Below are positions 1 through 64,000 of a stretch of 64,000 nt of DNA, piece by piece; the stretch's first letter is position 1; each line of letters opens with the position of its first letter. This DNA is from Candidatus Collierbacteria bacterium. GTDB taxonomy: Bacteria; Patescibacteriota; Microgenomatia; UBA1400; JACPES01. The stretch covers positions 345,154-409,153 of the forward strand of contig JACPES010000003.1 of the NCBI GenBank assembly GCA_016183365.1, read 5' to 3'. The notes under the pieces were generated by a model. It worked only from the letters and a program-made list of their open reading frames with translations. It did not search any database and was not told the DNA's origin. Made by a program: the position numbers and the translations under genes.

Positions 1-1291
1 CATCTCCCCTTGGCATTTGCAATTTTCCCGCATTGCCTTTGAGGCAAACATCGGGCTGCTCTTCTTTGTCGCCGGGATGTGGTTATTGATTAGAGCGTTA
101 GATCAGAATTCGCTATGGTCAATGTTTTTTTCTGTTGTTTTCATGAGTGCGGCGATGATGTCATATCACAGCTTAAGGGTGGTGGCACCGTTGCTAGTGT
201 TTGTAACATTGTGGATTTACAGAATGGAATTTTTGTCTCTATTAAGGTGTAACCTTGCAGAAGCAAAGTTACACCTTTTTAGGAGATCAACTCTACCGCT
301 AATTTTGTCAGCCTTTTTAGCCATTCTAACCATTCTAACCATTTCATATACCATCTTTTTCCAAAAGGTAGGCCAATCCAGATTTGAGAAAACCAGTTTT
401 CTGACTATAGATAATCTGTTAACCGTTAGTCGGGATAGGTTGGAAAAATACGGCAGAAATCCGCTGGATAAAATAATCAATTTAAAATATCTTGTTTATG
501 GCAAACAATACATTAAAGGATATTTGGATCATTTTGATTTAAGATTTTGGTTTTTGAATGGTGATAGGATTGATCGCCATCGGGCCACAAGCGTTGGGCT
601 TTTATATTGGTGGGAATTGCCGTTATTGGTCATGGGTCTGATTTTTATTTTGAAGAGGTCCTTCGACTCCGCTCAGGACAGAAAATCAGCTAGAGCGCTG
701 ATTTTTTGGTTTCTTCTTGCCCCCGCCGCGTCCGCTTTGACCGGAGGGACTCCGTCGGCGGTGAGAAGTTTGCTTTTTTTGCCGACTTTCCAGATTTTTG
801 AAGGGATCGGATTAATTTGGTTAATTGGTCGAATTCGTCAAATTGGCCAAATTAAGCGAATTTGGCCGTTGCTTTTTGCTTTTTGTTTTTTGCTCTTCGC
901 TTCTTTTGAAATTGGTCATTACTTCCATCAATATTATGTTCATTCTCCATTAGAATACGCCCCCGCCTGGCAATACGGTTATAAGCAGATGGTGGAAAGA
1001 GCAATGGCGGAAAAAAATGATTATGAAAAAATTGTGGTGACAACTTCTTATGACCAGCCATATATTTATTTTTTATGGTACGGGAATTATGATCCTAAAA
1101 TTTGGGTGAACGATGGCGAATTTAACAAGTTTTTTGACAAATTCGAATTCAGAAAAATTGAGTGGGACCAATTTTCTGATCAACAGAGAATTCTGGTCAT
1201 CTCATCTTCGGATGAGACTAAAGGTAAACCGATAAAATGGCAAATTAATTATCCTGACGGAAAAACAGCATTTAATGCTACAGAATTATGA
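1..1291 (+). CDS. Polytopic membrane protein, C-terminal part (gene starts upstream of window); probable GT-C-type glycosyltransferase with soluble C-terminal domain
   Basis: ORF open from window edge; multiple hydrophobic helices followed by hydrophilic C-terminal domain (YGKQYIKGYLDHFDLRFWFLNGD...); context of GT-C cluster. Confidence 0.4.
   Translation, partial: ISPWHLQFSRIAFEANIGLLFFVAGMWLLIRALDQNSLWSMFFSVVFMSAAMMSYHSLRVVAPLLVFVTLWIYRMEFLSLLRCNLAEAKLHLFRRSTLPLILSAFLAILTILTISYTIFFQKVGQSRFEKTSFLTIDNLLTVSRDRLEKYGRNPLDKIINLKYLVYGKQYIKGYLDHFDLRFWFLNGDRIDRHRATSVGLLYWWELPLLVMGLIFILKRSFDSAQDRKSARALIFWFLLAPAASALTGGTPSAVRSLLFLPTFQIFEGIGLIWLIGRIRQIGQIKRIWPLLFAFCFLLFASFEIGHYFHQYYVHSPLEYAPAWQYGYKQMVERAMAEKNDYEKIVVTTSYDQPYIYFLWYGNYDPKIWVNDGEFNKFFDKFEFRKIEWDQFSDQQRILVISSSDETKGKPIKWQINYPDGKTAFNATEL
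321..347. repeat. 9-nt tandem repeat ccattctaa x3 (in-frame, encodes ILTILTIS)
   Basis: Direct reading. Confidence 0.8.
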
Positions 1292-1320
1292 AAATCATGA
1301 AAGCATTAAAACAAAATGCT

Positions 1321-1350
1321 CTAATGCTCCAATGTTCTAATGCTCTAATG
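1321..1350. repeat. 8-nt tandem repeat (ctaatgct / ccaatgtt) x~3.7 ending in the preferred ATG start 1348
   Basis: ctaatgct ccaatgtt ctaatgct ctaatg. Confidence 0.75.
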
Positions 1351-3123
1351 AAAAAGCCTATCTTCATATCAATTCTGATAATTTTGATCTTTAGTTTATT
1401 TGGTGCAAAAGCCTTATTTCATTCCGGCTTTTATACCAGTCATGACGGAGAACATCAGTTGGTCAGGCAATATGCGTTTGAGCAAGGGCTAAAAGACCGG
1501 CAAATTCCGGTTAGGTTTAGCCGCCAGCTGTACAACGGATACGGCTATCCATTATTTTTCTTTACTTATCGTTTGCCCTTTTACGCCGGAGAAGTATTTC
1601 GGCTGGCAGGGTTATCTTTTCAGGATAGCATCAAAACGGTATTCTTTGTGGCTTACATATTTTCCGGTCTGGCAATGTTTTGGTTTGCGCGGCGATGGGG
1701 AAATTTGGCCGGCCTGACTGCGGCAATTTTGTATATGTGGGTACCATATAGATTTTCAGTGATGTTTGTTAGGGCGGCTCTGGGAGAACATGCAGCGGCG
1801 ATATTTGTACCGTTATTGTTTGGGAGTATATCTAGCGGCAGGAAAATTAAGATTAATGTTTTAGCTGGGACAGTGGCGATTGTCGGTTTGTTTTTATCTC
1901 ACGCCATGATGGCGCAAATAGTTTTGTTAGCGTTTATTCCCTGGATAGTGACACATTTCTTTATAAATCGATGGAAAATGTCATTGCGAGCGACCAAAGG
2001 AAGCGCGGCAATCTCGTCTTTAGATTCAGATTGCCACGTCGCCAGAGCTCCTCGCAATGACGAAAGTGAGTATGCAAATAATTCGATAATTTTTATCTTA
2101 AAAACAATCTTCATGTTTATTTTAGGGGTGGGACTGGCGGCGTATTATTTGATTCCGGCGGCGGCCTATCGAGGGTTAACCCAGAAACTTAATCCTAATT
2201 ATTTTGCCGACCATTTTGTAACTTTAAAGCAGCTTATTTATTCTCCATGGGGATACGCGTTTTCCATGAAAGGAGTGGAGAGTGACGGAATGTCATTTCA
2301 GGTAGGGATGGCGCAATGGATTGTTGTCGGGCTGGTAATTATATTGGTTGCTATTTTTCTTCTAAAAAGGAGTCTCCTTTTTGCAAGGGAAAGATATATA
2401 TTGATAGAGTCAATATCGCTTTTGGTAATTTTTTTTCTTTCCATTTTCTTAATGACCGAAAAGTCGACTCAGATTTGGAACTGGTGGAAAAATTATATAA
2501 ATATTGATATGCCGTGGAGATTTTTGTTGATAACTACTTTTTCTGCCAGCGCTCTGGCCGGGATAGTTATAAAAGGCCTGGCCTTGTCCTGCAAGGCCAG
2601 GCCTTTATTGGCTATAATTTTAGTAGGTTTAGCCATCTATACCAATCGGAATCACCTACGGGTTAACGAATATCTTAATTATCCAGATAGCAAATTGGTG
2701 GAATATCGGGGGACAAGCAATAGCGACAACGAGTACCGGCCAAAGTGGGATGACGGAGGAATTGCTAATACGTTTAAGCCGGAGGCGTTGATCTCTAAAG
2801 GTAGTGGCGAATTGACGGTTATTAGGAGTAAATCTAATTTATTGGAATTGGCAGTCAGGGCGGACGAGGATATCAGGGTTGATATTAATACTCTTTATTT
2901 CCCGGGTTGGAAAGTTTTTGTAGATGGCAGAGAGATTAACTTTAAATACGCCGGAGAAAAAGGAATAATAAGAATTGATTTAGGAAATGGGTATCATATG
3001 GTGGAAGCTAAATTTAGTGAACCAACTGCTGCCATGATCGGAGATTTGGTTAGCATTGGAAGTTTGATAGCTTTGATAAGTGTTATTAAAACATTAAAAC
3101 ACGAGAGCACTAAAACAATTTGA
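1348..3123 (+). CDS. Large polytopic membrane protein, YfhO/PTPS-related-like putative GT-C glycosyltransferase (alternative in-frame start at 1288)
   Basis: N-terminal signal-anchor MKKPIFISILIILIF; HDGEHQLVRQ motif in first loop; >10 predicted TM segments; C-terminal soluble domain; carries in-frame palindromic insertions (1980-2061, 2572-2606). Confidence 0.4.
   Translation: MKKPIFISILIILIFSLFGAKALFHSGFYTSHDGEHQLVRQYAFEQGLKDRQIPVRFSRQLYNGYGYPLFFFTYRLPFYAGEVFRLAGLSFQDSIKTVFFVAYIFSGLAMFWFARRWGNLAGLTAAILYMWVPYRFSVMFVRAALGEHAAAIFVPLLFGSISSGRKIKINVLAGTVAIVGLFLSHAMMAQIVLLAFIPWIVTHFFINRWKMSLRATKGSAAISSLDSDCHVARAPRNDESEYANNSIIFILKTIFMFILGVGLAAYYLIPAAAYRGLTQKLNPNYFADHFVTLKQLIYSPWGYAFSMKGVESDGMSFQVGMAQWIVVGLVIILVAIFLLKRSLLFARERYILIESISLLVIFFLSIFLMTEKSTQIWNWWKNYINIDMPWRFLLITTFSASALAGIVIKGLALSCKARPLLAIILVGLAIYTNRNHLRVNEYLNYPDSKLVEYRGTSNSDNEYRPKWDDGGIANTFKPEALISKGSGELTVIRSKSNLLELAVRADEDIRVDINTLYFPGWKVFVDGREINFKYAGEKGIIRIDLGNGYHMVEAKFSEPTAAMIGDLVSIGSLIALISVIKTLKHESTKTI
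1980..2061. repeat. MITE-like palindromic element type 1 (gtcattgcgag ... ctcgcaatgac with inner ggcaatct/agattgcc stem), inserted in CDS
   Basis: Terminal 11-nt inverted repeats plus nested inner inverted repeat; encodes ...SLDSDCHVARAPRNDE within membrane-protein ORF. Confidence 0.7.
2572..2606. repeat. 35-nt palindrome aaaggcctggccttg-tcctg-caaggccaggccttt inside CDS (family shared with 20741 and 20855)
   Basis: 15-nt perfectly complementary arms; encodes KGLALSCKARPL. Confidence 0.85.
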
Positions 3124-3127
3124 TTTA

Positions 3128-3916
3128 ATGCTTGAATGTTTTCATGATTTTATGAATAAACCTAAAGTCATCATCGTCATGCCGGCTTATAATGCCGCCA
3201 AAACTATCGCTAAAACCATTGGCGATATACCAAAAGGATTGGTAAGCGAAATAATCGTGGTTGACGATCATTCAACGGATGATACTGTAAAAGTAGCCAG
3301 AAAACTTGGTTTAACGGTGTTTGAACATCCAAATAATCTTGGTTATGGCGGCAATCAAAAAACCTGTTATTGGGAGGCGTTAAAAAGAAATCCCGATGTG
3401 GTGGTTATGCTCCATCCGGACTATCAATATGATTCCAGCTTATTATCGGATTTAGTTACTCCGATTATAAATAACAAATACGATTTTATGTTTGGCAACA
3501 GAATTCATTCCCGTCAGGAGGCTTTTGATGGTGGTATGCCAAAAAGGAAATATTTCTTTAACAGGTTATTTACTATTTTGGCTAACACGGTTTTGGGCTT
3601 GAACCATCCGGAATACTTATCCGGTTTGCGGGCTTATTCCATAAAGTCTTTGAAACTGGTGCCGTTCCAGAGGTTTTCCAACGATTTTGCCTTTGACCAG
3701 CAATTTATGTTTTCAGCGGTCAGTTTCGGTTTGAGAATCGGCAGTATTCCGATTCCCACCCGTTATTATAATGATTCTTCTTCAATCCAATGGTGGCCCG
3801 GAGTCAAATTCGGTTTGGAGAGCCTGTGGGTGTTATTTAGATTGTTCCTGCATCAAAATGGTATATTTAAATCCGAATGGTTCCGTCATTCCGGCATCCG
3901 TCATTCCCCGACTTGA
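3128..3916 (+). CDS. Glycosyltransferase family 2 (polyprenol-phosphate sugar synthase-like)
   Basis: VIIVMPAYNAAKTI...IIVVDDHSTDDT GT2 signature; C-terminal 12 aa (WFRHSGIRHSPT) encoded by a palindromic repeat element. Confidence 0.7.
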   Translation: MLECFHDFMNKPKVIIVMPAYNAAKTIAKTIGDIPKGLVSEIIVVDDHSTDDTVKVARKLGLTVFEHPNNLGYGGNQKTCYWEALKRNPDVVVMLHPDYQYDSSLLSDLVTPIINNKYDFMFGNRIHSRQEAFDGGMPKRKYFFNRLFTILANTVLGLNHPEYLSGLRAYSIKSLKLVPFQRFSNDFAFDQQFMFSAVSFGLRIGSIPIPTRYYNDSSSIQWWPGVKFGLESLWVLFRLFLHQNGIFKSEWFRHSGIRHSPT

Positions 3917-3926
3917 ACGGGGAATC
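3872..3926. repeat. Palindromic element type 2 (cgtcattcc duplicated; hairpin attccccg-acttgaa-cggggaat) overlapping 3' end of GT2 gene
   Basis: gtcattccggcatccgtcattccccgacttgaacggggaatc. Confidence 0.65.
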
Positions 3927-4011
3927 TATAAAGATGATTTGTATGGGTTTCATCTCGAGGCAGGAATGACATTATTTATTTCTTTGGAAATTGCTACAAT
4001 ACAAACTATCT

Positions 4012-4692
4012 ATGGCTGAACCGATAGCTTTGGAAGGTAAGGTGACGGCTTCTATCCGCGAGTTGAGATTTTCTTTTGCCGGAGTGGTTGAGAGTATTTC
4101 CGTGGAAACCGGGAAAATCGTAGGCGCGGGGACGATAATGGCTCGGTTGAAAACAAGTGAATTGGGAAAGAAGCACCAGCTAAAGTTGGAAGCGTATAAT
4201 AAAATACGCGCTACCTTTGAGCAACTGAAGAAGAAGCTGGATGACAATGACGATCCCGATAAAAAATATCTGATGGATCGGGCCCAAGCCGACCTTAACT
4301 CCAGCGTTTTAGAAGTGGAACTTTCCCAATTGGAGCTTGACTCGGCGGAATTGAAGTGTCCTTTTAACGGCTTGGTGATTGATGATGGCGGAATAGCGGC
4401 GAGGATGGCAATTTCTCCGGCATCTTTTCCAATTAAAGTTATCGATTTTTCAACTTTAAAAGTGATGGCAGAGATTGATCAGGACAAAATGCCCTTGATC
4501 AAAACCGAAAATTATATAGAATTCAAGCCGATTGCGATTCCTGGTAAAGTTTATAAAGGCAGAGTTTTAGGCTTTACTCCGACTTCGGTAGAAGGTAAAT
4601 CCGACAAGTTCGGGCTGTGGTGCATCTTAGAAAAAACCGAGAGTCTTCTGTCGGGAATGAAGGGAAGCTTAAAAGTTTTCCAGGACAGATGA
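4012..4692 (+). CDS. HlyD/membrane-fusion-protein-like domain protein (orphan periplasmic-adaptor-like, no N-terminal TM)
   Basis: Pattern typical of RND/ABC adaptor lipoyl + beta-barrel domains (LKCPFNGLVID ... IDFSTLKVMAEIDQDKMPLIK...AIPGKVYKGRVLGFTP); no transporter partner nearby. Confidence 0.35.
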   Translation: MAEPIALEGKVTASIRELRFSFAGVVESISVETGKIVGAGTIMARLKTSELGKKHQLKLEAYNKIRATFEQLKKKLDDNDDPDKKYLMDRAQADLNSSVLEVELSQLELDSAELKCPFNGLVIDDGGIAARMAISPASFPIKVIDFSTLKVMAEIDQDKMPLIKTENYIEFKPIAIPGKVYKGRVLGFTPTSVEGKSDKFGLWCILEKTESLLSGMKGSLKVFQDR

Positions 4693-5729
4693 AAATAGTA
4701 ATTAATACTTCATTTTTAAATTCGGAGCATAAAACCCGCGGCATCGGCAGATATACCAAGAAATTGGTTGAAAGTCTTAGGGCTCTGGGATCAGATCATA
4801 AGATACTTTTAACCAGTAAGGTTGAGCTGGTTAAAAGTCCGGATGTGATTCATTATCCGAATTTTGATTTGTTCCGCAAGTCGTTGCCCATATTCCCTTT
4901 GGCGCCGGTTGAGATAATTACTATTCATGATTTGACACCATTAAGGATGAAAGATTTTTTCAAACCGGGGTTAAGAAGCGGCTTAGCCCTGTGGATCCAA
5001 TCAATTTTGGTCAAAAGAATGAAAGCGGTCATCACCGATTCAGAACATTCAAAATCCGACATAATTGAATTTTTGTCAATCCCTCCGGAAAAAATTAATG
5101 TTATTCCTTTGGGCGTGGATAAAGATTTTAATCCGGTAACTATTCAGAAAATAAAATCCGTCCAAAAAATATATTCCTTGCCGGAAAAATATTTATTGTA
5201 TGTCGGAGACGTCAATCCCAATAAAAATTTACCGGTTTTGTTAAGAGTGGTGGCCAAGTTAAAAATTCATTTGGTGATTGTTAGCCGGGCATTTGAGAAA
5301 AATTCGCTCCCGGAAATTATCAGTTTGCGTCAAATGATTTTAGACCTCGGAATAAGTCATTTGGTTAAAGTTCTGCCATCGGTCCAAATGGATCCAGCTG
5401 ACGACTTGGCCGCGATTTATTCCGGGGCTCTTGTTTATGTTCAACCCAGTCTTTACGAAGGGTTTGGTTTGCCGGTTTTGGAGGCTATGGCTTGCGGAGT
5501 GTCGGTGGTTTCATCCAATACCTCGTCTTTGCCGGAAGTTACGGGTGACGCCGCTTGGTTGGTTAAACCGACGGAGATTAATTTGGCGGAAGGAATTAAA
5601 AAATTATTGTCGGACAGTGATTTAAGGCGGAAGCTGATTCAAAAGGGTTTGGCCAGAGTGAAAAAGTTTGATTGGGGAAAAACTGCCGCCCTAACTTTAA
5701 AAGTTTATGAAAAAGCTGTTCAGCTCTGA
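4689..5729 (+). CDS. Glycosyltransferase family 4 (GT-B, retaining)
   Basis: EGFGLPVLEAMACGVSVVSSNTSSLPEV C-terminal GT4 motif; ATGA overlap with upstream gene. Confidence 0.75.
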   Translation: MKIVINTSFLNSEHKTRGIGRYTKKLVESLRALGSDHKILLTSKVELVKSPDVIHYPNFDLFRKSLPIFPLAPVEIITIHDLTPLRMKDFFKPGLRSGLALWIQSILVKRMKAVITDSEHSKSDIIEFLSIPPEKINVIPLGVDKDFNPVTIQKIKSVQKIYSLPEKYLLYVGDVNPNKNLPVLLRVVAKLKIHLVIVSRAFEKNSLPEIISLRQMILDLGISHLVKVLPSVQMDPADDLAAIYSGALVYVQPSLYEGFGLPVLEAMACGVSVVSSNTSSLPEVTGDAAWLVKPTEINLAEGIKKLLSDSDLRRKLIQKGLARVKKFDWGKTAALTLKVYEKAVQL

Positions 5730-6882
5730 AATATTGAAAGTTTTAAGAATCACTTTTTGGTGGAGAATCGGCCTGTTTTTATTAGGGTTGATTTCCACCA
5801 GCCTGATAGGATTTTTGTTTCCATATCCTAACTTTCAAAAATTAATCGAATTGGGAAACGGGATTCCCTCGATTTGGGCCTGGGGCGGATTTGACGGAAT
5901 CCATTATTTGACTATTGCCGAATCAGGATACGTGGCAGATTTTACCCAAGCCTTTTTTCCGCTTTTTCCGTGGATAATCGGATTAGTCGGAAAATATCTA
6001 TCATTGAATTCACTTTATAGCGCCTTGTTGGTGGGAAATTTGTCTCTATTGATCGCAGTCTGTTTGTTTTGGCGCTTATTGCGGATTGATTTTAAAAGCG
6101 ATCAGTCAAGGCAAATAATCTTAAGTTTATTGCTTTTCCCGACCGCGTTTTTTTTGGGAGCGATTTACGGAGAAGCGTTTTTCTTGTGTTTAGTGTTTGG
6201 CAGTTTCTTGGCGGCCAGAAGAAAAAAATGGTTGTTAGCCGGAGTTTTGGGAGCAATGGCCGCTGCTACCCGTTTGGTGGGAATATTCCTACTGCTGGCT
6301 TTGGCGGTTGAATATTGGTTGCAGTTAAAAGAGTCTAGGCTTTTTGTCAAACCCAGCAAGTCTTCCATGATCGTTCCGCTTCTGTCTATTTGTATGGTTT
6401 CTCTAGGGCTGATCGCCTACATGGTTTATTTAAATCAACATTTTAACGACCCGTTAAAATTTATCCATTCTCAACCAGCTTTCGGGGCCAGCCGGTCTGA
6501 TAAAATTGTCCTTCTTTATCAGGTGTTTTGGCGTTACTTGAAGATGTCCGTTACGGTTAGTTTTTTTTCCGTGCTTTATTACCGAGTGATGTTGGAATTG
6601 TTTTCCGCCGCCACATTTTTGATCTTGGGCTTGATAGGCTTGAAAAAAACCCGTTTGTCATATTCTGTTTTTGGGCTCTTATCTTTCCTGGCTCCGACTT
6701 TAACCGGAACTTTCTCCAGTATGCCCAGATATATTTTGGTGATGTTTTCGGTATTTATCATAATCGGAAGTTGGCTCAATGGTGAGAAACGCCAAGGGTT
6801 GAGGTGGATTTATTATTCTATAAGTTCAGTATTACTGATCGTCAGCACAGTGTTGTTTTTGTCGGGAAGATTTTTGGCTTGA
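5707..6882 (+). CDS. PIG-V-like mannosyltransferase family polytopic membrane protein (GT-C)
   Basis: First-loop motif GFDGIHYLTIAESGY resembling WD..HFL.IAEHGY of PIG-V/GPI-MT-II; ~10 TM helices; paralog at 22535. Confidence 0.5.
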   Translation: MKKLFSSEILKVLRITFWWRIGLFLLGLISTSLIGFLFPYPNFQKLIELGNGIPSIWAWGGFDGIHYLTIAESGYVADFTQAFFPLFPWIIGLVGKYLSLNSLYSALLVGNLSLLIAVCLFWRLLRIDFKSDQSRQIILSLLLFPTAFFLGAIYGEAFFLCLVFGSFLAARRKKWLLAGVLGAMAAATRLVGIFLLLALAVEYWLQLKESRLFVKPSKSSMIVPLLSICMVSLGLIAYMVYLNQHFNDPLKFIHSQPAFGASRSDKIVLLYQVFWRYLKMSVTVSFFSVLYYRVMLELFSAATFLILGLIGLKKTRLSYSVFGLLSFLAPTLTGTFSSMPRYILVMFSVFIIIGSWLNGEKRQGLRWIYYSISSVLLIVSTVLFLSGRFLA

Positions 6883-6898
6883 GTCTATAATATTCTTT

Positions 6899-7831
6899 AT
6901 GAAAATTTTAGTCACCGGCGGAGCCGGATTTATTGCCAGTCATGTCATCGATGCCTATATATCGAAGGGTCACGAAGTCATAATAATTGACGATTTGTCA
7001 ACCGGGGTTAAAGAAAATATTAATCCCTTAGCTCGATTTTTTGAAGGCAGTATTGCTGATGAAGAATTTGTCGAGTCGGTGATATCTTCTCAAAAACCTG
7101 AAGTCTTAAATCATCACGCGGCCCATATCAATGTCGGAAAATCGGTGGACGATCCTAAATTTGACGCCGCAATTAATATTTTGGGAACGATCAACTTAAT
7201 GCAATCGTTGGTAAAATATAAGTCGCTGAAAAAAGTTATTTTTGCCTCCACCGGCGGGGCGATGTACGGGAATAAACCGACTCCGTTTAATGAAGAAATG
7301 ATGTCGGCCCCTTTGTCGCCATATGGAGTTTCAAAAAGGTCGGCGGAACTTTATCTCGGGTTTTATCACGCCCAATACGGCATTCCGTTTGTGGCTTTAA
7401 GATACGCCAACGTCTATGGTCCCAGGCAAAATCCCAATGGAGAAGCAGGAGTGGTTTCTATATTTTCTAAAAAAATATTGGAAAGGAAGCAGCCGGTGAT
7501 AAACGGCGATGGTTCACAGACCCGAGATTATGTTTTTGTGGAAGATGTAGTTGAAGCCAATGTTTTGGCCTTAGAAACGTCGGAGGTCGGGGTTTTTAAC
7601 ATTGGAACTTCTATCGAGACCGACGTCAATTCAATTTTCGAATTGGTCGGTAACAATTTTGGGGCGGATTGGAAGCAGGTTCATGGTCCATCGAGGGCGG
7701 GCGAACAAATTACCAGCAGTTTATCTTTCAAAAAAGCCAAGCAAATCTTGAACTGGCAGCCCAAAATTAAATTGGAAGACGGAATTAAAAAAACCGTTGA
7801 ATGGTTTAAGTCGCATCAGGAGAGGATCTAA
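6899..7831 (+). CDS. NAD-dependent nucleotide-sugar epimerase/dehydratase (GalE-like SDR)
   Basis: MKILVTGGAGFIASHV Rossmann GxxGxxG; YxxxK region (PYGVSKRSAE); 310 aa. Confidence 0.75.
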   Translation: MKILVTGGAGFIASHVIDAYISKGHEVIIIDDLSTGVKENINPLARFFEGSIADEEFVESVISSQKPEVLNHHAAHINVGKSVDDPKFDAAINILGTINLMQSLVKYKSLKKVIFASTGGAMYGNKPTPFNEEMMSAPLSPYGVSKRSAELYLGFYHAQYGIPFVALRYANVYGPRQNPNGEAGVVSIFSKKILERKQPVINGDGSQTRDYVFVEDVVEANVLALETSEVGVFNIGTSIETDVNSIFELVGNNFGADWKQVHGPSRAGEQITSSLSFKKAKQILNWQPKIKLEDGIKKTVEWFKSHQERI

Positions 7832-7832
7832 T

Positions 7833-7856
7833 GTAAAATGATTTAAATCATTTTAC
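7833..7856. repeat. 24-nt perfect palindrome gtaaaatgatttaaatcattttac two nt after stop codon of epimerase gene
   Basis: Direct reading; AT-rich 12-bp stem, no U-tract. Confidence 0.8.
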
Positions 7857-7868
7857 AAAACAATAATA

Positions 7869-8555
7869 ATGATGGGTCCCAGAAAACTTCTCGTGATCAT
7901 CCCTGCTTTTAATGAAGAAAAGGTTATTGCGGACACTATCAAGGGCGTGATCGACAATGTCAAAGTGGTAAAAATTTTGGTTGTTAACGACGGCTCAAAT
8001 GATAAGACAGGATATGAAGCCAAAAAAGCCGGGGCAATCGTTGTTTCTCATCCGATTAACCGGGGTTTGGGAGGCGCTTTGGGGACCGGACTTTATTGGG
8101 CTAAAGAACGGGACGTAGACTATGCAGTAACTTTTGACGCCGACGGCCAACATGATCCCATTGATATTTTAAAAGTGCTGGAGCCGATTATAAGCAGAAA
8201 GGCAGACGCAGTTATCGGAACCAGGACAAAACTAGGTTGGAGCGAAATCCCATGGGATCGAAAAATAGTTTTGACTTTAAGCAATTGGTTGACCTGGTGG
8301 CTATTCGGAATTAAAACCACAGATTCCACCTCCGGTTTACGGGCTTTTAATCGTCGGGCGATTGAAATGATTCAGATAAAAACCGATCAAATGGAAGTCA
8401 GCAACGAGTTTTTTTATGAGATTAAGCGGTGTAAATTAAGATTGAAAGAAATTCCGATTAAAGTTATGTATACAACATATTCCAGATCAAAAGGCCAGAA
8501 AAATAGCAATGCTTTCAGCGTCGGTGTAAAATTGTTGTTGAGGTTATTCAGATGA
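7869..8555 (+). CDS. Glycosyltransferase family 2 (Dpm1/GtrB-like polyprenol-phosphate glycosyltransferase)
   Basis: LLVIIPAFNEEKVIADTI...VVNDGSNDKT; DAD motif (FDADGQHD); followed by DUF2304-like small membrane protein as is typical. Confidence 0.7.
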   Translation: MMGPRKLLVIIPAFNEEKVIADTIKGVIDNVKVVKILVVNDGSNDKTGYEAKKAGAIVVSHPINRGLGGALGTGLYWAKERDVDYAVTFDADGQHDPIDILKVLEPIISRKADAVIGTRTKLGWSEIPWDRKIVLTLSNWLTWWLFGIKTTDSTSGLRAFNRRAIEMIQIKTDQMEVSNEFFYEIKRCKLRLKEIPIKVMYTTYSRSKGQKNSNAFSVGVKLLLRLFR

Positions 8556-8609
8556 CGCTTGGCGTCATTTCGAGCGAGTCCGGTTTATCATAAGGCGAGT
8601 CGAGAAATC
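8551..8609. repeat. Intergenic palindromic element (gatgacgc-ttg-gcgtcat hairpin followed by catttcgagcgagtc ... gcgagtcgagaaatc)
   Basis: Related to gtcatt(c/t)c-type elements; between GT2 and DUF2304 genes. Confidence 0.5.
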
Positions 8610-8614
8610 TAGTT

Positions 8615-8950
8615 ATGAATTTTATTACTTTTCCGTTACAGCTTATCGCCATAGCATTTTTAATTTTTGCTTTTTCTAGGGTATGGTTAAGAACCAGAGA
8701 GGGTTCAATCGGATGGGGGATGTTCTTGTTTTGGATATTGGTTTGGATGTTGGTTTTAATAGCGGTCATCAAACCGGAGCTGATGACTCAATTGGCTAAA
8801 AGATTGGGGATAGGCCGGGGAGTTGACGTTGCCCTATATATTTCTATCGTCCTGTTGTTTTACCTGAATTTCAGAAGCAACGTTATGATTGAGAATTTGC
8901 GCCATGAGATCACCAGATTAACCCGAATTATCGCATTAGACCAGAAGTGA
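8615..8950 (+). CDS. DUF2304-like small two-TM membrane protein (GT2 partner)
   Basis: 111 aa; two hydrophobic helices then LAKRLGIGRGVDVALYISIVLLFYLNF...ENLRHEITRLTRIIAL, matching recalled DUF2304 pattern; immediately downstream of GtrB-like GT2. Confidence 0.5.
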   Translation: MNFITFPLQLIAIAFLIFAFSRVWLRTREGSIGWGMFLFWILVWMLVLIAVIKPELMTQLAKRLGIGRGVDVALYISIVLLFYLNFRSNVMIENLRHEITRLTRIIALDQK

Positions 8951-10026
8951 AAATTGTACTGTTCACCGAATTTTTTCCCCGCAACGATAAGTATTTCACC
9001 GGAGGAGTGGAAGTTAGGGTAAGGCGTTTATATGAATATTTAAAAAAAACAAAACACGATGTGGCTGTCGTCAGCCGCTCCGAAGGCTATTCATTTAATT
9101 CGCCGTTGACAGCGATACAAAGAATATTTTTCTTTTTTCGTTGGATCGCGAAAATTATTTTTACCCGGCTTCCGACGGTTGATGTGGTAGAAGGAACAAA
9201 TTTCACCACTTATATATTGGCTTTTATTTATGCCAAAAAAATCAAAGCTAAAGCGATAGCTTGGTATCCTGACGTTTTTTTGGGGAAGGCGATAGAAAGA
9301 TTAGGATTTATAAATGGTTTATTGACTGAAATTTCCGAGAGAATTTCCGTCAGGCTTCCCTGGGATAAAATTATTGCCTTATCAGAAGAAACCAAAAAAA
9401 AATTAATTGAAGCAGGGGTTGACAGGAGAAAGATCGAAGTAATCTATGGCGGCGTTGATTATAACAGTTATAACGCTTATAGCCGTTATTCTAAATTTAA
9501 AACACCAACCATCATTTGTATCTCAAGGTTGGTAAAGTATAAAAGAATACAGGATTTAATTTTGGCGGTTTATTTGTTAAAAGATACGATTCCAAATACT
9601 AGGTTGATAGTGGTGGGGGAAGGGCCTGAAAAAGACAAGTTAAAAGTTAAAAGTGAAAAGTTAAAAGTTAAGGCTGAATTTTTCGGCCGAGTTTCAGAAG
9701 AAAAGAAATGGGAATTATTATCCAAGTCTCATATCCACGTTCTGCCTTCGGCTATAGAAGGGTTTGGTTTGGTGACTATTGAGGCGTTGTCGGTCGGGAC
9801 GCCGGTAGTTAATGCCGATATACCTATCAATAAGGAAGTTTTAAACGGAAGTAAAGGAGGCTTGCTTTATGAACTTGGTGATTACGTCGATTTATCAGAG
9901 AAACTTGAAGAATTGCTAACTGATCAGAAGCTTTATGACCGAAAAGCGGAAGAAGGGCTTGAACTGGTTAAAAAATATGATTGGGACAAAGTAAATAAAA
10001 AATATGAACATTTGCTTTTTAATTGA
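8947..10026 (+). CDS. Glycosyltransferase family 4
   Basis: LIVVGEGPE...EGFGLVTIEALSVGTPVV; contains heptamer tract (agttaaa x5) in GEGP-to-FFGRV linker. Confidence 0.75.
   Translation: MKIVLFTEFFPRNDKYFTGGVEVRVRRLYEYLKKTKHDVAVVSRSEGYSFNSPLTAIQRIFFFFRWIAKIIFTRLPTVDVVEGTNFTTYILAFIYAKKIKAKAIAWYPDVFLGKAIERLGFINGLLTEISERISVRLPWDKIIALSEETKKKLIEAGVDRRKIEVIYGGVDYNSYNAYSRYSKFKTPTIICISRLVKYKRIQDLILAVYLLKDTIPNTRLIVVGEGPEKDKLKVKSEKLKVKAEFFGRVSEEKKWELLSKSHIHVLPSAIEGFGLVTIEALSVGTPVVNADIPINKEVLNGSKGGLLYELGDYVDLSEKLEELLTDQKLYDRKAEEGLELVKKYDWDKVNKKYEHLLFN
9638..9672. repeat. Heptanucleotide tandem repeat agttaaa x5 (one unit agtgaaa, last agttaag) in GT4 CDS
   Basis: Direct reading; encodes KLKVKSEKLKVK. 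Confidence 0.85.
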
Positions 10027-10966
10027 CGTTTCACCGGATAAATTTAAGGGAGGCGGGCAGGCGCATCTCGTCGCTCTAGAGCGCGAGATGCGAATTAAGA
10101 ATTCAGAATTCATAATTCAGAATTTTAGTGGTTCAAGTCCAAATGTTTTCCTGCGTTTAGCGTGGATGCTTTGCGTAATCCCCCAAGTAATTTTTCACCA
10201 TTTCTTCAAACAAAAATTTGATTTAATTCACGCTCATTCAATTCCGGTTATGGTGTCGGGGAAAATACTGTCGTTGATATTAGGAATCCCGGTAGTAGTG
10301 ACTGTGCATGGTTATAACGAAAGTCGTTGGATGGAGAAATTAGTTTTAACTAAAATAAAATATGATGCTCAAATCACGGTAGCGAGGAATTTTTTGTCAG
10401 TTCCCAATGCCAATAAAAATGTGATTTATATTCCAAATGGGGTTGACGTATCGCGTTTTCAATGCGATAAATTCAGAATTCAGAATTCAGAATTCAGAAT
10501 TGTTTTGTTCGTCGGTCGTAAAAATGATCAGGCTAAAGGGTTTGTAATTTTGGAGAAAGCTTTAGAATTAGTTAAAAAGGAGATTCCTCAAATAAAACTA
10601 CTGGTTGCCGGCGGTGATTTATCACAGGAGGACGTATTACAGATGTATCAAAAAACCGATCTTTTTGTTTTGCCTTCCCTATCAGAGGGTTTCCCTTTAA
10701 CTTTGCTCGAATCCTGGGCGGCGAAACTCCCGGTAGTGGCTACCAGAGTCGGAGAATTGCCGTATCTAATTAGGGACGGAATCAATGGTTATCTGGTTGA
10801 GCCGGGATCGACACAAAAATTGGCTTTGGCCATCGTCAGGGCTTTAAAAAACCGGAATCTTGCCAAACTGGGAGAAAATGGGTACAATGTGGCGAAGCAT
10901 TACAAATGGAGCAAAGTCGCCGGATCAACTTTGAAAGTTTATGAATCAGTTGTATTGTCAGAGTAA
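10004..10966 (+). CDS. Glycosyltransferase family 4
   Basis: IVLFVGRKND...EGFPLTLLESWAAKLPVVATRVGELP; two gaattca heptamer tracts in-frame. Confidence 0.7.
   Translation: MNICFLIDVSPDKFKGGGQAHLVALEREMRIKNSEFIIQNFSGSSPNVFLRLAWMLCVIPQVIFHHFFKQKFDLIHAHSIPVMVSGKILSLILGIPVVVTVHGYNESRWMEKLVLTKIKYDAQITVARNFLSVPNANKNVIYIPNGVDVSRFQCDKFRIQNSEFRIVLFVGRKNDQAKGFVILEKALELVKKEIPQIKLLVAGGDLSQEDVLQMYQKTDLFVLPSLSEGFPLTLLESWAAKLPVVATRVGELPYLIRDGINGYLVEPGSTQKLALAIVRALKNRNLAKLGENGYNVAKHYKWSKVAGSTLKVYESVVLSE
10092..10126. repeat. Heptanucleotide tandem repeat gaattca x~5 (imperfect) in GT4 CDS
   Basis: gaattaa gaattca gaattca taattca gaatttt. Confidence 0.8.
10469..10503. repeat. Heptanucleotide tandem repeat gaattca x3 perfect plus flanking imperfect units, same GT4 CDS
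   Basis: aaattca gaattca gaattca gaattca gaattgt. Confidence 0.85.
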
Positions 10967-11055
10967 TTGTTATATTGTTAAATTGCTGAATTGTTCATAG
11001 ATGAAAAAACAATTTAACAATCTAACAATCTAGCAATATATCAATGTCAATTCCC
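10965..11055. promoter_or_regulatory. Array of 8-bp units with core ATTG(T/C)T: 4 direct units (10965-10996) and ~6 units in inverted orientation (11008-11055) flanking an A-rich centre; candidate operator/iteron array upstream of and running into the Trm112-like gene
   Basis: aattgtta tattgtta aattgctg aattgttc | agatgaaaaa | aacaattt aacaatct aacaatct agcaatat atcaatgt caattccc. Confidence 0.5.
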
Positions 11056-11211
11056 AAAGATCTTTTAGAAATTTTGGCTTGCCCAGATGATAAATTTCCG
11101 GTCAAAGAAGTCAACTTGAAGGGAAAATATTGGCTCAAATGTTCCAAGTGCAAGCGGGTCTTCGAAGTTCGCGACGGTATCCCGATTATGTTGCCTAAAG
11201 ACGAGAAGTGA
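11044..11211 (+). CDS. Trm112/YcaR-like (UPF0434) small zinc-ribbon protein, 55 aa
   Basis: MSIPKDLLEILACPDDKFPV...CSKCKRVFEVRDGIPIMLPKDEK: LACP...C.C...DGIP.ML signature; not in ORF track (short) but clean ATG..TGA. Confidence 0.55.
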   Translation: MSIPKDLLEILACPDDKFPVKEVNLKGKYWLKCSKCKRVFEVRDGIPIMLPKDEK

Positions 11212-12509
11212 ATAAGCCGTTAGTTTTAGGAATAATTGTTTTAGCCGCAGTTTTACTTTCAATCAATCTCAATAAACCATTCATCGGCCAGCACGATTGG
11301 AATGGAGTGGTTTACGGCCAGCAGGCAAAAAATTTCTTCAGGTTTGGGTATCTCCCGTTAAAATTCGGAGCGACCATGGCAACGGCTGATATCCCGTCGG
11401 ATGACCGAAAATATTTAACCCACTACACTCCGGTGTTGCCGGTATTAATCAGTTTTTCCTACAGATTATTCGGAGTGTCTGAATGGAGTACAAGATTGAT
11501 CCCGATAGTAGCGTCATTAGTGTCGGTACTATTGGTGATGATGTTGGGAAAAGAATTGATTTCATCCGGAGCAGGAACTTTAGCCGGTATTTTAATGATA
11601 ATGACGCCGATGTTTATTTATTACGGGAAAAATCCGGTACATGAAGTGGTATTGTTGCCGTTTGCGCTTTTGGGATTTTATTCATATTTGCGTTGGCGCC
11701 GGAGTCGGGAAAAGAAATGGTGGAAAATTTTACTATTGGCGTCAACTGCGGCAATGCTGATCGGTTGGTCCGGATATTATGCAATGGGTTTGATATTTAT
11801 TCATGGCATTTTGTTTCAGCCAAAAGAGAAGATGAAATTTCTCCAATTACCGTTGATTGCCGTAGCCCTGTTAGCCCTTTTTTTGTTTCACGCCTCAATT
11901 TTAAGTTCGCAAGCTGCCGGTGAGCTTCGAAACATTTTTTTCGCCAGATTAGGAGGAGCATCAATTGGTTTGATTGATTTTTTGATTAAAGAACTGCGTT
12001 ATTCCATAAATTTGTTTACGGCATCTCTATTGTTGCTATCCATGATCTGGATATTTTCTGTCATTCCTGGCCCTTCGGCGGTGAGCTCAGGATGGTCGAA
12101 CAGCTTGACCAGGAATCTATACAAAGGGAACACGATTCTTTTATTTTTCCTTGGAATATTTGGCCTAGCCCATATTATGATTTTCCGTCAGGCGGCTTGG
12201 TATCACGAATATTTGCTGTTCCCTCTTTTACCTTTTATCGCAATTGCTTCAGCGGAAGTTATTCAGCGGGGGATTAATCAATTGCGTTCCGGAATGGCGC
12301 AGCTAATCGGGGTAACCGTAATTATATTATTTGTCGCCGGCGAGCGGTTACCCTACGCGAAAGCCTTGCTTAAGAGCGAGTATGTCAGAGATGTTTATGA
12401 AGAGGCGGTTGAGTACGGGAAAGTAGTTAAAGTTAATCCGGATGTGATTGTTCCTATAGAACGGGATGTTTACTTTATATTTTATGCCGATACAGTGAGA
12501 AAGAAATGA
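11208..12509 (+). CDS. GT-C family (ArnT/PMT/GT39-like) polytopic membrane glycosyltransferase
   Basis: ~11 TM helices, acidic first-loop, YGKNPVHEVVLLPFALLGFYSYLRW; GTG start overlapping upstream stop. Confidence 0.5.
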   Translation: MNKPLVLGIIVLAAVLLSINLNKPFIGQHDWNGVVYGQQAKNFFRFGYLPLKFGATMATADIPSDDRKYLTHYTPVLPVLISFSYRLFGVSEWSTRLIPIVASLVSVLLVMMLGKELISSGAGTLAGILMIMTPMFIYYGKNPVHEVVLLPFALLGFYSYLRWRRSREKKWWKILLLASTAAMLIGWSGYYAMGLIFIHGILFQPKEKMKFLQLPLIAVALLALFLFHASILSSQAAGELRNIFFARLGGASIGLIDFLIKELRYSINLFTASLLLLSMIWIFSVIPGPSAVSSGWSNSLTRNLYKGNTILLFFLGIFGLAHIMIFRQAAWYHEYLLFPLLPFIAIASAEVIQRGINQLRSGMAQLIGVTVIILFVAGERLPYAKALLKSEYVRDVYEEAVEYGKVVKVNPDVIVPIERDVYFIFYADTVRKK

Positions 12510-13612
12510 ATTTACCGATCTTTGCCATCATGGTTTTGGCAGTATTTTTCCGCCTTTGGAAGGTTAGCGAGTTAATGGTGTTTTCCGGAGAAACTAATAA
12601 TCTGTTTTATTATTTAACTTCTTATTTAGCAGGTGAGAAACCGTGGCTTTTGGGACTGGAGGCGGCGCAATATGTCCATCATTTGTTCCATTTGCCGTGG
12701 TATTTATGGATGATGATTCCGGTTTATTTTGCCGGAGGCGGAAATCCGCTGGTTTTTGCGGTTTTTCAGGCGAGTATCGGGGCGCTTGGGTCTTATTTAA
12801 TGTGGAGAATCGGCTTGATGATCGGATCAAGGAGAGTTGGCTTGATCGCGGCTTTCGGATATGCGGCGTCGTTTCATTTTTCAACAGTTGAGAGATTTGT
12901 GTCGCCGGTCAGCCTGGTGCCCTTCGGAGCGATAGGGGTTATTTATTTAGGACTAAGGGCGAAGCGGAAACAGAAACGGTTAAGTTATTTGCTGCTGGGA
13001 TTGTGGGCGGGAATTTCGGTATCGTTTCACTATGCTTTCCTTTTGGGAGCGGTTTTTGTTTTGGCGTGGGTATTTTGGAGGCAAAGAAAGTTTTTTTGGC
13101 CAAGTCTTATCGGAGTAACTTTGGCGTTTTTGCCGCTTTTGATATTTGATTTTAGGAACGGATTTTTTAATCTGACGGGACTGTGGTACGTCGGAAAATC
13201 ATTATTTGACAGCACTCGGCCATATGGTTCGTCCCATTTTATTTATCAATTGTATCCATTGTTGACATTGGCCGCGGCTGGATTGGTTTCATATTTTCCA
13301 AGAAAAGTAATATATGTTCTGGCGGTTGTTTTTTTTGCAACCCAGTTAGTTATGTTGAGAAATTACGAAATTCACCCAAATTTTGGCGATAGGCGAAAAA
13401 CTGTCGATCAAATACTTAACAGTTGGGATAGTAAAGCGAGTGTTTATTTCAAAAACGAATCTTCTTTTGATTATGTTTATTTGTTGCGATGGGAAGCAAA
13501 ACAGCGTGGTTTAGACCCGCGAAATATTGTGATTTACGAGCCGTGGCAACCGGAAAACAATGCTAGGATTGTGGTCGAAGGAAATGGAACGTTGGTATAC
13601 TCAAGGGAATGA
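12506..13612 (+). CDS. Polytopic membrane protein (GT-C-like, unknown specificity)
   Basis: 368 aa, ~9 hydrophobic segments, ATGA overlap with upstream GT-C gene. Confidence 0.35.
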   Translation: MNLPIFAIMVLAVFFRLWKVSELMVFSGETNNLFYYLTSYLAGEKPWLLGLEAAQYVHHLFHLPWYLWMMIPVYFAGGGNPLVFAVFQASIGALGSYLMWRIGLMIGSRRVGLIAAFGYAASFHFSTVERFVSPVSLVPFGAIGVIYLGLRAKRKQKRLSYLLLGLWAGISVSFHYAFLLGAVFVLAWVFWRQRKFFWPSLIGVTLAFLPLLIFDFRNGFFNLTGLWYVGKSLFDSTRPYGSSHFIYQLYPLLTLAAAGLVSYFPRKVIYVLAVVFFATQLVMLRNYEIHPNFGDRRKTVDQILNSWDSKASVYFKNESSFDYVYLLRWEAKQRGLDPRNIVIYEPWQPENNARIVVEGNGTLVYSRE

Positions 13613-14733
13613 AAAGAGTTGTGGTTTGTTGCTATGGGACTAGGCCGGAGTTTATCAAAATGGCGCCGGTGGTTTTGGAATTGAATAAGAGGAAAACAGT
13701 TACTCCTGTTTTAATTTGTTCCGGACAGCATGAAGAATTACTGTCAGGACTGGATAAAATATTTGATTTGACTGTCCAAATTAACCTTAATGTTAGAAAG
13801 AAAATTGGTTCTACAACGAACCTTTCACTCTTAACTGAGGGAGTCCATGCCGGCTTCGCGGAGGTTTTGGGGAGAATTAAACCGGACGCAGTTTTAGTCC
13901 AAGGTGATGCGGCGTCTACTTTCCTGGCGGCGTTGGCAGCTTTTCATCAACATATTCCTATCTTTTACATGGAAGCAGGCTTAAGAACTCATGATCTAGA
14001 TCAACCATTTCCCGAAGAAGCGTATCGCCAGATGACAACCAGGATTTCCAAGATATTATTTGCTCCAACAAAAATAAACAAACATAATTTGACAAATGAA
14101 GGAATTGCTTCCAATAGAATTTATGTCGTGGGGAATTCTATTGTTGATTCTGTCGATTACATTAAAAGCCAATTCCGGAAGATAGGAATTAAAAAATTAC
14201 GCCGGCAATATTATCCATGGCTACCTAATGACAGCAAGGAGAAACTGATTGTCGTGACAATCCATAGGAGGGAAAATCAAGGAGTGGTTTTAGATGGAAT
14301 TCTTAGAGCTTTGATAAAAATCAGACGTGATAACCCGAGCAATTTATTTGTTTTTTCTGTTCACCCTAATCCGGAGGTGAGGTTGTCGGTATACGATAAG
14401 TTGAAAAATGTTTCCGGTTTTACTCTGATTAATCCGCCGCTTTATCAAAAATTTTTGGTGCTACTTAGTTGTGCCCAGGCTGTGATAACAGATTCAGGCG
14501 GTTTACAAGAAGAAGCGCCGTCATTTGAAATACCGACTATTGTAGTCAGGAAAAAGACCGAAAGAGTGGAAGGTGTCCGATCAGGTTGGTCAATCTTAGC
14601 TGGGGTATCAGAACCAGGAATTATTCGGGCATTTAATTCATTAAACAAATGGCGAAAACCCAAAGGAGGAAATCCATACGGGGATGGAAAAGCGTCGATG
14701 AGAATCGCTAAAATGATCTATGAAAAAATTTAG
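13609..14733 (+). CDS. wecB: UDP-N-acetylglucosamine 2-epimerase family (WecB/NeuC/LegG-like)
   Basis: VVCCYGTRPEFIKMAPVV...HMEAGLRT...VGNSIVDSV...LQEEAPSF; whether hydrolysing (NeuC-type) or not cannot be told. Confidence 0.8.
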   Translation: MKRVVVCCYGTRPEFIKMAPVVLELNKRKTVTPVLICSGQHEELLSGLDKIFDLTVQINLNVRKKIGSTTNLSLLTEGVHAGFAEVLGRIKPDAVLVQGDAASTFLAALAAFHQHIPIFYMEAGLRTHDLDQPFPEEAYRQMTTRISKILFAPTKINKHNLTNEGIASNRIYVVGNSIVDSVDYIKSQFRKIGIKKLRRQYYPWLPNDSKEKLIVVTIHRRENQGVVLDGILRALIKIRRDNPSNLFVFSVHPNPEVRLSVYDKLKNVSGFTLINPPLYQKFLVLLSCAQAVITDSGGLQEEAPSFEIPTIVVRKKTERVEGVRSGWSILAGVSEPGIIRAFNSLNKWRKPKGGNPYGDGKASMRIAKMIYEKI

Positions 14734-15367
14734 TCGAGAATATTTTTTAAGGCATTATCAGTCCGCCGAAGATAAAAATCCGCCCGAGAAGATAAAGACG
14801 TATTTGTCTTTGATACGAGGTCACGTTTCGGAAAGTCATAAAAGCAAGAGGAGGCTTTTGGATATTGGCTGTGGGTACGGAAGATTTTTGAAAGCTGCCG
14901 AGGCGGATTTTGAAACTTATGGAATTGACCCGAGCGCGTTTGCGATTACCGAAGCTAAAAAATATGCCGAAATTACTAAGTTTGAGGTAGCCGCAATTTC
15001 ATCATATAAACCGAAGAAGTTTTTCGATGTAATTACTGCGTTTGATATTTTAGAACACACAAATAATTTATCCGATTCTTTACAAAAAATAAAAAGATGG
15101 CTGAAACCCGGAGGATTGTTAATGGTTGTAGTTCCGGTTTATGACGGAATTTTTGGAACAATAGGAGGGTGGTTAGATAAAGACGTGACCCATGTCCAAA
15201 AACTTAGCCGTTGGATTTGGTTAAAATTGTTTGAGAGCAATTTTAAGGTTTTAGATAAACAAGGGATAATTCGTTATTCATTAACCGAAAAGATTTATTT
15301 GCACTTCATGTTTCCCTGGCTGTTCCGATGGGGTCAGGCAATATTGGTAAAGATGAAAAAAATATGA
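14720..15367 (+). CDS. Class I SAM-dependent methyltransferase
   Basis: LLDIGCGYGRFL motif I; KPGGLLMVV post-II motif. Confidence 0.65.
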   Translation: MKKFSREYFLRHYQSAEDKNPPEKIKTYLSLIRGHVSESHKSKRRLLDIGCGYGRFLKAAEADFETYGIDPSAFAITEAKKYAEITKFEVAAISSYKPKKFFDVITAFDILEHTNNLSDSLQKIKRWLKPGGLLMVVVPVYDGIFGTIGGWLDKDVTHVQKLSRWIWLKLFESNFKVLDKQGIIRYSLTEKIYLHFMFPWLFRWGQAILVKMKKI

Positions 15368-16092
15368 TTCATATAGTTTTGCCCGCCTTTAACGAAGCCG
15401 AATCTTTAAAAGTATTATTACCGGAACTGATAAGGACTTTGAAGGCTGAACGCTTACAGTATAAAATCTATGTTATAGATGACGGAAGTCTGGACGGAAC
15501 TTCTAAAATTGTTAAAGATTTTTCCCGCCGTTTCCCACAGATTAAATTGATAGCTCATAAAATCAACAAGGGTTTGGCCGAAACTATTAATACCGGTTTT
15601 AAAGAAGCTTTAAGAAAAAGCAAAAATGGGGATATATTGATTACCATGGATGCTGATAATACCCATTTACCAGGTTTAATAGTCAGGATGGCGAGGTTGA
15701 TAAATGAGGGAAATGACATTGTGATATCTTCACGATTCGTTTCAGGTTCTCGGGTGAGAGGCGTTCCGATCAGCCGCCGTTTATTGAGCTTGGCGGCCGG
15801 AATGATTTTCAAAATTCTTTTTCCCATATCCGGAGTTAAAGATTATACCTGCGGATTCCGGGCTTACCGGGTTGATCTTATTAAAAAAGGGATGGGAATT
15901 TATAAAGATAAATTTATCAGTGAAAAAGGATTTTCCTGTATGGTGGATATATTGTTAAAATTAAGGCGCTTGGATCCGATTTGCGCCGAAGTTCCGATGA
16001 TTTTAAGATATGACCTTAAAAAAGGTAAAAGCAAAATGGATGTTGGCAAGACAATAACGGAGACATTAAAACTTATACTCAAGCGATTATGA
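15364..16092 (+). CDS. Glycosyltransferase family 2 (Dpm1-like)
   Basis: MIHIVLPAFNEAESL...YVIDDGSLDGT...TMDADNTH; ORF-track start 15328 overlaps upstream gene, ATG at 15364 preferred. Confidence 0.7.
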   Translation: MIHIVLPAFNEAESLKVLLPELIRTLKAERLQYKIYVIDDGSLDGTSKIVKDFSRRFPQIKLIAHKINKGLAETINTGFKEALRKSKNGDILITMDADNTHLPGLIVRMARLINEGNDIVISSRFVSGSRVRGVPISRRLLSLAAGMIFKILFPISGVKDYTCGFRAYRVDLIKKGMGIYKDKFISEKGFSCMVDILLKLRRLDPICAEVPMILRYDLKKGKSKMDVGKTITETLKLILKRL

Positions 16093-17471
16093 AGTCTTTT
16101 TATATTTGGTTTTTATTAATAGCAGGGTTTTTATTTTCAAGGTTTTACAACTTGGGTAATTTGCCCTTATTTTCAGACGAAGGGTACGCGGTGGCAAGGG
16201 CTTGGGAATTAAAAAATACCGGAGAGTTACTGGGAATGGTGAAATATACCACCCAGCCGGTTTTTATTTGGATAGTGGCTTTATTTCAACTGTTGCCTTT
16301 CAGCGCGGTAATTGATGGCAGATTGGTGTCGGGTATTGCCGGATTGGGAACGGCTTTAATATTGGCGAAACTGGCGGAAAAATGGATTGATTCTAACGCT
16401 GAAATACCGGCATTTATTCTAATGACAATTTTGCCGTTTTCGGTTTTTTACGACCGGACGATTTTATTTGAATCAGCCACTTTATTTTTTATGGTTTTAG
16501 GGTTGGTTTTTCCGGCGGCTACAGGATTGGCGGTTTTAATCAAGCAAACAGGATGGTTGATATTACCGGCAGTTTTAACGCTTGGCAGAGGAAGCTTAAA
16601 GGGGAGAGCAATAAAAGTTTTAATCAGTATTTTGATGGTATTAGTTGTTTGGTATTTGGCAGTTGGAAGCTATAACTTAGTTACTGAGACAATATTTGGG
16701 AAAACAGCCGCTCCGATTTCGGTCCATGCCAATTTTAAAAATAATCTATTGCGCTCAATGCTTTGGCTGATTGATTATTTAACCTGGCCGGTGATTTGGT
16801 TGTCGGCTTTGGGGGGATTTGCGGCGGTTTTTGAGGCAATTAGACAAAAAAAGATTACTCCAATTTTGATAGTAGCCGGGTGGGCTTTGGGAATATTTTT
16901 ATTTATCAATAAAACCGCGGTAATTTTTTATCCCCGCTATCTCTATTCATCATTATTGGGGATTGTCCTATTGGCGGTAAATGGTTGGGAAAAAATACAA
17001 AACCGTGGATTCAATAAGATTGCCTTATCGGGATTGTCTGTTTTAATAATGCTTCCGGGTTTTATTTCAAGCTGGAAAATTATAGTAACTCCTGAAAAGG
17101 CAGATATACCCCGGGAGGACAGATTTCAATTTTTTGAAGACTGGACTAGCGGAGTGGGGAGCAAGGATCTTAGCGACGAAATTTTAAAAAAAGCAGAAAT
17201 TAATAAAGTTAATGTTTATCTGGAGGAGGAAAATTCATATTTTATTACCTTAAAAAATGATCCAAGATTAAAGAAAGTTAACGTAAAAACAGCGCAATGG
17301 TTGGTTGATCCGTTAACAGAAATTCCGAGAGAAGTATTGGCAGATGGTAAAACAGCAATGTTTGTCCGCAACCGCCACCCGGATATTCCGGCCGATTGGC
17401 CGGTGGAATTGGTCTGGTCGTTTCCTAAAACTAACAAGAGATCGGTATATTTATATAAAATTATCAGATGA
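16089..17471 (+). CDS. GT-C family (ArnT/PMT/GT39-like) polytopic membrane glycosyltransferase
   Basis: FSDEGYAVARAWEL acidic first-loop motif; ~12 TM; C-terminal soluble domain. Confidence 0.5.
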   Translation: MKSFYIWFLLIAGFLFSRFYNLGNLPLFSDEGYAVARAWELKNTGELLGMVKYTTQPVFIWIVALFQLLPFSAVIDGRLVSGIAGLGTALILAKLAEKWIDSNAEIPAFILMTILPFSVFYDRTILFESATLFFMVLGLVFPAATGLAVLIKQTGWLILPAVLTLGRGSLKGRAIKVLISILMVLVVWYLAVGSYNLVTETIFGKTAAPISVHANFKNNLLRSMLWLIDYLTWPVIWLSALGGFAAVFEAIRQKKITPILIVAGWALGIFLFINKTAVIFYPRYLYSSLLGIVLLAVNGWEKIQNRGFNKIALSGLSVLIMLPGFISSWKIIVTPEKADIPREDRFQFFEDWTSGVGSKDLSDEILKKAEINKVNVYLEEENSYFITLKNDPRLKKVNVKTAQWLVDPLTEIPREVLADGKTAMFVRNRHPDIPADWPVELVWSFPKTNKRSVYLYKIIR

Positions 17472-19375
17472 TAAAAATTGAAAGGCTTTCTATCCCGGTG
17501 GACTTTAATTTATCTTTTCTGAAAATCCGTTGGTCTGATCATATTTTGATGTACCCTGATTTTTCTCTCGAAAAATCAGTTGGTACACCAAAACCCTGCA
17601 TCGACGCTCTTGCGACGCATGGACGCAGCCCATGGGAGCAAGTAAGTTTAATGCGGGGTTGTCCTATCGGTGAAGGAGTAGTCTATGGCGGCGACTGGGC
17701 GAAAGCGGAACGACTAGCGAGGCAGATGGCGGAAATGAAGTTTGGAGCCGACCGCGACGGGTTACAGGTATGTGAGCAGGTGTTTATTGAACCAGCCCCA
17801 GCAGTACGCTTGCCACTCCCGTGGTCTACGTCCACGCGTCGTGGTGTCGCGACTGCGGGGTTCGGATGTGACCGCGATTTTTTCCTTCAGGAAAAAATCG
17901 GTCCCATCCGAAAAAGAAAATCTAATTTGAAATTGAAAGTCGGAAGAAATGTTTTTGATGATATTAAAGTTATAGAGTTTATTCGCCGTGAACTGAAATT
18001 CCCGAATGAGATTAGGATTGATGCTAATCAAGGGTATTCTCTCAAGCAACTGCAATATATTGTTCCGACGTTAAAAGAAGCAGGAATTGAATATGTGGAA
18101 GAGCCGGTCAAGATTAAAGATCTGCCAGCCGCCGTCAAATTACTTCATCAAAACGGACTCAAAATTATTCTTGACGAAACCCTCTTGTTTAAAAAGTCAT
18201 CACGAGACTCCGCTAAGCGGGGTCGTGGCGATCTAATTGTAAAGACAGATTGCCACGTCACTACGTTCCTCGCAATGACAGAACTTAAGATCGATGTCAT
18301 AAATATCAAACTCTCCCGTATCGGCGATATAAATAAAGCGATTCAGTTAATCGCATTGGCAAAAAAACACAATATAAAAATAGTGATTGGTTGCAGCGAA
18401 GAACTTGAAAGAGGGATGAAGGCTATTTACGCGTTGGGACACGAAGCCAGAAAATCCGGAGTGTTGTTGGAGGTTGAAGGTTTTGGGCCTTTAAGGCTTA
18501 AACAAAAATATACTTCAGTGCCGCGGTGGTTCAACCGGATGGAAAATTTATCGATAATCATCGGTCACAAAATCCGGCAGCTGATATTTGAAATATATTG
18601 GCTGGTTTTAAAAGTTGGAGTTTTAATAATGAAAAAATCTAAATTAGTTTCCCCCCTCTCGCTTCATTTGGTTAAATGGACCGGCAAATCCAGACAAAAA
18701 ATTCATCCTAAACATTTGATTTTTCAAAAATATCCGCCTGAATTTTTAAAATGCTTAAATCCAAATGATTTTGTCTTGGATGTTGGCTGTGGCAACGGTC
18801 AGAATAGTCTGCTGGCAGCCGGAAAGGCAAAAAGGGTGGTTGGTTTCGACATTGATAAAACACAATTGAAAATTGCCAAAGCTGAAGCGGTCAGGCGGGG
18901 ATTAAATAATGTTGAATTCGATTATGCTTCGGCTGAAGATAAATTCCCTTATAAATCACGTTCATTCGATAAGATTATTTTTTTGGGAGTCTTGGAGCAT
19001 TTGACTAACAGGGAAAATATTTTAGAGGAAATTCGCAGGGTGATGAATTCCGGCGGACAATTATTGTTGGGGGTTCCGAATGAGGGAACAAGTTGGAAAA
19101 AACTGCAAATGAATGTCGGGGTCCAGCATTTTACCGATCCGGATCACAAACTGGAGTTTACCCTCCGGACAATCAGCGATTTATTGGTTAAAACGGGATT
19201 TAAGCCGGTTTCAATTCAGCCGACGGCCTTTGATACTCCATGGGCGGGCTTGATTGACGTTGTTGGTGGGATTTCTCTGAACATCTATCAGAAACTTTTA
19301 TTTTGGAAGTGGGCTAAGGCTAAGCAAAATCCGGAAGAATCTATTAGTTTTTTTATTGTCGCAAATAAAATCTAA
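17468..19375 (+). CDS. Enolase-superfamily (MR/MLE-type barrel: KxK, DAN, EEP, DET, K motifs) protein running in-frame into a class I SAM methyltransferase domain; possibly two genes (second start ~18628) or a fusion; N-terminal 140 codons atypical/GC-rich
   Basis: LKLKVG...IRIDANQGYS...VEEPVKI...ILDETL...INIKLSRIGDI barrel motifs; C-terminal VLDVGCGNGQ...FDKIIFLGVLEHL MTase motifs; no stop between. Confidence 0.45.
   Translation: MIKIERLSIPVDFNLSFLKIRWSDHILMYPDFSLEKSVGTPKPCIDALATHGRSPWEQVSLMRGCPIGEGVVYGGDWAKAERLARQMAEMKFGADRDGLQVCEQVFIEPAPAVRLPLPWSTSTRRGVATAGFGCDRDFFLQEKIGPIRKRKSNLKLKVGRNVFDDIKVIEFIRRELKFPNEIRIDANQGYSLKQLQYIVPTLKEAGIEYVEEPVKIKDLPAAVKLLHQNGLKIILDETLLFKKSSRDSAKRGRGDLIVKTDCHVTTFLAMTELKIDVINIKLSRIGDINKAIQLIALAKKHNIKIVIGCSEELERGMKAIYALGHEARKSGVLLEVEGFGPLRLKQKYTSVPRWFNRMENLSIIIGHKIRQLIFEIYWLVLKVGVLIMKKSKLVSPLSLHLVKWTGKSRQKIHPKHLIFQKYPPEFLKCLNPNDFVLDVGCGNGQNSLLAAGKAKRVVGFDIDKTQLKIAKAEAVRRGLNNVEFDYASAEDKFPYKSRSFDKIIFLGVLEHLTNRENILEEIRRVMNSGGQLLLGVPNEGTSWKKLQMNVGVQHFTDPDHKLEFTLRTISDLLVKTGFKPVSIQPTAFDTPWAGLIDVVGGISLNIYQKLLFWKWAKAKQNPEESISFFIVANKI
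17548..17589. repeat. Long hairpin gatgtaccctgatttttc-tctc-gaaaaatcag(tt)ggtacacc at 5' side of GC-rich segment
   Basis: ~16 bp stem with 2-nt bulge. Confidence 0.7.
18196..18279. repeat. Degenerate copy of MITE-like element type 1 inside enolase-superfamily barrel domain
   Basis: gtcatcacgag...agattgccacgtc...cctcgcaatgac; encodes SRDSAKRGRGDLIVKTDCHVTTFLAMT. Confidence 0.6.
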
Positions 19376-19388
19376 AATATAAAAACGT

Positions 19389-19436
19389 CAATTATTTTCA
19401 GGCAAAGCCTGATCCTGCTCTGCGGGAAAATAATTG
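19389..19436. repeat. Intergenic stem-loop: 11-nt inverted repeat caattattttc/gaaaataattg enclosing caggcaaagcctg hairpin
   Basis: Direct reading; downstream of 17468..19375 ORF, upstream of 19447 gene. Confidence 0.6.
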
Positions 19437-19446
19437 AAGTAAATTT

Positions 19447-21342
19447 ATGAAATCAGTAAATCCGACCGTATCAGTATTATTTCCTATAGGGAAAGATAAA
19501 CGTTTCTTAGAGGAAGCATTGGAGAGTATCAGAAATCAGTCTTTTAAGGATTATGAATTATTATCCCAAGAAGATGACGGAAGAGGAATTACTCAAGTCT
19601 TAATTGATTTAGCCAAAAAGGCAAAAGGTGAATTCTTAGTCCGGATGGATGTTGACGATATTTGTTTGCCAAACAGATTTAAGGTTCAAGTGGATTATCT
19701 CCGGGCCAATCCGGATGTTCAATTAGCCGGATCATGGGCAATCTTAATTGACGAAAAAGGAAATCAGATAGGTTTGCAGAAAATGCCAATTTATTGGGAA
19801 GAGATAAAAAGGGAAGCATTCTTCAGAAACCCTTTAATTCATCCGTCATGGATGACGCGCAGGAATTGGTTTGAAAAGATTGGCGGATACAATTCTGTTT
19901 TTGCAACTGCTCAGGATTGGGAGTTGATCTTAAGAAGAGTTTGGCGGGAAAGAATTGAAAATATTCCGGAGCCTTTACTCAAATTAAGAATACATTCAGG
20001 GTCGGTTTCGTTTTCCAAAAATAGATTACAAGTTTACTATGGCCTGAAAGCCAGATTATCGGCGATTCTTAGGGGTGATGTCCGATGGTATAAGGGGATT
20101 TATTTAATGCCATCGTTATTAGCTTTGATGATTCCTACAAAATTAAAATTGTTAGCAAGGCTCAATTTAAATAGATTCCTGGTCAAGCTGTTCGACCATC
20201 CTGAGCTCACCGCCGAAGGGCCAGGAATGACAATAAAGCCGGTCTTGGGAATAGTAATGCCGATCGGGCAAAACAAAGAACAATTATTGAAATCAGGACA
20301 ATGGGGTCTTTGGCAATCTGAAATTGAAGAATACCGGAAATATTTTGGCGGAGTGGAAATATTTGAATTTAAGCATAGGAATTGGTTCAGGTTTCCGGAA
20401 GCAATTCTGCTGCCATTGGTTCAGTCGGACAGATTCAAGCGATGTTCGGTTTTTAAAGCCGTCCACCTGTCGGCAGTAGTTCCTTGTTTGATGGTAAAAG
20501 CGTTATATAGGATTCCGTACGTTTTGAGTTTTGGTTATCGATATGACGAATTTGCCAAGATTGAGAAGAAATGGGTACAGTGGATTTTTATAAAACTATT
20601 AGAACCCTTAGCAATTAGGTATGCAGATTTAGTTTTGGTTCCGACAGAGGGGCTTAGAGCATATGTTAATGATATCGGTGCGAAAAATATTGAAGTGATT
20701 CCAAATGGAGTTGACGTTAATCTGTTCAAACAGGCCTCAAAAGGTCTCACCTTGCGTCCGCAAGGTGAGACCTTATTAAATATTCTTTTCGTCGGGAGAT
20801 TGGAAAGACAAAAAAACTTAGAGAGTTTGATCAAGGCAGTTTATAAACTATTAAAAGGTCCGACCTTGCCTCGGCAAGGTCGGACCTTAATAAATAAGCT
20901 GGTGTTTGTTGGAGCCGGAAGTTTGAGGGGTGAGTTGACTAAGTTGGCAAATACACTCGGGATTAATTTAGAGATTATCGGACCGGTTCCCAATGAAAAA
21001 TTACCGGGAATTTATCGCCAGGCTGATATTTTTGTTTTGCCGTCTTTAGCCGAAGGCCACCCTAAAGCCTTATTGGAGGCGATGAGCTGCGGTTTGGCGT
21101 GTATAGCAAGTGATATTACCGGCGTGAATGAGATAATTGTTGACGGCAAAAACGGGTTGTTGGTTCAGGCTACAGTTAATGGTTTGGTCAAGGGGCTGAA
21201 GCGACTAGTCGGCGATTCTAAACTCCGGAAACTTTTGGGAACCAACGCCAGAAAGACGGTGCTAGATAGATTTGATAAGAGAAAGCTAATGGAAAAAGAG
21301 TGTAAGTTACTGACGCGATCCCAATATCCGAATTCATCCTAA
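19447..21342 (+). CDS. Bifunctional glycosyltransferase: N-terminal GT2 domain + C-terminal GT4 domain
   Basis: SVLFPIGKDKRFLEEALESIRNQSF...RMDVDDICLPNRF (GT2) then ILFVGRLERQKN...EGHPKALLEAMSCGLACIASDITG (GT4); two in-frame 34-nt palindromes. Confidence 0.65.
   Translation: MKSVNPTVSVLFPIGKDKRFLEEALESIRNQSFKDYELLSQEDDGRGITQVLIDLAKKAKGEFLVRMDVDDICLPNRFKVQVDYLRANPDVQLAGSWAILIDEKGNQIGLQKMPIYWEEIKREAFFRNPLIHPSWMTRRNWFEKIGGYNSVFATAQDWELILRRVWRERIENIPEPLLKLRIHSGSVSFSKNRLQVYYGLKARLSAILRGDVRWYKGIYLMPSLLALMIPTKLKLLARLNLNRFLVKLFDHPELTAEGPGMTIKPVLGIVMPIGQNKEQLLKSGQWGLWQSEIEEYRKYFGGVEIFEFKHRNWFRFPEAILLPLVQSDRFKRCSVFKAVHLSAVVPCLMVKALYRIPYVLSFGYRYDEFAKIEKKWVQWIFIKLLEPLAIRYADLVLVPTEGLRAYVNDIGAKNIEVIPNGVDVNLFKQASKGLTLRPQGETLLNILFVGRLERQKNLESLIKAVYKLLKGPTLPRQGRTLINKLVFVGAGSLRGELTKLANTLGINLEIIGPVPNEKLPGIYRQADIFVLPSLAEGHPKALLEAMSCGLACIASDITGVNEIIVDGKNGLLVQATVNGLVKGLKRLVGDSKLRKLLGTNARKTVLDRFDKRKLMEKECKLLTRSQYPNSS
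20741..20774. repeat. 34-nt perfect palindrome aaggtctcaccttgcg-tc-cgcaaggtgagacctt inside GT2-GT4 CDS
   Basis: Encodes KGLTLRPQGETL in-frame. Confidence 0.9.
20855..20888. repeat. 34-nt perfect palindrome aaggtccgaccttgcc-tc-ggcaaggtcggacctt inside same CDS, 114 nt downstream
   Basis: Encodes KGPTLPRQGRTL in-frame; differs from 20741 copy only by paired compensatory changes. Confidence 0.9.
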
Positions 21343-21397
21343 TGATCCGAATATACGGATTCGTAGATTCGGATAATTAGTAGATTAGGATCGGATT
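21326..21397. repeat. Nested inverted repeats (atccgaat / attcggat; tcctaat / attagga) spanning stop of 19447 gene and intergenic region
   Basis: Direct reading. Confidence 0.55.
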
Positions 21398-21401
21398 TGA
21401 C

Positions 21402-22532
21402 ATGAAAGTATTATTTGTTTTGGAAAACACTATCAAAAGTCTGGAAGGCGGAACAGAAGTCAGCAGTTTTCATCTGGCCGGGTTGCTCCGCGGACAAAAA
21501 ATTGATGTTGAAGAATGGGCCCCCTATTCAAAAAGAATGCCAATATACTTTTATACCGGTATATTTTTTCAAATAGTTATATTTTTGTTACTTCTGTGGA
21601 CATGCGTGAAAAATAGACCACAAATTTTACACATTCAGGGAAAATATCTTTTACCACAGGTAGTTTTAGTTGGTAAGCTACTAAGAATCCCTACTGTGGC
21701 AACGATTAGAGATTATATTGTCGTTTGCCCGATTGGGCTATGCCTATTTGATTTTCACACCAATCATGGTTTTTTGTTTTTCTTTTTTCATGAGATTCCA
21801 AAGTTTCTATCGATTTATCACCGGAATGATAATCTAATCATTCGAATCATTAGATACATATTTCTCACGAGAGGTTGGTTGGTAACGCAGTGGTTGAGAT
21901 TTTGGTTGAAGCGGGCTGATGCGGTAGTTTCGGTTTCCGAAGCAGTCAAAAAAATCCTGTCTTACAATGGAATTTCATCTAAAGTTATTCACAATGCCTT
22001 CGATCCGGAAGTTTTGAAAAATCTTTCGGCAGAGCGATTATCCATCATCCATCATCCATCATCCATCTTGTTCGCCGGCAAACCGTCTTATGGAAAGGGT
22101 TATGATCTGTTTCAATCACTTTCTCGTAATAAACTATTTCGAGATTTTAGGTTTGTGACAATCGGCGGGAGTAATAAGTTGCCTTATTTGGAAACTCTGC
22201 AAAAAATTAGGGAAGCGGTGGCCGTAGTCGTCCCCAGCCGTTGGCCGGAACCGTTTGGACGGGTGGCGCTGGAGGCTTTAATGATGGGAACTCCGGTCGT
22301 TGCATCAAAATGCGGGGGCTTGCCGGAGATTGTTGAAAATGGTAAAACCGGAATTATAACTGAGCTTACAATTGGTGATATGGCTGACGCCTTGAGATTG
22401 ATAATCAAGCAAAATAATAAATTTAGAGAAGAAATTATGACCAGAAAAAAACTATTGATAAAGAAATTTGAATCGATTCCTCTCAGATCACATATCAATC
22501 TTTACTCGATCCTTCTTGCTAAAATAGGCTAA
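21402..22532 (+). CDS. Glycosyltransferase family 4
   Basis: ILFAGKPSYGKG...EPFGRVALEALMMGTPVVASKCGGLPEIV; tcatcca x4 tract in-frame. Confidence 0.7.
   Translation: MKVLFVLENTIKSLEGGTEVSSFHLAGLLRGQKIDVEEWAPYSKRMPIYFYTGIFFQIVIFLLLLWTCVKNRPQILHIQGKYLLPQVVLVGKLLRIPTVATIRDYIVVCPIGLCLFDFHTNHGFLFFFFHEIPKFLSIYHRNDNLIIRIIRYIFLTRGWLVTQWLRFWLKRADAVVSVSEAVKKILSYNGISSKVIHNAFDPEVLKNLSAERLSIIHHPSSILFAGKPSYGKGYDLFQSLSRNKLFRDFRFVTIGGSNKLPYLETLQKIREAVAVVVPSRWPEPFGRVALEALMMGTPVVASKCGGLPEIVENGKTGIITELTIGDMADALRLIIKQNNKFREEIMTRKKLLIKKFESIPLRSHINLYSILLAKIG
22038..22065. repeat. Heptanucleotide tandem repeat tcatcca x4 in GT4 CDS
   Basis: ttatcca tcatcca tcatcca tcatcca; encodes IIHHPSSI immediately before ILFAGK. 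Confidence 0.85.
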
Positions 22533-22534
22533 GG

Positions 22535-23653
22535 ATGAAAAAAGTTTTCGGTGCGATTCTAATACTTTGGGTAGTTTCTCTTTTGACCAGCGCTTATATC
22601 GCCCCAAGATTTATTCCAGACACCCTGTTTATTGGCAGCAGAAACTCGTTTGACGAAAGACTACCGCAGTGGCTGTACGACAATCGTATGCCTCGTTGGA
22701 TTTGGATGTGGGCTAACCTTGACGGCAACCATTATCTATCGATTGCCAGAAACGGATATTATGAATTTGAGAATGGTTTTTTCCCTTTATATCCATTGGC
22801 CATAAGAGTCGTGGCCAATTTGTCGGGACTACCTTTTCTATTATCCGGACTATTAGTGACATATACTTCTTTTATTCTGTTTCTTAAACTACTGCTTCGC
22901 CTTTTAAGGCTTGATTTTACCGATCAAGCCAGTAATCAGGTTATACGGTGGATAATCGGATTCCCGGTGGCGTTTTATTTGATTGCGATTTATAACGATG
23001 CTTTATTTTTATTTTTAACGGTCGGATGTTTTTATGCTGTCAGAAAAAGCAAATGGTGGCCGGGCGGGATTTTGGGCGGACTGGCGGCATTAACCAGGTT
23101 TCCCGGGATAGCCATTTTTCCGGCCTTGTTGATTGAATGGTGGAGCGGCAAGCGCCGGATAAGGGATTTGATCCCCGTTTTTTTTATTCCCTTATCAACA
23201 TTGTCATATTTTCTATATCTGCATATTTGGGAAAGAGACTGGAATCTATTTGTGACTTCGATGAGCGTTTGGAGACAGGACCGGTTTGTATTGCCCATCC
23301 AGACGGCTTACCGGTATTTTAAAATTTTTGCCTCGGTTTCACCTAACAGCTTAATGTATTTTTTGGCGTTGGCAGAGTTCTCGGCGGTGGTTTTTGCTAT
23401 AGTGGTTTTAATCAAAGGATTTAAACTTATCAGACGGTCTTATTGGGTTTACGCTGTATCTTATCTTTTAATTCCGATGTCAGGCGGGACTTTTCAGGGG
23501 ATGCCGAGGTATATTATTCACGCTTTTCCGGTGATATTGATTTTTTCTTTGTTAACAGTTAAAAGCCGGTGGCGGTATTTAGTCATGGGGGGATTTTTTG
23601 TTTTGCAACTGATATTTATGGCTTTCTTTTCCCAAGGATATTTTATTTCTTAA
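22535..23653 (+). CDS. PIG-V-like mannosyltransferase family polytopic membrane protein (GT-C), paralog of 5707..6882
   Basis: ANLDGNHYLSIARNGY first-loop motif; same TM architecture and C-terminal GMPRYI motif as 5707 gene. Confidence 0.5.
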   Translation: MKKVFGAILILWVVSLLTSAYIAPRFIPDTLFIGSRNSFDERLPQWLYDNRMPRWIWMWANLDGNHYLSIARNGYYEFENGFFPLYPLAIRVVANLSGLPFLLSGLLVTYTSFILFLKLLLRLLRLDFTDQASNQVIRWIIGFPVAFYLIAIYNDALFLFLTVGCFYAVRKSKWWPGGILGGLAALTRFPGIAIFPALLIEWWSGKRRIRDLIPVFFIPLSTLSYFLYLHIWERDWNLFVTSMSVWRQDRFVLPIQTAYRYFKIFASVSPNSLMYFLALAEFSAVVFAIVVLIKGFKLIRRSYWVYAVSYLLIPMSGGTFQGMPRYIIHAFPVILIFSLLTVKSRWRYLVMGGFFVLQLIFMAFFSQGYFIS

Positions 23654-23657
23654 GGCT

Positions 23658-24770
23658 ATGATTATTTTAAGCCCGCAACTTGGAATATCACCTACGGCTA
23701 CTACCGGCGGCGAGACCTATGATCGGGAATTGTTAAAACAGTTTGTCAAAATGGGGCAGGAGGTACGAATTTTATTGCCCAAAAACAAGTCAGTCCCAGA
23801 AGGAATAACGGGATGGAAAATTGACAGAACGCAGTTTAGCCGTTTTGTCCCGCCGTATACATTTAATTTGTTCTCAATTCCCTGGGCCATAAAACAGATT
23901 CAACGTTCAACGTTCAACGTTCAACGCTCATTAGTCCTTCGTATCCATTCCCCCGAGTATTTATTTCCAACTGGGTACTTGATTAAAAAGCTGTATCCAA
24001 AGATTCCTCAAGTAGTCCACTATCATTTAGATCAGACTGGAATGATATGGACGAAGATGAATCGAATATTGTTGAACATGGCAGACGCGGTGATTGCCGA
24101 TTCTGAATTCTTAAAAAAGCAGTTAGTGGAAAGAGTCGGAATCGATCGGGAGAAGATTTATGTGATTTATTGCGGAGTTGACACAGAATCAATAATTCCG
24201 CTTCAGCACTCAACGTTCAACGTTCAACGTTCAAAAACTATTCTATTTCTCGGTCGGTTTATCGAACGCAAACGTCCTGATTTGGCAATCGAAATTTTTG
24301 CCAAACTTCACGCTAAACATCCCGACACCAGATTAATTATGGTGGGGGAAGGGCCGATGGAAGATGAGCTAAGGTTACAGGTTACAGGTTACAAGATACA
24401 GGATGCAGTAGAGTTTCCGGGACCATTATTCGGGAAAGAAAAACTAAAAAGATATCACGAAGCGGATTTGTTTTTGTTTCCGTCGCAGAAAGAGGGATTC
24501 GTGTTGGTAGTTTTGGAGGCGATGGCGGCAGGATTACCCTTGCTTGTTCCTGATGCTTTAGGTTTTCCCGAGGCGGTTGAAAACGGAAAAAACGGTTACT
24601 TGGCCGATCCGGATAATATCGAAGACTGGGTTAAAAAATCGGAAAAAATTCTATTTTCTCCCGTTTTGCAAAACTCAATGAGAGAATATTCGAGATATCT
24701 TTCTGAAACCAAATTCAGTTGGAAAACGTGCGCCCAAAAAAATCTGAAGATTTATCAGTCTTTAGTATAA
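23658..24770 (+). CDS. Glycosyltransferase family 4
   Basis: ILFLGRFIERKRPD...LIMVGEGP...EGFVLVVLEAMAAGLPLLVPD; three heptamer tracts in-frame. Confidence 0.75.
   Translation: MIILSPQLGISPTATTGGETYDRELLKQFVKMGQEVRILLPKNKSVPEGITGWKIDRTQFSRFVPPYTFNLFSIPWAIKQIQRSTFNVQRSLVLRIHSPEYLFPTGYLIKKLYPKIPQVVHYHLDQTGMIWTKMNRILLNMADAVIADSEFLKKQLVERVGIDREKIYVIYCGVDTESIIPLQHSTFNVQRSKTILFLGRFIERKRPDLAIEIFAKLHAKHPDTRLIMVGEGPMEDELRLQVTGYKIQDAVEFPGPLFGKEKLKRYHEADLFLFPSQKEGFVLVVLEAMAAGLPLLVPDALGFPEAVENGKNGYLADPDNIEDWVKKSEKILFSPVLQNSMREYSRYLSETKFSWKTCAQKNLKIYQSLV
23899..23926. repeat. Heptanucleotide tandem repeat ttcaacg x4 perfect in GT4 CDS
   Basis: Encodes STFNVQRS. Confidence 0.9.
24209..24236. repeat. Heptanucleotide tandem repeat ttcaacg x~3.5, second tract of same unit in same CDS
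   Basis: ctcaacg ttcaacg ttcaacg ttcaaaa; encodes STFNVQRS again, just before ILFLGRF. Confidence 0.85.
24372..24399. repeat. Heptanucleotide tandem repeat aggttac x3 + degenerate aagatac, same CDS
   Basis: Encodes LQVTGYKIQ in GEGP-to-FPGP linker. Confidence 0.85.
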
Positions 24771-24779
24771 AATAACCTT

Positions 24780-25481
24780 GTGATAAAACCTTCGGTTTCA
24801 GTGTTTTTCCCATGTTTTAACGACGAAAAGACAATCAGTCAATTAGTTAGGGGCGCCAAAAAAGCGCTGGAGAAGGCGGCGGCAAAATACGAAATCATTG
24901 TCATTGATGATGGCTCAACCGATGACAGCAGAGGAGAGCTTTCAAAGTTAAGGCGGGAAATCCGTAATCTGCGCCTGATTTTCCATCGCCAAAATAGGGG
25001 GTATGGAGGAGTGTTGCGGTCCGGATTTAAAGCCGCCAAGTATGACTTGGTGTTTTATACCGATGGAGATGGCCAATACGACGTTAGGGACTTGGAGCTG
25101 TTATTTCCATTGTTAACTCCTGACATTGATGTCGTCAACGGGATCAAGATGGAGAGAAACGACGCTTGGTATCGGAAATTAGCAGGCTACGGATACAATT
25201 TTTTGGTCAGGAACTTGTTTAATATCCGGATTTTTGATGTTGATTGCGACTTTCGTTTGATTAGAAAAACCAAACTTCAGGGAATCGATCTGGGTTGTTC
25301 GTCCGGGGCGATTTGCGTGGAATTGGTGAAAAAACTGCAGGACAACGGGGCTGGATTTAGGGAGGTGACAGTTCACCATTACGAAAGAAAATTCGGTTCC
25401 TCCCAATTTTTTAAACCGAAACGGCTGTGGCAGACAGCAATCGAATTGATAAAATTATGGACCGAGATTTATTTAAAATGA
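24780..25481 (+). CDS. Glycosyltransferase family 2
   Basis: SVFFPCFNDEKTI...IIVIDDGSTDDS...YTDGDGQYD; GTG start. Confidence 0.65.
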   Translation: MIKPSVSVFFPCFNDEKTISQLVRGAKKALEKAAAKYEIIVIDDGSTDDSRGELSKLRREIRNLRLIFHRQNRGYGGVLRSGFKAAKYDLVFYTDGDGQYDVRDLELLFPLLTPDIDVVNGIKMERNDAWYRKLAGYGYNFLVRNLFNIRIFDVDCDFRLIRKTKLQGIDLGCSSGAICVELVKKLQDNGAGFREVTVHHYERKFGSSQFFKPKRLWQTAIELIKLWTEIYLK

Positions 25482-25516
25482 CAAAGAGAATGCAGTTTTA
25501 AAACTAGTTCAGTAAA

Positions 25517-26491
25517 ATGAAAAATAAGCGAATTTTAATTACAGGCGGGTTGGGATTTATCGGCAGCACTTTGGCAATCGCGGAAATTCGCCGGGGAAAT
25601 AAGGCGACAGTCGTGGACGCGCTTTTGCCTGATTATGGCGGCAATAGATTTAATATTAAAGAGATTGACAAAGAAATAGAAATAGAGATTGGAGACGTCA
25701 GAAATAAAAAACTGATTGATAAATTGGTAAAAAGGAAGGATGTTATTTACAGTTTGGCCGGGACTCTGTCGCACGTTGATTCAATGGCTGATCCGTTTAC
25801 CGATTTGGAGATAAATTGTGTTAGCCAATTAACTTTGCTTGAGGCCTGCAGAAAGTTTAACCCTCAAGCGAAGTTATTATTTGCCGGAACGCGTAACCAA
25901 TATGGCCGGGCCAAGTATTTACCAGTGGATGAGAATCATCCGATGGAACCGGTGGATGTCAATGGGATAAATAATATCGCCGCGGAGTGGTATTACCGGT
26001 TGTATCACAATATTCATGGTTTAAGGACTTGTTCATTGCGGTTAACCAATACTTATGGTCCCAGGCATCAAATGAAACATCCCCGTCAGGGAGTTTTAAA
26101 TTGGTTTATCAGGCAATTGCTGGATGGAAAAACCGTCGAGCTTTTCGGCGATGGTAGTCAGATTCGGGATATAAATTTTGTTGACGACGTAGTGGCGGCT
26201 TTTATATTAGCTGCAGATAGCCCTAAATCAGATGGAGAAGTTTTTAATTTGGGTGGGGATGCGATTTCATTGAAAACTTTTGTCAAAGCGGCGATTAAGG
26301 TTTTTGAGCAGGGAAATTTTAAAACAGTTCTGTTTCCTTTGGAAAGAAAATCAATTGAAGTCGGAGATTATATCGCCGATCGATCGAAAATTAAGGACGC
26401 ATTGGGTTGGGCGCCGACAGTAAGTTTTGAATCCGGGCTTAAAAAAACCTTTGATTATTACCTTAAATACAAAAAATATTATTGGCAATAA
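25517..26491 (+). CDS. NAD-dependent epimerase/dehydratase (SDR; UDP-glucuronate decarboxylase/dTDP-glucose 4,6-dehydratase-like)
   Basis: ILITGGLGFIGSTL; extended SDR length 324 aa. Confidence 0.7.
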   Translation: MKNKRILITGGLGFIGSTLAIAEIRRGNKATVVDALLPDYGGNRFNIKEIDKEIEIEIGDVRNKKLIDKLVKRKDVIYSLAGTLSHVDSMADPFTDLEINCVSQLTLLEACRKFNPQAKLLFAGTRNQYGRAKYLPVDENHPMEPVDVNGINNIAAEWYYRLYHNIHGLRTCSLRLTNTYGPRHQMKHPRQGVLNWFIRQLLDGKTVELFGDGSQIRDINFVDDVVAAFILAADSPKSDGEVFNLGGDAISLKTFVKAAIKVFEQGNFKTVLFPLERKSIEVGDYIADRSKIKDALGWAPTVSFESGLKKTFDYYLKYKKYYWQ

Positions 26492-26492
26492 A

Positions 26493-27593
26493 ATGATTTT
26501 CACCCTAAATCCAAAAACGCTATTTTTAAATTACAGGCCGGAAATCATCGAAGCTATCGAAAAAGTAATTGATAGCGGAGTTTATTTGATGGGGGAAGAA
26601 CTGGCAGGGTTCGAGAAAGAGTTTGCCGGCTTTTTGGGTGTCAAAAGTGTTATCGGAGTGGGGTCGGGCACAGACGCCATAACTTTGTCCCTTAAGGCTT
26701 TGGGGATTCAAAGCCACGAGGATGTGATTGTTCCGGCCAATGCTTACCCGACTGTTTTCGGGGTAGCCGCCAGCAGGGCTCACGCCAGGCTGTGCGATGT
26801 GGAGGAAGACACTTTGTCCGTATCCGTCAGAACCATTGAACCGGTTCTAACTACCAAAACCAGAGCTATTGTGGTGGTTCATCTTTATGGAATGCCGGTC
26901 GTGATGGATGAAATCATCAGTTTGGCAAAAAGGCTTAATATTTGCGTTATCGAGGATTGCGCCCAAGCGGTCGGAGCTAAAATCGGCAACCGTTATGTCG
27001 GAACTTTCGGCGACATCGCTTGTTTTAGTTTTTACCCGACTAAGAATTTATCCACTATGGGCGATGGCGGAGCGGTGGCTACCAATAACGTCCAAATCGC
27101 CGATAGGATTAGAAGATTAAGGATGTATGGAGAAGACGTCAGATACCACTCGCTGGAACCCTCTACTCATAGCAGGTTGGAAGAAATTCAAGCCGCTATC
27201 TTGAGGATTAAACTTTTAAATTTGAAAGACGATTTAAAAGAAAGACAAGCAATGGGAGGAAAATATCGCATGGTCCTAAACTCTGTTAATTTAATTCCGG
27301 ATATATTACCTAAAAATATAACTCATGGTTATCATTTATTTGTAGTCAAGTCGCAAAACCGGGATCGTTTAAAAGAAAAATTAGAGGCTGCCGGTTTTAT
27401 GTCTTTAATTCATTATCCCCAGCCGATTCATTTTCAGCCGGCATTTCAAAGAATAGGAAATGTAACGTATACGACAAGGCATTTTCCGGTATCGGAAAAT
27501 GCATCCCGACAGATTTTATCTTTGCCATTTTATCCCGGATTGCCGATTGAATCACAGGAGAAGATTTTAGAAACGGTAAATCTATGGATATAA
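26493..27593 (+). CDS. DegT/DnrJ/EryC1/StrS-family PLP-dependent sugar aminotransferase
   Basis: Fold-type I sugar aminotransferase pattern (GVGSGTDAITLSLKALGI...FSFYPTKNLSTMGDGGAV); ATG at 26493 directly after upstream stop. Confidence 0.75.
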   Translation: MIFTLNPKTLFLNYRPEIIEAIEKVIDSGVYLMGEELAGFEKEFAGFLGVKSVIGVGSGTDAITLSLKALGIQSHEDVIVPANAYPTVFGVAASRAHARLCDVEEDTLSVSVRTIEPVLTTKTRAIVVVHLYGMPVVMDEIISLAKRLNICVIEDCAQAVGAKIGNRYVGTFGDIACFSFYPTKNLSTMGDGGAVATNNVQIADRIRRLRMYGEDVRYHSLEPSTHSRLEEIQAAILRIKLLNLKDDLKERQAMGGKYRMVLNSVNLIPDILPKNITHGYHLFVVKSQNRDRLKEKLEAAGFMSLIHYPQPIHFQPAFQRIGNVTYTTRHFPVSENASRQILSLPFYPGLPIESQEKILETVNLWI

Positions 27594-28333
27594 ATGAATA
27601 TTATCGTTTGGCCAAAGTTGAAGATAACCACTGGTGGTATCGGTCGGTTCATAGGTTAGTGATTGATGAAATAAAAAAAGGCCCAGTCCCGACTAGGTCA
27701 AGGCCAGGCCTTAAAATGCCCATGATACTCGACGTCGGCTGCGGCACCGGCGGTTTAACCGAAAAACTGGCCAGCTTCGGACTTACAGTGGGAGTTGATA
27801 TATCAAATTTGGCGTTGGGATTGAAGCAGCACTCAAAAGCTGAATACATCAACGGGTCGGTAAATAATCTACCGTTTTCCGATAATAGTTTTGATCTTGT
27901 AACCTGTATCAGCGTCTTTTACCATCGTAGGGTTATAGATTCAAAAGCCGCGTCCGAAATATTTAGAGTCCTTGAGAATGATAGTCGAGCCATATTGATA
28001 ATGCCGGCATTCAAATGGGCATTTGGGAGCCATGATGAATCTGTTCACGCGGCCAGAAGATACAGTATGTCCGAAGCTACAGCGTTATGGAAAAATATTG
28101 GTTTCACTGTAATCGCAACCCGTTACATTTTCGGTACGTTGTTTCCGGAATTCGTGATCAAACGGTTGTTGGATAAAATAGGATTGACTGGGAGAAGAGT
28201 CTCAGATTTGACAGAGCTTCCCGGTTGGCTAAACGGAGTTTTTGGACTAGTCTGCCGATTTGAAAATTGGCTTTCAAAATGGGTCCGGTCTCCATTTGGA
28301 AGTTCTTTATATATAGTTGTCGAAAAACCATGA
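27584..28333 (+). CDS. Class I SAM-dependent methyltransferase
   Basis: ILDVGCGTGGLTEKLA motif I; FDLVTCISVFYH. Confidence 0.65.
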   Translation: MDINEYYRLAKVEDNHWWYRSVHRLVIDEIKKGPVPTRSRPGLKMPMILDVGCGTGGLTEKLASFGLTVGVDISNLALGLKQHSKAEYINGSVNNLPFSDNSFDLVTCISVFYHRRVIDSKAASEIFRVLENDSRAILIMPAFKWAFGSHDESVHAARRYSMSEATALWKNIGFTVIATRYIFGTLFPEFVIKRLLDKIGLTGRRVSDLTELPGWLNGVFGLVCRFENWLSKWVRSPFGSSLYIVVEKP

Positions 28334-28337
28334 ATTT

Positions 28338-28407
28338 CATTGTCATTTCGGCCGTAGAGCCGGAATCTATATCTGTATAGATTTCCGCTTTCGCGGGAAT
28401 GACAATG
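28338..28407. repeat. Intergenic MITE-like palindromic element type 2 (cattgtcattt ... ggaatgacaatg; internal ttccgctttcgcgggaa hairpin)
   Basis: 12-nt terminal inverted repeats, internal sub-hairpins. Confidence 0.7.
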
Positions 28408-28425
28408 GGTATTATCAGAAAGAAA

Positions 28426-29097
28426 ATGAATTTAAAAAATATTTTATTTACTACCCTGAGAAGAAGATTGATAGATGACGATTTGCTTGCCTGGCAACAT
28501 TTATTAAGTGGAAAAGTTTTGGATTTAGGTGGAGGTCGGACGCGGGGGAAATTTCCTCACGGCCGGGAATTAGATTGGACGGTTTTGGATATTGATTTTG
28601 AATTTAAACCGGCGGTAGTTGGCGACGCCCAAATCTTGCCGTTTGCTAACAATTCTTTTGATTCGGTGAAATGCAGCGAGTTGACCGGCTATTTATTTGA
28701 ACCGTTGAAAATGTTGCATGAAGTTAAGAGAGTTTTAAAGCCAAAAGGTGCGGCCGTGTTTACTTCACCATTTTTGACCCCGTTTGATTTTGATCAGCAT
28801 GACAGCACTAGGTTGACTAGCGCGTGGTGGATTTGGGCAGCCGGACGGGCGGGATTTAAAGTCGAAAAAATTAAACCGCAAGGATACATGATGACGGTTT
28901 TGGCCGACGCTGAAAAATATTGGATTAGCCACTGGTGGGGGCCATTTAGGGTATTCGGGTACTTAATAATGATTCCGGTTTATGAATTGTTATTTTGGTG
29001 GGAGCAGCATCTTCCGGTTCCCGATTACTTTAAACGCTTCACTACCGGATTTTTGATTATCTTGAAAAAGAATCAGGCTAAAATTCCAATTAATTAA
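28426..29097 (+). CDS. SAM-dependent methyltransferase (type 11-like)
   Basis: VLDLGGG...FDSVKCSEL...LKPKGAAVF; ORF-track start 28399 lies inside the palindromic element, ATG 28426 preferred. Confidence 0.55.
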   Translation: MNLKNILFTTLRRRLIDDDLLAWQHLLSGKVLDLGGGRTRGKFPHGRELDWTVLDIDFEFKPAVVGDAQILPFANNSFDSVKCSELTGYLFEPLKMLHEVKRVLKPKGAAVFTSPFLTPFDFDQHDSTRLTSAWWIWAAGRAGFKVEKIKPQGYMMTVLADAEKYWISHWWGPFRVFGYLIMIPVYELLFWWEQHLPVPDYFKRFTTGFLIILKKNQAKIPIN

Positions 29098-29122
29098 TTG
29101 ATTAATTAATTGAAAAACTTCG

Positions 29123-30286
29123 ATGAAAAAAGTAGTTTATTTATTTCCGACTAACAGGCAGAAACTGCTGGAAGAAGTCGAGTATGGTATTGCTCCCGAT
29201 AATAATTTATATGGGCTTAATCATTTACAAAAGTTTTTTCAGGTTGACACGTTCGACGGCGCCCAAGTCTCTCTCAATGTCAACCCTAAGCAAACACCGG
29301 TTGTCAGGCAAGAGAGTCGATGGGTTGGTCAAGAGAAGATTAACGTCAAACTTGAAAGAGTTTTAAATCTTCTGTTTTTGCCGTTGGTTTGGTTCTTCAA
29401 TTCACGCTACACCAAACTCAATTTAGGCAGGGTGATATTGGTTTTGCCGCGTTTGTGGCGGGCTGACGCGGTAATTACCTGTGTTGATTCGATTAACAAA
29501 GCGGTGGCCATACTAAAGAAGCTTAATCTTTTTTTTGCCCCACTTATTTGTATGGAAGGGAATGTGATGGATGAAACCGAAAAATTTCCCCGACTGCATC
29601 AATGGTTGTGGTCTGGGGTGGATCAGATTATTACTCATGCGCCGGTGGATCAGGAAAAATTGGTACGTTTGGGATTAGGAGATAGGGGGGTAACAATTCC
29701 GGTAGGATCGGACGGTGATTTTTGGCATACATCTGGATTGCCGCGTCGCTACGCTCCTCGCAATGACGGTCAAACCTTAGTGGTGTCGGTGGGGGCGGAT
29801 AGGGATAGGGATTATCAGACTTTGTTTTTGGCGGCATCACAGCTTAAACAATTAAAATTTTTAGTGTGTTGCGGACAAAAGAGCGTTGAGAGTTTGGAAA
29901 TTCCCGAAAATGTTGAAGTCAGAATTAATGTTTCAGCCTTAGAAACAAGAGAAATATTGTCTAAAGCGGGAATGGTAGTCTTGCCATTACAGGAAACATT
30001 TCGGGCCAGCGGGCAGTTGGCGTTGTTGGACGCGATGCTGATGGAGAAACCGATGATTGTCAGCAAAACCAGAGGCGTGGTTGAGGCGTATGGCTTGGTG
30101 AATATGAATCAAGTAGTGTTGGTGCCGCCGGGAGATGTTAAAAGTCTGGCACAAGCTATTGAACAATTGAAAAGTAACAAAAATTTGAGATGTAGATTGG
30201 GAGTTGCCGGGAAGAAGTTGGCAGTTGGGTATACTACAAAGAAATATGCCGAGAAACTCAAAAAGGTCATTCTCGCCTCAAGTTGA
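29123..30286 (+). CDS. GT-B fold glycosyltransferase (GT4-like)
   Basis: C-terminal QLALLDAMLMEKPMIVSKTRG resembling GT4 E-x7-E region; carries half copy of type-1 palindromic element. Confidence 0.55.
   Translation: MKKVVYLFPTNRQKLLEEVEYGIAPDNNLYGLNHLQKFFQVDTFDGAQVSLNVNPKQTPVVRQESRWVGQEKINVKLERVLNLLFLPLVWFFNSRYTKLNLGRVILVLPRLWRADAVITCVDSINKAVAILKKLNLFFAPLICMEGNVMDETEKFPRLHQWLWSGVDQIITHAPVDQEKLVRLGLGDRGVTIPVGSDGDFWHTSGLPRRYAPRNDGQTLVVSVGADRDRDYQTLFLAASQLKQLKFLVCCGQKSVESLEIPENVEVRINVSALETREILSKAGMVVLPLQETFRASGQLALLDAMLMEKPMIVSKTRGVVEAYGLVNMNQVVLVPPGDVKSLAQAIEQLKSNKNLRCRLGVAGKKLAVGYTTKKYAEKLKKVILASS
29736..29767. repeat. Solo right half of type-1 element (gattgccgcgtcgctacgctcctcgcaatgac) inside GT-B CDS
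   Basis: ~29/33 identity to right half of 1980-2061 copy; no left arm. Confidence 0.55.
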
Positions 30287-30305
30287 TGATCCCAATTATT
30301 TGACA

Positions 30306-30902
30306 ATGTCGTATCTGTCGCGAGAGCGATGGATAAGTTTTTGGTATCAACTGATGGAGGTAACGGAAACAAAACCGGAGTCGGTATTGGAAATCGGACC
30401 TGGGCCGGGAATTGTGATTAGGGCGATTAGGGATTTTGGAGTATTTGGGGTAACGGCAGATGTTGATTTTAGGTTGCGGCCGACGGTGGGAACGGATATT
30501 ACCAAATTGCCGTTTGTGGACAAAGCTTTTGATTGTGTTTTGGCCGCCGAGGTATTGGAACATATTCCGTTTGCTGAAGTTCCTAAAGCCTTGACCGAAA
30601 TATCCAGAGTCTGCCGGAAATCGATGGTTATCACCCTGCCGCATTTTTCGCAATTTTCGCCATCTTTTGCTCTAAAATTTTTTCCATATGTTCCACGCTT
30701 ACAAAAAGCGTTTCCGATTTCTATTTTTCCGCCTAAACATCGATTTGACGGCCAACATTATTGGGAGATTGGAAAAAGAGGGTATCCGATTAGCCGGATA
30801 CGAAATTTGCTGGCAGAAAATACAGGTTTTAGATTGATTAAAGATTATCTGATTGAAGAAAACCCATTTCATCATATGTTTGTATTAAAAAAGAATCAAT
30901 GA
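30306..30902 (+). CDS. Class I SAM-dependent methyltransferase
   Basis: VLEIGPGPGIV motif I; FDCVLAAEVLEHI; ATG 30306 chosen over overlapping TTG 30204. Confidence 0.55.
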   Translation: MSYLSRERWISFWYQLMEVTETKPESVLEIGPGPGIVIRAIRDFGVFGVTADVDFRLRPTVGTDITKLPFVDKAFDCVLAAEVLEHIPFAEVPKALTEISRVCRKSMVITLPHFSQFSPSFALKFFPYVPRLQKAFPISIFPPKHRFDGQHYWEIGKRGYPISRIRNLLAENTGFRLIKDYLIEENPFHHMFVLKKNQ

Positions 30903-32134
30903 AACGAATATTAATGTTGACCGATCTTTCAAGTGAAGATTTTACAGCCGGGGATTTTGCCGGGTTAAGCCTGAGGATTTGGTCAATCGCCCGGATTTTA
31001 TGTCAAGCGGTTGAGGTTACCATCGCGACCAAGTCGGGTCAAAATGGAATTGACAAAAATGGAATTAAGTTGATAAAGCTCCCGCGGAGAATTAACTGGA
31101 AGAAACTATGCGACAACTATGATTATGTATATATTCTCCAGAGCAGTCTGTTTCAATCAATTGGTTTTCGATACGCAATTAGCAAAATTAGTAAAAGTAA
31201 ACAGACCATTGTTGATTGCTATACGCCGCTTCTATTTGAAAAATTGACATATATCGATAAATCTCCGGATCAGGACGGAAGAATTTCTGAAGCAACAGAA
31301 ACCATCAGGACCATTTTGTCTACCGGCAGCATTTTTTTGTGCGCCACCGAGCCCCAGATTGATTATTTAAGAGGATATTTGACCCATTGCGGAAATTTTA
31401 ACCCGCCGGTATTTCCGATCAGGACCATGGAAAAATTTGTCCGGGTCAAAAAGAGCAATTGGAATAAAGAATTACTTTGGTTCGGAGGTGTTTATCCATG
31501 GATGGATATTAACCCGGTAATCAGGGCTATATTGAAGTTAAAAACAACAATGCCGGAACTGAATTTTACTGTTTTAGGGCCGAAATTCAGGCAGACGTTG
31601 GGATTCGAGACCGACTGGGAAAATATTTGGTTGAGCTTAAAACAGACCGAGCGAAATAGCTTAAGAGTAATTGATTGGGTTCCGTTTAATCGTTTAAATC
31701 AAGTATTAATTAATTTCAGTTTGGCTGTCAATTGGGCCAAAAGAACTCCCGAAGACCGCTTAGCATACCGGAGCCGTCTTGTTTCTTTGCTATGGCGGGG
31801 AATTCCGCTAGTGACTAACGGGGAAGATGAGATATCAGCACTAGCCGTCAGATTCGGCGCGGCGGTAAAACTTGACATCGAAGCGCAGTTAGCGCCAGCG
31901 ATTAATAAATTGATTAAAAATCAGACCCTGCTTAAAAAAATGTCCGAGAATGCCGGTAAATTGATGGATTTCTTAAAAGCCGAAAACATCAGAACGGAAA
32001 AAGAATTGTTGTCGGTTATTAATTCAATAGATGCTGTTCCTCAAACTTCCTTTTATCCACGTTTACGGGATAAGTTAAAAAGCCGACTTTATAAATCTAA
32101 ATTTTTTTGGGAGGAGGCAGGTGGTAAATTCTGA
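30899..32134 (+). CDS. Probable GT-B fold glycosyltransferase (divergent)
   Basis: Two-Rossmann-like organisation, LLWFGGVYPWMD start of C-domain; weak motif support. Confidence 0.4.
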   Translation: MKRILMLTDLSSEDFTAGDFAGLSLRIWSIARILCQAVEVTIATKSGQNGIDKNGIKLIKLPRRINWKKLCDNYDYVYILQSSLFQSIGFRYAISKISKSKQTIVDCYTPLLFEKLTYIDKSPDQDGRISEATETIRTILSTGSIFLCATEPQIDYLRGYLTHCGNFNPPVFPIRTMEKFVRVKKSNWNKELLWFGGVYPWMDINPVIRAILKLKTTMPELNFTVLGPKFRQTLGFETDWENIWLSLKQTERNSLRVIDWVPFNRLNQVLINFSLAVNWAKRTPEDRLAYRSRLVSLLWRGIPLVTNGEDEISALAVRFGAAVKLDIEAQLAPAINKLIKNQTLLKKMSENAGKLMDFLKAENIRTEKELLSVINSIDAVPQTSFYPRLRDKLKSRLYKSKFFWEEAGGKF

Positions 32135-32819
32135 ATATACCGGGGAGAGGTGGATTCCGGAATTGGCGCCGGAAAATGTCAGCCGGGATCACTTAACCAG
32201 ATATCGTTACGCCAAAAAACGAATTGTGGGAGATTGTGTCTTAGACGTGGCGTGCGGGGTGGGTTTCGGGATGAAAATTTTGTCTCTACCTGGTAAAAAA
32301 ATAGTGGGAATTGACAGTTCTTGGGAAGCGGTTAAACTTGGCCGCGACCGGTATTTATCTGAACGCCAATCAATGATTCAGGCCGACGCCCATTCTTTGC
32401 CGTTTCAATCTGATACATTTAGCACCGTGATTTCATTTGAGACCATTGAGCATTTGCGTCAGCCCGATTACTTGTTGAAGGAAATAAGGCGAACTTTAAT
32501 TCGCGGCGGCCGACTGATTATTTCAACACCGGTCAGGAAACAACGCCAACTTGATCAGTTTCATTTGCGTGAGTTTACGGTTCCCGAATTCATCCGGTTA
32601 GTTTCAAAGTATTTCGCCGTAGAAGAAGTTAAAGGACAGCGATTGATGTTGGCTCCGTGGTTCTGGTTTTTTTCTCTGCCGTGGGTTGATCGACTGAAAA
32701 GGGCGAGTATGATCAAGAATCTCTTTCGACGCCTCTATGGGCGGGATGCAATTTCGCCGCTGCCAAGGTTTCCATTCTGTATTCCAAACTTTATTGTTGT
32801 CATCGCCAGAAAAGAATGA
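32121..32819 (+). CDS. Class I SAM-dependent methyltransferase
   Basis: VLDVACGVGFGMKIL motif I; FSTVISFETIEHL. Confidence 0.6.
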   Translation: MVNSEYTGERWIPELAPENVSRDHLTRYRYAKKRIVGDCVLDVACGVGFGMKILSLPGKKIVGIDSSWEAVKLGRDRYLSERQSMIQADAHSLPFQSDTFSTVISFETIEHLRQPDYLLKEIRRTLIRGGRLIISTPVRKQRQLDQFHLREFTVPEFIRLVSKYFAVEEVKGQRLMLAPWFWFFSLPWVDRLKRASMIKNLFRRLYGRDAISPLPRFPFCIPNFIVVIARKE

Positions 32820-34579
32820 AAAACAAATTTATAGTGGCTATTATTGCAGTCGGTATTAGCTTGTTGTTTGGCTTGCCTCACCTATTGATTCCCATGGATT
32901 TGAAGGCGAAAAATGAAAGTTACTTTCCCTTAGATGGTGGAATGGGCTCTCAATCAGCGATTACGATGGAAGAGGTGTATACGTATGTTCCAGAGGTTCA
33001 AGAAATTCTGGAAGGACGATGGATTGTCCATGACACGCAACTTGTGGAATATAAATCCGCGCCATCACCATTTATTGGCGAAACAGCACCAGCGTATCTG
33101 ATGGCCGCTCTCTCGATAGTTAGCGGTTCAGTTGCCAATGCATTTCTCTTGGCCGATTTTTTGTTTCCGCCTCTCACATTTTTACTCGTTTATTTTTTGG
33201 GGAAACAACTAAGTCTTTCGCACCATTTGGCCCTTGTAACATCGTTAACAATGCTGGTGGCTACAGATCTCATTTCGCTTGTTCCTTATCCGAAGCCAGT
33301 ATGGGATATGCTCATAGACCTTTTGAGAAAAGACGATTTTCTATTTTTCTCGAGGAATTTTCATCCGCAAATATCGTTTCCTTTGCTTGTTTTGACTGTA
33401 CTGTTTATCATAAGGGCGCTAAAGAATTTAAAGCCGAAAGAAGCAATTATCGCCGGTGTTGCCGTAGGATTTCAATTTTATACGTACTTATTTAATTGGA
33501 CTGCGCTTGCCCTGTCTTTGATGCTGATCAGTACTTGGACGCTTCTGACGAATAGGCTGTCCTTGTTGAGACAGCTGATTATTGTGGGAGTCTCGGCGCT
33601 AATTATTGGGTTTCCGTATTTTATGACAATGTCTCAATTTCGCGCCCTTCCGAGCGCCGCTAATTTTTTTGAGAAATCATCGCTTCCTCCACGAACCTTT
33701 CTGCCCATAACTGCGAGATTCATCTTATTAATTGTGGCATCGCTTATTATTATTCGAAAAAAGTCTTTGGCGTTAATCATAATAAGCGCTCTCGTTGTGT
33801 CGCCTATTTTGTTAACAGAAATAGCAGTTCTTATACTCGGACAGGATTTGGAAGGGAAACATTGGATCCGGCGCGTTATTATGCCATTCTCAATTTTAAT
33901 CGCAGCGAGTGTATTACAAGCAATCCGTGAGGAATTCGCCGGGCGATATAAAAGGAAAACGCTCGATAAATTTTTTCAATTGGGATACGGCATTGTTATC
34001 ATCCTTGTTCTTCAGTATGGATTACGAGTTCAAATTGCCGCTAGTAAACGATATGCCCCTTCTTATACGGTGGTGCCGGAAAAACAACAAGTAATTAATT
34101 GGATTACTGATCATGTTGGTCGCGACGAAACGATTGCCTCATTAGACACAGGTTTTATAGCGGAAATACCAGCGTTTTCTCAAGCAAACAATGCCATCCC
34201 TATCACGATTCGAAGTGTGGCGTCAACAGATGAATCCCTGGATAGATTTTTGCGAATTGCTGCCATTTACAGAGTCTCTTCCGAAGCGGTAGCAGATTTA
34301 CTTACGCAGGAAGGTTTCATTTCTCGCGTTTTTTACTTCACCGCGATTGATGAGGGTAGAGTGTTTCATTTGCCTCCTCGACACTTGGAGTTAATCTTGT
34401 TACAATACCGAAATATTTTGGAAAATGAAAATGTTTCCACGTTTCCCTATCAATTGGATTATTTAATAGTCGGTCCACTGGAAAGAAAAGTAATGAATAC
34501 TGATTTCAGCGATAGTTTTCATTTCCGAACTGTATTTCGTAACGGTCGTTATCAACTTCTTCGGGTTAATGATGAATAA
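32816..34579 (+). CDS. Large polytopic membrane protein with C-terminal soluble domain (GT-C-like; paralog of 37722..39647)
   Basis: 587 aa; clear paralogy with 37722 gene (…SVANAFLLADFLFPPLTFLLVYFL vs …SLENAFMFGNAIFPPITFLLVFIL). Confidence 0.4.
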   Translation: MKNKFIVAIIAVGISLLFGLPHLLIPMDLKAKNESYFPLDGGMGSQSAITMEEVYTYVPEVQEILEGRWIVHDTQLVEYKSAPSPFIGETAPAYLMAALSIVSGSVANAFLLADFLFPPLTFLLVYFLGKQLSLSHHLALVTSLTMLVATDLISLVPYPKPVWDMLIDLLRKDDFLFFSRNFHPQISFPLLVLTVLFIIRALKNLKPKEAIIAGVAVGFQFYTYLFNWTALALSLMLISTWTLLTNRLSLLRQLIIVGVSALIIGFPYFMTMSQFRALPSAANFFEKSSLPPRTFLPITARFILLIVASLIIIRKKSLALIIISALVVSPILLTEIAVLILGQDLEGKHWIRRVIMPFSILIAASVLQAIREEFAGRYKRKTLDKFFQLGYGIVIILVLQYGLRVQIAASKRYAPSYTVVPEKQQVINWITDHVGRDETIASLDTGFIAEIPAFSQANNAIPITIRSVASTDESLDRFLRIAAIYRVSSEAVADLLTQEGFISRVFYFTAIDEGRVFHLPPRHLELILLQYRNILENENVSTFPYQLDYLIVGPLERKVMNTDFSDSFHFRTVFRNGRYQLLRVNDE

Positions 34580-36281
34580 AAAGTGGCTTCAATTTCTTCG
34601 GTGTCCGATGTGTGAAGGAAATCGGCTTTATTACAACGCGTTCGGAAGGAAGAGCGCAGAAAATGGCGTTGTTTCCTGTTTTGCCTGCGGCAACTGGTTT
34701 TTGGTTGAAGATGATATTTTAGAATTGCTTCCCGAAGTATTAAATTTTAAGAGGAAAAGAGAGTTCTTCTTTGAGCACAAGGCAAAATTTCTGCCGCTAA
34801 ATATTACTAAACCTCCGAGAAAAATTGAAAGTAATAAAGAGATAAGGTACAAAACAGAACAAGGAAAATTCTTTGACACTTTCTTCGAAAAAGAAAGAAA
34901 AAATTATCAGGAAAGTGTTTTTTGGAAAGCAGAATATTCGTTGTCGCTTATGCCGGTTCGCAAAATGATTCGAGACGGTGACATGCTTATTGATGCGGGA
35001 TGCGGAGAAGGGTACTGTAGTTTTTTATTGCATCGGAACGGTGTACAAATTATTGGGTTTGATGTTTCTCGCCACTCTATTGAACGCGCAATTGCAAAGG
35101 CAAAACATAAGGGCATCGAGCGCGAGGTATTTTTTTTCGTCGGTGACGCAGAAAATGTCCCATTGCGATCAAACCTTGCGGATCATTATATTTTATTCGC
35201 ACTGCTTCATCACCTCACGAATCCAAACTTGGCGCTTTCCCATATAAGTCGACTGCTAAAACCAAAAGGTCATTATTTTATTCATGACAACAACGACTCA
35301 AAATTCAGATTTTTATTCGACTGGCTAATGCGGCTATTCCCACTGTGGAAAGAAAAAGCGGCAAAAGAAGCAAAGTTTTCAGCGCACAGAATGCGCGATA
35401 TGCTAAGGCAATCAGGATTGAGCGGATCTGTTGGAACACAAGTTTTCCTCCCGCCACATGTTTTCAATCTATTTCAAGCGGAAATTACTATACACATACT
35501 ATCGATCACTAACAAAATAGGAAGCAAAATTCCATGGTTTAGAAATCAAGGGGGAATTGTCCTTGCTCATGGGAATTTTAAGAACCGATTGTATGATGCA
35601 GAGAAGGATACTCTAGAGAGCATGAGTCAGGCAGCTTGGTATAACCGGTGGACACTGCATAAATTCAGAAAGTTTGTAGTTGGAAATATTCTTGAAGTCG
35701 GCTGTGGAATTGGTACTTTTACAAGAGAACTTATGCAATTTGGCCCTGTGTATGCAATTGATAATAACCAGAATTGTGTAAACATCACTAAGAAGAATAT
35801 TACTGGTAGGATTAAAGTCGAACTTGGGGATATTGAAAAGGGCGGTTCATTATTTGGTGACAAGAAATTTGACACGGTTGTTTGTATTAATGTTCTAGAA
35901 CACATTCGAAATGATAATCAAGCTCTCACGAATATTTTCAGAAAACTGAAGCCAAGAGGATATTTGATCGCTCTTGTTCCGATTCACCAATTCCTTTACG
36001 GAACTATTGACGAAGCCATTGGCCATTATCGTCGATATACTGTGCCTCATTTCAGGACAATGTTGGAAAAGAATCATTTTGAAATCATCTTTTCTCGAAA
36101 GTTAAATTTTTTGGGCGCTATTGGATGGTGGGTTGCCGGCCGTCTTTTACAGAATAGCATTGTTGACAAAAAGTACCTAAGAGTTTTTGACGCCATAGCC
36201 CCTTTTGTATTATCAGTCGAAGATCTTATTGAACCACCAATTGGAACATCACTGTTGGTAGTTGCAAAGAGGAAAGATTAG
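34569..36281 (+). CDS. Trm112-like zinc-ribbon domain fused to two tandem class I SAM methyltransferase domains
   Basis: N-term LQFLRCPMCEGNRL...VSCFACGNWFLVEDDILELLPE; MTase motif I twice (LIDAGCGEGYCSF and ILEVGCGIGTFTREL). Confidence 0.6.
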   Translation: MMNKKWLQFLRCPMCEGNRLYYNAFGRKSAENGVVSCFACGNWFLVEDDILELLPEVLNFKRKREFFFEHKAKFLPLNITKPPRKIESNKEIRYKTEQGKFFDTFFEKERKNYQESVFWKAEYSLSLMPVRKMIRDGDMLIDAGCGEGYCSFLLHRNGVQIIGFDVSRHSIERAIAKAKHKGIEREVFFFVGDAENVPLRSNLADHYILFALLHHLTNPNLALSHISRLLKPKGHYFIHDNNDSKFRFLFDWLMRLFPLWKEKAAKEAKFSAHRMRDMLRQSGLSGSVGTQVFLPPHVFNLFQAEITIHILSITNKIGSKIPWFRNQGGIVLAHGNFKNRLYDAEKDTLESMSQAAWYNRWTLHKFRKFVVGNILEVGCGIGTFTRELMQFGPVYAIDNNQNCVNITKKNITGRIKVELGDIEKGGSLFGDKKFDTVVCINVLEHIRNDNQALTNIFRKLKPRGYLIALVPIHQFLYGTIDEAIGHYRRYTVPHFRTMLEKNHFEIIFSRKLNFLGAIGWWVAGRLLQNSIVDKKYLRVFDAIAPFVLSVEDLIEPPIGTSLLVVAKRKD

Positions 36282-37465
36282 CGAAACAGCAGATTTACCT
36301 GTAGGTGCATGACAATTTGATGCCCAACAGAAAGGACTATAGTTCCACCAGCGATTAGGGTCTGTATTAAATGCCTACGGCGCGGCCATAAATTCTTCAC
36401 TAAAGAAAAAACATACACCATGGCAAGAGAAAAGAAGAAAAATGGAAAATAGACATATCGTTCAGCTAATGCGCCTAGCGCACCTTCATGAGTTCTGGCT
36501 AGCGACGCAACAATATATGGAGATACAAAAAATCCACTCAACAGGATTATATTGCCTATTGCTTTCCGTCCTTTTTGTCCTTGTTTAATTACAGATAATC
36601 TTGCTATCCATAGGAAAAAAGCGATGACAACCAAAGGAACCAAGATCATAACAAAAATATTTCCCGAATTGAATCTGTCCGGGATGAAACCAGGCAGAAA
36701 GAATTTTGTGATCACGCCTTGAGTCGGTCCCACCGCGATAAAGTATGCCATGTTGAAGAGTTTATATGGAGAAATATTGACGATTTGATCACCATGCAAC
36801 GCTTCAGATGCCGCTAAGAGAGTTAAACCAGTTACAGCAACTCCCGTGAGTATCGAAAATACGGCCACCGTTCTACGCATTTGACTTTGCTTCCAAAAGA
36901 AAAAAGTCATAATGGCAAAAATAAAACCATTAAAGTTGGCAAACCCAAAAGAAGTTGCCGCGGCAATATTAGAAAGGACGAAGAACAGCAAGCGTTTTTT
37001 ATCGTATTTCGCCATCAGCTGAAACCAAAGTATGACGCTTACGAGTGAGAATGTGGTCGAAAAAACGCTTGACTGAAAGCTTGGCCAGAAGATAATCGTG
37101 AAATAGGATTTGTTAAAGCTGACTAAAACGGATCCAATAAAGGCTAACAATTGATTGCGAGTTAGGCGGGTGATGATTTTATAGACCAAGACTATATTCG
37201 TCAGGTGCAGCAGAACAGTCACACCGACGAACAGCGAAGAATTTATCCCAAATAACTGAATCTCTAGCCAATACAGAAATTGAAAGGTCGGAAAGAATTG
37301 ATATTGCAATGGGGTAAAGATGGCCTCGATGCTAAATCGATGCAATCTAACGAGAAGTTCGATATCGTCCCATAAAAAATACAGGCGATTCCACCAAGGA
37401 GTCAAATATGACAGAGCTACGAAGCCTATCCAAGCAATCATAATGAACTGATAATTTGTTTTCAT
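36278..37465 (-). CDS. Polytopic membrane protein (GT-C-like, DD motif in first loop)
   Basis: 395 aa, LWDDIELLVRL after first TM, ~11 TM helices. Confidence 0.4.
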   Translation of the reverse strand: MKTNYQFIMIAWIGFVALSYLTPWWNRLYFLWDDIELLVRLHRFSIEAIFTPLQYQFFPTFQFLYWLEIQLFGINSSLFVGVTVLLHLTNIVLVYKIITRLTRNQLLAFIGSVLVSFNKSYFTIIFWPSFQSSVFSTTFSLVSVILWFQLMAKYDKKRLLFFVLSNIAAATSFGFANFNGFIFAIMTFFFWKQSQMRRTVAVFSILTGVAVTGLTLLAASEALHGDQIVNISPYKLFNMAYFIAVGPTQGVITKFFLPGFIPDRFNSGNIFVMILVPLVVIAFFLWIARLSVIKQGQKGRKAIGNIILLSGFFVSPYIVASLARTHEGALGALAERYVYFPFFFFSLAMVYVFSLVKNLWPRRRHLIQTLIAGGTIVLSVGHQIVMHLQVNLLFR

Positions 37466-37779
37466 TTAGAATCAGAATCTTCAAGGATGTTGAATCCTGA
37501 TAAGTAGATCCTGGGCCAATCCCGGCGCATGCGTTCCAGGCCGTTTTTACGGTTGCAAATGCCGCTTGTCGGACAATAATAGCGAATATATTGGTCTAAT
37601 ACTTGGCTTGCCCATTCTTTATCCGAAATGCCCTGGGTGGAACTGACTGCTCGATGTATCATCGGGATAAGATAGAACAGAATTATCACCAGAACGATTA
37701 ATTTTAAGTCCTTCGTGTAAGTCATTGTGGTCGGCGTTGATAAACGATGTACGAAGAATTTTGGAAAACTGTCTCCCAA
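37462..37779 (-). CDS. Small hypothetical protein with one predicted TM helix
   Basis: ORF only; overlaps 3' end of upstream gene; no recognisable motif. Confidence 0.25.
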   Translation of the reverse strand: MGDSFPKFFVHRLSTPTTMTYTKDLKLIVLVIILFYLIPMIHRAVSSTQGISDKEWASQVLDQYIRYYCPTSGICNRKNGLERMRRDWPRIYLSGFNILEDSDSK

Positions 37780-39647
37780 CAGGGTTTAATAGAGGGAGAA
37801 AGATTGCGTTTAGTATAGGCACCAAGGAGGAGATAATCAAGACGGTGCGGCAATGAGCAGCCATCGGTCAGCTGCTGAGTTTGATAGCGGTTTTGGATCC
37901 GGTCAATTTCTGCGGAAGGGATGATAAAACGGCGTTCTTGGTCGCGGTGATAACGAAAGCCATAACTGTACCAAGCTAACCACTTTGGGATATTTAGGCC
38001 TGAAGAAACCACGGTTTCGGCCAACTCGTCTGCTTGAGGAAGGATAATTTGTTCCCCGGGAATACCGAAAACGGCATTTAGAATCAGAAACCTGTCTTCC
38101 AGGTTCTCGATAGTGGCAGTGGTTAGCCAGAGTCGGGGGTAGAATAGATACCTGCCTGTTTGGGCTTGAAGCCATAATGTCTCTTCCAATTCTAAAGTGC
38201 CAAAGACTGATTGGGAGGGAGTTTTTTTTATGATCCAATTTACTAAGTTTTGTTGATCAGGCTGGAGTTGGAATTTTGGACCTAGTTGGTAACTGGCTTG
38301 GTAGTGGATCCAAAACGGATGAAGGACACTAATGACTAAGGTGATCCCCAGGAAAAGAGAGCTAAAGATGACAGGTAACTTTTTAGGAATGTAAAGGAAG
38401 AAGCAGACGATTCCCAGAAATACAATAATTGAGGCAATTATCATGTTTGTTCGCCAGGGGAGCAGGATTAGCGTTAAGGCTAAGATGAGATGTCGATGGC
38501 GATAGAAACGGCCATCTTTCTGCCGATAAATCAGATCAGCCAAGGAGATGAAGAAAAGGCTACTGGCTAAGAAAGGGAAAACTCGGAGGATAAAACGGTC
38601 GTTGGCCATTGATAGTGCCGATGAAGCAATGGGCGCGAGAAAAAGAAGAAGTGAGGCCCAAAGAAGGCTGGTCAGAAATGCCGTCGAGATTGATCGTTTT
38701 CGGGGATAAAAACTAAAAAGGAGAAGGAAAATAAAATAGCGGCCAGATTGAGCTAGTTGAAACGATGGGGTGACTGTTTCGGCATACTTATTAGCTAAGT
38801 CGAGAGCGATGCCATTTTTCCAGGTGAGGTAAGTGACGACAATATACGGAGTCCAGCAAAGTACAATCGCTGGCCAGGGTTTTAATACCTGGAGTAGCAG
38901 GGGTACATTTTTTTTTATTAAGAGGAAAGCAATAAAGATACCCATGCCAGAAATAGTAGTAAGGAAAGTGACTGGGTAGGTATAGGGTAGGATGGCGCCT
39001 GAAAAGATTGACAGGACAAGGAAACGGCGGCGATTGCCTTTTAGATAAAGGGAGAAACTAACTAGAAATAAAAGCCAGATTGGGAGGGATGTTCCCGGGT
39101 GAAACTGTCTGGTTAAGACGAGAAATGATTGCCAGTTTTCGAAAAACAAGAGTTTCTCAATAATTTTTTGGGGAAAGAATAACCATTTCGTCAGGGGATC
39201 GGCAAAGAGAGTAATGCCGGCGCCGGCGAGAGAGAGAAGAAACCGGTTGGTTTCGCTGAAGAGAAGGATAAAGACGAGGAGAAAAGTGATCGGCGGGAAG
39301 ATAGCGTTGCCAAACATAAAGGCATTCTCTAAACTACCGCTTAATCGAGTAAGGCCGGCAAGCAATGATGCCGGAACAGCCTCGGAAATATAAGGTGATA
39401 ATTGTTGATATTCTTGAATGCCAAGATCGCCAAGTATTCGTCCATTAAGAATGGCTAAAGTTTTGGGAGCGTAGATGTTAGTTTGATCAACAGCTTGCAT
39501 AGTCCCGTCTGTCGCTGGCAGCAGGGGATGGTATATTTGGCCTTTTGGCAGTAATCGAGGGATTAGTAAATGAGGTAGAAAAAAGCCGAGAGAAAAAAGC
39601 CCGGCGATAGATACCAGAATTATTATTCGAAATTTAGAAAGCTCCAT
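37722..39647 (-). CDS. Large polytopic membrane protein with C-terminal soluble domain (GT-C-like; paralog of 32816..34579)
   Basis: 641 aa; paralogy as above. Confidence 0.4.
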   Translation of the reverse strand: MELSKFRIIILVSIAGLFSLGFFLPHLLIPRLLPKGQIYHPLLPATDGTMQAVDQTNIYAPKTLAILNGRILGDLGIQEYQQLSPYISEAVPASLLAGLTRLSGSLENAFMFGNAIFPPITFLLVFILLFSETNRFLLSLAGAGITLFADPLTKWLFFPQKIIEKLLFFENWQSFLVLTRQFHPGTSLPIWLLFLVSFSLYLKGNRRRFLVLSIFSGAILPYTYPVTFLTTISGMGIFIAFLLIKKNVPLLLQVLKPWPAIVLCWTPYIVVTYLTWKNGIALDLANKYAETVTPSFQLAQSGRYFIFLLLFSFYPRKRSISTAFLTSLLWASLLLFLAPIASSALSMANDRFILRVFPFLASSLFFISLADLIYRQKDGRFYRHRHLILALTLILLPWRTNMIIASIIVFLGIVCFFLYIPKKLPVIFSSLFLGITLVISVLHPFWIHYQASYQLGPKFQLQPDQQNLVNWIIKKTPSQSVFGTLELEETLWLQAQTGRYLFYPRLWLTTATIENLEDRFLILNAVFGIPGEQIILPQADELAETVVSSGLNIPKWLAWYSYGFRYHRDQERRFIIPSAEIDRIQNRYQTQQLTDGCSLPHRLDYLLLGAYTKRNLSPSIKPCWETVFQNSSYIVYQRRPQ

Positions 39648-39680
39648 TATGCTGACATTATAAGCTATGATATTAACACC

Positions 39681-41291
39681 ATGAAAAAGTCGGTGGTGTT
39701 TTTGGCAATTCTTTTGGGAGGTATTTTTTTAACGATATTGCCGCTGCGAGAACAGGCTTTTCGCGACGATTTTGCTTATGTTTGGAGTGTCAAAAATTTG
39801 ACGGAGACCGGACGGCTAAAAATATCAGAATGGAGTTCGGCAGCTGACATCACCCAAACTTATTGGGGAACAGGATGGAGCAGAGTGTTCGGTTTTTCGT
39901 TTCGGACTTTGCATGCGGCTAACTTTTTCATGTTGGCGGTGGGTATCTTAGCGTATTTCGGACTGCTGAAAGAAGTTGGTTTGACTAATCGGCGGGCAGT
40001 GATATTCGTCTTGCTTCTTTTGGCAAATCCTTGGATATTGAACTTCACAATGAGCTATATGACTGATATTCAGGCGATGAGCTGGGCAATTGTGGCGTTG
40101 CTTTTTTTCGTTCAAGGTTTTAAGAAGGCAAGCATTAAGAGCATGGTGGCTGGCGGATTTGCCGCCGGCCTGTCTTTTCTGACGCGGCAGATTGCCATTT
40201 CGATACTCATTGGTTTAATCGTCGCGCTCATAGTTAGTCACTTGAAGAAGCAGAAAAAGTTAATTTTTCCTCTAATATTTGGAGCTTCCGTGTTTGGGGG
40301 CATAGTGATTCTGTACTTGCTTTGGCTTCAGACCGGAGACCATAAAACAGTAGGCCAGTATTTTTTTGTTGACAAGATGAGTTTCGGAGGAATCTATGCA
40401 AAATTGTTTCCCGGATCACAGACGAGCATTTCCGAATCATTCCAAATTTGGCAGCTATTGTTCCATCGATTTATGTTTTACTTGAGTCAAATAATCGTGT
40501 TTACGCTTCCCGTTTGGACATTTTTCAATGTGAGAAAAGTTGATGTACTAGCCATTCTGGAAAGATGGAGGGTGACTATCGTTTCTGCCTTGATTCTCGG
40601 CGGAAGTTATGTCATCGATGTCCAGCTGAATCGTAAGGGTTATTCCGGGGGTTATCCGCTGGCGGCGTTTGAAATTGTCCCAATATGGCCATGGTTTTGG
40701 CCGCATCTCTGGAAATTTTTCCTATTTGGAGGTATCATCCTTTGGATTTTTCTGCCTGCAATTGTATCTGTTTTCAAACGAAGCATGCCAAAATTTCCGC
40801 TGGCGCTGTTCTTGGTACCAACAACACTTGCATATATCTGGTTTACGATCACGAATGTTTGGCACTGGCCGCAATTTTCCATCCAACTTTATCCATTTGT
40901 TCTTTTATTCTTTGCTTGGTGGATGAAGAATAAAATGGTCAGTTTTCGCCGATCTTTCATTATTATGACAATTCTTCTTGCTTATAGCGTCTGGTTGACT
41001 AAATTCCGATATTATGTGACAGGTGAATTGTGGGCAGCTTGCGAGCAATTAGTCCGCGAAGGATATCGTCCGTCAGAGATAGAGTGTAATGGGCAATACT
41101 CACACAAAGCCTGGCATGAATTTGAAAAAGGTATTGCGAAAAGAATAGAGCGAGCCGGAACGAAAAATTTTGCGAATGACAAAGGAGATGTTTGGTTTGA
41201 TGAAGCACAGAGACGAAAGATTAGGGTGAAAGTGACTTATAGCGATTCATTTTGGCGGAGGGTCCCCAAGATTGTGATTGAGAAGCTATGA
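39681..41291 (+). CDS. GT-C family (ArnT/PMT/GT39-like) polytopic membrane glycosyltransferase
   Basis: FRDDFAYVWSV acidic first-loop motif; ~13 TM. Confidence 0.5.
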   Translation: MKKSVVFLAILLGGIFLTILPLREQAFRDDFAYVWSVKNLTETGRLKISEWSSAADITQTYWGTGWSRVFGFSFRTLHAANFFMLAVGILAYFGLLKEVGLTNRRAVIFVLLLLANPWILNFTMSYMTDIQAMSWAIVALLFFVQGFKKASIKSMVAGGFAAGLSFLTRQIAISILIGLIVALIVSHLKKQKKLIFPLIFGASVFGGIVILYLLWLQTGDHKTVGQYFFVDKMSFGGIYAKLFPGSQTSISESFQIWQLLFHRFMFYLSQIIVFTLPVWTFFNVRKVDVLAILERWRVTIVSALILGGSYVIDVQLNRKGYSGGYPLAAFEIVPIWPWFWPHLWKFFLFGGIILWIFLPAIVSVFKRSMPKFPLALFLVPTTLAYIWFTITNVWHWPQFSIQLYPFVLLFFAWWMKNKMVSFRRSFIIMTILLAYSVWLTKFRYYVTGELWAACEQLVREGYRPSEIECNGQYSHKAWHEFEKGIAKRIERAGTKNFANDKGDVWFDEAQRRKIRVKVTYSDSFWRRVPKIVIEKL

Positions 41292-42832
41292 GATTTGACG
41301 ATATGACGAAGATCGCCATTACTTTGTTGTTACTTCTTCTTGGATGGAGTCTTTTGATCCCGATTTTTGAAGGGCCGGACGAATCCGGGCATTATTGCCA
41401 TGCCGAATACATCGCCAGAAACAGGCGGTTGCCTAATTTTAATGTCCGCGACGGATGTTTTTTGGCCTATCCTCCGGCATATTACGCATTGGTTGCGCCG
41501 ATCATTGCGTTTCGGCCGGCGGCAAAGTTTGATGATGACCAGATTCAGACGAATCCGGCATATATTTCCAATCGGAAGGGGAAGGATGTCTTTTCCAAAT
41601 ATATTCATCCGCGGCCGGAGTTGGTTTTTAAATGGAATCCTTTACTGCAAACGGCGCATCTGGTCAGATTGCTGTCGGTGGCGATGGGACTGGGAATAAT
41701 ACTTTTGACAATTAAATCGGCAAAACTATTACCTAAATTTAGTTGGCTGCCTTATGCCAGCGTTCTATTGTTTTTCAATCCGATGTTTTTGCATACGTTT
41801 TCGCTGGTAACCAACGTGACCTTGGCGTCGTTTTTGGCGGCGGTGTTTATTTATCTACACCTTAAACAAGAAAAAGATGGATTCTCAAGCAGGTTAGCCT
41901 TAGCGCAGGGCATATTTTTAGGACTAGGAGTACTCACCAAGATAAATATGCTTAGCTTGGTGTTGGGATATTTGACGGTGCTGGCAACAGCCGGATGGGA
42001 AAGATCTAAAAAAATTCGCAATTTAATATTTGCGGGAACGGGGTTTTTGTTGAGCGCGGGTTGGTATATCTGGCGGACCTTTCGATTATATGGCGAGCCA
42101 TTCGAAATAAACATCGCCTCATCATTGCGGGGAGCGTCGATGACAAGAATGCAGGATATGGGTTTAATAAATTACTGGAGCAGTTTCCCGGATACTTTGT
42201 TTCGGACTTTTTGGTCCGGGTACGGATTAAATAAAGTTTGGTTGCCGGATATAATAGTCGTCGGATTATTGATATTGACACTTTTAACGCTATTGGGATT
42301 TTTCTCTTTTTATCGGAGACTTCCGCGTTTACTGAAAGTTTCATGGTACTACGTTGTCGCGGTGTTGTTGGGTCATGCGGTTATTAACATAAAAACCGAA
42401 GCTTTCAATGCCAAAGATATTTTTACCGCCTATTTGCCCCTGACACTGATTTTAAGTTTTGGAGCAAGAAATTTCATCGCCGAGGCCAGGAAGAACGGAT
42501 TCTTAACCAGAAAAAGATTACTTATTATTTTTGGATTATCTGTAATATTCTATGCCAAGTTTGAAATTGTCCGGTTGATTAAAACAACTTTCCAATTAAC
42601 TGAATTGCTTTCTAACTCTTTTACATCAGAACAGGTGGATGCAGTATCAGTTTTATTGAGACTTCTGTTGAAAGCAATAGCGATATTGATAATTATTTTT
42701 TCACTGAAATTCATAATCAAGACAATAAATCTTAATCTAAAAACTTACAAGATCACCATCGCTTTATTGGCATTATTCAATCTTCTGATACTTTTTTATT
42801 CATCGTTCAAGCTTTACTTTGCTTTCCTTTGA
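41288..42832 (+). CDS. DUF2142-like polytopic membrane protein (putative GT-C glycosyltransferase)
   Basis: FEGPDESGHYCHAEYIA motif after first TM as recalled for DUF2142. Confidence 0.45.
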   Translation: MRFDDMTKIAITLLLLLLGWSLLIPIFEGPDESGHYCHAEYIARNRRLPNFNVRDGCFLAYPPAYYALVAPIIAFRPAAKFDDDQIQTNPAYISNRKGKDVFSKYIHPRPELVFKWNPLLQTAHLVRLLSVAMGLGIILLTIKSAKLLPKFSWLPYASVLLFFNPMFLHTFSLVTNVTLASFLAAVFIYLHLKQEKDGFSSRLALAQGIFLGLGVLTKINMLSLVLGYLTVLATAGWERSKKIRNLIFAGTGFLLSAGWYIWRTFRLYGEPFEINIASSLRGASMTRMQDMGLINYWSSFPDTLFRTFWSGYGLNKVWLPDIIVVGLLILTLLTLLGFFSFYRRLPRLLKVSWYYVVAVLLGHAVINIKTEAFNAKDIFTAYLPLTLILSFGARNFIAEARKNGFLTRKRLLIIFGLSVIFYAKFEIVRLIKTTFQLTELLSNSFTSEQVDAVSVLLRLLLKAIAILIIIFSLKFIIKTINLNLKTYKITIALLALFNLLILFYSSFKLYFAFL

Positions 42833-42883
42833 GTGATGAAACGGGAATATCAAATAAGATCTAGTGTTTAGTATAATTCAAGC

Positions 42884-44494
42884 GTGAAGGCGATATCCTA
42901 CGGACGCCAGAGTATTGACAGAAAAGACATTGAATCAATTGTCGAAGTTCTCCGCAGTGATTTTTTGACTCAAGGGCCGATGGTGGAAAAATTTGAGCAA
43001 AGCGTGGCTCGTTTTTGTGGAGCCAAATACGCGGTGGCGGTCAATTCCGGCACCGCGGCGTTGCACGCGGCTATGTTTGCTATCGGTTTGAAACCCGGGG
43101 ATGAAGTAATTACCACGCCGCTGTCGTTTGCGGCTACTGCCAATTGCATTTTATATTTTGGAGCTACTCCGGTATTAGCTGATGTAGAGTATGAAACTGG
43201 ATTGCTTGATCCGGTTGAAGTGGAAAAGAAAATTACTAAGAAAACAAAAGCGATTATTACGGTTGATTATTCCGGTCATCCTTCATATTATCAAGAGTTA
43301 AAAGCTATTGCCAAAAGACATCATCTTATATTGGTATCCGACGCCGCTCATTCATTTGGCGCGCAATATCAGGGTGAATCGATTGGCGCTCAAGCGGATA
43401 TCACCACATTTTCATTTCATCCGGTCAAGATTATCACGACGGGAGAAGGCGGGATGGTAGTCACCAACAATAGAACATTCTACGAGCGGGCATTTTTGTT
43501 TCGGACTCATGGAATTACAAAAGATCCTAACAAATTTATATTTAAAGAACATCAGCAAAAACCTTGGTACTATGAAATGCAGGAACTCGGATTTAATTAT
43601 CGGCTTACTGACTTCCAGTGCGCGCTGGGAATATCTCAACTGGCACGGGTACATAAATTTATTGACAAGAGACGTTCGATCGCGGCGTTTTATACTAAAG
43701 CTTTTAATGGTGATCGTCGATTTAAAGTTTTTAGAGAGCAGCCAGACTGTCAAAGCAGTTGGCATTTTTACCCGTTGCGGATCGTTGGTTCTAAATTGAA
43801 TAAAATAGATTTATTTCATTTCTTACGGAAAAATGGAATTTACCCCCAAGTCCATTACATTCCGATTCACCTCCAGCCGTACTACCGGAAAAGATTTGGA
43901 TATAAACATGAGAGTTTTCCCAAAGCAGAACAGTTTTATCAAGAAGAGATCAGTCTTCCCATCTTCTATGATTTAACAAAGATTCAAATGGAAAAAGTGG
44001 TTCGGACACTATCGCGATTCTTTTTAAATAAACCTTCAAAGAATGAAATTCAAGTTCGCCGTGTTCGAGCCCCAGACCGAGAGGCAATTCTTGGATTAAG
44101 AAATGACGATAGCGTCCGGGTGAATTTTCGCAATATCGAGAAGGTGAGTTTGTCGAAGCATATCAGTTGGTTCAAACAGCAAATGAGTTCTGGTGAAATG
44201 AGAAAACGTTTCTTAGTCGCGGTTGAGAGTGGTCAGGTGATCGGATACATCAGGTATGATCTTATAGTTAAAGATCAATCCTTCCATGTTTCTATCGCTG
44301 TTCAAAGGAAATATCGCCATCAAGGGGTTGGTAGCAAACTTCTCAAGGCGTCGTTACCGCTCATTGTCCGTAAAGGAAAACCAATCATCGCAGAAGTGAA
44401 AAAAAGCAACATTCCATCAGCGCAATTTTTCACCGAACACGGTTTTGTCCCATATAAACAGATAGCCGATTATCTATCATTAATTTATCAATGA
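42884..44494 (+). CDS. PseC-like (UDP-4-amino-4,6-dideoxy-hexose) aminotransferase fused to C-terminal GNAT N-acetyltransferase (PseH-like) domain
   Basis: N-term ISYGRQSIDRKDIESIVEVLRSDFLTQGPMVEKFEQSVARFCGAKYAVAVNSGTAALH (PseC-type signature); C-term ~150 aa with GNAT motif QRKYRHQGVGSKLL; GTG start. Confidence 0.65.
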   Translation: MKAISYGRQSIDRKDIESIVEVLRSDFLTQGPMVEKFEQSVARFCGAKYAVAVNSGTAALHAAMFAIGLKPGDEVITTPLSFAATANCILYFGATPVLADVEYETGLLDPVEVEKKITKKTKAIITVDYSGHPSYYQELKAIAKRHHLILVSDAAHSFGAQYQGESIGAQADITTFSFHPVKIITTGEGGMVVTNNRTFYERAFLFRTHGITKDPNKFIFKEHQQKPWYYEMQELGFNYRLTDFQCALGISQLARVHKFIDKRRSIAAFYTKAFNGDRRFKVFREQPDCQSSWHFYPLRIVGSKLNKIDLFHFLRKNGIYPQVHYIPIHLQPYYRKRFGYKHESFPKAEQFYQEEISLPIFYDLTKIQMEKVVRTLSRFFLNKPSKNEIQVRRVRAPDREAILGLRNDDSVRVNFRNIEKVSLSKHISWFKQQMSSGEMRKRFLVAVESGQVIGYIRYDLIVKDQSFHVSIAVQRKYRHQGVGSKLLKASLPLIVRKGKPIIAEVKKSNIPSAQFFTEHGFVPYKQIADYLSLIYQ

Positions 44495-45438
44495 AAAAAA
44501 TCGTGCTCATTTCGGGGGTCGGCGGCTCTCTCTTTCCATACTTTATTGAAAAGTTAGAAAAGAAATATCGTCTGGTGTTAATTGACTCAAATGACGTTGT
44601 CAAACACACATATCCAAACTCCAACATTATTGTCGTTCCTTCAGTCAAGGACCCGCAATATAGAACGGTCATAGATAAACTGATCAGAAATCTTCACGTT
44701 GACTACTATATTCCTTTAATTGATGAAGAGATTCTTCAGGCAATCGAAATTGCCAAAACCCAGCGAAATCTTAAACTTATTGCTCCCAACCAATCATTCG
44801 TTCAATTGTGTCTTGATAAATTTCGTCTCATGAAGAAATTAACACAGCTTCAAATCTCCCAAGTTTTGACATGGAGAGCAGACAGGGGGCCAGCAAGGCT
44901 TTCTTTTCCAGTCTTCCTCAAGCCGATCACTTCGCGCGGCAGTCGAGGGGCGCGACGCATCGATAATATGGAGCAACTCCAAGCTTACTTCTTATTTGAG
45001 TCATATTCCAAGTATGACGTTATGATTCAAGAGTATCTCGAGGGAGAGGAATACACGGTGAGCGTCGCCGTCAATAATCTCAATCATTTAATCGCCATTG
45101 TCCCTAAACAAGTGATTCTCAAGAAGGGGATTACGTTGCATGCCGTTACCAGGAAAAATGAAATTATATCAGCGATATGCCGTGTCATCGTTGACAAACT
45201 GAAACCTTACGGTCCATTCAATGTTCAACTGAAAGTTTGTAAAGACCAAGTGAAAATCTTTGAAGTGAATCCCAGGTTTTCTACAACCTCGGTGCTAACC
45301 TGCGAAGCTGGCGTCAACGAATTTGACTTATGTATGAAACTATATGGGAAAACAAGTATCAAAGAGATAGACTCTTATCAGGAAGGATTATTCCTTTACC
45401 GCCGTTGGGAAAATTGTTTCTATGAGCTTAAACCGTAA
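44491..45438 (+). CDS. ATP-grasp domain ligase
   Basis: FPVFLKP...SRG...IQEYLEGEEYTV...FEVNPRFSTTS ATP-grasp motifs. Confidence 0.6.
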   Translation: MKKIVLISGVGGSLFPYFIEKLEKKYRLVLIDSNDVVKHTYPNSNIIVVPSVKDPQYRTVIDKLIRNLHVDYYIPLIDEEILQAIEIAKTQRNLKLIAPNQSFVQLCLDKFRLMKKLTQLQISQVLTWRADRGPARLSFPVFLKPITSRGSRGARRIDNMEQLQAYFLFESYSKYDVMIQEYLEGEEYTVSVAVNNLNHLIAIVPKQVILKKGITLHAVTRKNEIISAICRVIVDKLKPYGPFNVQLKVCKDQVKIFEVNPRFSTTSVLTCEAGVNEFDLCMKLYGKTSIKEIDSYQEGLFLYRRWENCFYELKP

Positions 45439-46327
45439 AAAAATTCTTCTGGTTGGCGGTACCGGTTACATAGGTACTGCGCTTGCGAAAGAATTGCATG
45501 ATGACTATGCAGTTGTTGTTACCGGAAGAACTATTGGTAACCGGAAGACCGGATTAATGCTCCGCCTTGATTTTTCTAACGAAAAAAGCGTGGAAGAAGT
45601 TCTTTCAAGTGAACGCTTCGATATCATTATTGTTTTAGCCGCGCGCATAGAGATTTCTCACCCCCGCGAATTGGATTTTCAAGATCCTATTTTTCAAGAC
45701 AATGTATGGGGACTCAATCGGTTTTTGCGCCGGGCTTGTTTTTTGCAAAAGCAAGCAAAGCAGATTTTTATTAGTTCGATGACTGTTTATGCTTCCGATC
45801 TCAAAAGTCCGGTTTCGGAAAATGCTCCACTTTATCCGCTTCATCCCTATGGACTATCGAAGTTGATGGGGGAACAAATTTTTAGTTACTACGTTGTTAA
45901 CCACGATCACAGCGGTGTGATTTTTAGACTTCCGGGAATTTTTGGCGGTAACAGAAAAACCGGGTATTTATACCATCTTGTGAACAAGCTTCACACGTCT
46001 CAAGATATCATTCTTGACTCCGCCGGACTTGGATTTTGGGAAAGTTTGCATCTATATGATTTCGTAAACATGTTTGGGGAATTTCTCCGTAATTATTCAT
46101 TTTCTTCAAAACTTGAAGTGTTCAACATGGGTTACGGGGAAGAGACAGATTTCATTAAAACCGCTCATACGCTCAAAATGCTCACCGGATCATCAAGCCG
46201 AATCATTGTCAAACCAAAAGATTATCGAAAATTTTTTATGAGCAACCGGAAGATCGCGCGTTATGTAAATGTAGAGAAATACTCTTATCATCAGGCGTTG
46301 AAACAATTACTTAAGGAACAAAAATGA
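45422..46327 (+). CDS. NAD-dependent epimerase/dehydratase-like SDR
   Basis: KILLVGGTGYIGTALAKEL; YGLSKLMGE (YxxxK). Confidence 0.55.
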   Translation: MSLNRKKILLVGGTGYIGTALAKELHDDYAVVVTGRTIGNRKTGLMLRLDFSNEKSVEEVLSSERFDIIIVLAARIEISHPRELDFQDPIFQDNVWGLNRFLRRACFLQKQAKQIFISSMTVYASDLKSPVSENAPLYPLHPYGLSKLMGEQIFSYYVVNHDHSGVIFRLPGIFGGNRKTGYLYHLVNKLHTSQDIILDSAGLGFWESLHLYDFVNMFGEFLRNYSFSSKLEVFNMGYGEETDFIKTAHTLKMLTGSSSRIIVKPKDYRKFFMSNRKIARYVNVEKYSYHQALKQLLKEQK

Positions 46328-47058
46328 AATTTGTGATTGGAGATATCCATGGAGAGATAACAAAATTGAAACAGCTTGTCAGCCAAATGTCGCGGTATCC
46401 CATTGAAGAGCTTTTCTTCGTTGGTGACTATTTGGATAAGGGGGAAAATTCCAAAGCAACTCTTTTATTTCTGCAAGAAATAGCGACACATTTCCGATGC
46501 ACGTTTCTTCAAGGAGATCACGAGTATGCCTGGCTTCGATTCCTTAAGTGCGGCGAATATGAACAATTCTTATTGCGTTACGGTGGAAAGACAACAATGA
46601 GAGACTTTGGCATTACCGACCTCGAACCAAAGATTGTTGAAAAAAAGCTTTATTTGCCATTTCAACATTTCTTTCAGCGGCTCCGACCCTATGTGGTGCT
46701 AAATGAATTTATTGTCTCCCACTCCGGCATCAATCCGACCTTTGCTACTCGGCCGCGGTGGGAAAGTCTGGGGGAAAAAGAGTTTGTGTTTCGGCGATTT
46801 GACTTCATTGGGTATGATAAGCTGGTGAAAGCGAGAAAGTTTATCTTTGGACATACCGCGTTCGTTTCTCCTTACTACGACGGGTGGAAAATCGGCATTG
46901 ATACTGGTGCTGTTTATCCACGCAGTGGAATCCTGACGGCGTTTGAGATAAACAAAGAGTATTTTCTGGACCATCAAGGATATACTATGAATCTATCCGA
47001 CATTAACTCTTCCGCTTGTCCGATCCTTGTCAATGTGGGAGAACAGAATGATGAATAA
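46324..47058 (+). CDS. PPP-family metallophosphoesterase (Ser/Thr-phosphatase / ApaH-like)
   Basis: GDIHG ... GDYLDKG ... GDHE signature triad of PPP phosphoesterases. Confidence 0.6.
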   Translation: MKFVIGDIHGEITKLKQLVSQMSRYPIEELFFVGDYLDKGENSKATLLFLQEIATHFRCTFLQGDHEYAWLRFLKCGEYEQFLLRYGGKTTMRDFGITDLEPKIVEKKLYLPFQHFFQRLRPYVVLNEFIVSHSGINPTFATRPRWESLGEKEFVFRRFDFIGYDKLVKARKFIFGHTAFVSPYYDGWKIGIDTGAVYPRSGILTAFEINKEYFLDHQGYTMNLSDINSSACPILVNVGEQNDE

Positions 47059-47740
47059 GATAGCTAGAGAAACTACTTTGATTGTTGCTGCCCATCCTGA
47101 TGATGAAATACTTGGAATGGGTGGAACGCTATTGAAATTAGCCCAATCCGGCCAGAATAATCTTCATCTTCTCTTTCTGTCTTTTGGAGAAGCCTCGCGA
47201 GGTAAAAAAGAAACAAATGAAGATTTAAGAAAACAGCAAGCTATAGCGGTTAGTAAAAAAATCGGCGCCCGTCTTCATCTAGAAGAAAACTTTCCCGACA
47301 ATGCCTTTGATTCCGTTCCGCTTCTTAAAATCATTCAGAAAGTGGAATATTACCTTAACATCATTAAACCCACGATTATTTATACCCACCATGGACAGGA
47401 TTTGAATGTGGATCATCGCCTGACTTTCCAGGCGGTATTTACTGCGGTCAGACCTTCGCGATATCCCTATCTCAAGAAACTTTATACGTTTGAGATTCTT
47501 TCATCTACTGAATGGCAAGTTAAAACATCCTCGACAGTTTTTCTTCCCAACACCTATGTTGATATTGAGCGATACCTTGAACCCAAAATCGAGTTGTTAA
47601 AAGAATACCAAAGAGAACTTTCGCCTTACCCTTTCCCCAGATCTGTGCAAGGGGTTAAAGCGTTGGCACAGTACCGAGGAATGGAAAGCGGATTAAAATA
47701 CGCCGAAGCATTTCAGTTGATTCGAGAGGTGCGGCCATGA
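47027..47740 (+). CDS. PIG-L/LmbE-family N-acetyl-sugar deacetylase
   Basis: LIVAAHPDDEILGMGGTL (AHPDDE motif); H..D.. downstream. Confidence 0.65.
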   Translation: MSMWENRMMNKIARETTLIVAAHPDDEILGMGGTLLKLAQSGQNNLHLLFLSFGEASRGKKETNEDLRKQQAIAVSKKIGARLHLEENFPDNAFDSVPLLKIIQKVEYYLNIIKPTIIYTHHGQDLNVDHRLTFQAVFTAVRPSRYPYLKKLYTFEILSSTEWQVKTSSTVFLPNTYVDIERYLEPKIELLKEYQRELSPYPFPRSVQGVKALAQYRGMESGLKYAEAFQLIREVRP

Positions 47741-48261
47741 AAGTTATTTTCTATGGGGGGCAAACCGCTGGCCTTGTAGTTTTCCTGGGTCTTGCGGCTC
47801 AACCGGATGTTCATATTGTCAGGGTAATTCCCCAAGATGACATTCTTGCCGGAGCGGCGAAAATTTTGCATTATAAAACAGATGATCTGGATAAATTGGA
47901 CGATATCTTGTATATCAAGAAACTCTCGAAAACCGCAGACGCAATGATTTGCTGTCATGGTCGCAAAATTCTAAAGAAAGAATTGACAGACTCCATACGC
48001 TGTATTAATTTTCATCCTTGTCTTTACAAATATAAAGGGGCTTTTCCTATTAAGAAACTTTTGGAAAATAAGGATACTAAAGCCTCTGTTGGTGCTCACT
48101 TCATGACCGAACGTGTTGATAAAGGGCCCCTTATTAAAGAAATTTTCATTAATCTTGATCAAAAAAAGATGAACAGCGAATGTGAAGTATACAACCAACT
48201 CTACCCAGTTTATTTAGAAGTATTGCAGGAGGCATTATTAGTATTACGGAAAGTTTTATGA
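47737..48261 (+). CDS. Formyltransferase N-terminal-domain protein (sugar N-formyltransferase-like)
   Basis: CINFHPCLYKYKG matching N-x-H...SLLP.YRG formyltransferase active-site region; 174 aa. Confidence 0.55.
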   Translation: MKVIFYGGQTAGLVVFLGLAAQPDVHIVRVIPQDDILAGAAKILHYKTDDLDKLDDILYIKKLSKTADAMICCHGRKILKKELTDSIRCINFHPCLYKYKGAFPIKKLLENKDTKASVGAHFMTERVDKGPLIKEIFINLDQKKMNSECEVYNQLYPVYLEVLQEALLVLRKVL

Positions 48262-49415
48262 AGTATTGTCGTCGCTGTGTTTTCCCAGATACAAAACCCG
48301 ACCTTTTTTTTGATAAAGAGGGAATTTGCGACGCTTGCCGCTCGAGCGAAAAAAAAGATCAGGGTATTGATTGGGAGGCCAGAAAACAAGAACTTGGAGC
48401 ATTGTTGGAGAAATACCGTTCCAAGGACGGATCAAATTACGACTGTATTATTCCCGTTAGCGGCGGTAAGGATAGCCATTATCAAACATATGTGGTCACT
48501 AAACTATTTCATCTTCGGCCGCTATGCGTTTGTTTTGAGCCGACGCTACCAACTGCGCTGGGAAGAAAAAATTTGCGTAATCTAAACCGCCTCGGCGTTG
48601 ATCTTTTACATATTAAGAGAGATCCTGTTGTTTATAAAAAATTGGTTATCGAGGGTCTTCGGCGCGTTGGGGATAATGAATGGCCTAACCATGTGGGAAT
48701 TTTTACTACGCCGGTTCAAATTGCGGTAAAATTTAATATTCCGCTTTTAATCTGGGGGGAAAATCCTCAAATAGAATATGGAGGTCCTGCTCGCGGACGG
48801 GTCGCCAAGATTCTAGACCGGAGATGGTTGGAGGAATTTGGGGGGTTGTTGGGGAACCGAGTGGAAGACATGAGAGAGAGTCTGGGGCTTAGCCGGCAAG
48901 AGATGCTGCCATATTTTTATCCCTCCGATCAGGCGCTGAAAAATGTTGGCGTTACCGGAGTATTTTTGGGATATTTTTTAAAATGGAATACCAGAGCTCA
49001 AATAGAATTGATGAAGAAATCAGGCTTTCAAACTCACCCCACTCATGTTGAAGGCACATACACCGATTTTGAGAATCTGGATTGTGACTCGATGACGGTC
49101 CACGATTATCTAAAGTTTGTCAAATACGGCTTTGGCCGGGGAACGGACCACGCCTGTCTGGACATTCGTTTAGGGCTTATCGCCAGAAAAAAAGGTGTTC
49201 GTTTAGTGGAGGAGTATGACGGGAAGTTGCCGCAAAAATCCATGAATCGGTTGCTTGATTATTTGGGATGGTCAAGGGAAGAATTTTTTAAAACGATTGA
49301 CCCTTTTGTAAATAAGATTGTTTTTGCTTTTAACTCAAATGGCCGCCCGAAACGCGCTTCTGATGGAAATCTCATTATGAAGAAAGAAATTATTGAAGCC
49401 AGAAGACGCCCATGA
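48258..49415 (+). CDS. N-acetyl sugar amidotransferase (WbuX/PseA-type PP-loop enzyme)
   Basis: CRRCVFPDTKPDLFFDKEGICDACRS zinc-ribbon then PP-loop YDCIIPVSGGKDSHY; followed by HisH/HisF-like pair as in wbuXYZ. Confidence 0.65.
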   Translation: MKYCRRCVFPDTKPDLFFDKEGICDACRSSEKKDQGIDWEARKQELGALLEKYRSKDGSNYDCIIPVSGGKDSHYQTYVVTKLFHLRPLCVCFEPTLPTALGRKNLRNLNRLGVDLLHIKRDPVVYKKLVIEGLRRVGDNEWPNHVGIFTTPVQIAVKFNIPLLIWGENPQIEYGGPARGRVAKILDRRWLEEFGGLLGNRVEDMRESLGLSRQEMLPYFYPSDQALKNVGVTGVFLGYFLKWNTRAQIELMKKSGFQTHPTHVEGTYTDFENLDCDSMTVHDYLKFVKYGFGRGTDHACLDIRLGLIARKKGVRLVEEYDGKLPQKSMNRLLDYLGWSREEFFKTIDPFVNKIVFAFNSNGRPKRASDGNLIMKKEIIEARRRP

Positions 49416-50026
49416 AACCTCGCGTCGCGATCGTGGATTACGAAATGGGAAATGTTTTTTCCCTTAAGAACGCCCTGGAATACTGCGGGGCGTTAGCGTT
49501 AGTAACTCGAAAACCCGATGAACTTCGTAGGGCCACCCACCTGGTTCTTCCCGGTGATGGGGCCTTCAGGACCGGAATGGAAAATCTTAAAAGATTTGGC
49601 CTGATTCCGATATTGGAAGAAGAGGTCCTTAAAAAGAAAAGACCGTTTTTAGGAATTTGCATCGGAATGCAGCTTTTGGCTCAAGAAGGAACCGAAGACG
49701 GCATCTGGGAAGGATTGGGGTGGGTAAAAGGGAAAATCGTAAAGCTGAAAGGACATTCGCTGCGTTTGCCCCACGTCGGTTGGGACGATATTACTTACAA
49801 AGAGAACTGCTATTTATTTTCGGGAATTCCACAACAGGCAGATTTTTACTTCATTCACAGCTTTTGTTTCGTCTGCAAAGAACGGCAAGACGTTATTGCT
49901 TCCTGCCGTTATGGGCAAAACTTCGCGGCGGCTATAGAAAAACAAAATATTTTTGGAACCCAGTTTCATCCAGAAAAGAGTCAGACTTACGGACTTAAAT
50001 TACTGAAAAATTTTATCTCATGTTAA
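49412..50026 (+). CDS. HisH-like glutamine amidotransferase subunit (WbuY-like)
   Basis: VAIVDYEMGNVFSLKNAL...LVLPGDGAF...GICIGMQLL...FHPEKS class I GATase triad. Confidence 0.75.
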   Translation: MKPRVAIVDYEMGNVFSLKNALEYCGALALVTRKPDELRRATHLVLPGDGAFRTGMENLKRFGLIPILEEEVLKKKRPFLGICIGMQLLAQEGTEDGIWEGLGWVKGKIVKLKGHSLRLPHVGWDDITYKENCYLFSGIPQQADFYFIHSFCFVCKERQDVIASCRYGQNFAAAIEKQNIFGTQFHPEKSQTYGLKLLKNFISC

Positions 50027-50781
50027 AAACTCGTGTCATTCCCGTTTTGTTGTATCAACAAGGGCGATTGGTGAAAAGCATCCGTTTCAAAGAGCATCGG
50101 AATTTAGGAAATCCTATTCAAACCGTAAGAATTTATAACGCCAGAAACGTCGATGAATTAGTTATTCTTGATATAACCAAAACGCCGGCAGGAAAGGAAC
50201 CCGAGTATAAAATGATAAAGGAAATGGCCAGGGAATGCTTTATGCCGCTGGCCGTCGGGGGAGGAGTGCGATCCCTATCGATTGCCAGGAAACTTTTTTT
50301 ATCCGGCGCGGATAAGATATGTCTAAATTCAGCTGCGATTGAAAATTCCGGACTGATAGGAAAAATTTCCAGAATGTTCGGAAGCCAAAGCGTCATTGTC
50401 TCCATTGATGCGAAAAAAAGAAACAATCACCGGTATGAGGTTATTACTCGATGTGGAACCCTACCGACAGGACTGGATTCGGTGGAATGGGCGAAAGAAG
50501 CAGAGCGTCGAGGGGCCGGGGAAATTTTCTTAACCTCGATTGACTGCGAAGGGGCGATGCAGGGATTCGATCTTGAATTGATCCGAAATATCTCTACAGC
50601 CGTAACCATTCCGGTGATTGCCCATGGGGGAGCCGGAACCCCGTTGGATTGTGTCGAAGCAATTGGGGCGGGCGCGTCTGCGATAGCCGCGGCCAGCATT
50701 TTTCACTACACTCACGCGACTCCTCAAGTGGTTAAACAGGAGCTTAAAGCTGCCGGATATCCGACAAGAAATAAATTATGA
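50020..50781 (+). CDS. HisF-like cyclase/synthase subunit (WbuZ-like)
   Basis: [18 protein letters not shown]...DELVILDIT...(beta/alpha)8 HisF pattern, IAHGGAGT. Confidence 0.75.
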
Positions 50782-52664
50782 ACCACCTTTTTTTTGTAAC
50801 TACTGAAAAAGAAGCAGAAGAAACTTTTCGCCGCATTACCCTATTGGCAAAAAGTGATCAATGGGTTGTCGTCAGCAATAGTCCCATTGCCAACCGCCTG
50901 CTGGAAAATTACCGTATTCCATTCTATGACAGCGGGGTATTCTTTCCCCGAGGAAAAATATTGCGCAGACATCAGATTCGTCTAGCCCGGTATACTAAAA
51001 TCTGGGCTAAAGAAGCCGGAATTAATAAATCTCTTCGGTATGGCTCATATCAGCTCGACGAAATCGTCAGCTATAGTTTAAATCTGCATCTTTCTGAAAT
51101 TGAGCACTCGCTTCTTACCGCCAAAAATATTATTGATCGATTCAAACCAAACACTATTCATGTCAGCGCCCGTTGGACGGAGTTACCATACCGGCTATAT
51201 CAATCGGAGATGCTCAATCTTGAAAATCCGGCGCTTTATTCTCTTTGCCGTTTACAAAGAATTCCAGTTCAAAAATTTATCGATACTAAACTTTCGCTTA
51301 GATACTGGTGGGATACGTTTTTAGTTGCCACTCGACCTATTTTTGGTTTTGGCCGCGATTGTTTTAAACGATTAAACCTGATAGAAAGAAAATTGCCCAG
51401 ATTGGCCCCACTGGTGATATTCGCTCATTATTACCATTTAACCAGTCTCATCCCATTTTTGCAATCTTGTCAAAAAAACAAGATCAATTTTTCGTTGGTC
51501 GGCAAAACGTCTCCAGAGCAAAAAGCTGATGCCAAAAAACATCAAATTCTATTCCTTCCCTTGGAACAACTTCTCGAGCAAACGGCAAAATCCCCTGTTG
51601 TTTTTCTGACACATATCATGAAGTTCTGGTGGCTTTGGACTCGCTCCGAGTCCCGACTCCGCAAGGTGTTCTCCTCTTTCCATCCGTTATATTGGCTATT
51701 AGTCCGAGAAAAATTAAAACATTTGTTTCTGGTAGAATTTCCTCGAATTATTAGTCATCTTGATTTGGGATATGCCTTGTTTTCCCAACCGGGAGTGAAA
51801 GTGATGTTGACTATGGCCAGCGCCGATGTTCTAAGCCGTAGCTATACCGGCGCCGCGGCTGCGAATGGTAAAACTGTCATAGAACTGCAGCATGGCTTCT
51901 TGGTGTTCGATGAAGAATATCCATTTCGGTTTCACCATATCCATGCGGTTTGGGGGCCTGCCCTGAGAAAGCTGATGAAGAAAGCGCCGTTTCCGCCATC
52001 GAAATTAAAAGTGACCGGATTTCCCCTGTTCGATAAGTATCAAAAACCATTTGCTCAATTAAAAATGAGACAAAAAGGCCGGTTATTAATTGGGATTAAG
52101 CCATCGGACAGAGTAATACTTATTCTGGCCGTTTTTCCGATTGCGGCTGATCGCTTGCTTGCCAGAACCTCACCTTATCAATTTTTGACTTTGATTAACA
52201 AAGCGCTTCGGCAGACTAAAAAACATTGGACAATTATTTTTCGTCCTCATCCTTCCGTAGACGCCCAATGGGTAAGGAATTTCCCTTTTTCTCCTTTGGT
52301 TAAATTAATCTATGATTCTCGGCAATTTCCTCAAGATCAAATTATTGCCGCCAGCGATATTGTCGTCGGGAATTTCACTACAGCCCTTATTAATGCCATT
52401 GCAATGAGAAAGCCGATATTACTTTATCCATTTAGCGACCCCGCGGCGGTGAAACTAATGTCTCATCCGATTGTAACCACCAAAGCCGTTAGCCCTTTTC
52501 ATTCTCAAGCCCAACTTGTTTCGCTTCTGACTAGCGTTTTCTCCGATCAGAAATATCGCTCCGCCATGAGGCGGGGCCAACAGCAATTTCTCAAAAAATA
52601 CTGCGGGTTTTCCCGAACCAGCGCTGCTGACAATTTGATTACTCTTTTAAAACAATATTACTAG
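50778..52664 (+). CDS. Two-domain GT-B-type protein of KpsC/KpsS-TagF-like class with HP motif (candidate nonulosonic-acid transferase)
   Basis: 628 aa; C-terminal half has LKVTGFPLFDKY ... IIFRPHPSVD ... AASDIVVGNFTTALINAIAMRKPILLY; paralogous to 52670 and 56255 genes. Confidence 0.45.
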   Translation: MNHLFFVTTEKEAEETFRRITLLAKSDQWVVVSNSPIANRLLENYRIPFYDSGVFFPRGKILRRHQIRLARYTKIWAKEAGINKSLRYGSYQLDEIVSYSLNLHLSEIEHSLLTAKNIIDRFKPNTIHVSARWTELPYRLYQSEMLNLENPALYSLCRLQRIPVQKFIDTKLSLRYWWDTFLVATRPIFGFGRDCFKRLNLIERKLPRLAPLVIFAHYYHLTSLIPFLQSCQKNKINFSLVGKTSPEQKADAKKHQILFLPLEQLLEQTAKSPVVFLTHIMKFWWLWTRSESRLRKVFSSFHPLYWLLVREKLKHLFLVEFPRIISHLDLGYALFSQPGVKVMLTMASADVLSRSYTGAAAANGKTVIELQHGFLVFDEEYPFRFHHIHAVWGPALRKLMKKAPFPPSKLKVTGFPLFDKYQKPFAQLKMRQKGRLLIGIKPSDRVILILAVFPIAADRLLARTSPYQFLTLINKALRQTKKHWTIIFRPHPSVDAQWVRNFPFSPLVKLIYDSRQFPQDQIIAASDIVVGNFTTALINAIAMRKPILLYPFSDPAAVKLMSHPIVTTKAVSPFHSQAQLVSLLTSVFSDQKYRSAMRRGQQQFLKKYCGFSRTSAADNLITLLKQYY

Positions 52665-52669
52665 CAAGA

Positions 52670-54508
52670 TCAACAACAAGATATTTTGGCAGAGATATAC
52701 TCCATGATTCGTTGGCTGGACTTACCATCAAGTTTGTAACAAAAATCTTGAATGAATGAATCTTGATATTTGGTAAGCATATTTGGGTTGGAGATGAAGC
52801 TATTAATTGCCGGAATCAGCTCGTCAAGCGAATAGACTCCGAGAGCCGCTTTACTGGTTGCATAGGGTTCGTAATCGCGGAAATCATGGATGTTTAGGTA
52901 AATCAAGGGTTTGTGAACGAGGATGGTTCGGATTCCGGCCGAGGTAGATTGAGCGATGATAATATCGTGTTGATTGATGAGTTGGTTGGTATCTTTTTGG
53001 CTCCAGCGCAGAGGATAATTAACCATTGGTTGTGTCAATGTAACTAATTGGGAATGATTTTCAGAGGGGTGAGATTTGAGCGTCACGCGGATATTTCGCG
53101 TTTTTAATTGATTCAGTTCCCGAAAGACGTCGAATAGGATTTCTTGATTTGGAAACTGGATGAATGGATTATACGCGGAGAGAATAAGAATGCTGATTTC
53201 CTTTTTATCCATCAACGATTTGCGAGTAGAATTTCCTTTTTTGGCTTTGTAAATATAAGAGTCAAAATCCGGATGTCCGGTAACAACGCAATTAAGCCGC
53301 GGGAAATCCTTTTCCATAATCCGTTTCTGAAAATTTCCCCAAACAAAAAGTGTATCAGTTTCCTCAAAGAAAAAGTCGCAAAACGTGTTTCCCTGGGCAT
53401 CATGAATCATCAGAGTATAAGGAATGTTTTTTCTCTTGGCGAAAAACATGAGGGCGGTGTTGAAAGGATCCATATTATTAGAGGCAAGAATGAAGTTGAA
53501 TGGTTGTTGCCGATAGTGCCGGCTGATGAAACGATAGTTTTTGGTTAACTCATTGATAAATACTGATGTGCAATATGCAAGGTATGGCCCGATCATCTGC
53601 CAGAGAGAAATGTTCAGTTTTCGTTCAAAAAATTTTTCTTTTATTTTCTTAGGAAGAAAAAGAAATCTCAAAAAAACGTGAGTCGTCAGAAAAATACTTG
53701 AGGAAAAATCAGAGAGAGACAGCGATCGGTTGATAGTATTTAGATTGATAAATGACATATTGGCTTTCTTGAAAGTTTGTTGTTGTGAGACGCTTAATTT
53801 TCCCACCGGAACGAAGGCCCACTTTTTTTTAAACCGGTGAATCAACGGAATCATATTTATGAGCATATGGAGAGAAGCGGAAATAAGCACTGTCGGGGTG
53901 GTCTTTTTGCTATCCCTTATCGATGATCTTGTGTAAGTTACCGATCGGATTCCATTAATGATTGCTTCCACTATATTTTTTACAAACAGTGTTTTTAATT
54001 CGAGATAGTGATGATAACGCTGAAATATTAATAGTGTTATAGAAATATTTCGTTGTTTAGCACGACCAATCAATACTTGCCGCAGCAAACTAAATTCTTG
54101 ATTATGCGTTTTCTGCAGCAGCGGCTCATAGAGTGTATCTGACGCATAAATCACCGTGGGATGATAAATATTCAAGATGCGTTCGACAATATTTTTGCTC
54201 CTCACAATGTCAAGAAGAAAATATTTAAGCGCTTGATGAATAGGAAAGCGATAGTCAATTTTTTGTTTTAAGATTTTCGAGACCGCGGGTTGGTTGACGA
54301 ACTGTTCAGAGATCGAGAACGCTTTGGCCAATTCGGCTTTTGTCCTCTTAAGGTCCATGAATCGGCTCAACCGTTGGTAGGGGATATGCTGCCGTTCAAG
54401 GTACGTGAACGTATCGACCCCGTCGGCGATTATTCGAATCCCTTTCATCGGATGCCTAGACATGAATTGCTCGGCATCTTGCTGGTTTAACAACAATGCA
54501 ATGTTCAT
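52670..54508 (-). CDS. Two-domain GT-B-type KpsC/KpsS-TagF-like protein with HP motif (paralog)
   Basis: 612 aa; VVTGHPDFDSY ... VTLKSHPSEN ... shared pattern with 50778 gene. Confidence 0.45.
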   Translation of the reverse strand: MNIALLLNQQDAEQFMSRHPMKGIRIIADGVDTFTYLERQHIPYQRLSRFMDLKRTKAELAKAFSISEQFVNQPAVSKILKQKIDYRFPIHQALKYFLLDIVRSKNIVERILNIYHPTVIYASDTLYEPLLQKTHNQEFSLLRQVLIGRAKQRNISITLLIFQRYHHYLELKTLFVKNIVEAIINGIRSVTYTRSSIRDSKKTTPTVLISASLHMLINMIPLIHRFKKKWAFVPVGKLSVSQQQTFKKANMSFINLNTINRSLSLSDFSSSIFLTTHVFLRFLFLPKKIKEKFFERKLNISLWQMIGPYLAYCTSVFINELTKNYRFISRHYRQQPFNFILASNNMDPFNTALMFFAKRKNIPYTLMIHDAQGNTFCDFFFEETDTLFVWGNFQKRIMEKDFPRLNCVVTGHPDFDSYIYKAKKGNSTRKSLMDKKEISILILSAYNPFIQFPNQEILFDVFRELNQLKTRNIRVTLKSHPSENHSQLVTLTQPMVNYPLRWSQKDTNQLINQHDIIIAQSTSAGIRTILVHKPLIYLNIHDFRDYEPYATSKAALGVYSLDELIPAINSFISNPNMLTKYQDSFIQDFCYKLDGKSSQRIMEYISAKISCC

Positions 54509-54538
54509 TGGTATCTGTCCAATGCTATAGTATAAACC

Positions 54539-55312
54539 GTGGTCAAGGGAAAAAAGATCGTTGCAACTATTGAAGCGCGGATGGCGTCCACCCGTCTTCC
54601 CGGCAAAATTATGTTTCCGTTTGCGGGAAAGCCGGATTTAGAGATGATGATTGAGCGCGTCAAACGCGCTTCGCTACTAGATGAAGTTGTGGTGGCTACG
54701 ACCACAAATCCAAAAGACGATACGATCGCGACGTTATGCCGTCGGCTTCAAGTTTCGCATTACCGCGGAAGCGAAGAAGATGTTTTAAAGCGGTTAGTCG
54801 AAACAGGTAAATCGGTTAATGCTGACATCATTGTGGAAACAACTTCCGACTGTCCGGTGATTGATTGGCGCCATATCGACTATCTTGTCAATCTATTTTT
54901 CTCGGGGAAATATGATTATGTTTCAAACATTATTGAGCGATCATTTCCGCGCGGATTCGACACCCAAGTTCTCTCGCTGAAAGTTTTAGAAAAAGTTGAA
55001 CGCGTCGCCAAAGACCATGCGTATCGGGAACATCCGACGTTTTACATTTATACCCACCCAAAGGAATTTCGGCTCAAAAACTGGAAAGCGGAAGGAAAAA
55101 TGTTTTGGCCGGATCTGCGGGTGACGCTTGACACGAAAGAAGATTATCGGGTGTTGAGCGAGATTTTCGATCACCTCTATCCGGTTAATCCTGATTTTTC
55201 GGCGGAAGACGTTGTTGACTTTTTGCGGCAACATCCGGAAATTGTCAGAATCAATTCGGAAGTGACACAGAAAAATCCTCATAAGGAGTTAAGACGTGAT
55301 AAGAAAATATAG
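54539..55312 (+). CDS. CMP-nonulosonic acid synthetase (acylneuraminate cytidylyltransferase family; PseF/NeuA/LegF-like)
   Basis: KKIVATIEARMASTRLPGKIM N-terminal signature of CTP_transf_3 family; 257 aa; GTG start. Confidence 0.7.
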   Translation: MVKGKKIVATIEARMASTRLPGKIMFPFAGKPDLEMMIERVKRASLLDEVVVATTTNPKDDTIATLCRRLQVSHYRGSEEDVLKRLVETGKSVNADIIVETTSDCPVIDWRHIDYLVNLFFSGKYDYVSNIIERSFPRGFDTQVLSLKVLEKVERVAKDHAYREHPTFYIYTHPKEFRLKNWKAEGKMFWPDLRVTLDTKEDYRVLSEIFDHLYPVNPDFSAEDVVDFLRQHPEIVRINSEVTQKNPHKELRRDKKI

Positions 55313-56258
55313 AGTAGCTATCATCGGAGCTGGTAATATTGCTGCTCGATTTGACGAGTCGGAGAGTAAGGCTATTTTGACTCATGCGCACGCCTATTCG
55401 CTTCATCCCGGGTTTAAGATCTGCGGATTTGTTGATCTTGACGAGGAGAAAGCGAGATTTGCAGCGTTGCGATGGGAAGGGAGAGCTTATTCGTCTATCC
55501 CCAAATTGGTCGATAAAGAACGGCCGGAAATCATTTCTGTTTGTACTCCTGACGAAACTCATGAGAATGTAGTGAAACAACTCGAGGGAAAAAATATCCT
55601 CGGCGGAATTCTTGAGAAACCTCTTGCAGTTGATCTGGTTGGCGCGCGCGCAATTGCGACGTCTCCTCTCGTGAAGAAAGGAAAATTCCTGATGAATTAT
55701 TCCCGACTTTTTGTTCCTGAATTTCAAAAGTTGAGGCGAGATTATCGCAAGGGGGTATACGGTCGGTTGGTTTCGGCAACCGGATACTACGGAAAAGGAT
55801 TGATTCATAATGGATCTCACATGATCAGTTTACTTTTTTGGTTGTTTGAGGGCATTAAGGTTATTAAAAAAATTTCTTTAATCAATGATTTTACGAATGA
55901 TGATCCGAGTGTTTCTGCGGTCCTGCAGTTTTCGGCCGGGGCAAAGGGTGTTCTTCATGCGATTGATAGTCGCTTGCACACGATATTTGAACTGGATTTA
56001 CTCTTTGAAAAAGGGCGTGTGAGAATGGTAGATAGTGGTCATAAACTTGAGGTTTATGAACTTGAAAAAAGCAAGAGATATTTGGGGTATACAGCGATGA
56101 ATCCGAAAGAAGTCATCACCACGTCGCTTGGTCGGTCGTTGTCATTCGCGGTTGAAAATTTATATCACTGGTTGGAAGGAAGCCAACCTCCGCTTTCTAC
56201 AGTTCAAGAAGCGTTTAATGTACAGAAAATTTGTCAGGATATAATTCTTTCTAAATGA
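55296..56258 (+). CDS. Gfo/Idh/MocA-family NAD(P) oxidoreductase
   Basis: YRVAIIGAGNIAARF Rossmann; EKP motif (LEKPLAVD). Confidence 0.65.
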   Translation: MIRKYRVAIIGAGNIAARFDESESKAILTHAHAYSLHPGFKICGFVDLDEEKARFAALRWEGRAYSSIPKLVDKERPEIISVCTPDETHENVVKQLEGKNILGGILEKPLAVDLVGARAIATSPLVKKGKFLMNYSRLFVPEFQKLRRDYRKGVYGRLVSATGYYGKGLIHNGSHMISLLFWLFEGIKVIKKISLINDFTNDDPSVSAVLQFSAGAKGVLHAIDSRLHTIFELDLLFEKGRVRMVDSGHKLEVYELEKSKRYLGYTAMNPKEVITTSLGRSLSFAVENLYHWLEGSQPPLSTVQEAFNVQKICQDIILSK

Positions 56259-57466
56259 GTACGGTGAGACTACCTCGCAGCAAGCTGCGGGGCATCTTTC
56301 AATCTATGAGGCGAAACCCCGCACCGAAAGCCCCCATGATAAAACCCATGTATCCTTTGCAGCAAGCCCTCCGAGTCGGAAGGCAAGCCGCGGGGTTTTC
56401 TGGTGCTGGGGCAAAAAAAGTGTTGTTCTTTTCCCGCGATCCGGGCGGCGCGAACTGCATTATCCCCGTTTTCAAACGATTGGCGGCGCAAAAAACTATT
56501 ACGCCGATTCTCTGGGGTAAAGATTACTCAATTATCAGATACGGAGAAGAGAAGTTAAAATATAAAGATATTTCTTATCTTAACACTTTCCAGGTTATCT
56601 CTTTTCTTCAATCCAAACAAGTAAAGTTTATATTGACCGGCACGAGCTATGGAGATTATTCAGAACAGAAACTTTGGAAGCTTGCACGAAAACTTCATAT
56701 CCCAACAGCAGCGATCGTAGATCAATGGCTCAACTATCGGCTACGATTTACTTCTCTCGCTGGGAGAATAATCACTCCTGACAAAATTCTTGTCTTGGAC
56801 AATTTCGCAAGAAAGGAAATGATAGGGGAAGGATTTCAAAAAGCACAGTTATTAGTGGTCGGTCATCCTTCTTTCGATCTTCTGGGAGAAATGGTCGGTT
56901 GGGATAAGAAAAATGTTATTCGTCATAGACTTTCAATACTCTTTATTTGCGACGCCATTGAGCAAGCAGTGCACGTAAATTTTGGATATACTGAAAAAAC
57001 AATTATTACTGAATTACTCACGGCTTTCGAGAGCGTAAACTATTCAGACAAAATAGATCTGGTGATTAAATTACACCCAAAAAACGATCTCGATGCCATG
57101 AGAATGTTCATCAAGCGTGTTTCTCTTCCAAAATTGGTCAGCATTTCTCTCACTAAAACTACTCCCCTTCACAAACTCATACTGATATCAGATCTCGTCA
57201 TTGGGATGTATTCGATGGGACTTGTCGAGGCGTATCTCCTTGGCAAGCCAGTGATGAGCGTTCAGATCGGATTACGCAAAGAGGACGAATTCATTTTAAG
57301 CAGGAGAGGAGTAACTCGGACAATTCGATCTTCTCAGATACTTATAGAAGAATTTAATCGGTTTTTTTTGAAGAAAAGAGTAAGATACAAGAAGCGATTT
57401 CCAATCGTGCCTCATGCCGGAGAGAATGTTATAAAATTCATCATTGATACTATCAATCGCAAATGA
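56255..57466 (+). CDS. Single-domain KpsS/TagF-like GT-B protein with HP motif (true start probably GTG ~56420; upstream 160 nt GC-rich and probably non-coding)
   Basis: LLVVGHPSFDLL ... VIKLHPKNDL ... ISDLVIGMYSMGLVEAYLLGKPVMSV matching C-terminal domains of 50778/52670. Confidence 0.45.
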   Translation: MSTVRLPRSKLRGIFQSMRRNPAPKAPMIKPMYPLQQALRVGRQAAGFSGAGAKKVLFFSRDPGGANCIIPVFKRLAAQKTITPILWGKDYSIIRYGEEKLKYKDISYLNTFQVISFLQSKQVKFILTGTSYGDYSEQKLWKLARKLHIPTAAIVDQWLNYRLRFTSLAGRIITPDKILVLDNFARKEMIGEGFQKAQLLVVGHPSFDLLGEMVGWDKKNVIRHRLSILFICDAIEQAVHVNFGYTEKTIITELLTAFESVNYSDKIDLVIKLHPKNDLDAMRMFIKRVSLPKLVSISLTKTTPLHKLILISDLVIGMYSMGLVEAYLLGKPVMSVQIGLRKEDEFILSRRGVTRTIRSSQILIEEFNRFFLKKRVRYKKRFPIVPHAGENVIKFIIDTINRK

Positions 57467-58770
57467 AGAAAATATTGGCAATTAATGGGGGAAAGAAAGT
57501 CCGGCGGAAGAAATTTCCTTCATACAATACCATCGGCAAAGAGGAAAAACGGGCAGTCCTGAAAGTTCTCAATAGCGGCGTGCTTTCACAGTACCTTGGG
57601 GTCTGGGGGAAAGATTTTTACGGAGGAGAAGAAGTACGAACGCTGGAAAAAGAATGGGCGGCCCATTTCCATGTCAAACACGCGATTGCCGTCAACTCTG
57701 CGACCTCCGGCCTCTTCGCCGCGACCGGCGCGATCGGAATCGGTCCCGGAGACGAAGTCATTGTTTCGCCATACACCATGTCCGCATCGGTGATGCCGCC
57801 CTTGATCTACGGAGCGGTTCCCGTGTTTGCGGATATCGAGCAAGAGTATTTCTGTTTAGATCCGGCATCAGTTGAACAACGAATCACAGAACGGACAAAA
57901 GCCATTATCGTGGTGGATTTATTCGGCCAACCGTATGACGTTGAACGAATCAATAAAATTGCTAAGAAGCACAATCTTATTCTTATAGAAGACGCTTCTC
58001 AAGCGCCCGGAGCGGCATATCAAGGAAAATTCGCCGGTACATTGGGAGACATCGGGATATTTTCTCTGAATTATCACAAACATATCCATACCGGCGAAGG
58101 CGGAATGGTCGTAACGGATAACGATGAGCTGGCGGATAGGGTCCGATTAATTCGAAATCACGCGGAAAGTATTGTCGAGGCAAAAGGAGTAAAGAATTTG
58201 ACGAACATGGTTGGATTTAACTTTCGGATGACGGAAATTGAGGCGGCGATTGCCCGATGCCAGCTGAAAAAATTGAAATCTCTTCTGAAATCTCGTATTA
58301 ACGATATTGAGTACCTGACGAAAAGACTAGAAACAATTGAAGGATTGCGTCCGCCCCGCGTCCGCCCCGGATGCACCCATTCATTTTATGTCCATCCCAT
58401 TTTGTACGACCAACGTGTCACCGGTGTCCCCCGCGACAGATTCATTGATGCCGTCAAAGCCGAGCTGACGCCAACGCGAGGGCGAGAATCATGGGGGCCG
58501 TTAATAAGCTGTGGCTATGTAAAACCCCTATATCTTCTTCCGTTATTCCAAAAACGAATCGCGATTGGAGCCAACGGGTATCCATTTACAGCACCTCTTT
58601 ATTATGGCAACGTGACATATAAGAAAGGAATTTGCCCTGTGGTAGAGCAATTGTATGAGTATTCACTCTTTTATCATGATCTGGCCAAACCGCCGGTCAC
58701 AAAGAAAGATCTGGATGACATTGCCAAAGCATTTGTGAAAGTCAGCCGTCACGTTAAGGAACTACGATGA
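57463..58770 (+). CDS. DegT/DnrJ/EryC1/StrS-family PLP-dependent sugar aminotransferase
   Basis: AIAVNSATSGLFAATGAIGIGPGDEVIVSPYT...FSLNYHKHIHTGEGGMVVT. Confidence 0.75.
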   Translation: MKKILAINGGKKVRRKKFPSYNTIGKEEKRAVLKVLNSGVLSQYLGVWGKDFYGGEEVRTLEKEWAAHFHVKHAIAVNSATSGLFAATGAIGIGPGDEVIVSPYTMSASVMPPLIYGAVPVFADIEQEYFCLDPASVEQRITERTKAIIVVDLFGQPYDVERINKIAKKHNLILIEDASQAPGAAYQGKFAGTLGDIGIFSLNYHKHIHTGEGGMVVTDNDELADRVRLIRNHAESIVEAKGVKNLTNMVGFNFRMTEIEAAIARCQLKKLKSLLKSRINDIEYLTKRLETIEGLRPPRVRPGCTHSFYVHPILYDQRVTGVPRDRFIDAVKAELTPTRGRESWGPLISCGYVKPLYLLPLFQKRIAIGANGYPFTAPLYYGNVTYKKGICPVVEQLYEYSLFYHDLAKPPVTKKDLDDIAKAFVKVSRHVKELR

Positions 58771-58841
58771 ATAATCAAATCATGATCGGAAAACGCGTGT
58801 GTCTCCGCGTTCTTAAAGAACGCGACGTGGATGGTCCGTAA
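58767..58841 (+). pseudogene. Possible remnant of a GNAT acetyltransferase N-terminus (24-codon ORF MNNQIMIGKRVCLRVLKERDVDGP), overlapping the upstream stop
   Basis: Peptide resembles N-terminal beta1 of RimL-like GNATs (compare ISLRPLAINDV of 61019 gene); ends in stop; contains 9-bp-stem hairpin cgcgttctt/aagaacgcg. Confidence 0.25.
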
Positions 58842-58937
58842 AATGCCTAGTTAATACCCTCTGGGCGCAGTCGAAATTAACAGAAAGGGATTTAAAAGAT
58901 ATCGTGGTGGCGGTGGAGAAAGTTGCCAAAAATCTGA

Positions 58938-60041
58938 CTAAGTTGAAAACAAGTGTTTCCAAGCAAAAGCTTCTCCTCTGGAGATTGATTGAGTCAATTT
59001 TTTCCCGATAATCATTTCAGTAAATTGAGGGGTAATTGATCCTTTTGGCGTCGGGCGCAAGGCTTCGACCATTGATTTGGTTAAGGCGGTGCCTTTCTTT
59101 AAATCTCGGGCAGCGCGCAAGCAGCGGCGCTGAATGATTGACGAGTCGGTTTCGGCGGCGACAACCTGTTTTTGTCCTGATCCAAGGATGGTTTTTACTA
59201 AATTGCCGTATTTTGTCATTAAAGCGAACGCTTGAGGTGTCATCGAAAATGGGGCGTCCGGAGTTTCGTCGTCGTTTCTTAGACACAAATGTTTTTCGAT
59301 GACACAGGCGCCGCGGGTGACGGCGATCAATGGGACTACTACGCCGTGGAAGGGATTATCTGCGTCGTAAGTATGGTCGGAATAACCATAAGCCACGTCG
59401 AAAGCTTTGCCCATGGTGACCATGGCTTCGACTCCGGCTTGTTCAATCGGAGAGAGAGCGTAATTTGTGATGCATTGAAGAAGAATAATTTGGTCGTTGC
59501 CGGCTTTTCTTAAAGTGTTAATTGCTAATTCTACGGTTGCCAAGTCGGAGGCGCCGGAAGAGATAATAATCGGTTTTCTTTTTTTGGCGATATATGTTAA
59601 AAGTTCAATGTAATCAATATCACCGGAGCCGATTTTGTATGCATTAACGTCGACTTTTTCGAGCAGATCAACAGATTCTTTATCGTACGGCGTACTCATG
59701 AATTCAATACCGACTTTTTTACAGTAATTGGCTAGCTTTTGATGCCAGTCAAATTTTAGTGACGCATCCTCATAAACTTCATAGACGCTTTTTTTCCATT
59801 TGGCCTGATGGGTGATCTTCATTGATTTAAATCCGACGTCGGAAACGATTTTGGGTGCTTGGAAAGTTTGGAATTTGGCAACATCGGCGCCGGCTTGTTT
59901 GGCGGCATCAATCAGTTTGAAAGCTTTACGAATATCTGGTTTTTGTTCTGGAGTCGGCATCCAGTTGGCGGATATATCCGCAATCCAATAAGGTTTTTTG
60001 CCATCCCCCACCCACTGCTTTCCGATTTTGAGACGTTTCAT
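58938..60041 (-). CDS. Nonulosonic acid synthase (NeuB/PseI/LegI family) with C-terminal SAF domain
   Basis: YWIADISANW...AGADVAKFQTFQ N-terminal NeuB signature; C-terminal SAF-like KKGTALTKSMVEALRP. Confidence 0.8.
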   Translation of the reverse strand: MKRLKIGKQWVGDGKKPYWIADISANWMPTPEQKPDIRKAFKLIDAAKQAGADVAKFQTFQAPKIVSDVGFKSMKITHQAKWKKSVYEVYEDASLKFDWHQKLANYCKKVGIEFMSTPYDKESVDLLEKVDVNAYKIGSGDIDYIELLTYIAKKRKPIIISSGASDLATVELAINTLRKAGNDQIILLQCITNYALSPIEQAGVEAMVTMGKAFDVAYGYSDHTYDADNPFHGVVVPLIAVTRGACVIEKHLCLRNDDETPDAPFSMTPQAFALMTKYGNLVKTILGSGQKQVVAAETDSSIIQRRCLRAARDLKKGTALTKSMVEALRPTPKGSITPQFTEMIIGKKLTQSISRGEAFAWKHLFST

Positions 60042-60961
60042 TACAGACGAAATTTATCACTTTTGATTGATTGATGCAAGTGCGTAACGCCTTGATTTAC
60101 CATTGGAAGAGAAATTTTGATTTTTCTTGCGAAAACTAAAGAATTAAGATAAGTTTTTTGCGGGCGAGGGATAGATAAAACTAGACCGCTTTTTACCGGT
60201 AGCACCAGATTTGAATCATAGCCAAATTCTTTCGCTAGCAATTTGGCGAAGCGGTATTTGCTGATTCGGTTTTTGGCGTTCAGGTTATACAAACCGTAAA
60301 GATTTTCGCGTAAAGCTTCAATCGTTAATTTAACTATGTCTTCGATGAATAGAGGAGCAAAAACCACGTCGGTAAAACTGGTGACTTTCCGGCCGGCGGC
60401 CAAAGTCCTTAAAATCCATTCCACCAGAGGATATGGTTTTCTACCGCGGATGCCGATGATGTTTGTCCGCAAAACCAGAGCGTTTGGATCGATTTTTAGA
60501 ACTAACTGTTCGCCTTTTAGTTTCGATTTGGCATAAAGGTTTAACGGATGAACTTTGTCAATTTCTGTATATCCGTCAACCGGCGGATTTTTGCCGTCAA
60601 ACACCGCGTCGGTGGAATAATGAATCAGTTTCTTACCGTGTTTTGCCGTCCATTCAGCTAGAATCCCTGGAAATTCCGCATTTATTTTATAGGCCAAATC
60701 AGGATTTTCTTCGCAGTCTTCGACGATTGTCATGGCGGCGCAGTTGACGATGATTTCGGGATTGATTTCTGAAAGTAGAATTTGAAGGCTTAGAGGATCG
60801 GTAGCATCAAACATGACAGAGCAGATATTTTTTTCTCTGGATTTTTTCGGTTTGGAATGATAAGCGAAGAATATCGGTGAAAAAAATTTCTCCAACAAAC
60901 TTCTTTTAGCGACGAAAGCACTACCGAGCATTCCGTTGGCGCCGAGAATTAAAATTGACAT
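60041..60961 (-). CDS. RmlD-like NAD(P)-dependent sugar reductase/epimerase (SDR)
   Basis: MSILILGANGMLGSAF; YAKSKLKGE (YxxxK); 306 aa. Confidence 0.55.
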   Translation of the reverse strand: MSILILGANGMLGSAFVAKRSLLEKFFSPIFFAYHSKPKKSREKNICSVMFDATDPLSLQILLSEINPEIIVNCAAMTIVEDCEENPDLAYKINAEFPGILAEWTAKHGKKLIHYSTDAVFDGKNPPVDGYTEIDKVHPLNLYAKSKLKGEQLVLKIDPNALVLRTNIIGIRGRKPYPLVEWILRTLAAGRKVTSFTDVVFAPLFIEDIVKLTIEALRENLYGLYNLNAKNRISKYRFAKLLAKEFGYDSNLVLPVKSGLVLSIPRPQKTYLNSLVFARKIKISLPMVNQGVTHLHQSIKSDKFRL

Positions 60962-61018
60962 TCTTCTCCATAAGGTATCATATCTCGAGTATATCAGTTA
61001 ACTGGTAAAATCAGATAG

Positions 61019-61582
61019 ATGAAAATAAAAGACTCTAAGGTTTTTTTACCAGGCCAGCGCATTTCACTGCGGCCGCTGGCGATCAATGACGTTTCTCTTC
61101 GGTATCATCGATGGCTCAATGATCCGGAGGTCAATCAATATAACGCTCACGCGATTTTTCCCTATTCAATTGAAGAGTTAAAAGAATATGTAAAACAAGC
61201 CAGTAGTGATCGATCGAAAATCGTTCTGGCGATTGTCGACAACAAATCCGGGAAACACATTGGTAATCTTTCCCTTCAGAATATTGACTGGGTGGCGCGC
61301 AGCGCCGAATTTGCCATTATCATTGGAGATAGAAATTTCTGGGAAAAGGGTGTAGGTTTGGAGGCGGGAAAGTTGATCGTTGATTACGCATTTACCCGAT
61401 TAAATCTTAACAGGATTTATTGCGGAACTTCCAGCCAAAATATGGGGATGCAGAAATTAGCCGGTAAACTGGGAATGAAGCCCGAAGGTTGTCGTCGGCA
61501 GGCGATGTTTAAAGACGGGAAATTCGTTGACATTATTGAGTATGGTATCTTAAACATCGAATATGAAAAGCAAAAAGCTTAG
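61019..61582 (+). CDS. GNAT family N-acetyltransferase (RimL-like; PseH candidate)
   Basis: ISLRPLAINDVSLRYHRWLNDPEV N-term; motif A region WEKGVGLEAGKLIVDYAF. Confidence 0.7.
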   Translation: MKIKDSKVFLPGQRISLRPLAINDVSLRYHRWLNDPEVNQYNAHAIFPYSIEELKEYVKQASSDRSKIVLAIVDNKSGKHIGNLSLQNIDWVARSAEFAIIIGDRNFWEKGVGLEAGKLIVDYAFTRLNLNRIYCGTSSQNMGMQKLAGKLGMKPEGCRRQAMFKDGKFVDIIEYGILNIEYEKQKA

Positions 61583-62678
61583 GTCATCAGGCCAGCCATT
61601 TCCTCAACTAAAATACTGCACCCGTTGCTGCATGCCGGAAACTACCGAAGGAATTGAATTTGACGACATGGGCATCTGCAAATCCTGTCAGTCCTCGGAG
61701 CAAAAAATTCATATTGATTGGGTAAAGAGGGAAAAAGAATTGCGAAAAATTTTGATGTATTACAAAAAGCGGAGCGGGAGTAACTACGACTGCATCGTGC
61801 CAATTAGCGGCGGAAAAGACAGCACGTTCCAGCTCCACGTTATCTGCAAAATCTATGGGATGAAACCTCTGGCAGTGACGTTTTCTCATAATTGGTATTC
61901 TCCGGTAGGGAAGCAGAACTTAGATAATGCTCTTGAGAAATTCAATGTTGACCACATCATGTTTACTCCCAACCGGGCTTTAGTGAATAAATTAGCGCGG
62001 AAATCATTGATGATGATCGGCGACTCCTGTTGGCATTGCCACGCGGGGGTGGGCGCTTTTCCTCTTCAGGTGGCGATGAAATTCAAGATACCGCTGATGG
62101 TCTGGGGGGAATCCATCGCCGAGTCGTCAGGCCGGGCGACGCACTATGAACCCGGACACCGTTATGACCGCGAGTACTTTATCAAAGTCTCCGCCAAGGT
62201 GTATCCGGAGCAAATGGTGGGGAATGGCATAACCAAGAAAGATGTCTTCCCTTTCAAATTCCCGACTTCATCGGAAATCAAAAACGTCGGAGTAACTGGC
62301 ATTCATCTAGGAGATTACATTTTTTGGGATGACGAACGACAAACGGAGTTTGTCAGACGAGAGTACGGTTGGAAAGAGGATACGATCGAAGGGACATATA
62401 AACGCTACAAGAGCGCCGAGTGCATCATGCCGGGCGTCCACGACTACACCAAATATTTGAAACGCGGATACGGCCGGGCGACGGATCATGCCAGCCAAGA
62501 CGTTCGAGCCGGCCTTCTGACCCGTGAAGAAGCTTTTAAACTTGTGAAGAAAATCGATCCAAAAAAGCCAAAAATTTTAAAGTACTACCTTAAGATTACC
62601 GGCCTGTCGGAAAAAGAATTCTACGATGTGATGCGGAAACACCGAGTAGGAAAAGCAAAACATCTATCGTTACCATGA
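61563..62678 (+). CDS. Second N-acetyl sugar amidotransferase (WbuX/PseA-type PP-loop enzyme)
   Basis: CTRCCMPETTEGIEFDDMGICKSCQS then YDCIVPISGGKDSTFQ; paralog of 48258 gene. Confidence 0.65.
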   Translation: MKSKKLRSSGQPFPQLKYCTRCCMPETTEGIEFDDMGICKSCQSSEQKIHIDWVKREKELRKILMYYKKRSGSNYDCIVPISGGKDSTFQLHVICKIYGMKPLAVTFSHNWYSPVGKQNLDNALEKFNVDHIMFTPNRALVNKLARKSLMMIGDSCWHCHAGVGAFPLQVAMKFKIPLMVWGESIAESSGRATHYEPGHRYDREYFIKVSAKVYPEQMVGNGITKKDVFPFKFPTSSEIKNVGVTGIHLGDYIFWDDERQTEFVRREYGWKEDTIEGTYKRYKSAECIMPGVHDYTKYLKRGYGRATDHASQDVRAGLLTREEAFKLVKKIDPKKPKILKYYLKITGLSEKEFYDVMRKHRVGKAKHLSLP

Positions 62679-64000
62679 ACGATCTTTTTCTGTTGGGAGC
62701 CTGGGATGCTGTCCGCAAGATTCAGGCGAACAATATCAGCGCGATTGAATTCGTGACGTCCTGCCTTGACCAGATTGGGAGGACGGAGCCAAACATACAT
62801 GCCTGGGTCCATCTCGATCGAAAATATGCATTGGCGCAAGCCGCCGAGATTGATAAAAAAATCGCCGCTGGCCAGAAAGTCGGAATCCTTGCCGGAGTTC
62901 CGGTGGGAGTAAAAGATATTTTCAATACGGTTGATTTCCCAACGGAGATGGGAAGCCCGATCTGGAAAAACTTCACCCCGGGGAATGACGCCCGGGTTGT
63001 TTCATATTTACGATGGGAAGATGCGGTGATACCGGGGAAAACCGTGACGGCTGAATTCGCGGTTCATACTCCGGGTCCGACCCATAACCCTCATCGGCAT
63101 GGATACATGACCGGAACATCGTCAAGCGGCTCCGCAGCCGCAGTGGCTTCGTTTATGGTCCCGTTTGCCTTGGGAACCCAGACGGCCGGATCAACCATCC
63201 GGCCGGCCAGTTACTGCGGCGTCTACGGGATGAAACCGTCGTTCGGGCTCCTGCCCCGGACCGGAATGCTTAAAACAACCGATTCGCTTGATACCGTCGG
63301 TTTTTTCTCCAGATCCATCGACGATCTTCGATTGCTTCTTGACGTTCTCCGCGTCAAAGGCCGTAATTTTCCTTATATCCATCGCGCAGTCGATCGGCAA
63401 CAACCGGGGAGAAAAAATAAACACAAGTGGAAAGTGGGAGTAGTAACGTCAAGCCTGTGGGTGTGGGATAAGGCGGAAGTCTACGCGCGAGATTCACTGA
63501 AGCGGTTCGCGTCAGCACTCTCAAAGCTCAAAAGCGTGGAGATACAGGAAGTAAAACTTCCAGCCGAATTTAATCGCGCCCACCAAATTCATGGAGTAAT
63601 CTATGATAAGACGCTCTCCTATTATTTCAAAAATGAATTCAAAAAAAAGACACTCATCAGTCCGGTGATGTATGAAATCATTGAAAGGGGACAACGGATC
63701 ACGCTGGACGACTATAAAAAAGCGCTCGACCGGCAAAGTCTTTTATCCCGGAAGTTCGCTCGACTGATGGATAATTTCGACGTCCTTTTGACGCTTTCGA
63801 CCGGGGGAGAAGCGCTCAAGGGACTCCAATCGGTCGATCGTCTGGACTCGTGTCTTATCTGGACGCTTTGCGGCGCTCCAACCATTAATCTTCCGGTGTT
63901 TATCGGACCAAATAAATTGCCGTTTGGAGCGCAATTGGTGGGAAGACGGTACGGTGATTACGGAGTCTTGTTATTCGCCTCTTTTCTCATTACGAATGGA
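62675..64000 (+). CDS. Amidase-signature family enzyme (GatA-like), C-terminus beyond window
   Basis: GVPVGVKD ... GTSSSGSAAAVASF (amidase signature GGSS.GS-like) ; ATG 62675 overlapping upstream stop; open to window end so absent from ORF track. Confidence 0.65.
   Translation, partial: MNDLFLLGAWDAVRKIQANNISAIEFVTSCLDQIGRTEPNIHAWVHLDRKYALAQAAEIDKKIAAGQKVGILAGVPVGVKDIFNTVDFPTEMGSPIWKNFTPGNDARVVSYLRWEDAVIPGKTVTAEFAVHTPGPTHNPHRHGYMTGTSSSGSAAAVASFMVPFALGTQTAGSTIRPASYCGVYGMKPSFGLLPRTGMLKTTDSLDTVGFFSRSIDDLRLLLDVLRVKGRNFPYIHRAVDRQQPGRKNKHKWKVGVVTSSLWVWDKAEVYARDSLKRFASALSKLKSVEIQEVKLPAEFNRAHQIHGVIYDKTLSYYFKNEFKKKTLISPVMYEIIERGQRITLDDYKKALDRQSLLSRKFARLMDNFDVLLTLSTGGEALKGLQSVDRLDSCLIWTLCGAPTINLPVFIGPNKLPFGAQLVGRRYGDYGVLLFASFLITNG

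Follow-up and report, generated by a model that had tools for sequence, protein, structure and literature searches.

The stretch of DNA analysed here (64,000 nucleotides, hereafter the window) comes from the metagenome-assembled genome of a tiny uncultured CPR bacterium and carries a gene cluster for a sugar of the pseudaminic-acid type. Three open reading frames, designated A, B and C, were found where the sequence-only reading had placed them, within the following surroundings:

42884..50781, plus strand, upstream operon ending in A (Pfam and NCBIfam matches)
50778..52664, plus strand, open reading frame of protein A, 628 aa
52670..54508, minus strand, open reading frame of protein B, 612 aa
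54539..55312, plus strand, CTP_transf_3 cytidylyltransferase (Pfam, 90 bits), presumed CMP-nonulosonate synthetase
55296..56258, plus strand, GFO/IDH/MocA oxidoreductase (Pfam, 57.5 bits), gene 1 of a triad
56255..57466, plus strand, open reading frame of protein C, 403 aa
57463..58770, plus strand, DegT-family aminotransferase, 435 aa (Pfam, 290 bits), gene 3 of the triad
58938..60041, minus strand, NeuB-type nonulosonate synthase 1 (Pfam NeuB, 255 bits, plus SAF)
60041-60961, minus strand, RmlD-like SDR
61019-61582, plus strand, GNAT acetyltransferase, conserved cassette tail
61563-62678, plus strand, WbuX-family N-acetyl-sugar amidotransferase, conserved cassette tail
62675 onward, past the window end (64000), plus strand, amidase, conserved cassette tail

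The upstream operon encodes a PseC-GNAT fusion (PseC model 484 bits, above the cut-off of 423.5), ATP-grasp, SDR, metallophosphoesterase and PIG-L deacetylase proteins, followed by formyltransferase-like, WbuX amidotransferase (376 bits), HisH-like and HisF-like proteins; the reading frames of HisF and A share 4 nt at their junction. The cytidylyltransferase has its best PDB match in 6oew (“Cytidylyltransferase”, 6e-42) and is the sole CTP_transf_3 protein within the window and the next 8 kb; its orthologs head the triad in loci L005-L008, and the divergent pair that it forms with B was registered in the window, L005 and L008. The GFO oxidoreductase is weakly similar to inositol 2-dehydrogenase and UDP-GlcNAc 3-dehydrogenase. 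The DegT protein scores 211 bits with PseC and 189 bits with LegC-family models, both below cut-off, and its best PDB match (8gyh, 4e-61) ranks ahead of scyllo-inosose, perosamine and Kdo8N aminotransferases; it has a Lys in ..NYHKHIHTGEGG, which we take to be the expected PLP-binding position of the DegT family. NeuB 1 (273 bits with both PseI and NeuB models, below either cut-off) and the RmlD-like SDR form an insertion in the cassette of the source genome only and are not at that position in L005 and L008, while the GNAT/WbuX/amidase order is also present in L005, L007 and L008. Beyond the window the amidase is followed by ABC2_membrane and ABC_tran genes, a second NeuB (31% identical to the first), a 445-aa fourth HP-motif GT-B protein and a PseB-like gene. 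The transporter pair starts ~40 nt past the window end and comes after the cassette in the source genome, L005 and L008. A search for PseG homologs across the 64-kb window and the next 8 kb gave none, and at 13609-14733 the window has a separate gene for WecB proper (325 bits). One can assume that the neighbouring genes, with PseC-PseH, two NeuB, one CTP_transf_3 and two acetamidino-forming WbuX systems, would make one or more CMP-nonulosonic acids.

The motifs V(T/V)G(F/H)P.FD, x-HP and (S/H)D..(V/I)..KP are common to A, B and C and lie as had been claimed:

nt 52011-52034, protein A, VTGFPLFD
nt 52248-52253, protein A, HP of RPHPS, residue 491
protein A, third motif, SDIVVGNFTTALINAIAMRKP
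nt 53261-53284, protein B, VTGHPDFD
nt 53066-53071, protein B, HP of KSHPS, residue 480
protein B, third motif, HDIIIAQSTSAGIRTILVHKP
nt 56855-56878, protein C, VVGHPSFD
nt 57074-57079, protein C, HP of KLHPK, residue 274
protein C, third motif, SDLVIGMYSMGLVEAYLLGKP

The acidic D/E-D/E-G motif named alongside them has no literal copy in any of the three. By sequence comparison A, B and C are homologous, with a resemblance far above chance. In BLASTP A matched B with E 3e-9 (23% over 223 aa) and C with E 1e-4, B matched C with E 0.006, and the three were each other's only matches among the 67 ORFs of the window. Alignments of the A/B family and the C family matched in hhalign with a probability of 98.6% and E 1.4e-15 over 272 columns, pairing residues 326-612 of B with 112-400 of C. 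The His-Pro pair occurs without exception in 64 C-family sequences and is conserved at the level of at least 90% in 21 A/B-family sequences. All three proteins are strongly basic, and no transmembrane segments were found in them.

The GT-B fold ascribed to the three proteins was confirmed for B and C by canonical AlphaFold2 models and extends to A by homology. The sequence-only reading had described A and B as two-domain proteins of a duplicated, KpsC-like type. The model of B (pLDDT 83, pTM 0.84) contains instead a single GT-B behind an extra alpha/beta domain, with the latter at ~1-195, the GT-B N-domain at ~200-425 (including a helical insertion at 256-334) and the C-domain at ~435-612. A aligns with the B family over its full length and by homology has the same order of an N-terminal alpha/beta domain and one GT-B module. 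No similarity between N- and C-terminal halves was detected, and the Pfam family of KpsC/KpsS, PF05159, was matched neither by A, B and C nor by any of 64 C-family members, so that neither the duplicated architecture nor the KpsS-like single-domain form proposed for C is supported. For the N-terminal extension of A/B the PDB contains no sequence relative. According to Foldseek the closest folds of B are UDP-GlcNAc 2-epimerases (best 2e-8), with TarL/TagF (~1e-7), CalG1, OtsA and MurG interspersed among them. Epimerase structures are over-represented, which may explain why they, rather than transferases, are the nearest structural neighbours of B and C. Though epimerases are the best structural matches, the HP motif nonetheless falls on a functional residue: in alignments its His coincides with the His that contacts phosphate in KpsC (“vKvHPe”) and in epimerases from archaea and S. 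aureus, and with H213 of E. coli WecB. In the B family the nucleotide domain is more conserved than the N-domain, which is the usual transferase pattern.

The closest sequence relatives of A and B are TagF/TagB and the BFO_1060 Pse/Leg transferases of Tannerella. The suggested TagF-type relation survives in part, since both proteins pass the Pfam gathering threshold (GA) of Glyphos_transf (24.4 bits for A and 24.5 for B vs 22.1), but by a margin of only ~2 bits and with the C-terminal part alone (210 aa in A). With the NCBIfam BFO_1060 model A, B and C score 37-61 bits vs a cut-off of 200 (42 for A, 61 for B), and A gives 36 bits with TIGR04396, also below cut-off; distant A/B relatives reach 110 bits with BFO_1060 and 31 bits with TarB. 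Family-membership scores of A and B are on the whole marginal. It may be supposed that A and B are TagF-type polyol- or sugar-phosphate polymerases, using CDP donors to build a teichoic-acid-like polymer unrelated to the nonulosonate genes. The passed threshold, the NCBI name of B (“CDP-glycerol glycerophosphotransferase family protein”), TarL and TagF among its Foldseek matches and the adjoining TagGH-like ABC transporter are in line with this, yet Pfam gives a borderline match that covers only part of each protein, no TagD/TarI/TarJ-type gene was recognised among the ORFs scanned with Pfam in the 64 kb or the genes called in the next 8 kb, nor any CDP-glycerol or CDP-ribitol supply gene among those of the 64 kb, the one cytidylyltransferase encoded in this region belongs to the ulosonic-acid type, and A/B-type genes consistently share operons with genes for nonulosonate modification. 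Such a function is highly improbable.

In every locus inspected A/B-type genes adjoin nonulosonate genes, so this part of the sequence-only reading held. Homologs of A come last after WbuX+HisH/HisF or WbuX+amidase modules, or else after a NeuB/CTP cluster, and each CPR-type locus has two A/B paralogs together with C. Gene adjacency is fallible, because the TagB-like SpsB of B. subtilis, although situated beside the Leg cluster, is dispensable for Leg transfer (PMC7439481). The profile matches and context make A and B good candidates for the enzymes that would link the sugar acid to a surface polymer. They would be soluble, probably membrane-peripheral proteins, each with one catalytic GT-B behind a separable N-terminal domain of ~190 aa, adding CMP-activated nonulosonic acid to a lipid-linked glycan or polymer at the cytoplasmic face, after which the ABC2/ABC transporter may export the product. 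The C-terminal domain of the superfamily appears to belong to the type with a cytidine-nucleotide donor that is known from TagF/TagB, BFO_1060 and polysialyltransferases. Its HP histidine would contact the donor phosphate and assist departure of CMP, and two aspartates common to the N-domains (D347/D370 in B, D134/D156 in C) probably serve catalysis or sugar binding.

The transferase role, tenable for A and B, had been proposed for C as well, and here C differs. Its model is a single GT-B (pLDDT 88.3) with residues 1-50 disordered; residues 1-~52 form a GC-rich extension missing from homologs. The Foldseek top 50 consists of UDP-GlcNAc 2-epimerases throughout (TM 0.6-0.69, E down to 5e-13). 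Pfam gives C 24.8 bits for Epimerase_2, below the GA of 30.6, and 15 bits for polyST. Within its family BFO_1060 is matched by 56 of 64 members (best 1e-16), polyST by 29 (1.6e-8) and Glyphos_transf by 26 (1e-8); Epimerase_2 is the commonest weak Pfam match (54/64), and the NeuC and wecB models are weaker (best 5e-5 and 2e-6). By profile, the C-terminal domain of C is closest to transferases (BFO_1060), which favours such a function for C. The N-domain has 31 of 162 columns conserved at 90% or more vs 13 of 122 in the nucleotide domain.

C is the middle gene of a triad, GFO oxidoreductase, C and DegT aminotransferase, to which a GNAT gene may be added, standing beside Pse genes and kept in ~60 loci (51 from GTDB and 8 from metagenomes were surveyed) of at least 10 phyla. 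Among the carriers are Firmicutes, Desulfuromonadales, Acidobacteriota, Verrucomicrobia, Planctomycetes, Campylobacterales and CPR. The order is nearly invariant, GFO directly preceding C almost everywhere, and ~50 loci are devoid of any A/B-type gene. Flagellin islands that also carry a Maf-like gene account for at least 11 of them; Maf is the known flagellin nonulosonate transferase (PMC7874193). This constancy across phyla, flagellin islands included, led us to reject C as a cluster-specific transferase. Taken in full, the sequence-only reading makes all three proteins CMP-nonulosonate glycosyltransferases; C would then act as a KpsS- or TagB-like “primase” and A/B would elongate a poly-nonulosonate chain. 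Homology with A/B, the transferase profiles of the C family, the name “polysialyltransferase family glycosyltransferase” given by NCBI to one C homolog, sizes of 403 vs ~620 aa that recall TagB vs TagF, the adjoining ABC exporter and the joint occurrence with two A/B paralogs in each CPR-type locus suit it. We consider it rather unlikely in view of the loci without A/B-type genes, some of them flagellin islands with Maf as transferase, the position between oxidoreductase and aminotransferase, the highest conservation in the N-domain (usually the acceptor side), the epimerases as nearest folds and the absent PF05159 signal.

The epimerase folds lead to another possibility, that C is a nucleotide-releasing hydrolase or 2-epimerase equivalent to LegG/NeuC/PseG in a second, parallel nonulosonate pathway, in which CTP_transf_3 would act as LegF, DegT as LegC, GNAT as LegH, GFO as the kind of accessory oxidoreductase usual in Leg clusters and the second NeuB as synthase. 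Besides the Foldseek and Epimerase_2 matches, it agrees with alignment of D134, H274 and E325 of C to D95, H213 and E296 of E. coli WecB, with the missing PseG homolog, with the two divergent NeuB of the source genome, with the usual duplication of aminotransferase and acetyltransferase (often also of cytidylyltransferase) in triad loci, and with GFO oxidoreductases in neuC-type clusters of Aeromonas (PMC7874193). Against it, most triad loci have a PseG-PseH fusion and yet one NeuB within +/-7 kb, the NeuC and wecB models score far below BFO_1060, the hhalign probability with WecB is 48%, and no evident equivalents of WecB E117 and E131 were found in C. This function is unlikely.

Our preferred explanation, to which as a whole we give an even chance, is that the three proteins diverged within a single GT-B superfamily, A and B being putative CMP-nonulosonate transferases for an exported polymer and C a putative handler of a nucleotide-sugar intermediate. 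Because the triad is constant across phyla and the N-domain is best conserved, C probably handles one fixed intermediate, whatever the final glycoconjugate. It may release or epimerise the nucleotide like PseG/LegG/WbpI, or else act as a transferase on one invariant small acceptor.

Among known systems, the export logic inferred for A and B would parallel that of TagF+TagGH, NeuS+KpsMT and the Legionella poly-legionaminic acid O-antigen. The TagB-like transferases of Pse/Leg derivatives in Tannerella forsythia (Tanf_01245/TFUB4_00887/BFO_1060, NCBIfam NF046086), whose family is genetically required for Pse/Leg addition (PMC5420450), are likewise HP-motif GT-B proteins encoded beside a CMP-nonulosonate pathway, and BFO_1060 is the top NCBIfam match of A, B, C and the 56 C-family members. 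However, scores are far below cut-off, only the C-terminal ~150 residues are aligned, and the Tannerella enzymes have ~445 aa with DXD and D/E-D/E-G motifs, while A and B have ~620 aa with the extra N-terminal domain. TagF/TagB/TarL (PF04464) share (K/R)xHP followed by SD..(I/V)..(S/T)(S/T)...KP in the C-terminal Rossmann domain, and are also basic peripheral enzymes with an ABC exporter partner and short and long paralogs together; unlike them, A and B presumably use a CMP-ulosonic acid and not a CDP-polyol as donor, and the Glyphos_transf match is marginal. UDP-GlcNAc 2-epimerases (WecB/MnaA/NeuC/WbpI, PF02350) provide the closest solved folds for B and C and the aligned WecB residues given above, and the Epimerase_2-type LegG and NeuC are regular steps of nonulosonate pathways, but C stays below their Pfam threshold and at the modest WecB probability given above. 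Retaining transferases that use CMP-ulosonic acids, KpsC/KpsS (GT107), KpsS1 (GT118) and WbbB (GT99), have an HP that in KpsC aligns weakly with that of the C family (6mgb, E 0.15), and their genes adjoin nonulosonate modules (PMC4487303). A, B and C are not KpsC/KpsS-like: they lack the PF05159 match, A and B have one GT-B in place of the two GT107 modules of KpsC, and C aligns with canonical epimerases over its full length, whereas in GT99/107 enzymes the N-terminal Rossmann domain is reduced and displaced (PMC12887879).

The three HP-motif GT-B open reading frames of the window (A, B and C) lie exactly where the sequence-only reading had placed them, and the pattern of three motifs which it ascribed to them is real, each motif having been located in each protein:

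50778-52664, plus strand: A, 628 aa; VTGFPLFD; HP motif RPHPS; third motif SDIVVGNFTTALINAIAMRKP
52670-54508, minus strand: B, 612 aa; VTGHPDFD; HP motif KSHPS; third motif HDIIIAQSTSAGIRTILVHKP
56255-57466, plus strand: C, 403 aa; VVGHPSFD; HP motif KLHPK; third motif SDLVIGMYSMGLVEAYLLGKP

On sequence grounds their similarity is homology and not chance. BLASTP gave E-values of 3e-9 for A-B, 1e-4 for A-C and 0.006 for B-C, among the 67 ORFs of the window the three match each other exclusively, and hhalign of the A/B-family alignment with that of the C family placed B 326-612 on C 112-400 (probability 98.6%, E 1.4e-15). The HP motif is present and conserved in both families (the histidine is H491 in A, and H480 of B is equivalent to H274 of C), and a pair of aspartates in the N-domain is common to B (D347/D370) and C (D134/D156). 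A literal D/E-D/E-G motif, also expected earlier, is absent from A, B and C in a [DE][DE]G search, the conserved acidic positions lying in HDAQG of B, FDEE of A and the LDQW consensus of C. No further HP-motif paralog was found among the 67 ORFs; one adjoins just outside. A and B converge, their stops lying just 5 nt from each other (52664-52670).

The likening of A and B to the duplicated KpsC, and of C to KpsS, has to be abandoned. Capsule_synth (PF05159, GT107) gave no match at E<=1 for A, B or C and none at E<=0.01 among 64 C-family members, the sole link to KpsC being a profile match to chain 6mgb with E 0.15. The A and B families can be aligned over their full length and therefore have one common architecture. 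In the AlphaFold2 model of B (pLDDT 83, pTM 0.84) an N-terminal alpha/beta domain (~1-195) precedes a single GT-B, to which it is unrelated and the N-domain of which (~200-425) bears a long helical insertion. The search for an internal repeat in A and B, BLASTP of N-half against C-half, gave a best E of 0.047 over 35 aa, and an exhaustive profile search registered ~500-aa relatives that miss the first domain and are otherwise complete. Since the GT-B is single, internal similarity is missing and such shorter relatives exist, the idea of two KpsC modules fails; KpsC-like duplication is ruled out by the absence of PF05159, the comparison of halves and the model of B. Enzymes of GT107, GT118 and GT99 (KpsC, KpsS, KpsS1 and WbbB) match PF05159 and are reduced in their N-domain (PMC12887879, PMC4487303), the N-terminal Rossmann domain of the GT107 type being both reduced and displaced (PMC12887879); having no PF05159 match, A, B and C are not assigned to these families.

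The sole Pfam match of either A or B is Glyphos_transf (PF04464, TagF/TagB), with 24.4 and 24.5 bits, respectively, against a gathering threshold (GA) of 22.1, which is marginal and restricted to profile positions 135-365 of 367, that is to the C-terminal ~220 residues. The suggested TagF kinship is thus partly retained for A and B, and C itself has no Glyphos_transf match in Pfam. Genes that would supply CDP-glycerol or CDP-ribitol (TagD or TarI/TarJ) were found neither among the Pfam-scanned ORFs of the window (>=120 aa before position 44000, >=100 aa beyond) nor in the 8 kb past its end. TagF has a catalytic histidine in its N-domain (H444) and a phosphate-binding one (H584); the HP histidine of the three proteins presumably corresponds in position to the TagF-type xHP. 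With the NCBIfam family BFO_1060 (NF046086) A, B and C scored 42, 61 and 37 bits, all below the curated cut-off of 200, and A matched TIGR04396 (NCBIfam) with 36 bits. The A/B family amounts to 190 clusters of 50% identity at E<=1e-30 and 2,741 at E<=1e-10, its distant members reaching up to 110 bits for BFO_1060, 90 for TIGR04396 and 31 for TarB. In Foldseek comparison with the PDB, UDP-GlcNAc 2-epimerases came top for B (2e-8), with TarL, TagF, CalG1, OtsA and MurG close behind. Both A and B are without TM segment and strongly basic. Conservation in the B family is highest in the nucleotide-binding domain, the pattern commonly seen in transferases. PDB profile searches returned weak matches to CapG/epimerase, KpsC, TarL and diacylglycerol glucosyltransferase, and PDB sequence searches with C, B, the N-terminal 200 aa of B and a distant relative gave nothing informative.

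The window is a glycan island throughout, containing GT4, GT2 and PMT_2 transferases, many methyltransferases and two aminosugar sets, with the following landmarks:

13609-14733: bona fide non-hydrolysing WecB
42884-44494: true PseC fused to a C-terminal GNAT (484 bits, above cut-off)
~64036-69758, beyond the window (12474-18196 of L067, a contig of the same genome from which this sequence was read): exporter to PseB-like dehydratase

The PseC-GNAT gene is followed by ATP-grasp, SDR, phosphoesterase, PIG-L deacetylase and a formyltransferase-like protein, then by WbuX (N-acetyl-sugar amidotransferase), HisH, HisF and A, the start of which overlaps the stop of HisF. Past B come CTP_transf_3 (a cytidylyltransferase, presumed CMP-nonulosonate synthetase), a GFO/IDH/MocA oxidoreductase (GFO), C, a 435-aa DegT aminotransferase, minus-strand NeuB and RmlD-like SDR, and a cassette tail of GNAT, second WbuX and amidase. 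Directly after the amidase L067 carries ABC2_membrane and ABC_tran, and further a second NeuB (355 aa, 31% identical to that at 58938-60041), a fourth HP-motif GT-B paralog (445 aa, minus strand, VYRFHPDD and ADLVITTVSTT..KP), a methyltransferase and the PseB-like dehydratase. Neither the window nor the next 8 kb yielded a PseG homolog.

Several details of this region deserve mention. The minus-strand pair (58938-60961) is inserted between DegT and GNAT, and the cassette is contiguous without it in three comparison loci (L005, L007, L008); L005 also repeats the order of exporter, NeuB and 445-aa gene. The N-terminal AAHPSGARAILPL of the 445-aa paralog is similar to SRDPGGANCIIPV of C. The GNAT part of the PseC fusion has weak PseH similarity, so that PseH is joined to PseC here and to PseG in other phyla. 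The two WbuX (regions 48258-50781 and 61563-64000; 376 and 369 bits) presumably draw their ammonia from different sources, the first being served by HisH/HisF homologs and the second by a GatA-like amidase; this points to two distinct acetamidino groups or to two sugars. Glycan-biosynthesis genes run continuously for at least 72 kb, over 10% of the 588-kb contig, in a CPR genome. Among them are several PMT_2 (GT-C) enzymes, over 10 methyltransferases, a fusion of GT2 with GT4 (19447-21342), a fusion of enolase-C-like protein with methyltransferase (17468-19375) and nine ORFs of 368-641 aa without Pfam match (e.g. 1288-3123, 32816-34579, 37722-39647).

Neighbourhoods of A and B recur elsewhere. 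An A-type gene stands last after WbuX and HisH/HisF in the window and L065, last after WbuX and amidase in L066, and downstream of a PseB/DegT/NeuB/CTP_transf_3 cluster in L009. In the window, L005 and L008 a B-type gene and the cytidylyltransferase gene form a divergent pair; in the window genome and the same two loci the cassette is followed by the ABC2/ABC exporter, and each of the two has, as the window does, two A/B paralogs and C. Start codons of B and the cytidylyltransferase are 30 nt apart (54509-54538; 29 nt in L008, 71 nt in L005), a gap into which two conventional promoters with their ribosome-binding sites would hardly fit. Of the proposal that all three proteins transfer nonulosonates, the part concerning A and B can be kept: with their uncharacterised ~600-aa architecture they are reasonable candidates for nonulosonate transferases.

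C, which is identical to NCBI protein HYU89_03320, requires another description. Its AlphaFold2 model (pLDDT 88.3) is a canonical single GT-B with residues 1-50 disordered, and the Foldseek top-50 in the PDB are all UDP-GlcNAc or UDP-diNAc-GlcA 2-epimerases (E to 5e-13, TM 0.6-0.69, identity 15-17%). By sequence the C family is intermediate between several families.

Profile matches of the C family (64 members, Pfam and NCBIfam libraries)
Pfam Epimerase_2: 54 of 64 members, best E 6e-10
Pfam polyST: 29 of 64, best E 1.6e-8
Pfam Glyphos_transf: 26 of 64, weak, best E 1e-8
NCBIfam BFO_1060: 56 of 64, best E 1.4e-16
NCBIfam TIGR04396: 55 of 64, best E 2.1e-13
NCBIfam NeuC: 13 of 64, best E 5.2e-5
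NCBIfam wecB: 6 of 64, best E 1.9e-6

Despite the strong fold match, C scored 24.8 bits with UDP-GlcNAc 2-epimerase PF02350 (GA 30.6). It also stayed below the thresholds of polysialyltransferase GT38 (PF07388, 15.2 bits, GA 23.3), another proposed affinity, and of PseG (TIGR03590, 16 bits, cut-off 153.6). Hhalign with E. coli WecB, at a probability of 48%, aligned H274 with H213, D134 with D95 and E325 with E296, and of the catalytic set D95/E117/E131/H213 the residues E117 and E131 have no clear counterpart in C. In profile search the HP histidine of C was aligned with the HP of both KpsC and epimerases. The nearest folds of B and C are epimerases, as would be expected if the transferase assignment were wrong, yet the HP of C occupies the functional position; it does not discriminate between transferases and epimerases. 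The N-domain of C is conserved above the nucleotide domain (31/162 vs 13/122 columns at >=90%), which is the reverse of acceptor-diverse transferases.

The gene of C has an unusual beginning. Its first ~52 codons (56255-56410), in frame, have 57% GC vs 39% in the remaining gene and are missing from all homologs, which begin at the GFO stop codon. As RNA the segment is more stable than its shuffles (z -2.8), with a hairpin CCTCGCAGC-AAGC-TGCGGGG at 56273-56292; it matched no Rfam family and is single-copy in the window by repeat search.

Gene context is the decisive evidence on C. The order GFO, C, 435-aa DegT (the triad) is near-invariant in 8 metagenome loci and 51 loci of GTDB species representatives, with GNAT usually, and WbuX with amidase or HisH/HisF often, located downstream. 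Its hosts include Clostridium, Lachnospiraceae, Sporomusaceae, Veillonellaceae, Geobacteraceae/Desulfuromonadales, Acidobacteriota, Verrucomicrobiae, Planctomycetia, Spirochaetaceae, Campylobacterales, Alphaproteobacteria, Saccharibacteria and other CPR. It adjoins genes for pseudaminic acid (Pse) in at least 10 phyla, the neighbours being almost always PseB, PseC, a PseG-PseH fusion, NeuB and a cytidylyltransferase; as the one heading the triad comes in two unrelated types, the core that is conserved consists of GFO-C-DegT. At least 11 loci have the layout Flagellin-Maf-(CTP-)GFO-C-DegT without any A/B-type gene, and Maf is the established flagellin nonulosonate transferase (PMC7874193, PMC13317340). 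Based on this context and the N-domain conservation C probably handles one fixed nucleotide-linked sugar in a biosynthetic route. C is unlikely to be an acceptor-specific transferase; a better description of it is as the core of the GFO-C-DegT biosynthetic triad, which is widespread and uncharacterised.

Of the partners of C, the nearest to DegT are PDB 8gyh and scyllo-inosose, perosamine and Kdo8N aminotransferases, and GFO is weakly IolG-like and UDP-GlcNAc-3-dehydrogenase-like. A lysine of DegT presumably occupies the PLP-binding position. A parallel second nonulosonate pathway, with C in place of PseG or of LegG of the legionaminic acid (Leg) route, fits the window genome, which has two NeuB genes and no PseG in the window and next 8 kb; as a general explanation it is disfavoured by the single NeuB within +/-7 kb and the presence of PseG in most loci. 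The other model that fits is modification of the (CMP-)nonulosonate after condensation, in which C would play a new role. The reading of C as PseG of the cluster, attractive for the PseG-free window, loses weight, since most loci have both C and a PseG-PseH fusion, and amination of hexose C3 by the triad before condensation can be ruled out by our chemical reasoning, because hexose O3 ends as the pyranose ring oxygen of the nonulosonate. Four triad loci in flagellin islands of Clostridia (L016, L018, L025, L031) also contain a ~345-367-aa FemAB/Acetyltransf_6-like gene, formyltransferases (one NeuB-fused, L031) and methyltransferases, an indication that the flagellin nonulosonate may be decorated with aminoacyl or formyl groups.

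To our knowledge, very few bacterial transferases of nonulosonic acids (Pse, Leg) are known, namely Maf/FlmG acting on flagellin, KpsS1 (GT118) and the genetically defined TagB-like enzymes of Tannerella, and no polymerase of poly-legionaminic or poly-pseudaminic chains is known to have been identified. A/B is an uncharacterised family which gene order ties to nonulosonate modification operons and ABC exporters. In this CPR bacterium A and B, together with the adjacent exporter, may build a surface polymer of poly- or oligo-nonulosonate; if this is true, A/B would be a candidate for the Leg/Pse polymerases, a class long missing. The C family may be a TagF/epimerase-like GT-B with a new reaction on a nucleotide-linked Pse-type intermediate in a branch spanning phyla; it may, for instance, enable a third amino group or provide an alternative stereoisomer for flagellin Maf. 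Taken as a linked pair, the triad as an unrecognised nonulosonate branch and A/B as nonulosonate polymerases of TagF architecture, the proposal is a rather doubtful one. Probably the triad explains part of the unexplained nonulosonate diversity of flagellins and surface glycans, and its presence in cultivable Clostridium species makes the function open to experimental test. Literature searches revealed no paper naming nonulosonic or pseudaminic acids along with Patescibacteria/CPR and nothing useful on triamino nonulosonate, the triad, PDB 8gyh/6oew or TIGR04396.

Among characterised enzymes A, B and C are most like the cytidine-donor HP-motif GT-B proteins, i.e. TagF/TagB, Tannerella BFO_1060 and the GT38 polysialyltransferases, differing from them in that all cut-offs are missed save Glyphos_transf, passed by A and B marginally and with partial coverage. 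BFO_1060-family proteins of Tannerella, with transferase motifs HP, D/E-D/E-G and DXD, are genetically required for addition of Pse/Leg (PMC5420450). With the assembly of wall teichoic acid, group-2 capsule and poly-Leg O-antigen the system would share, by analogy, cytosolic GT-B enzymes, supply of CMP-sugar and an ABC exporter.
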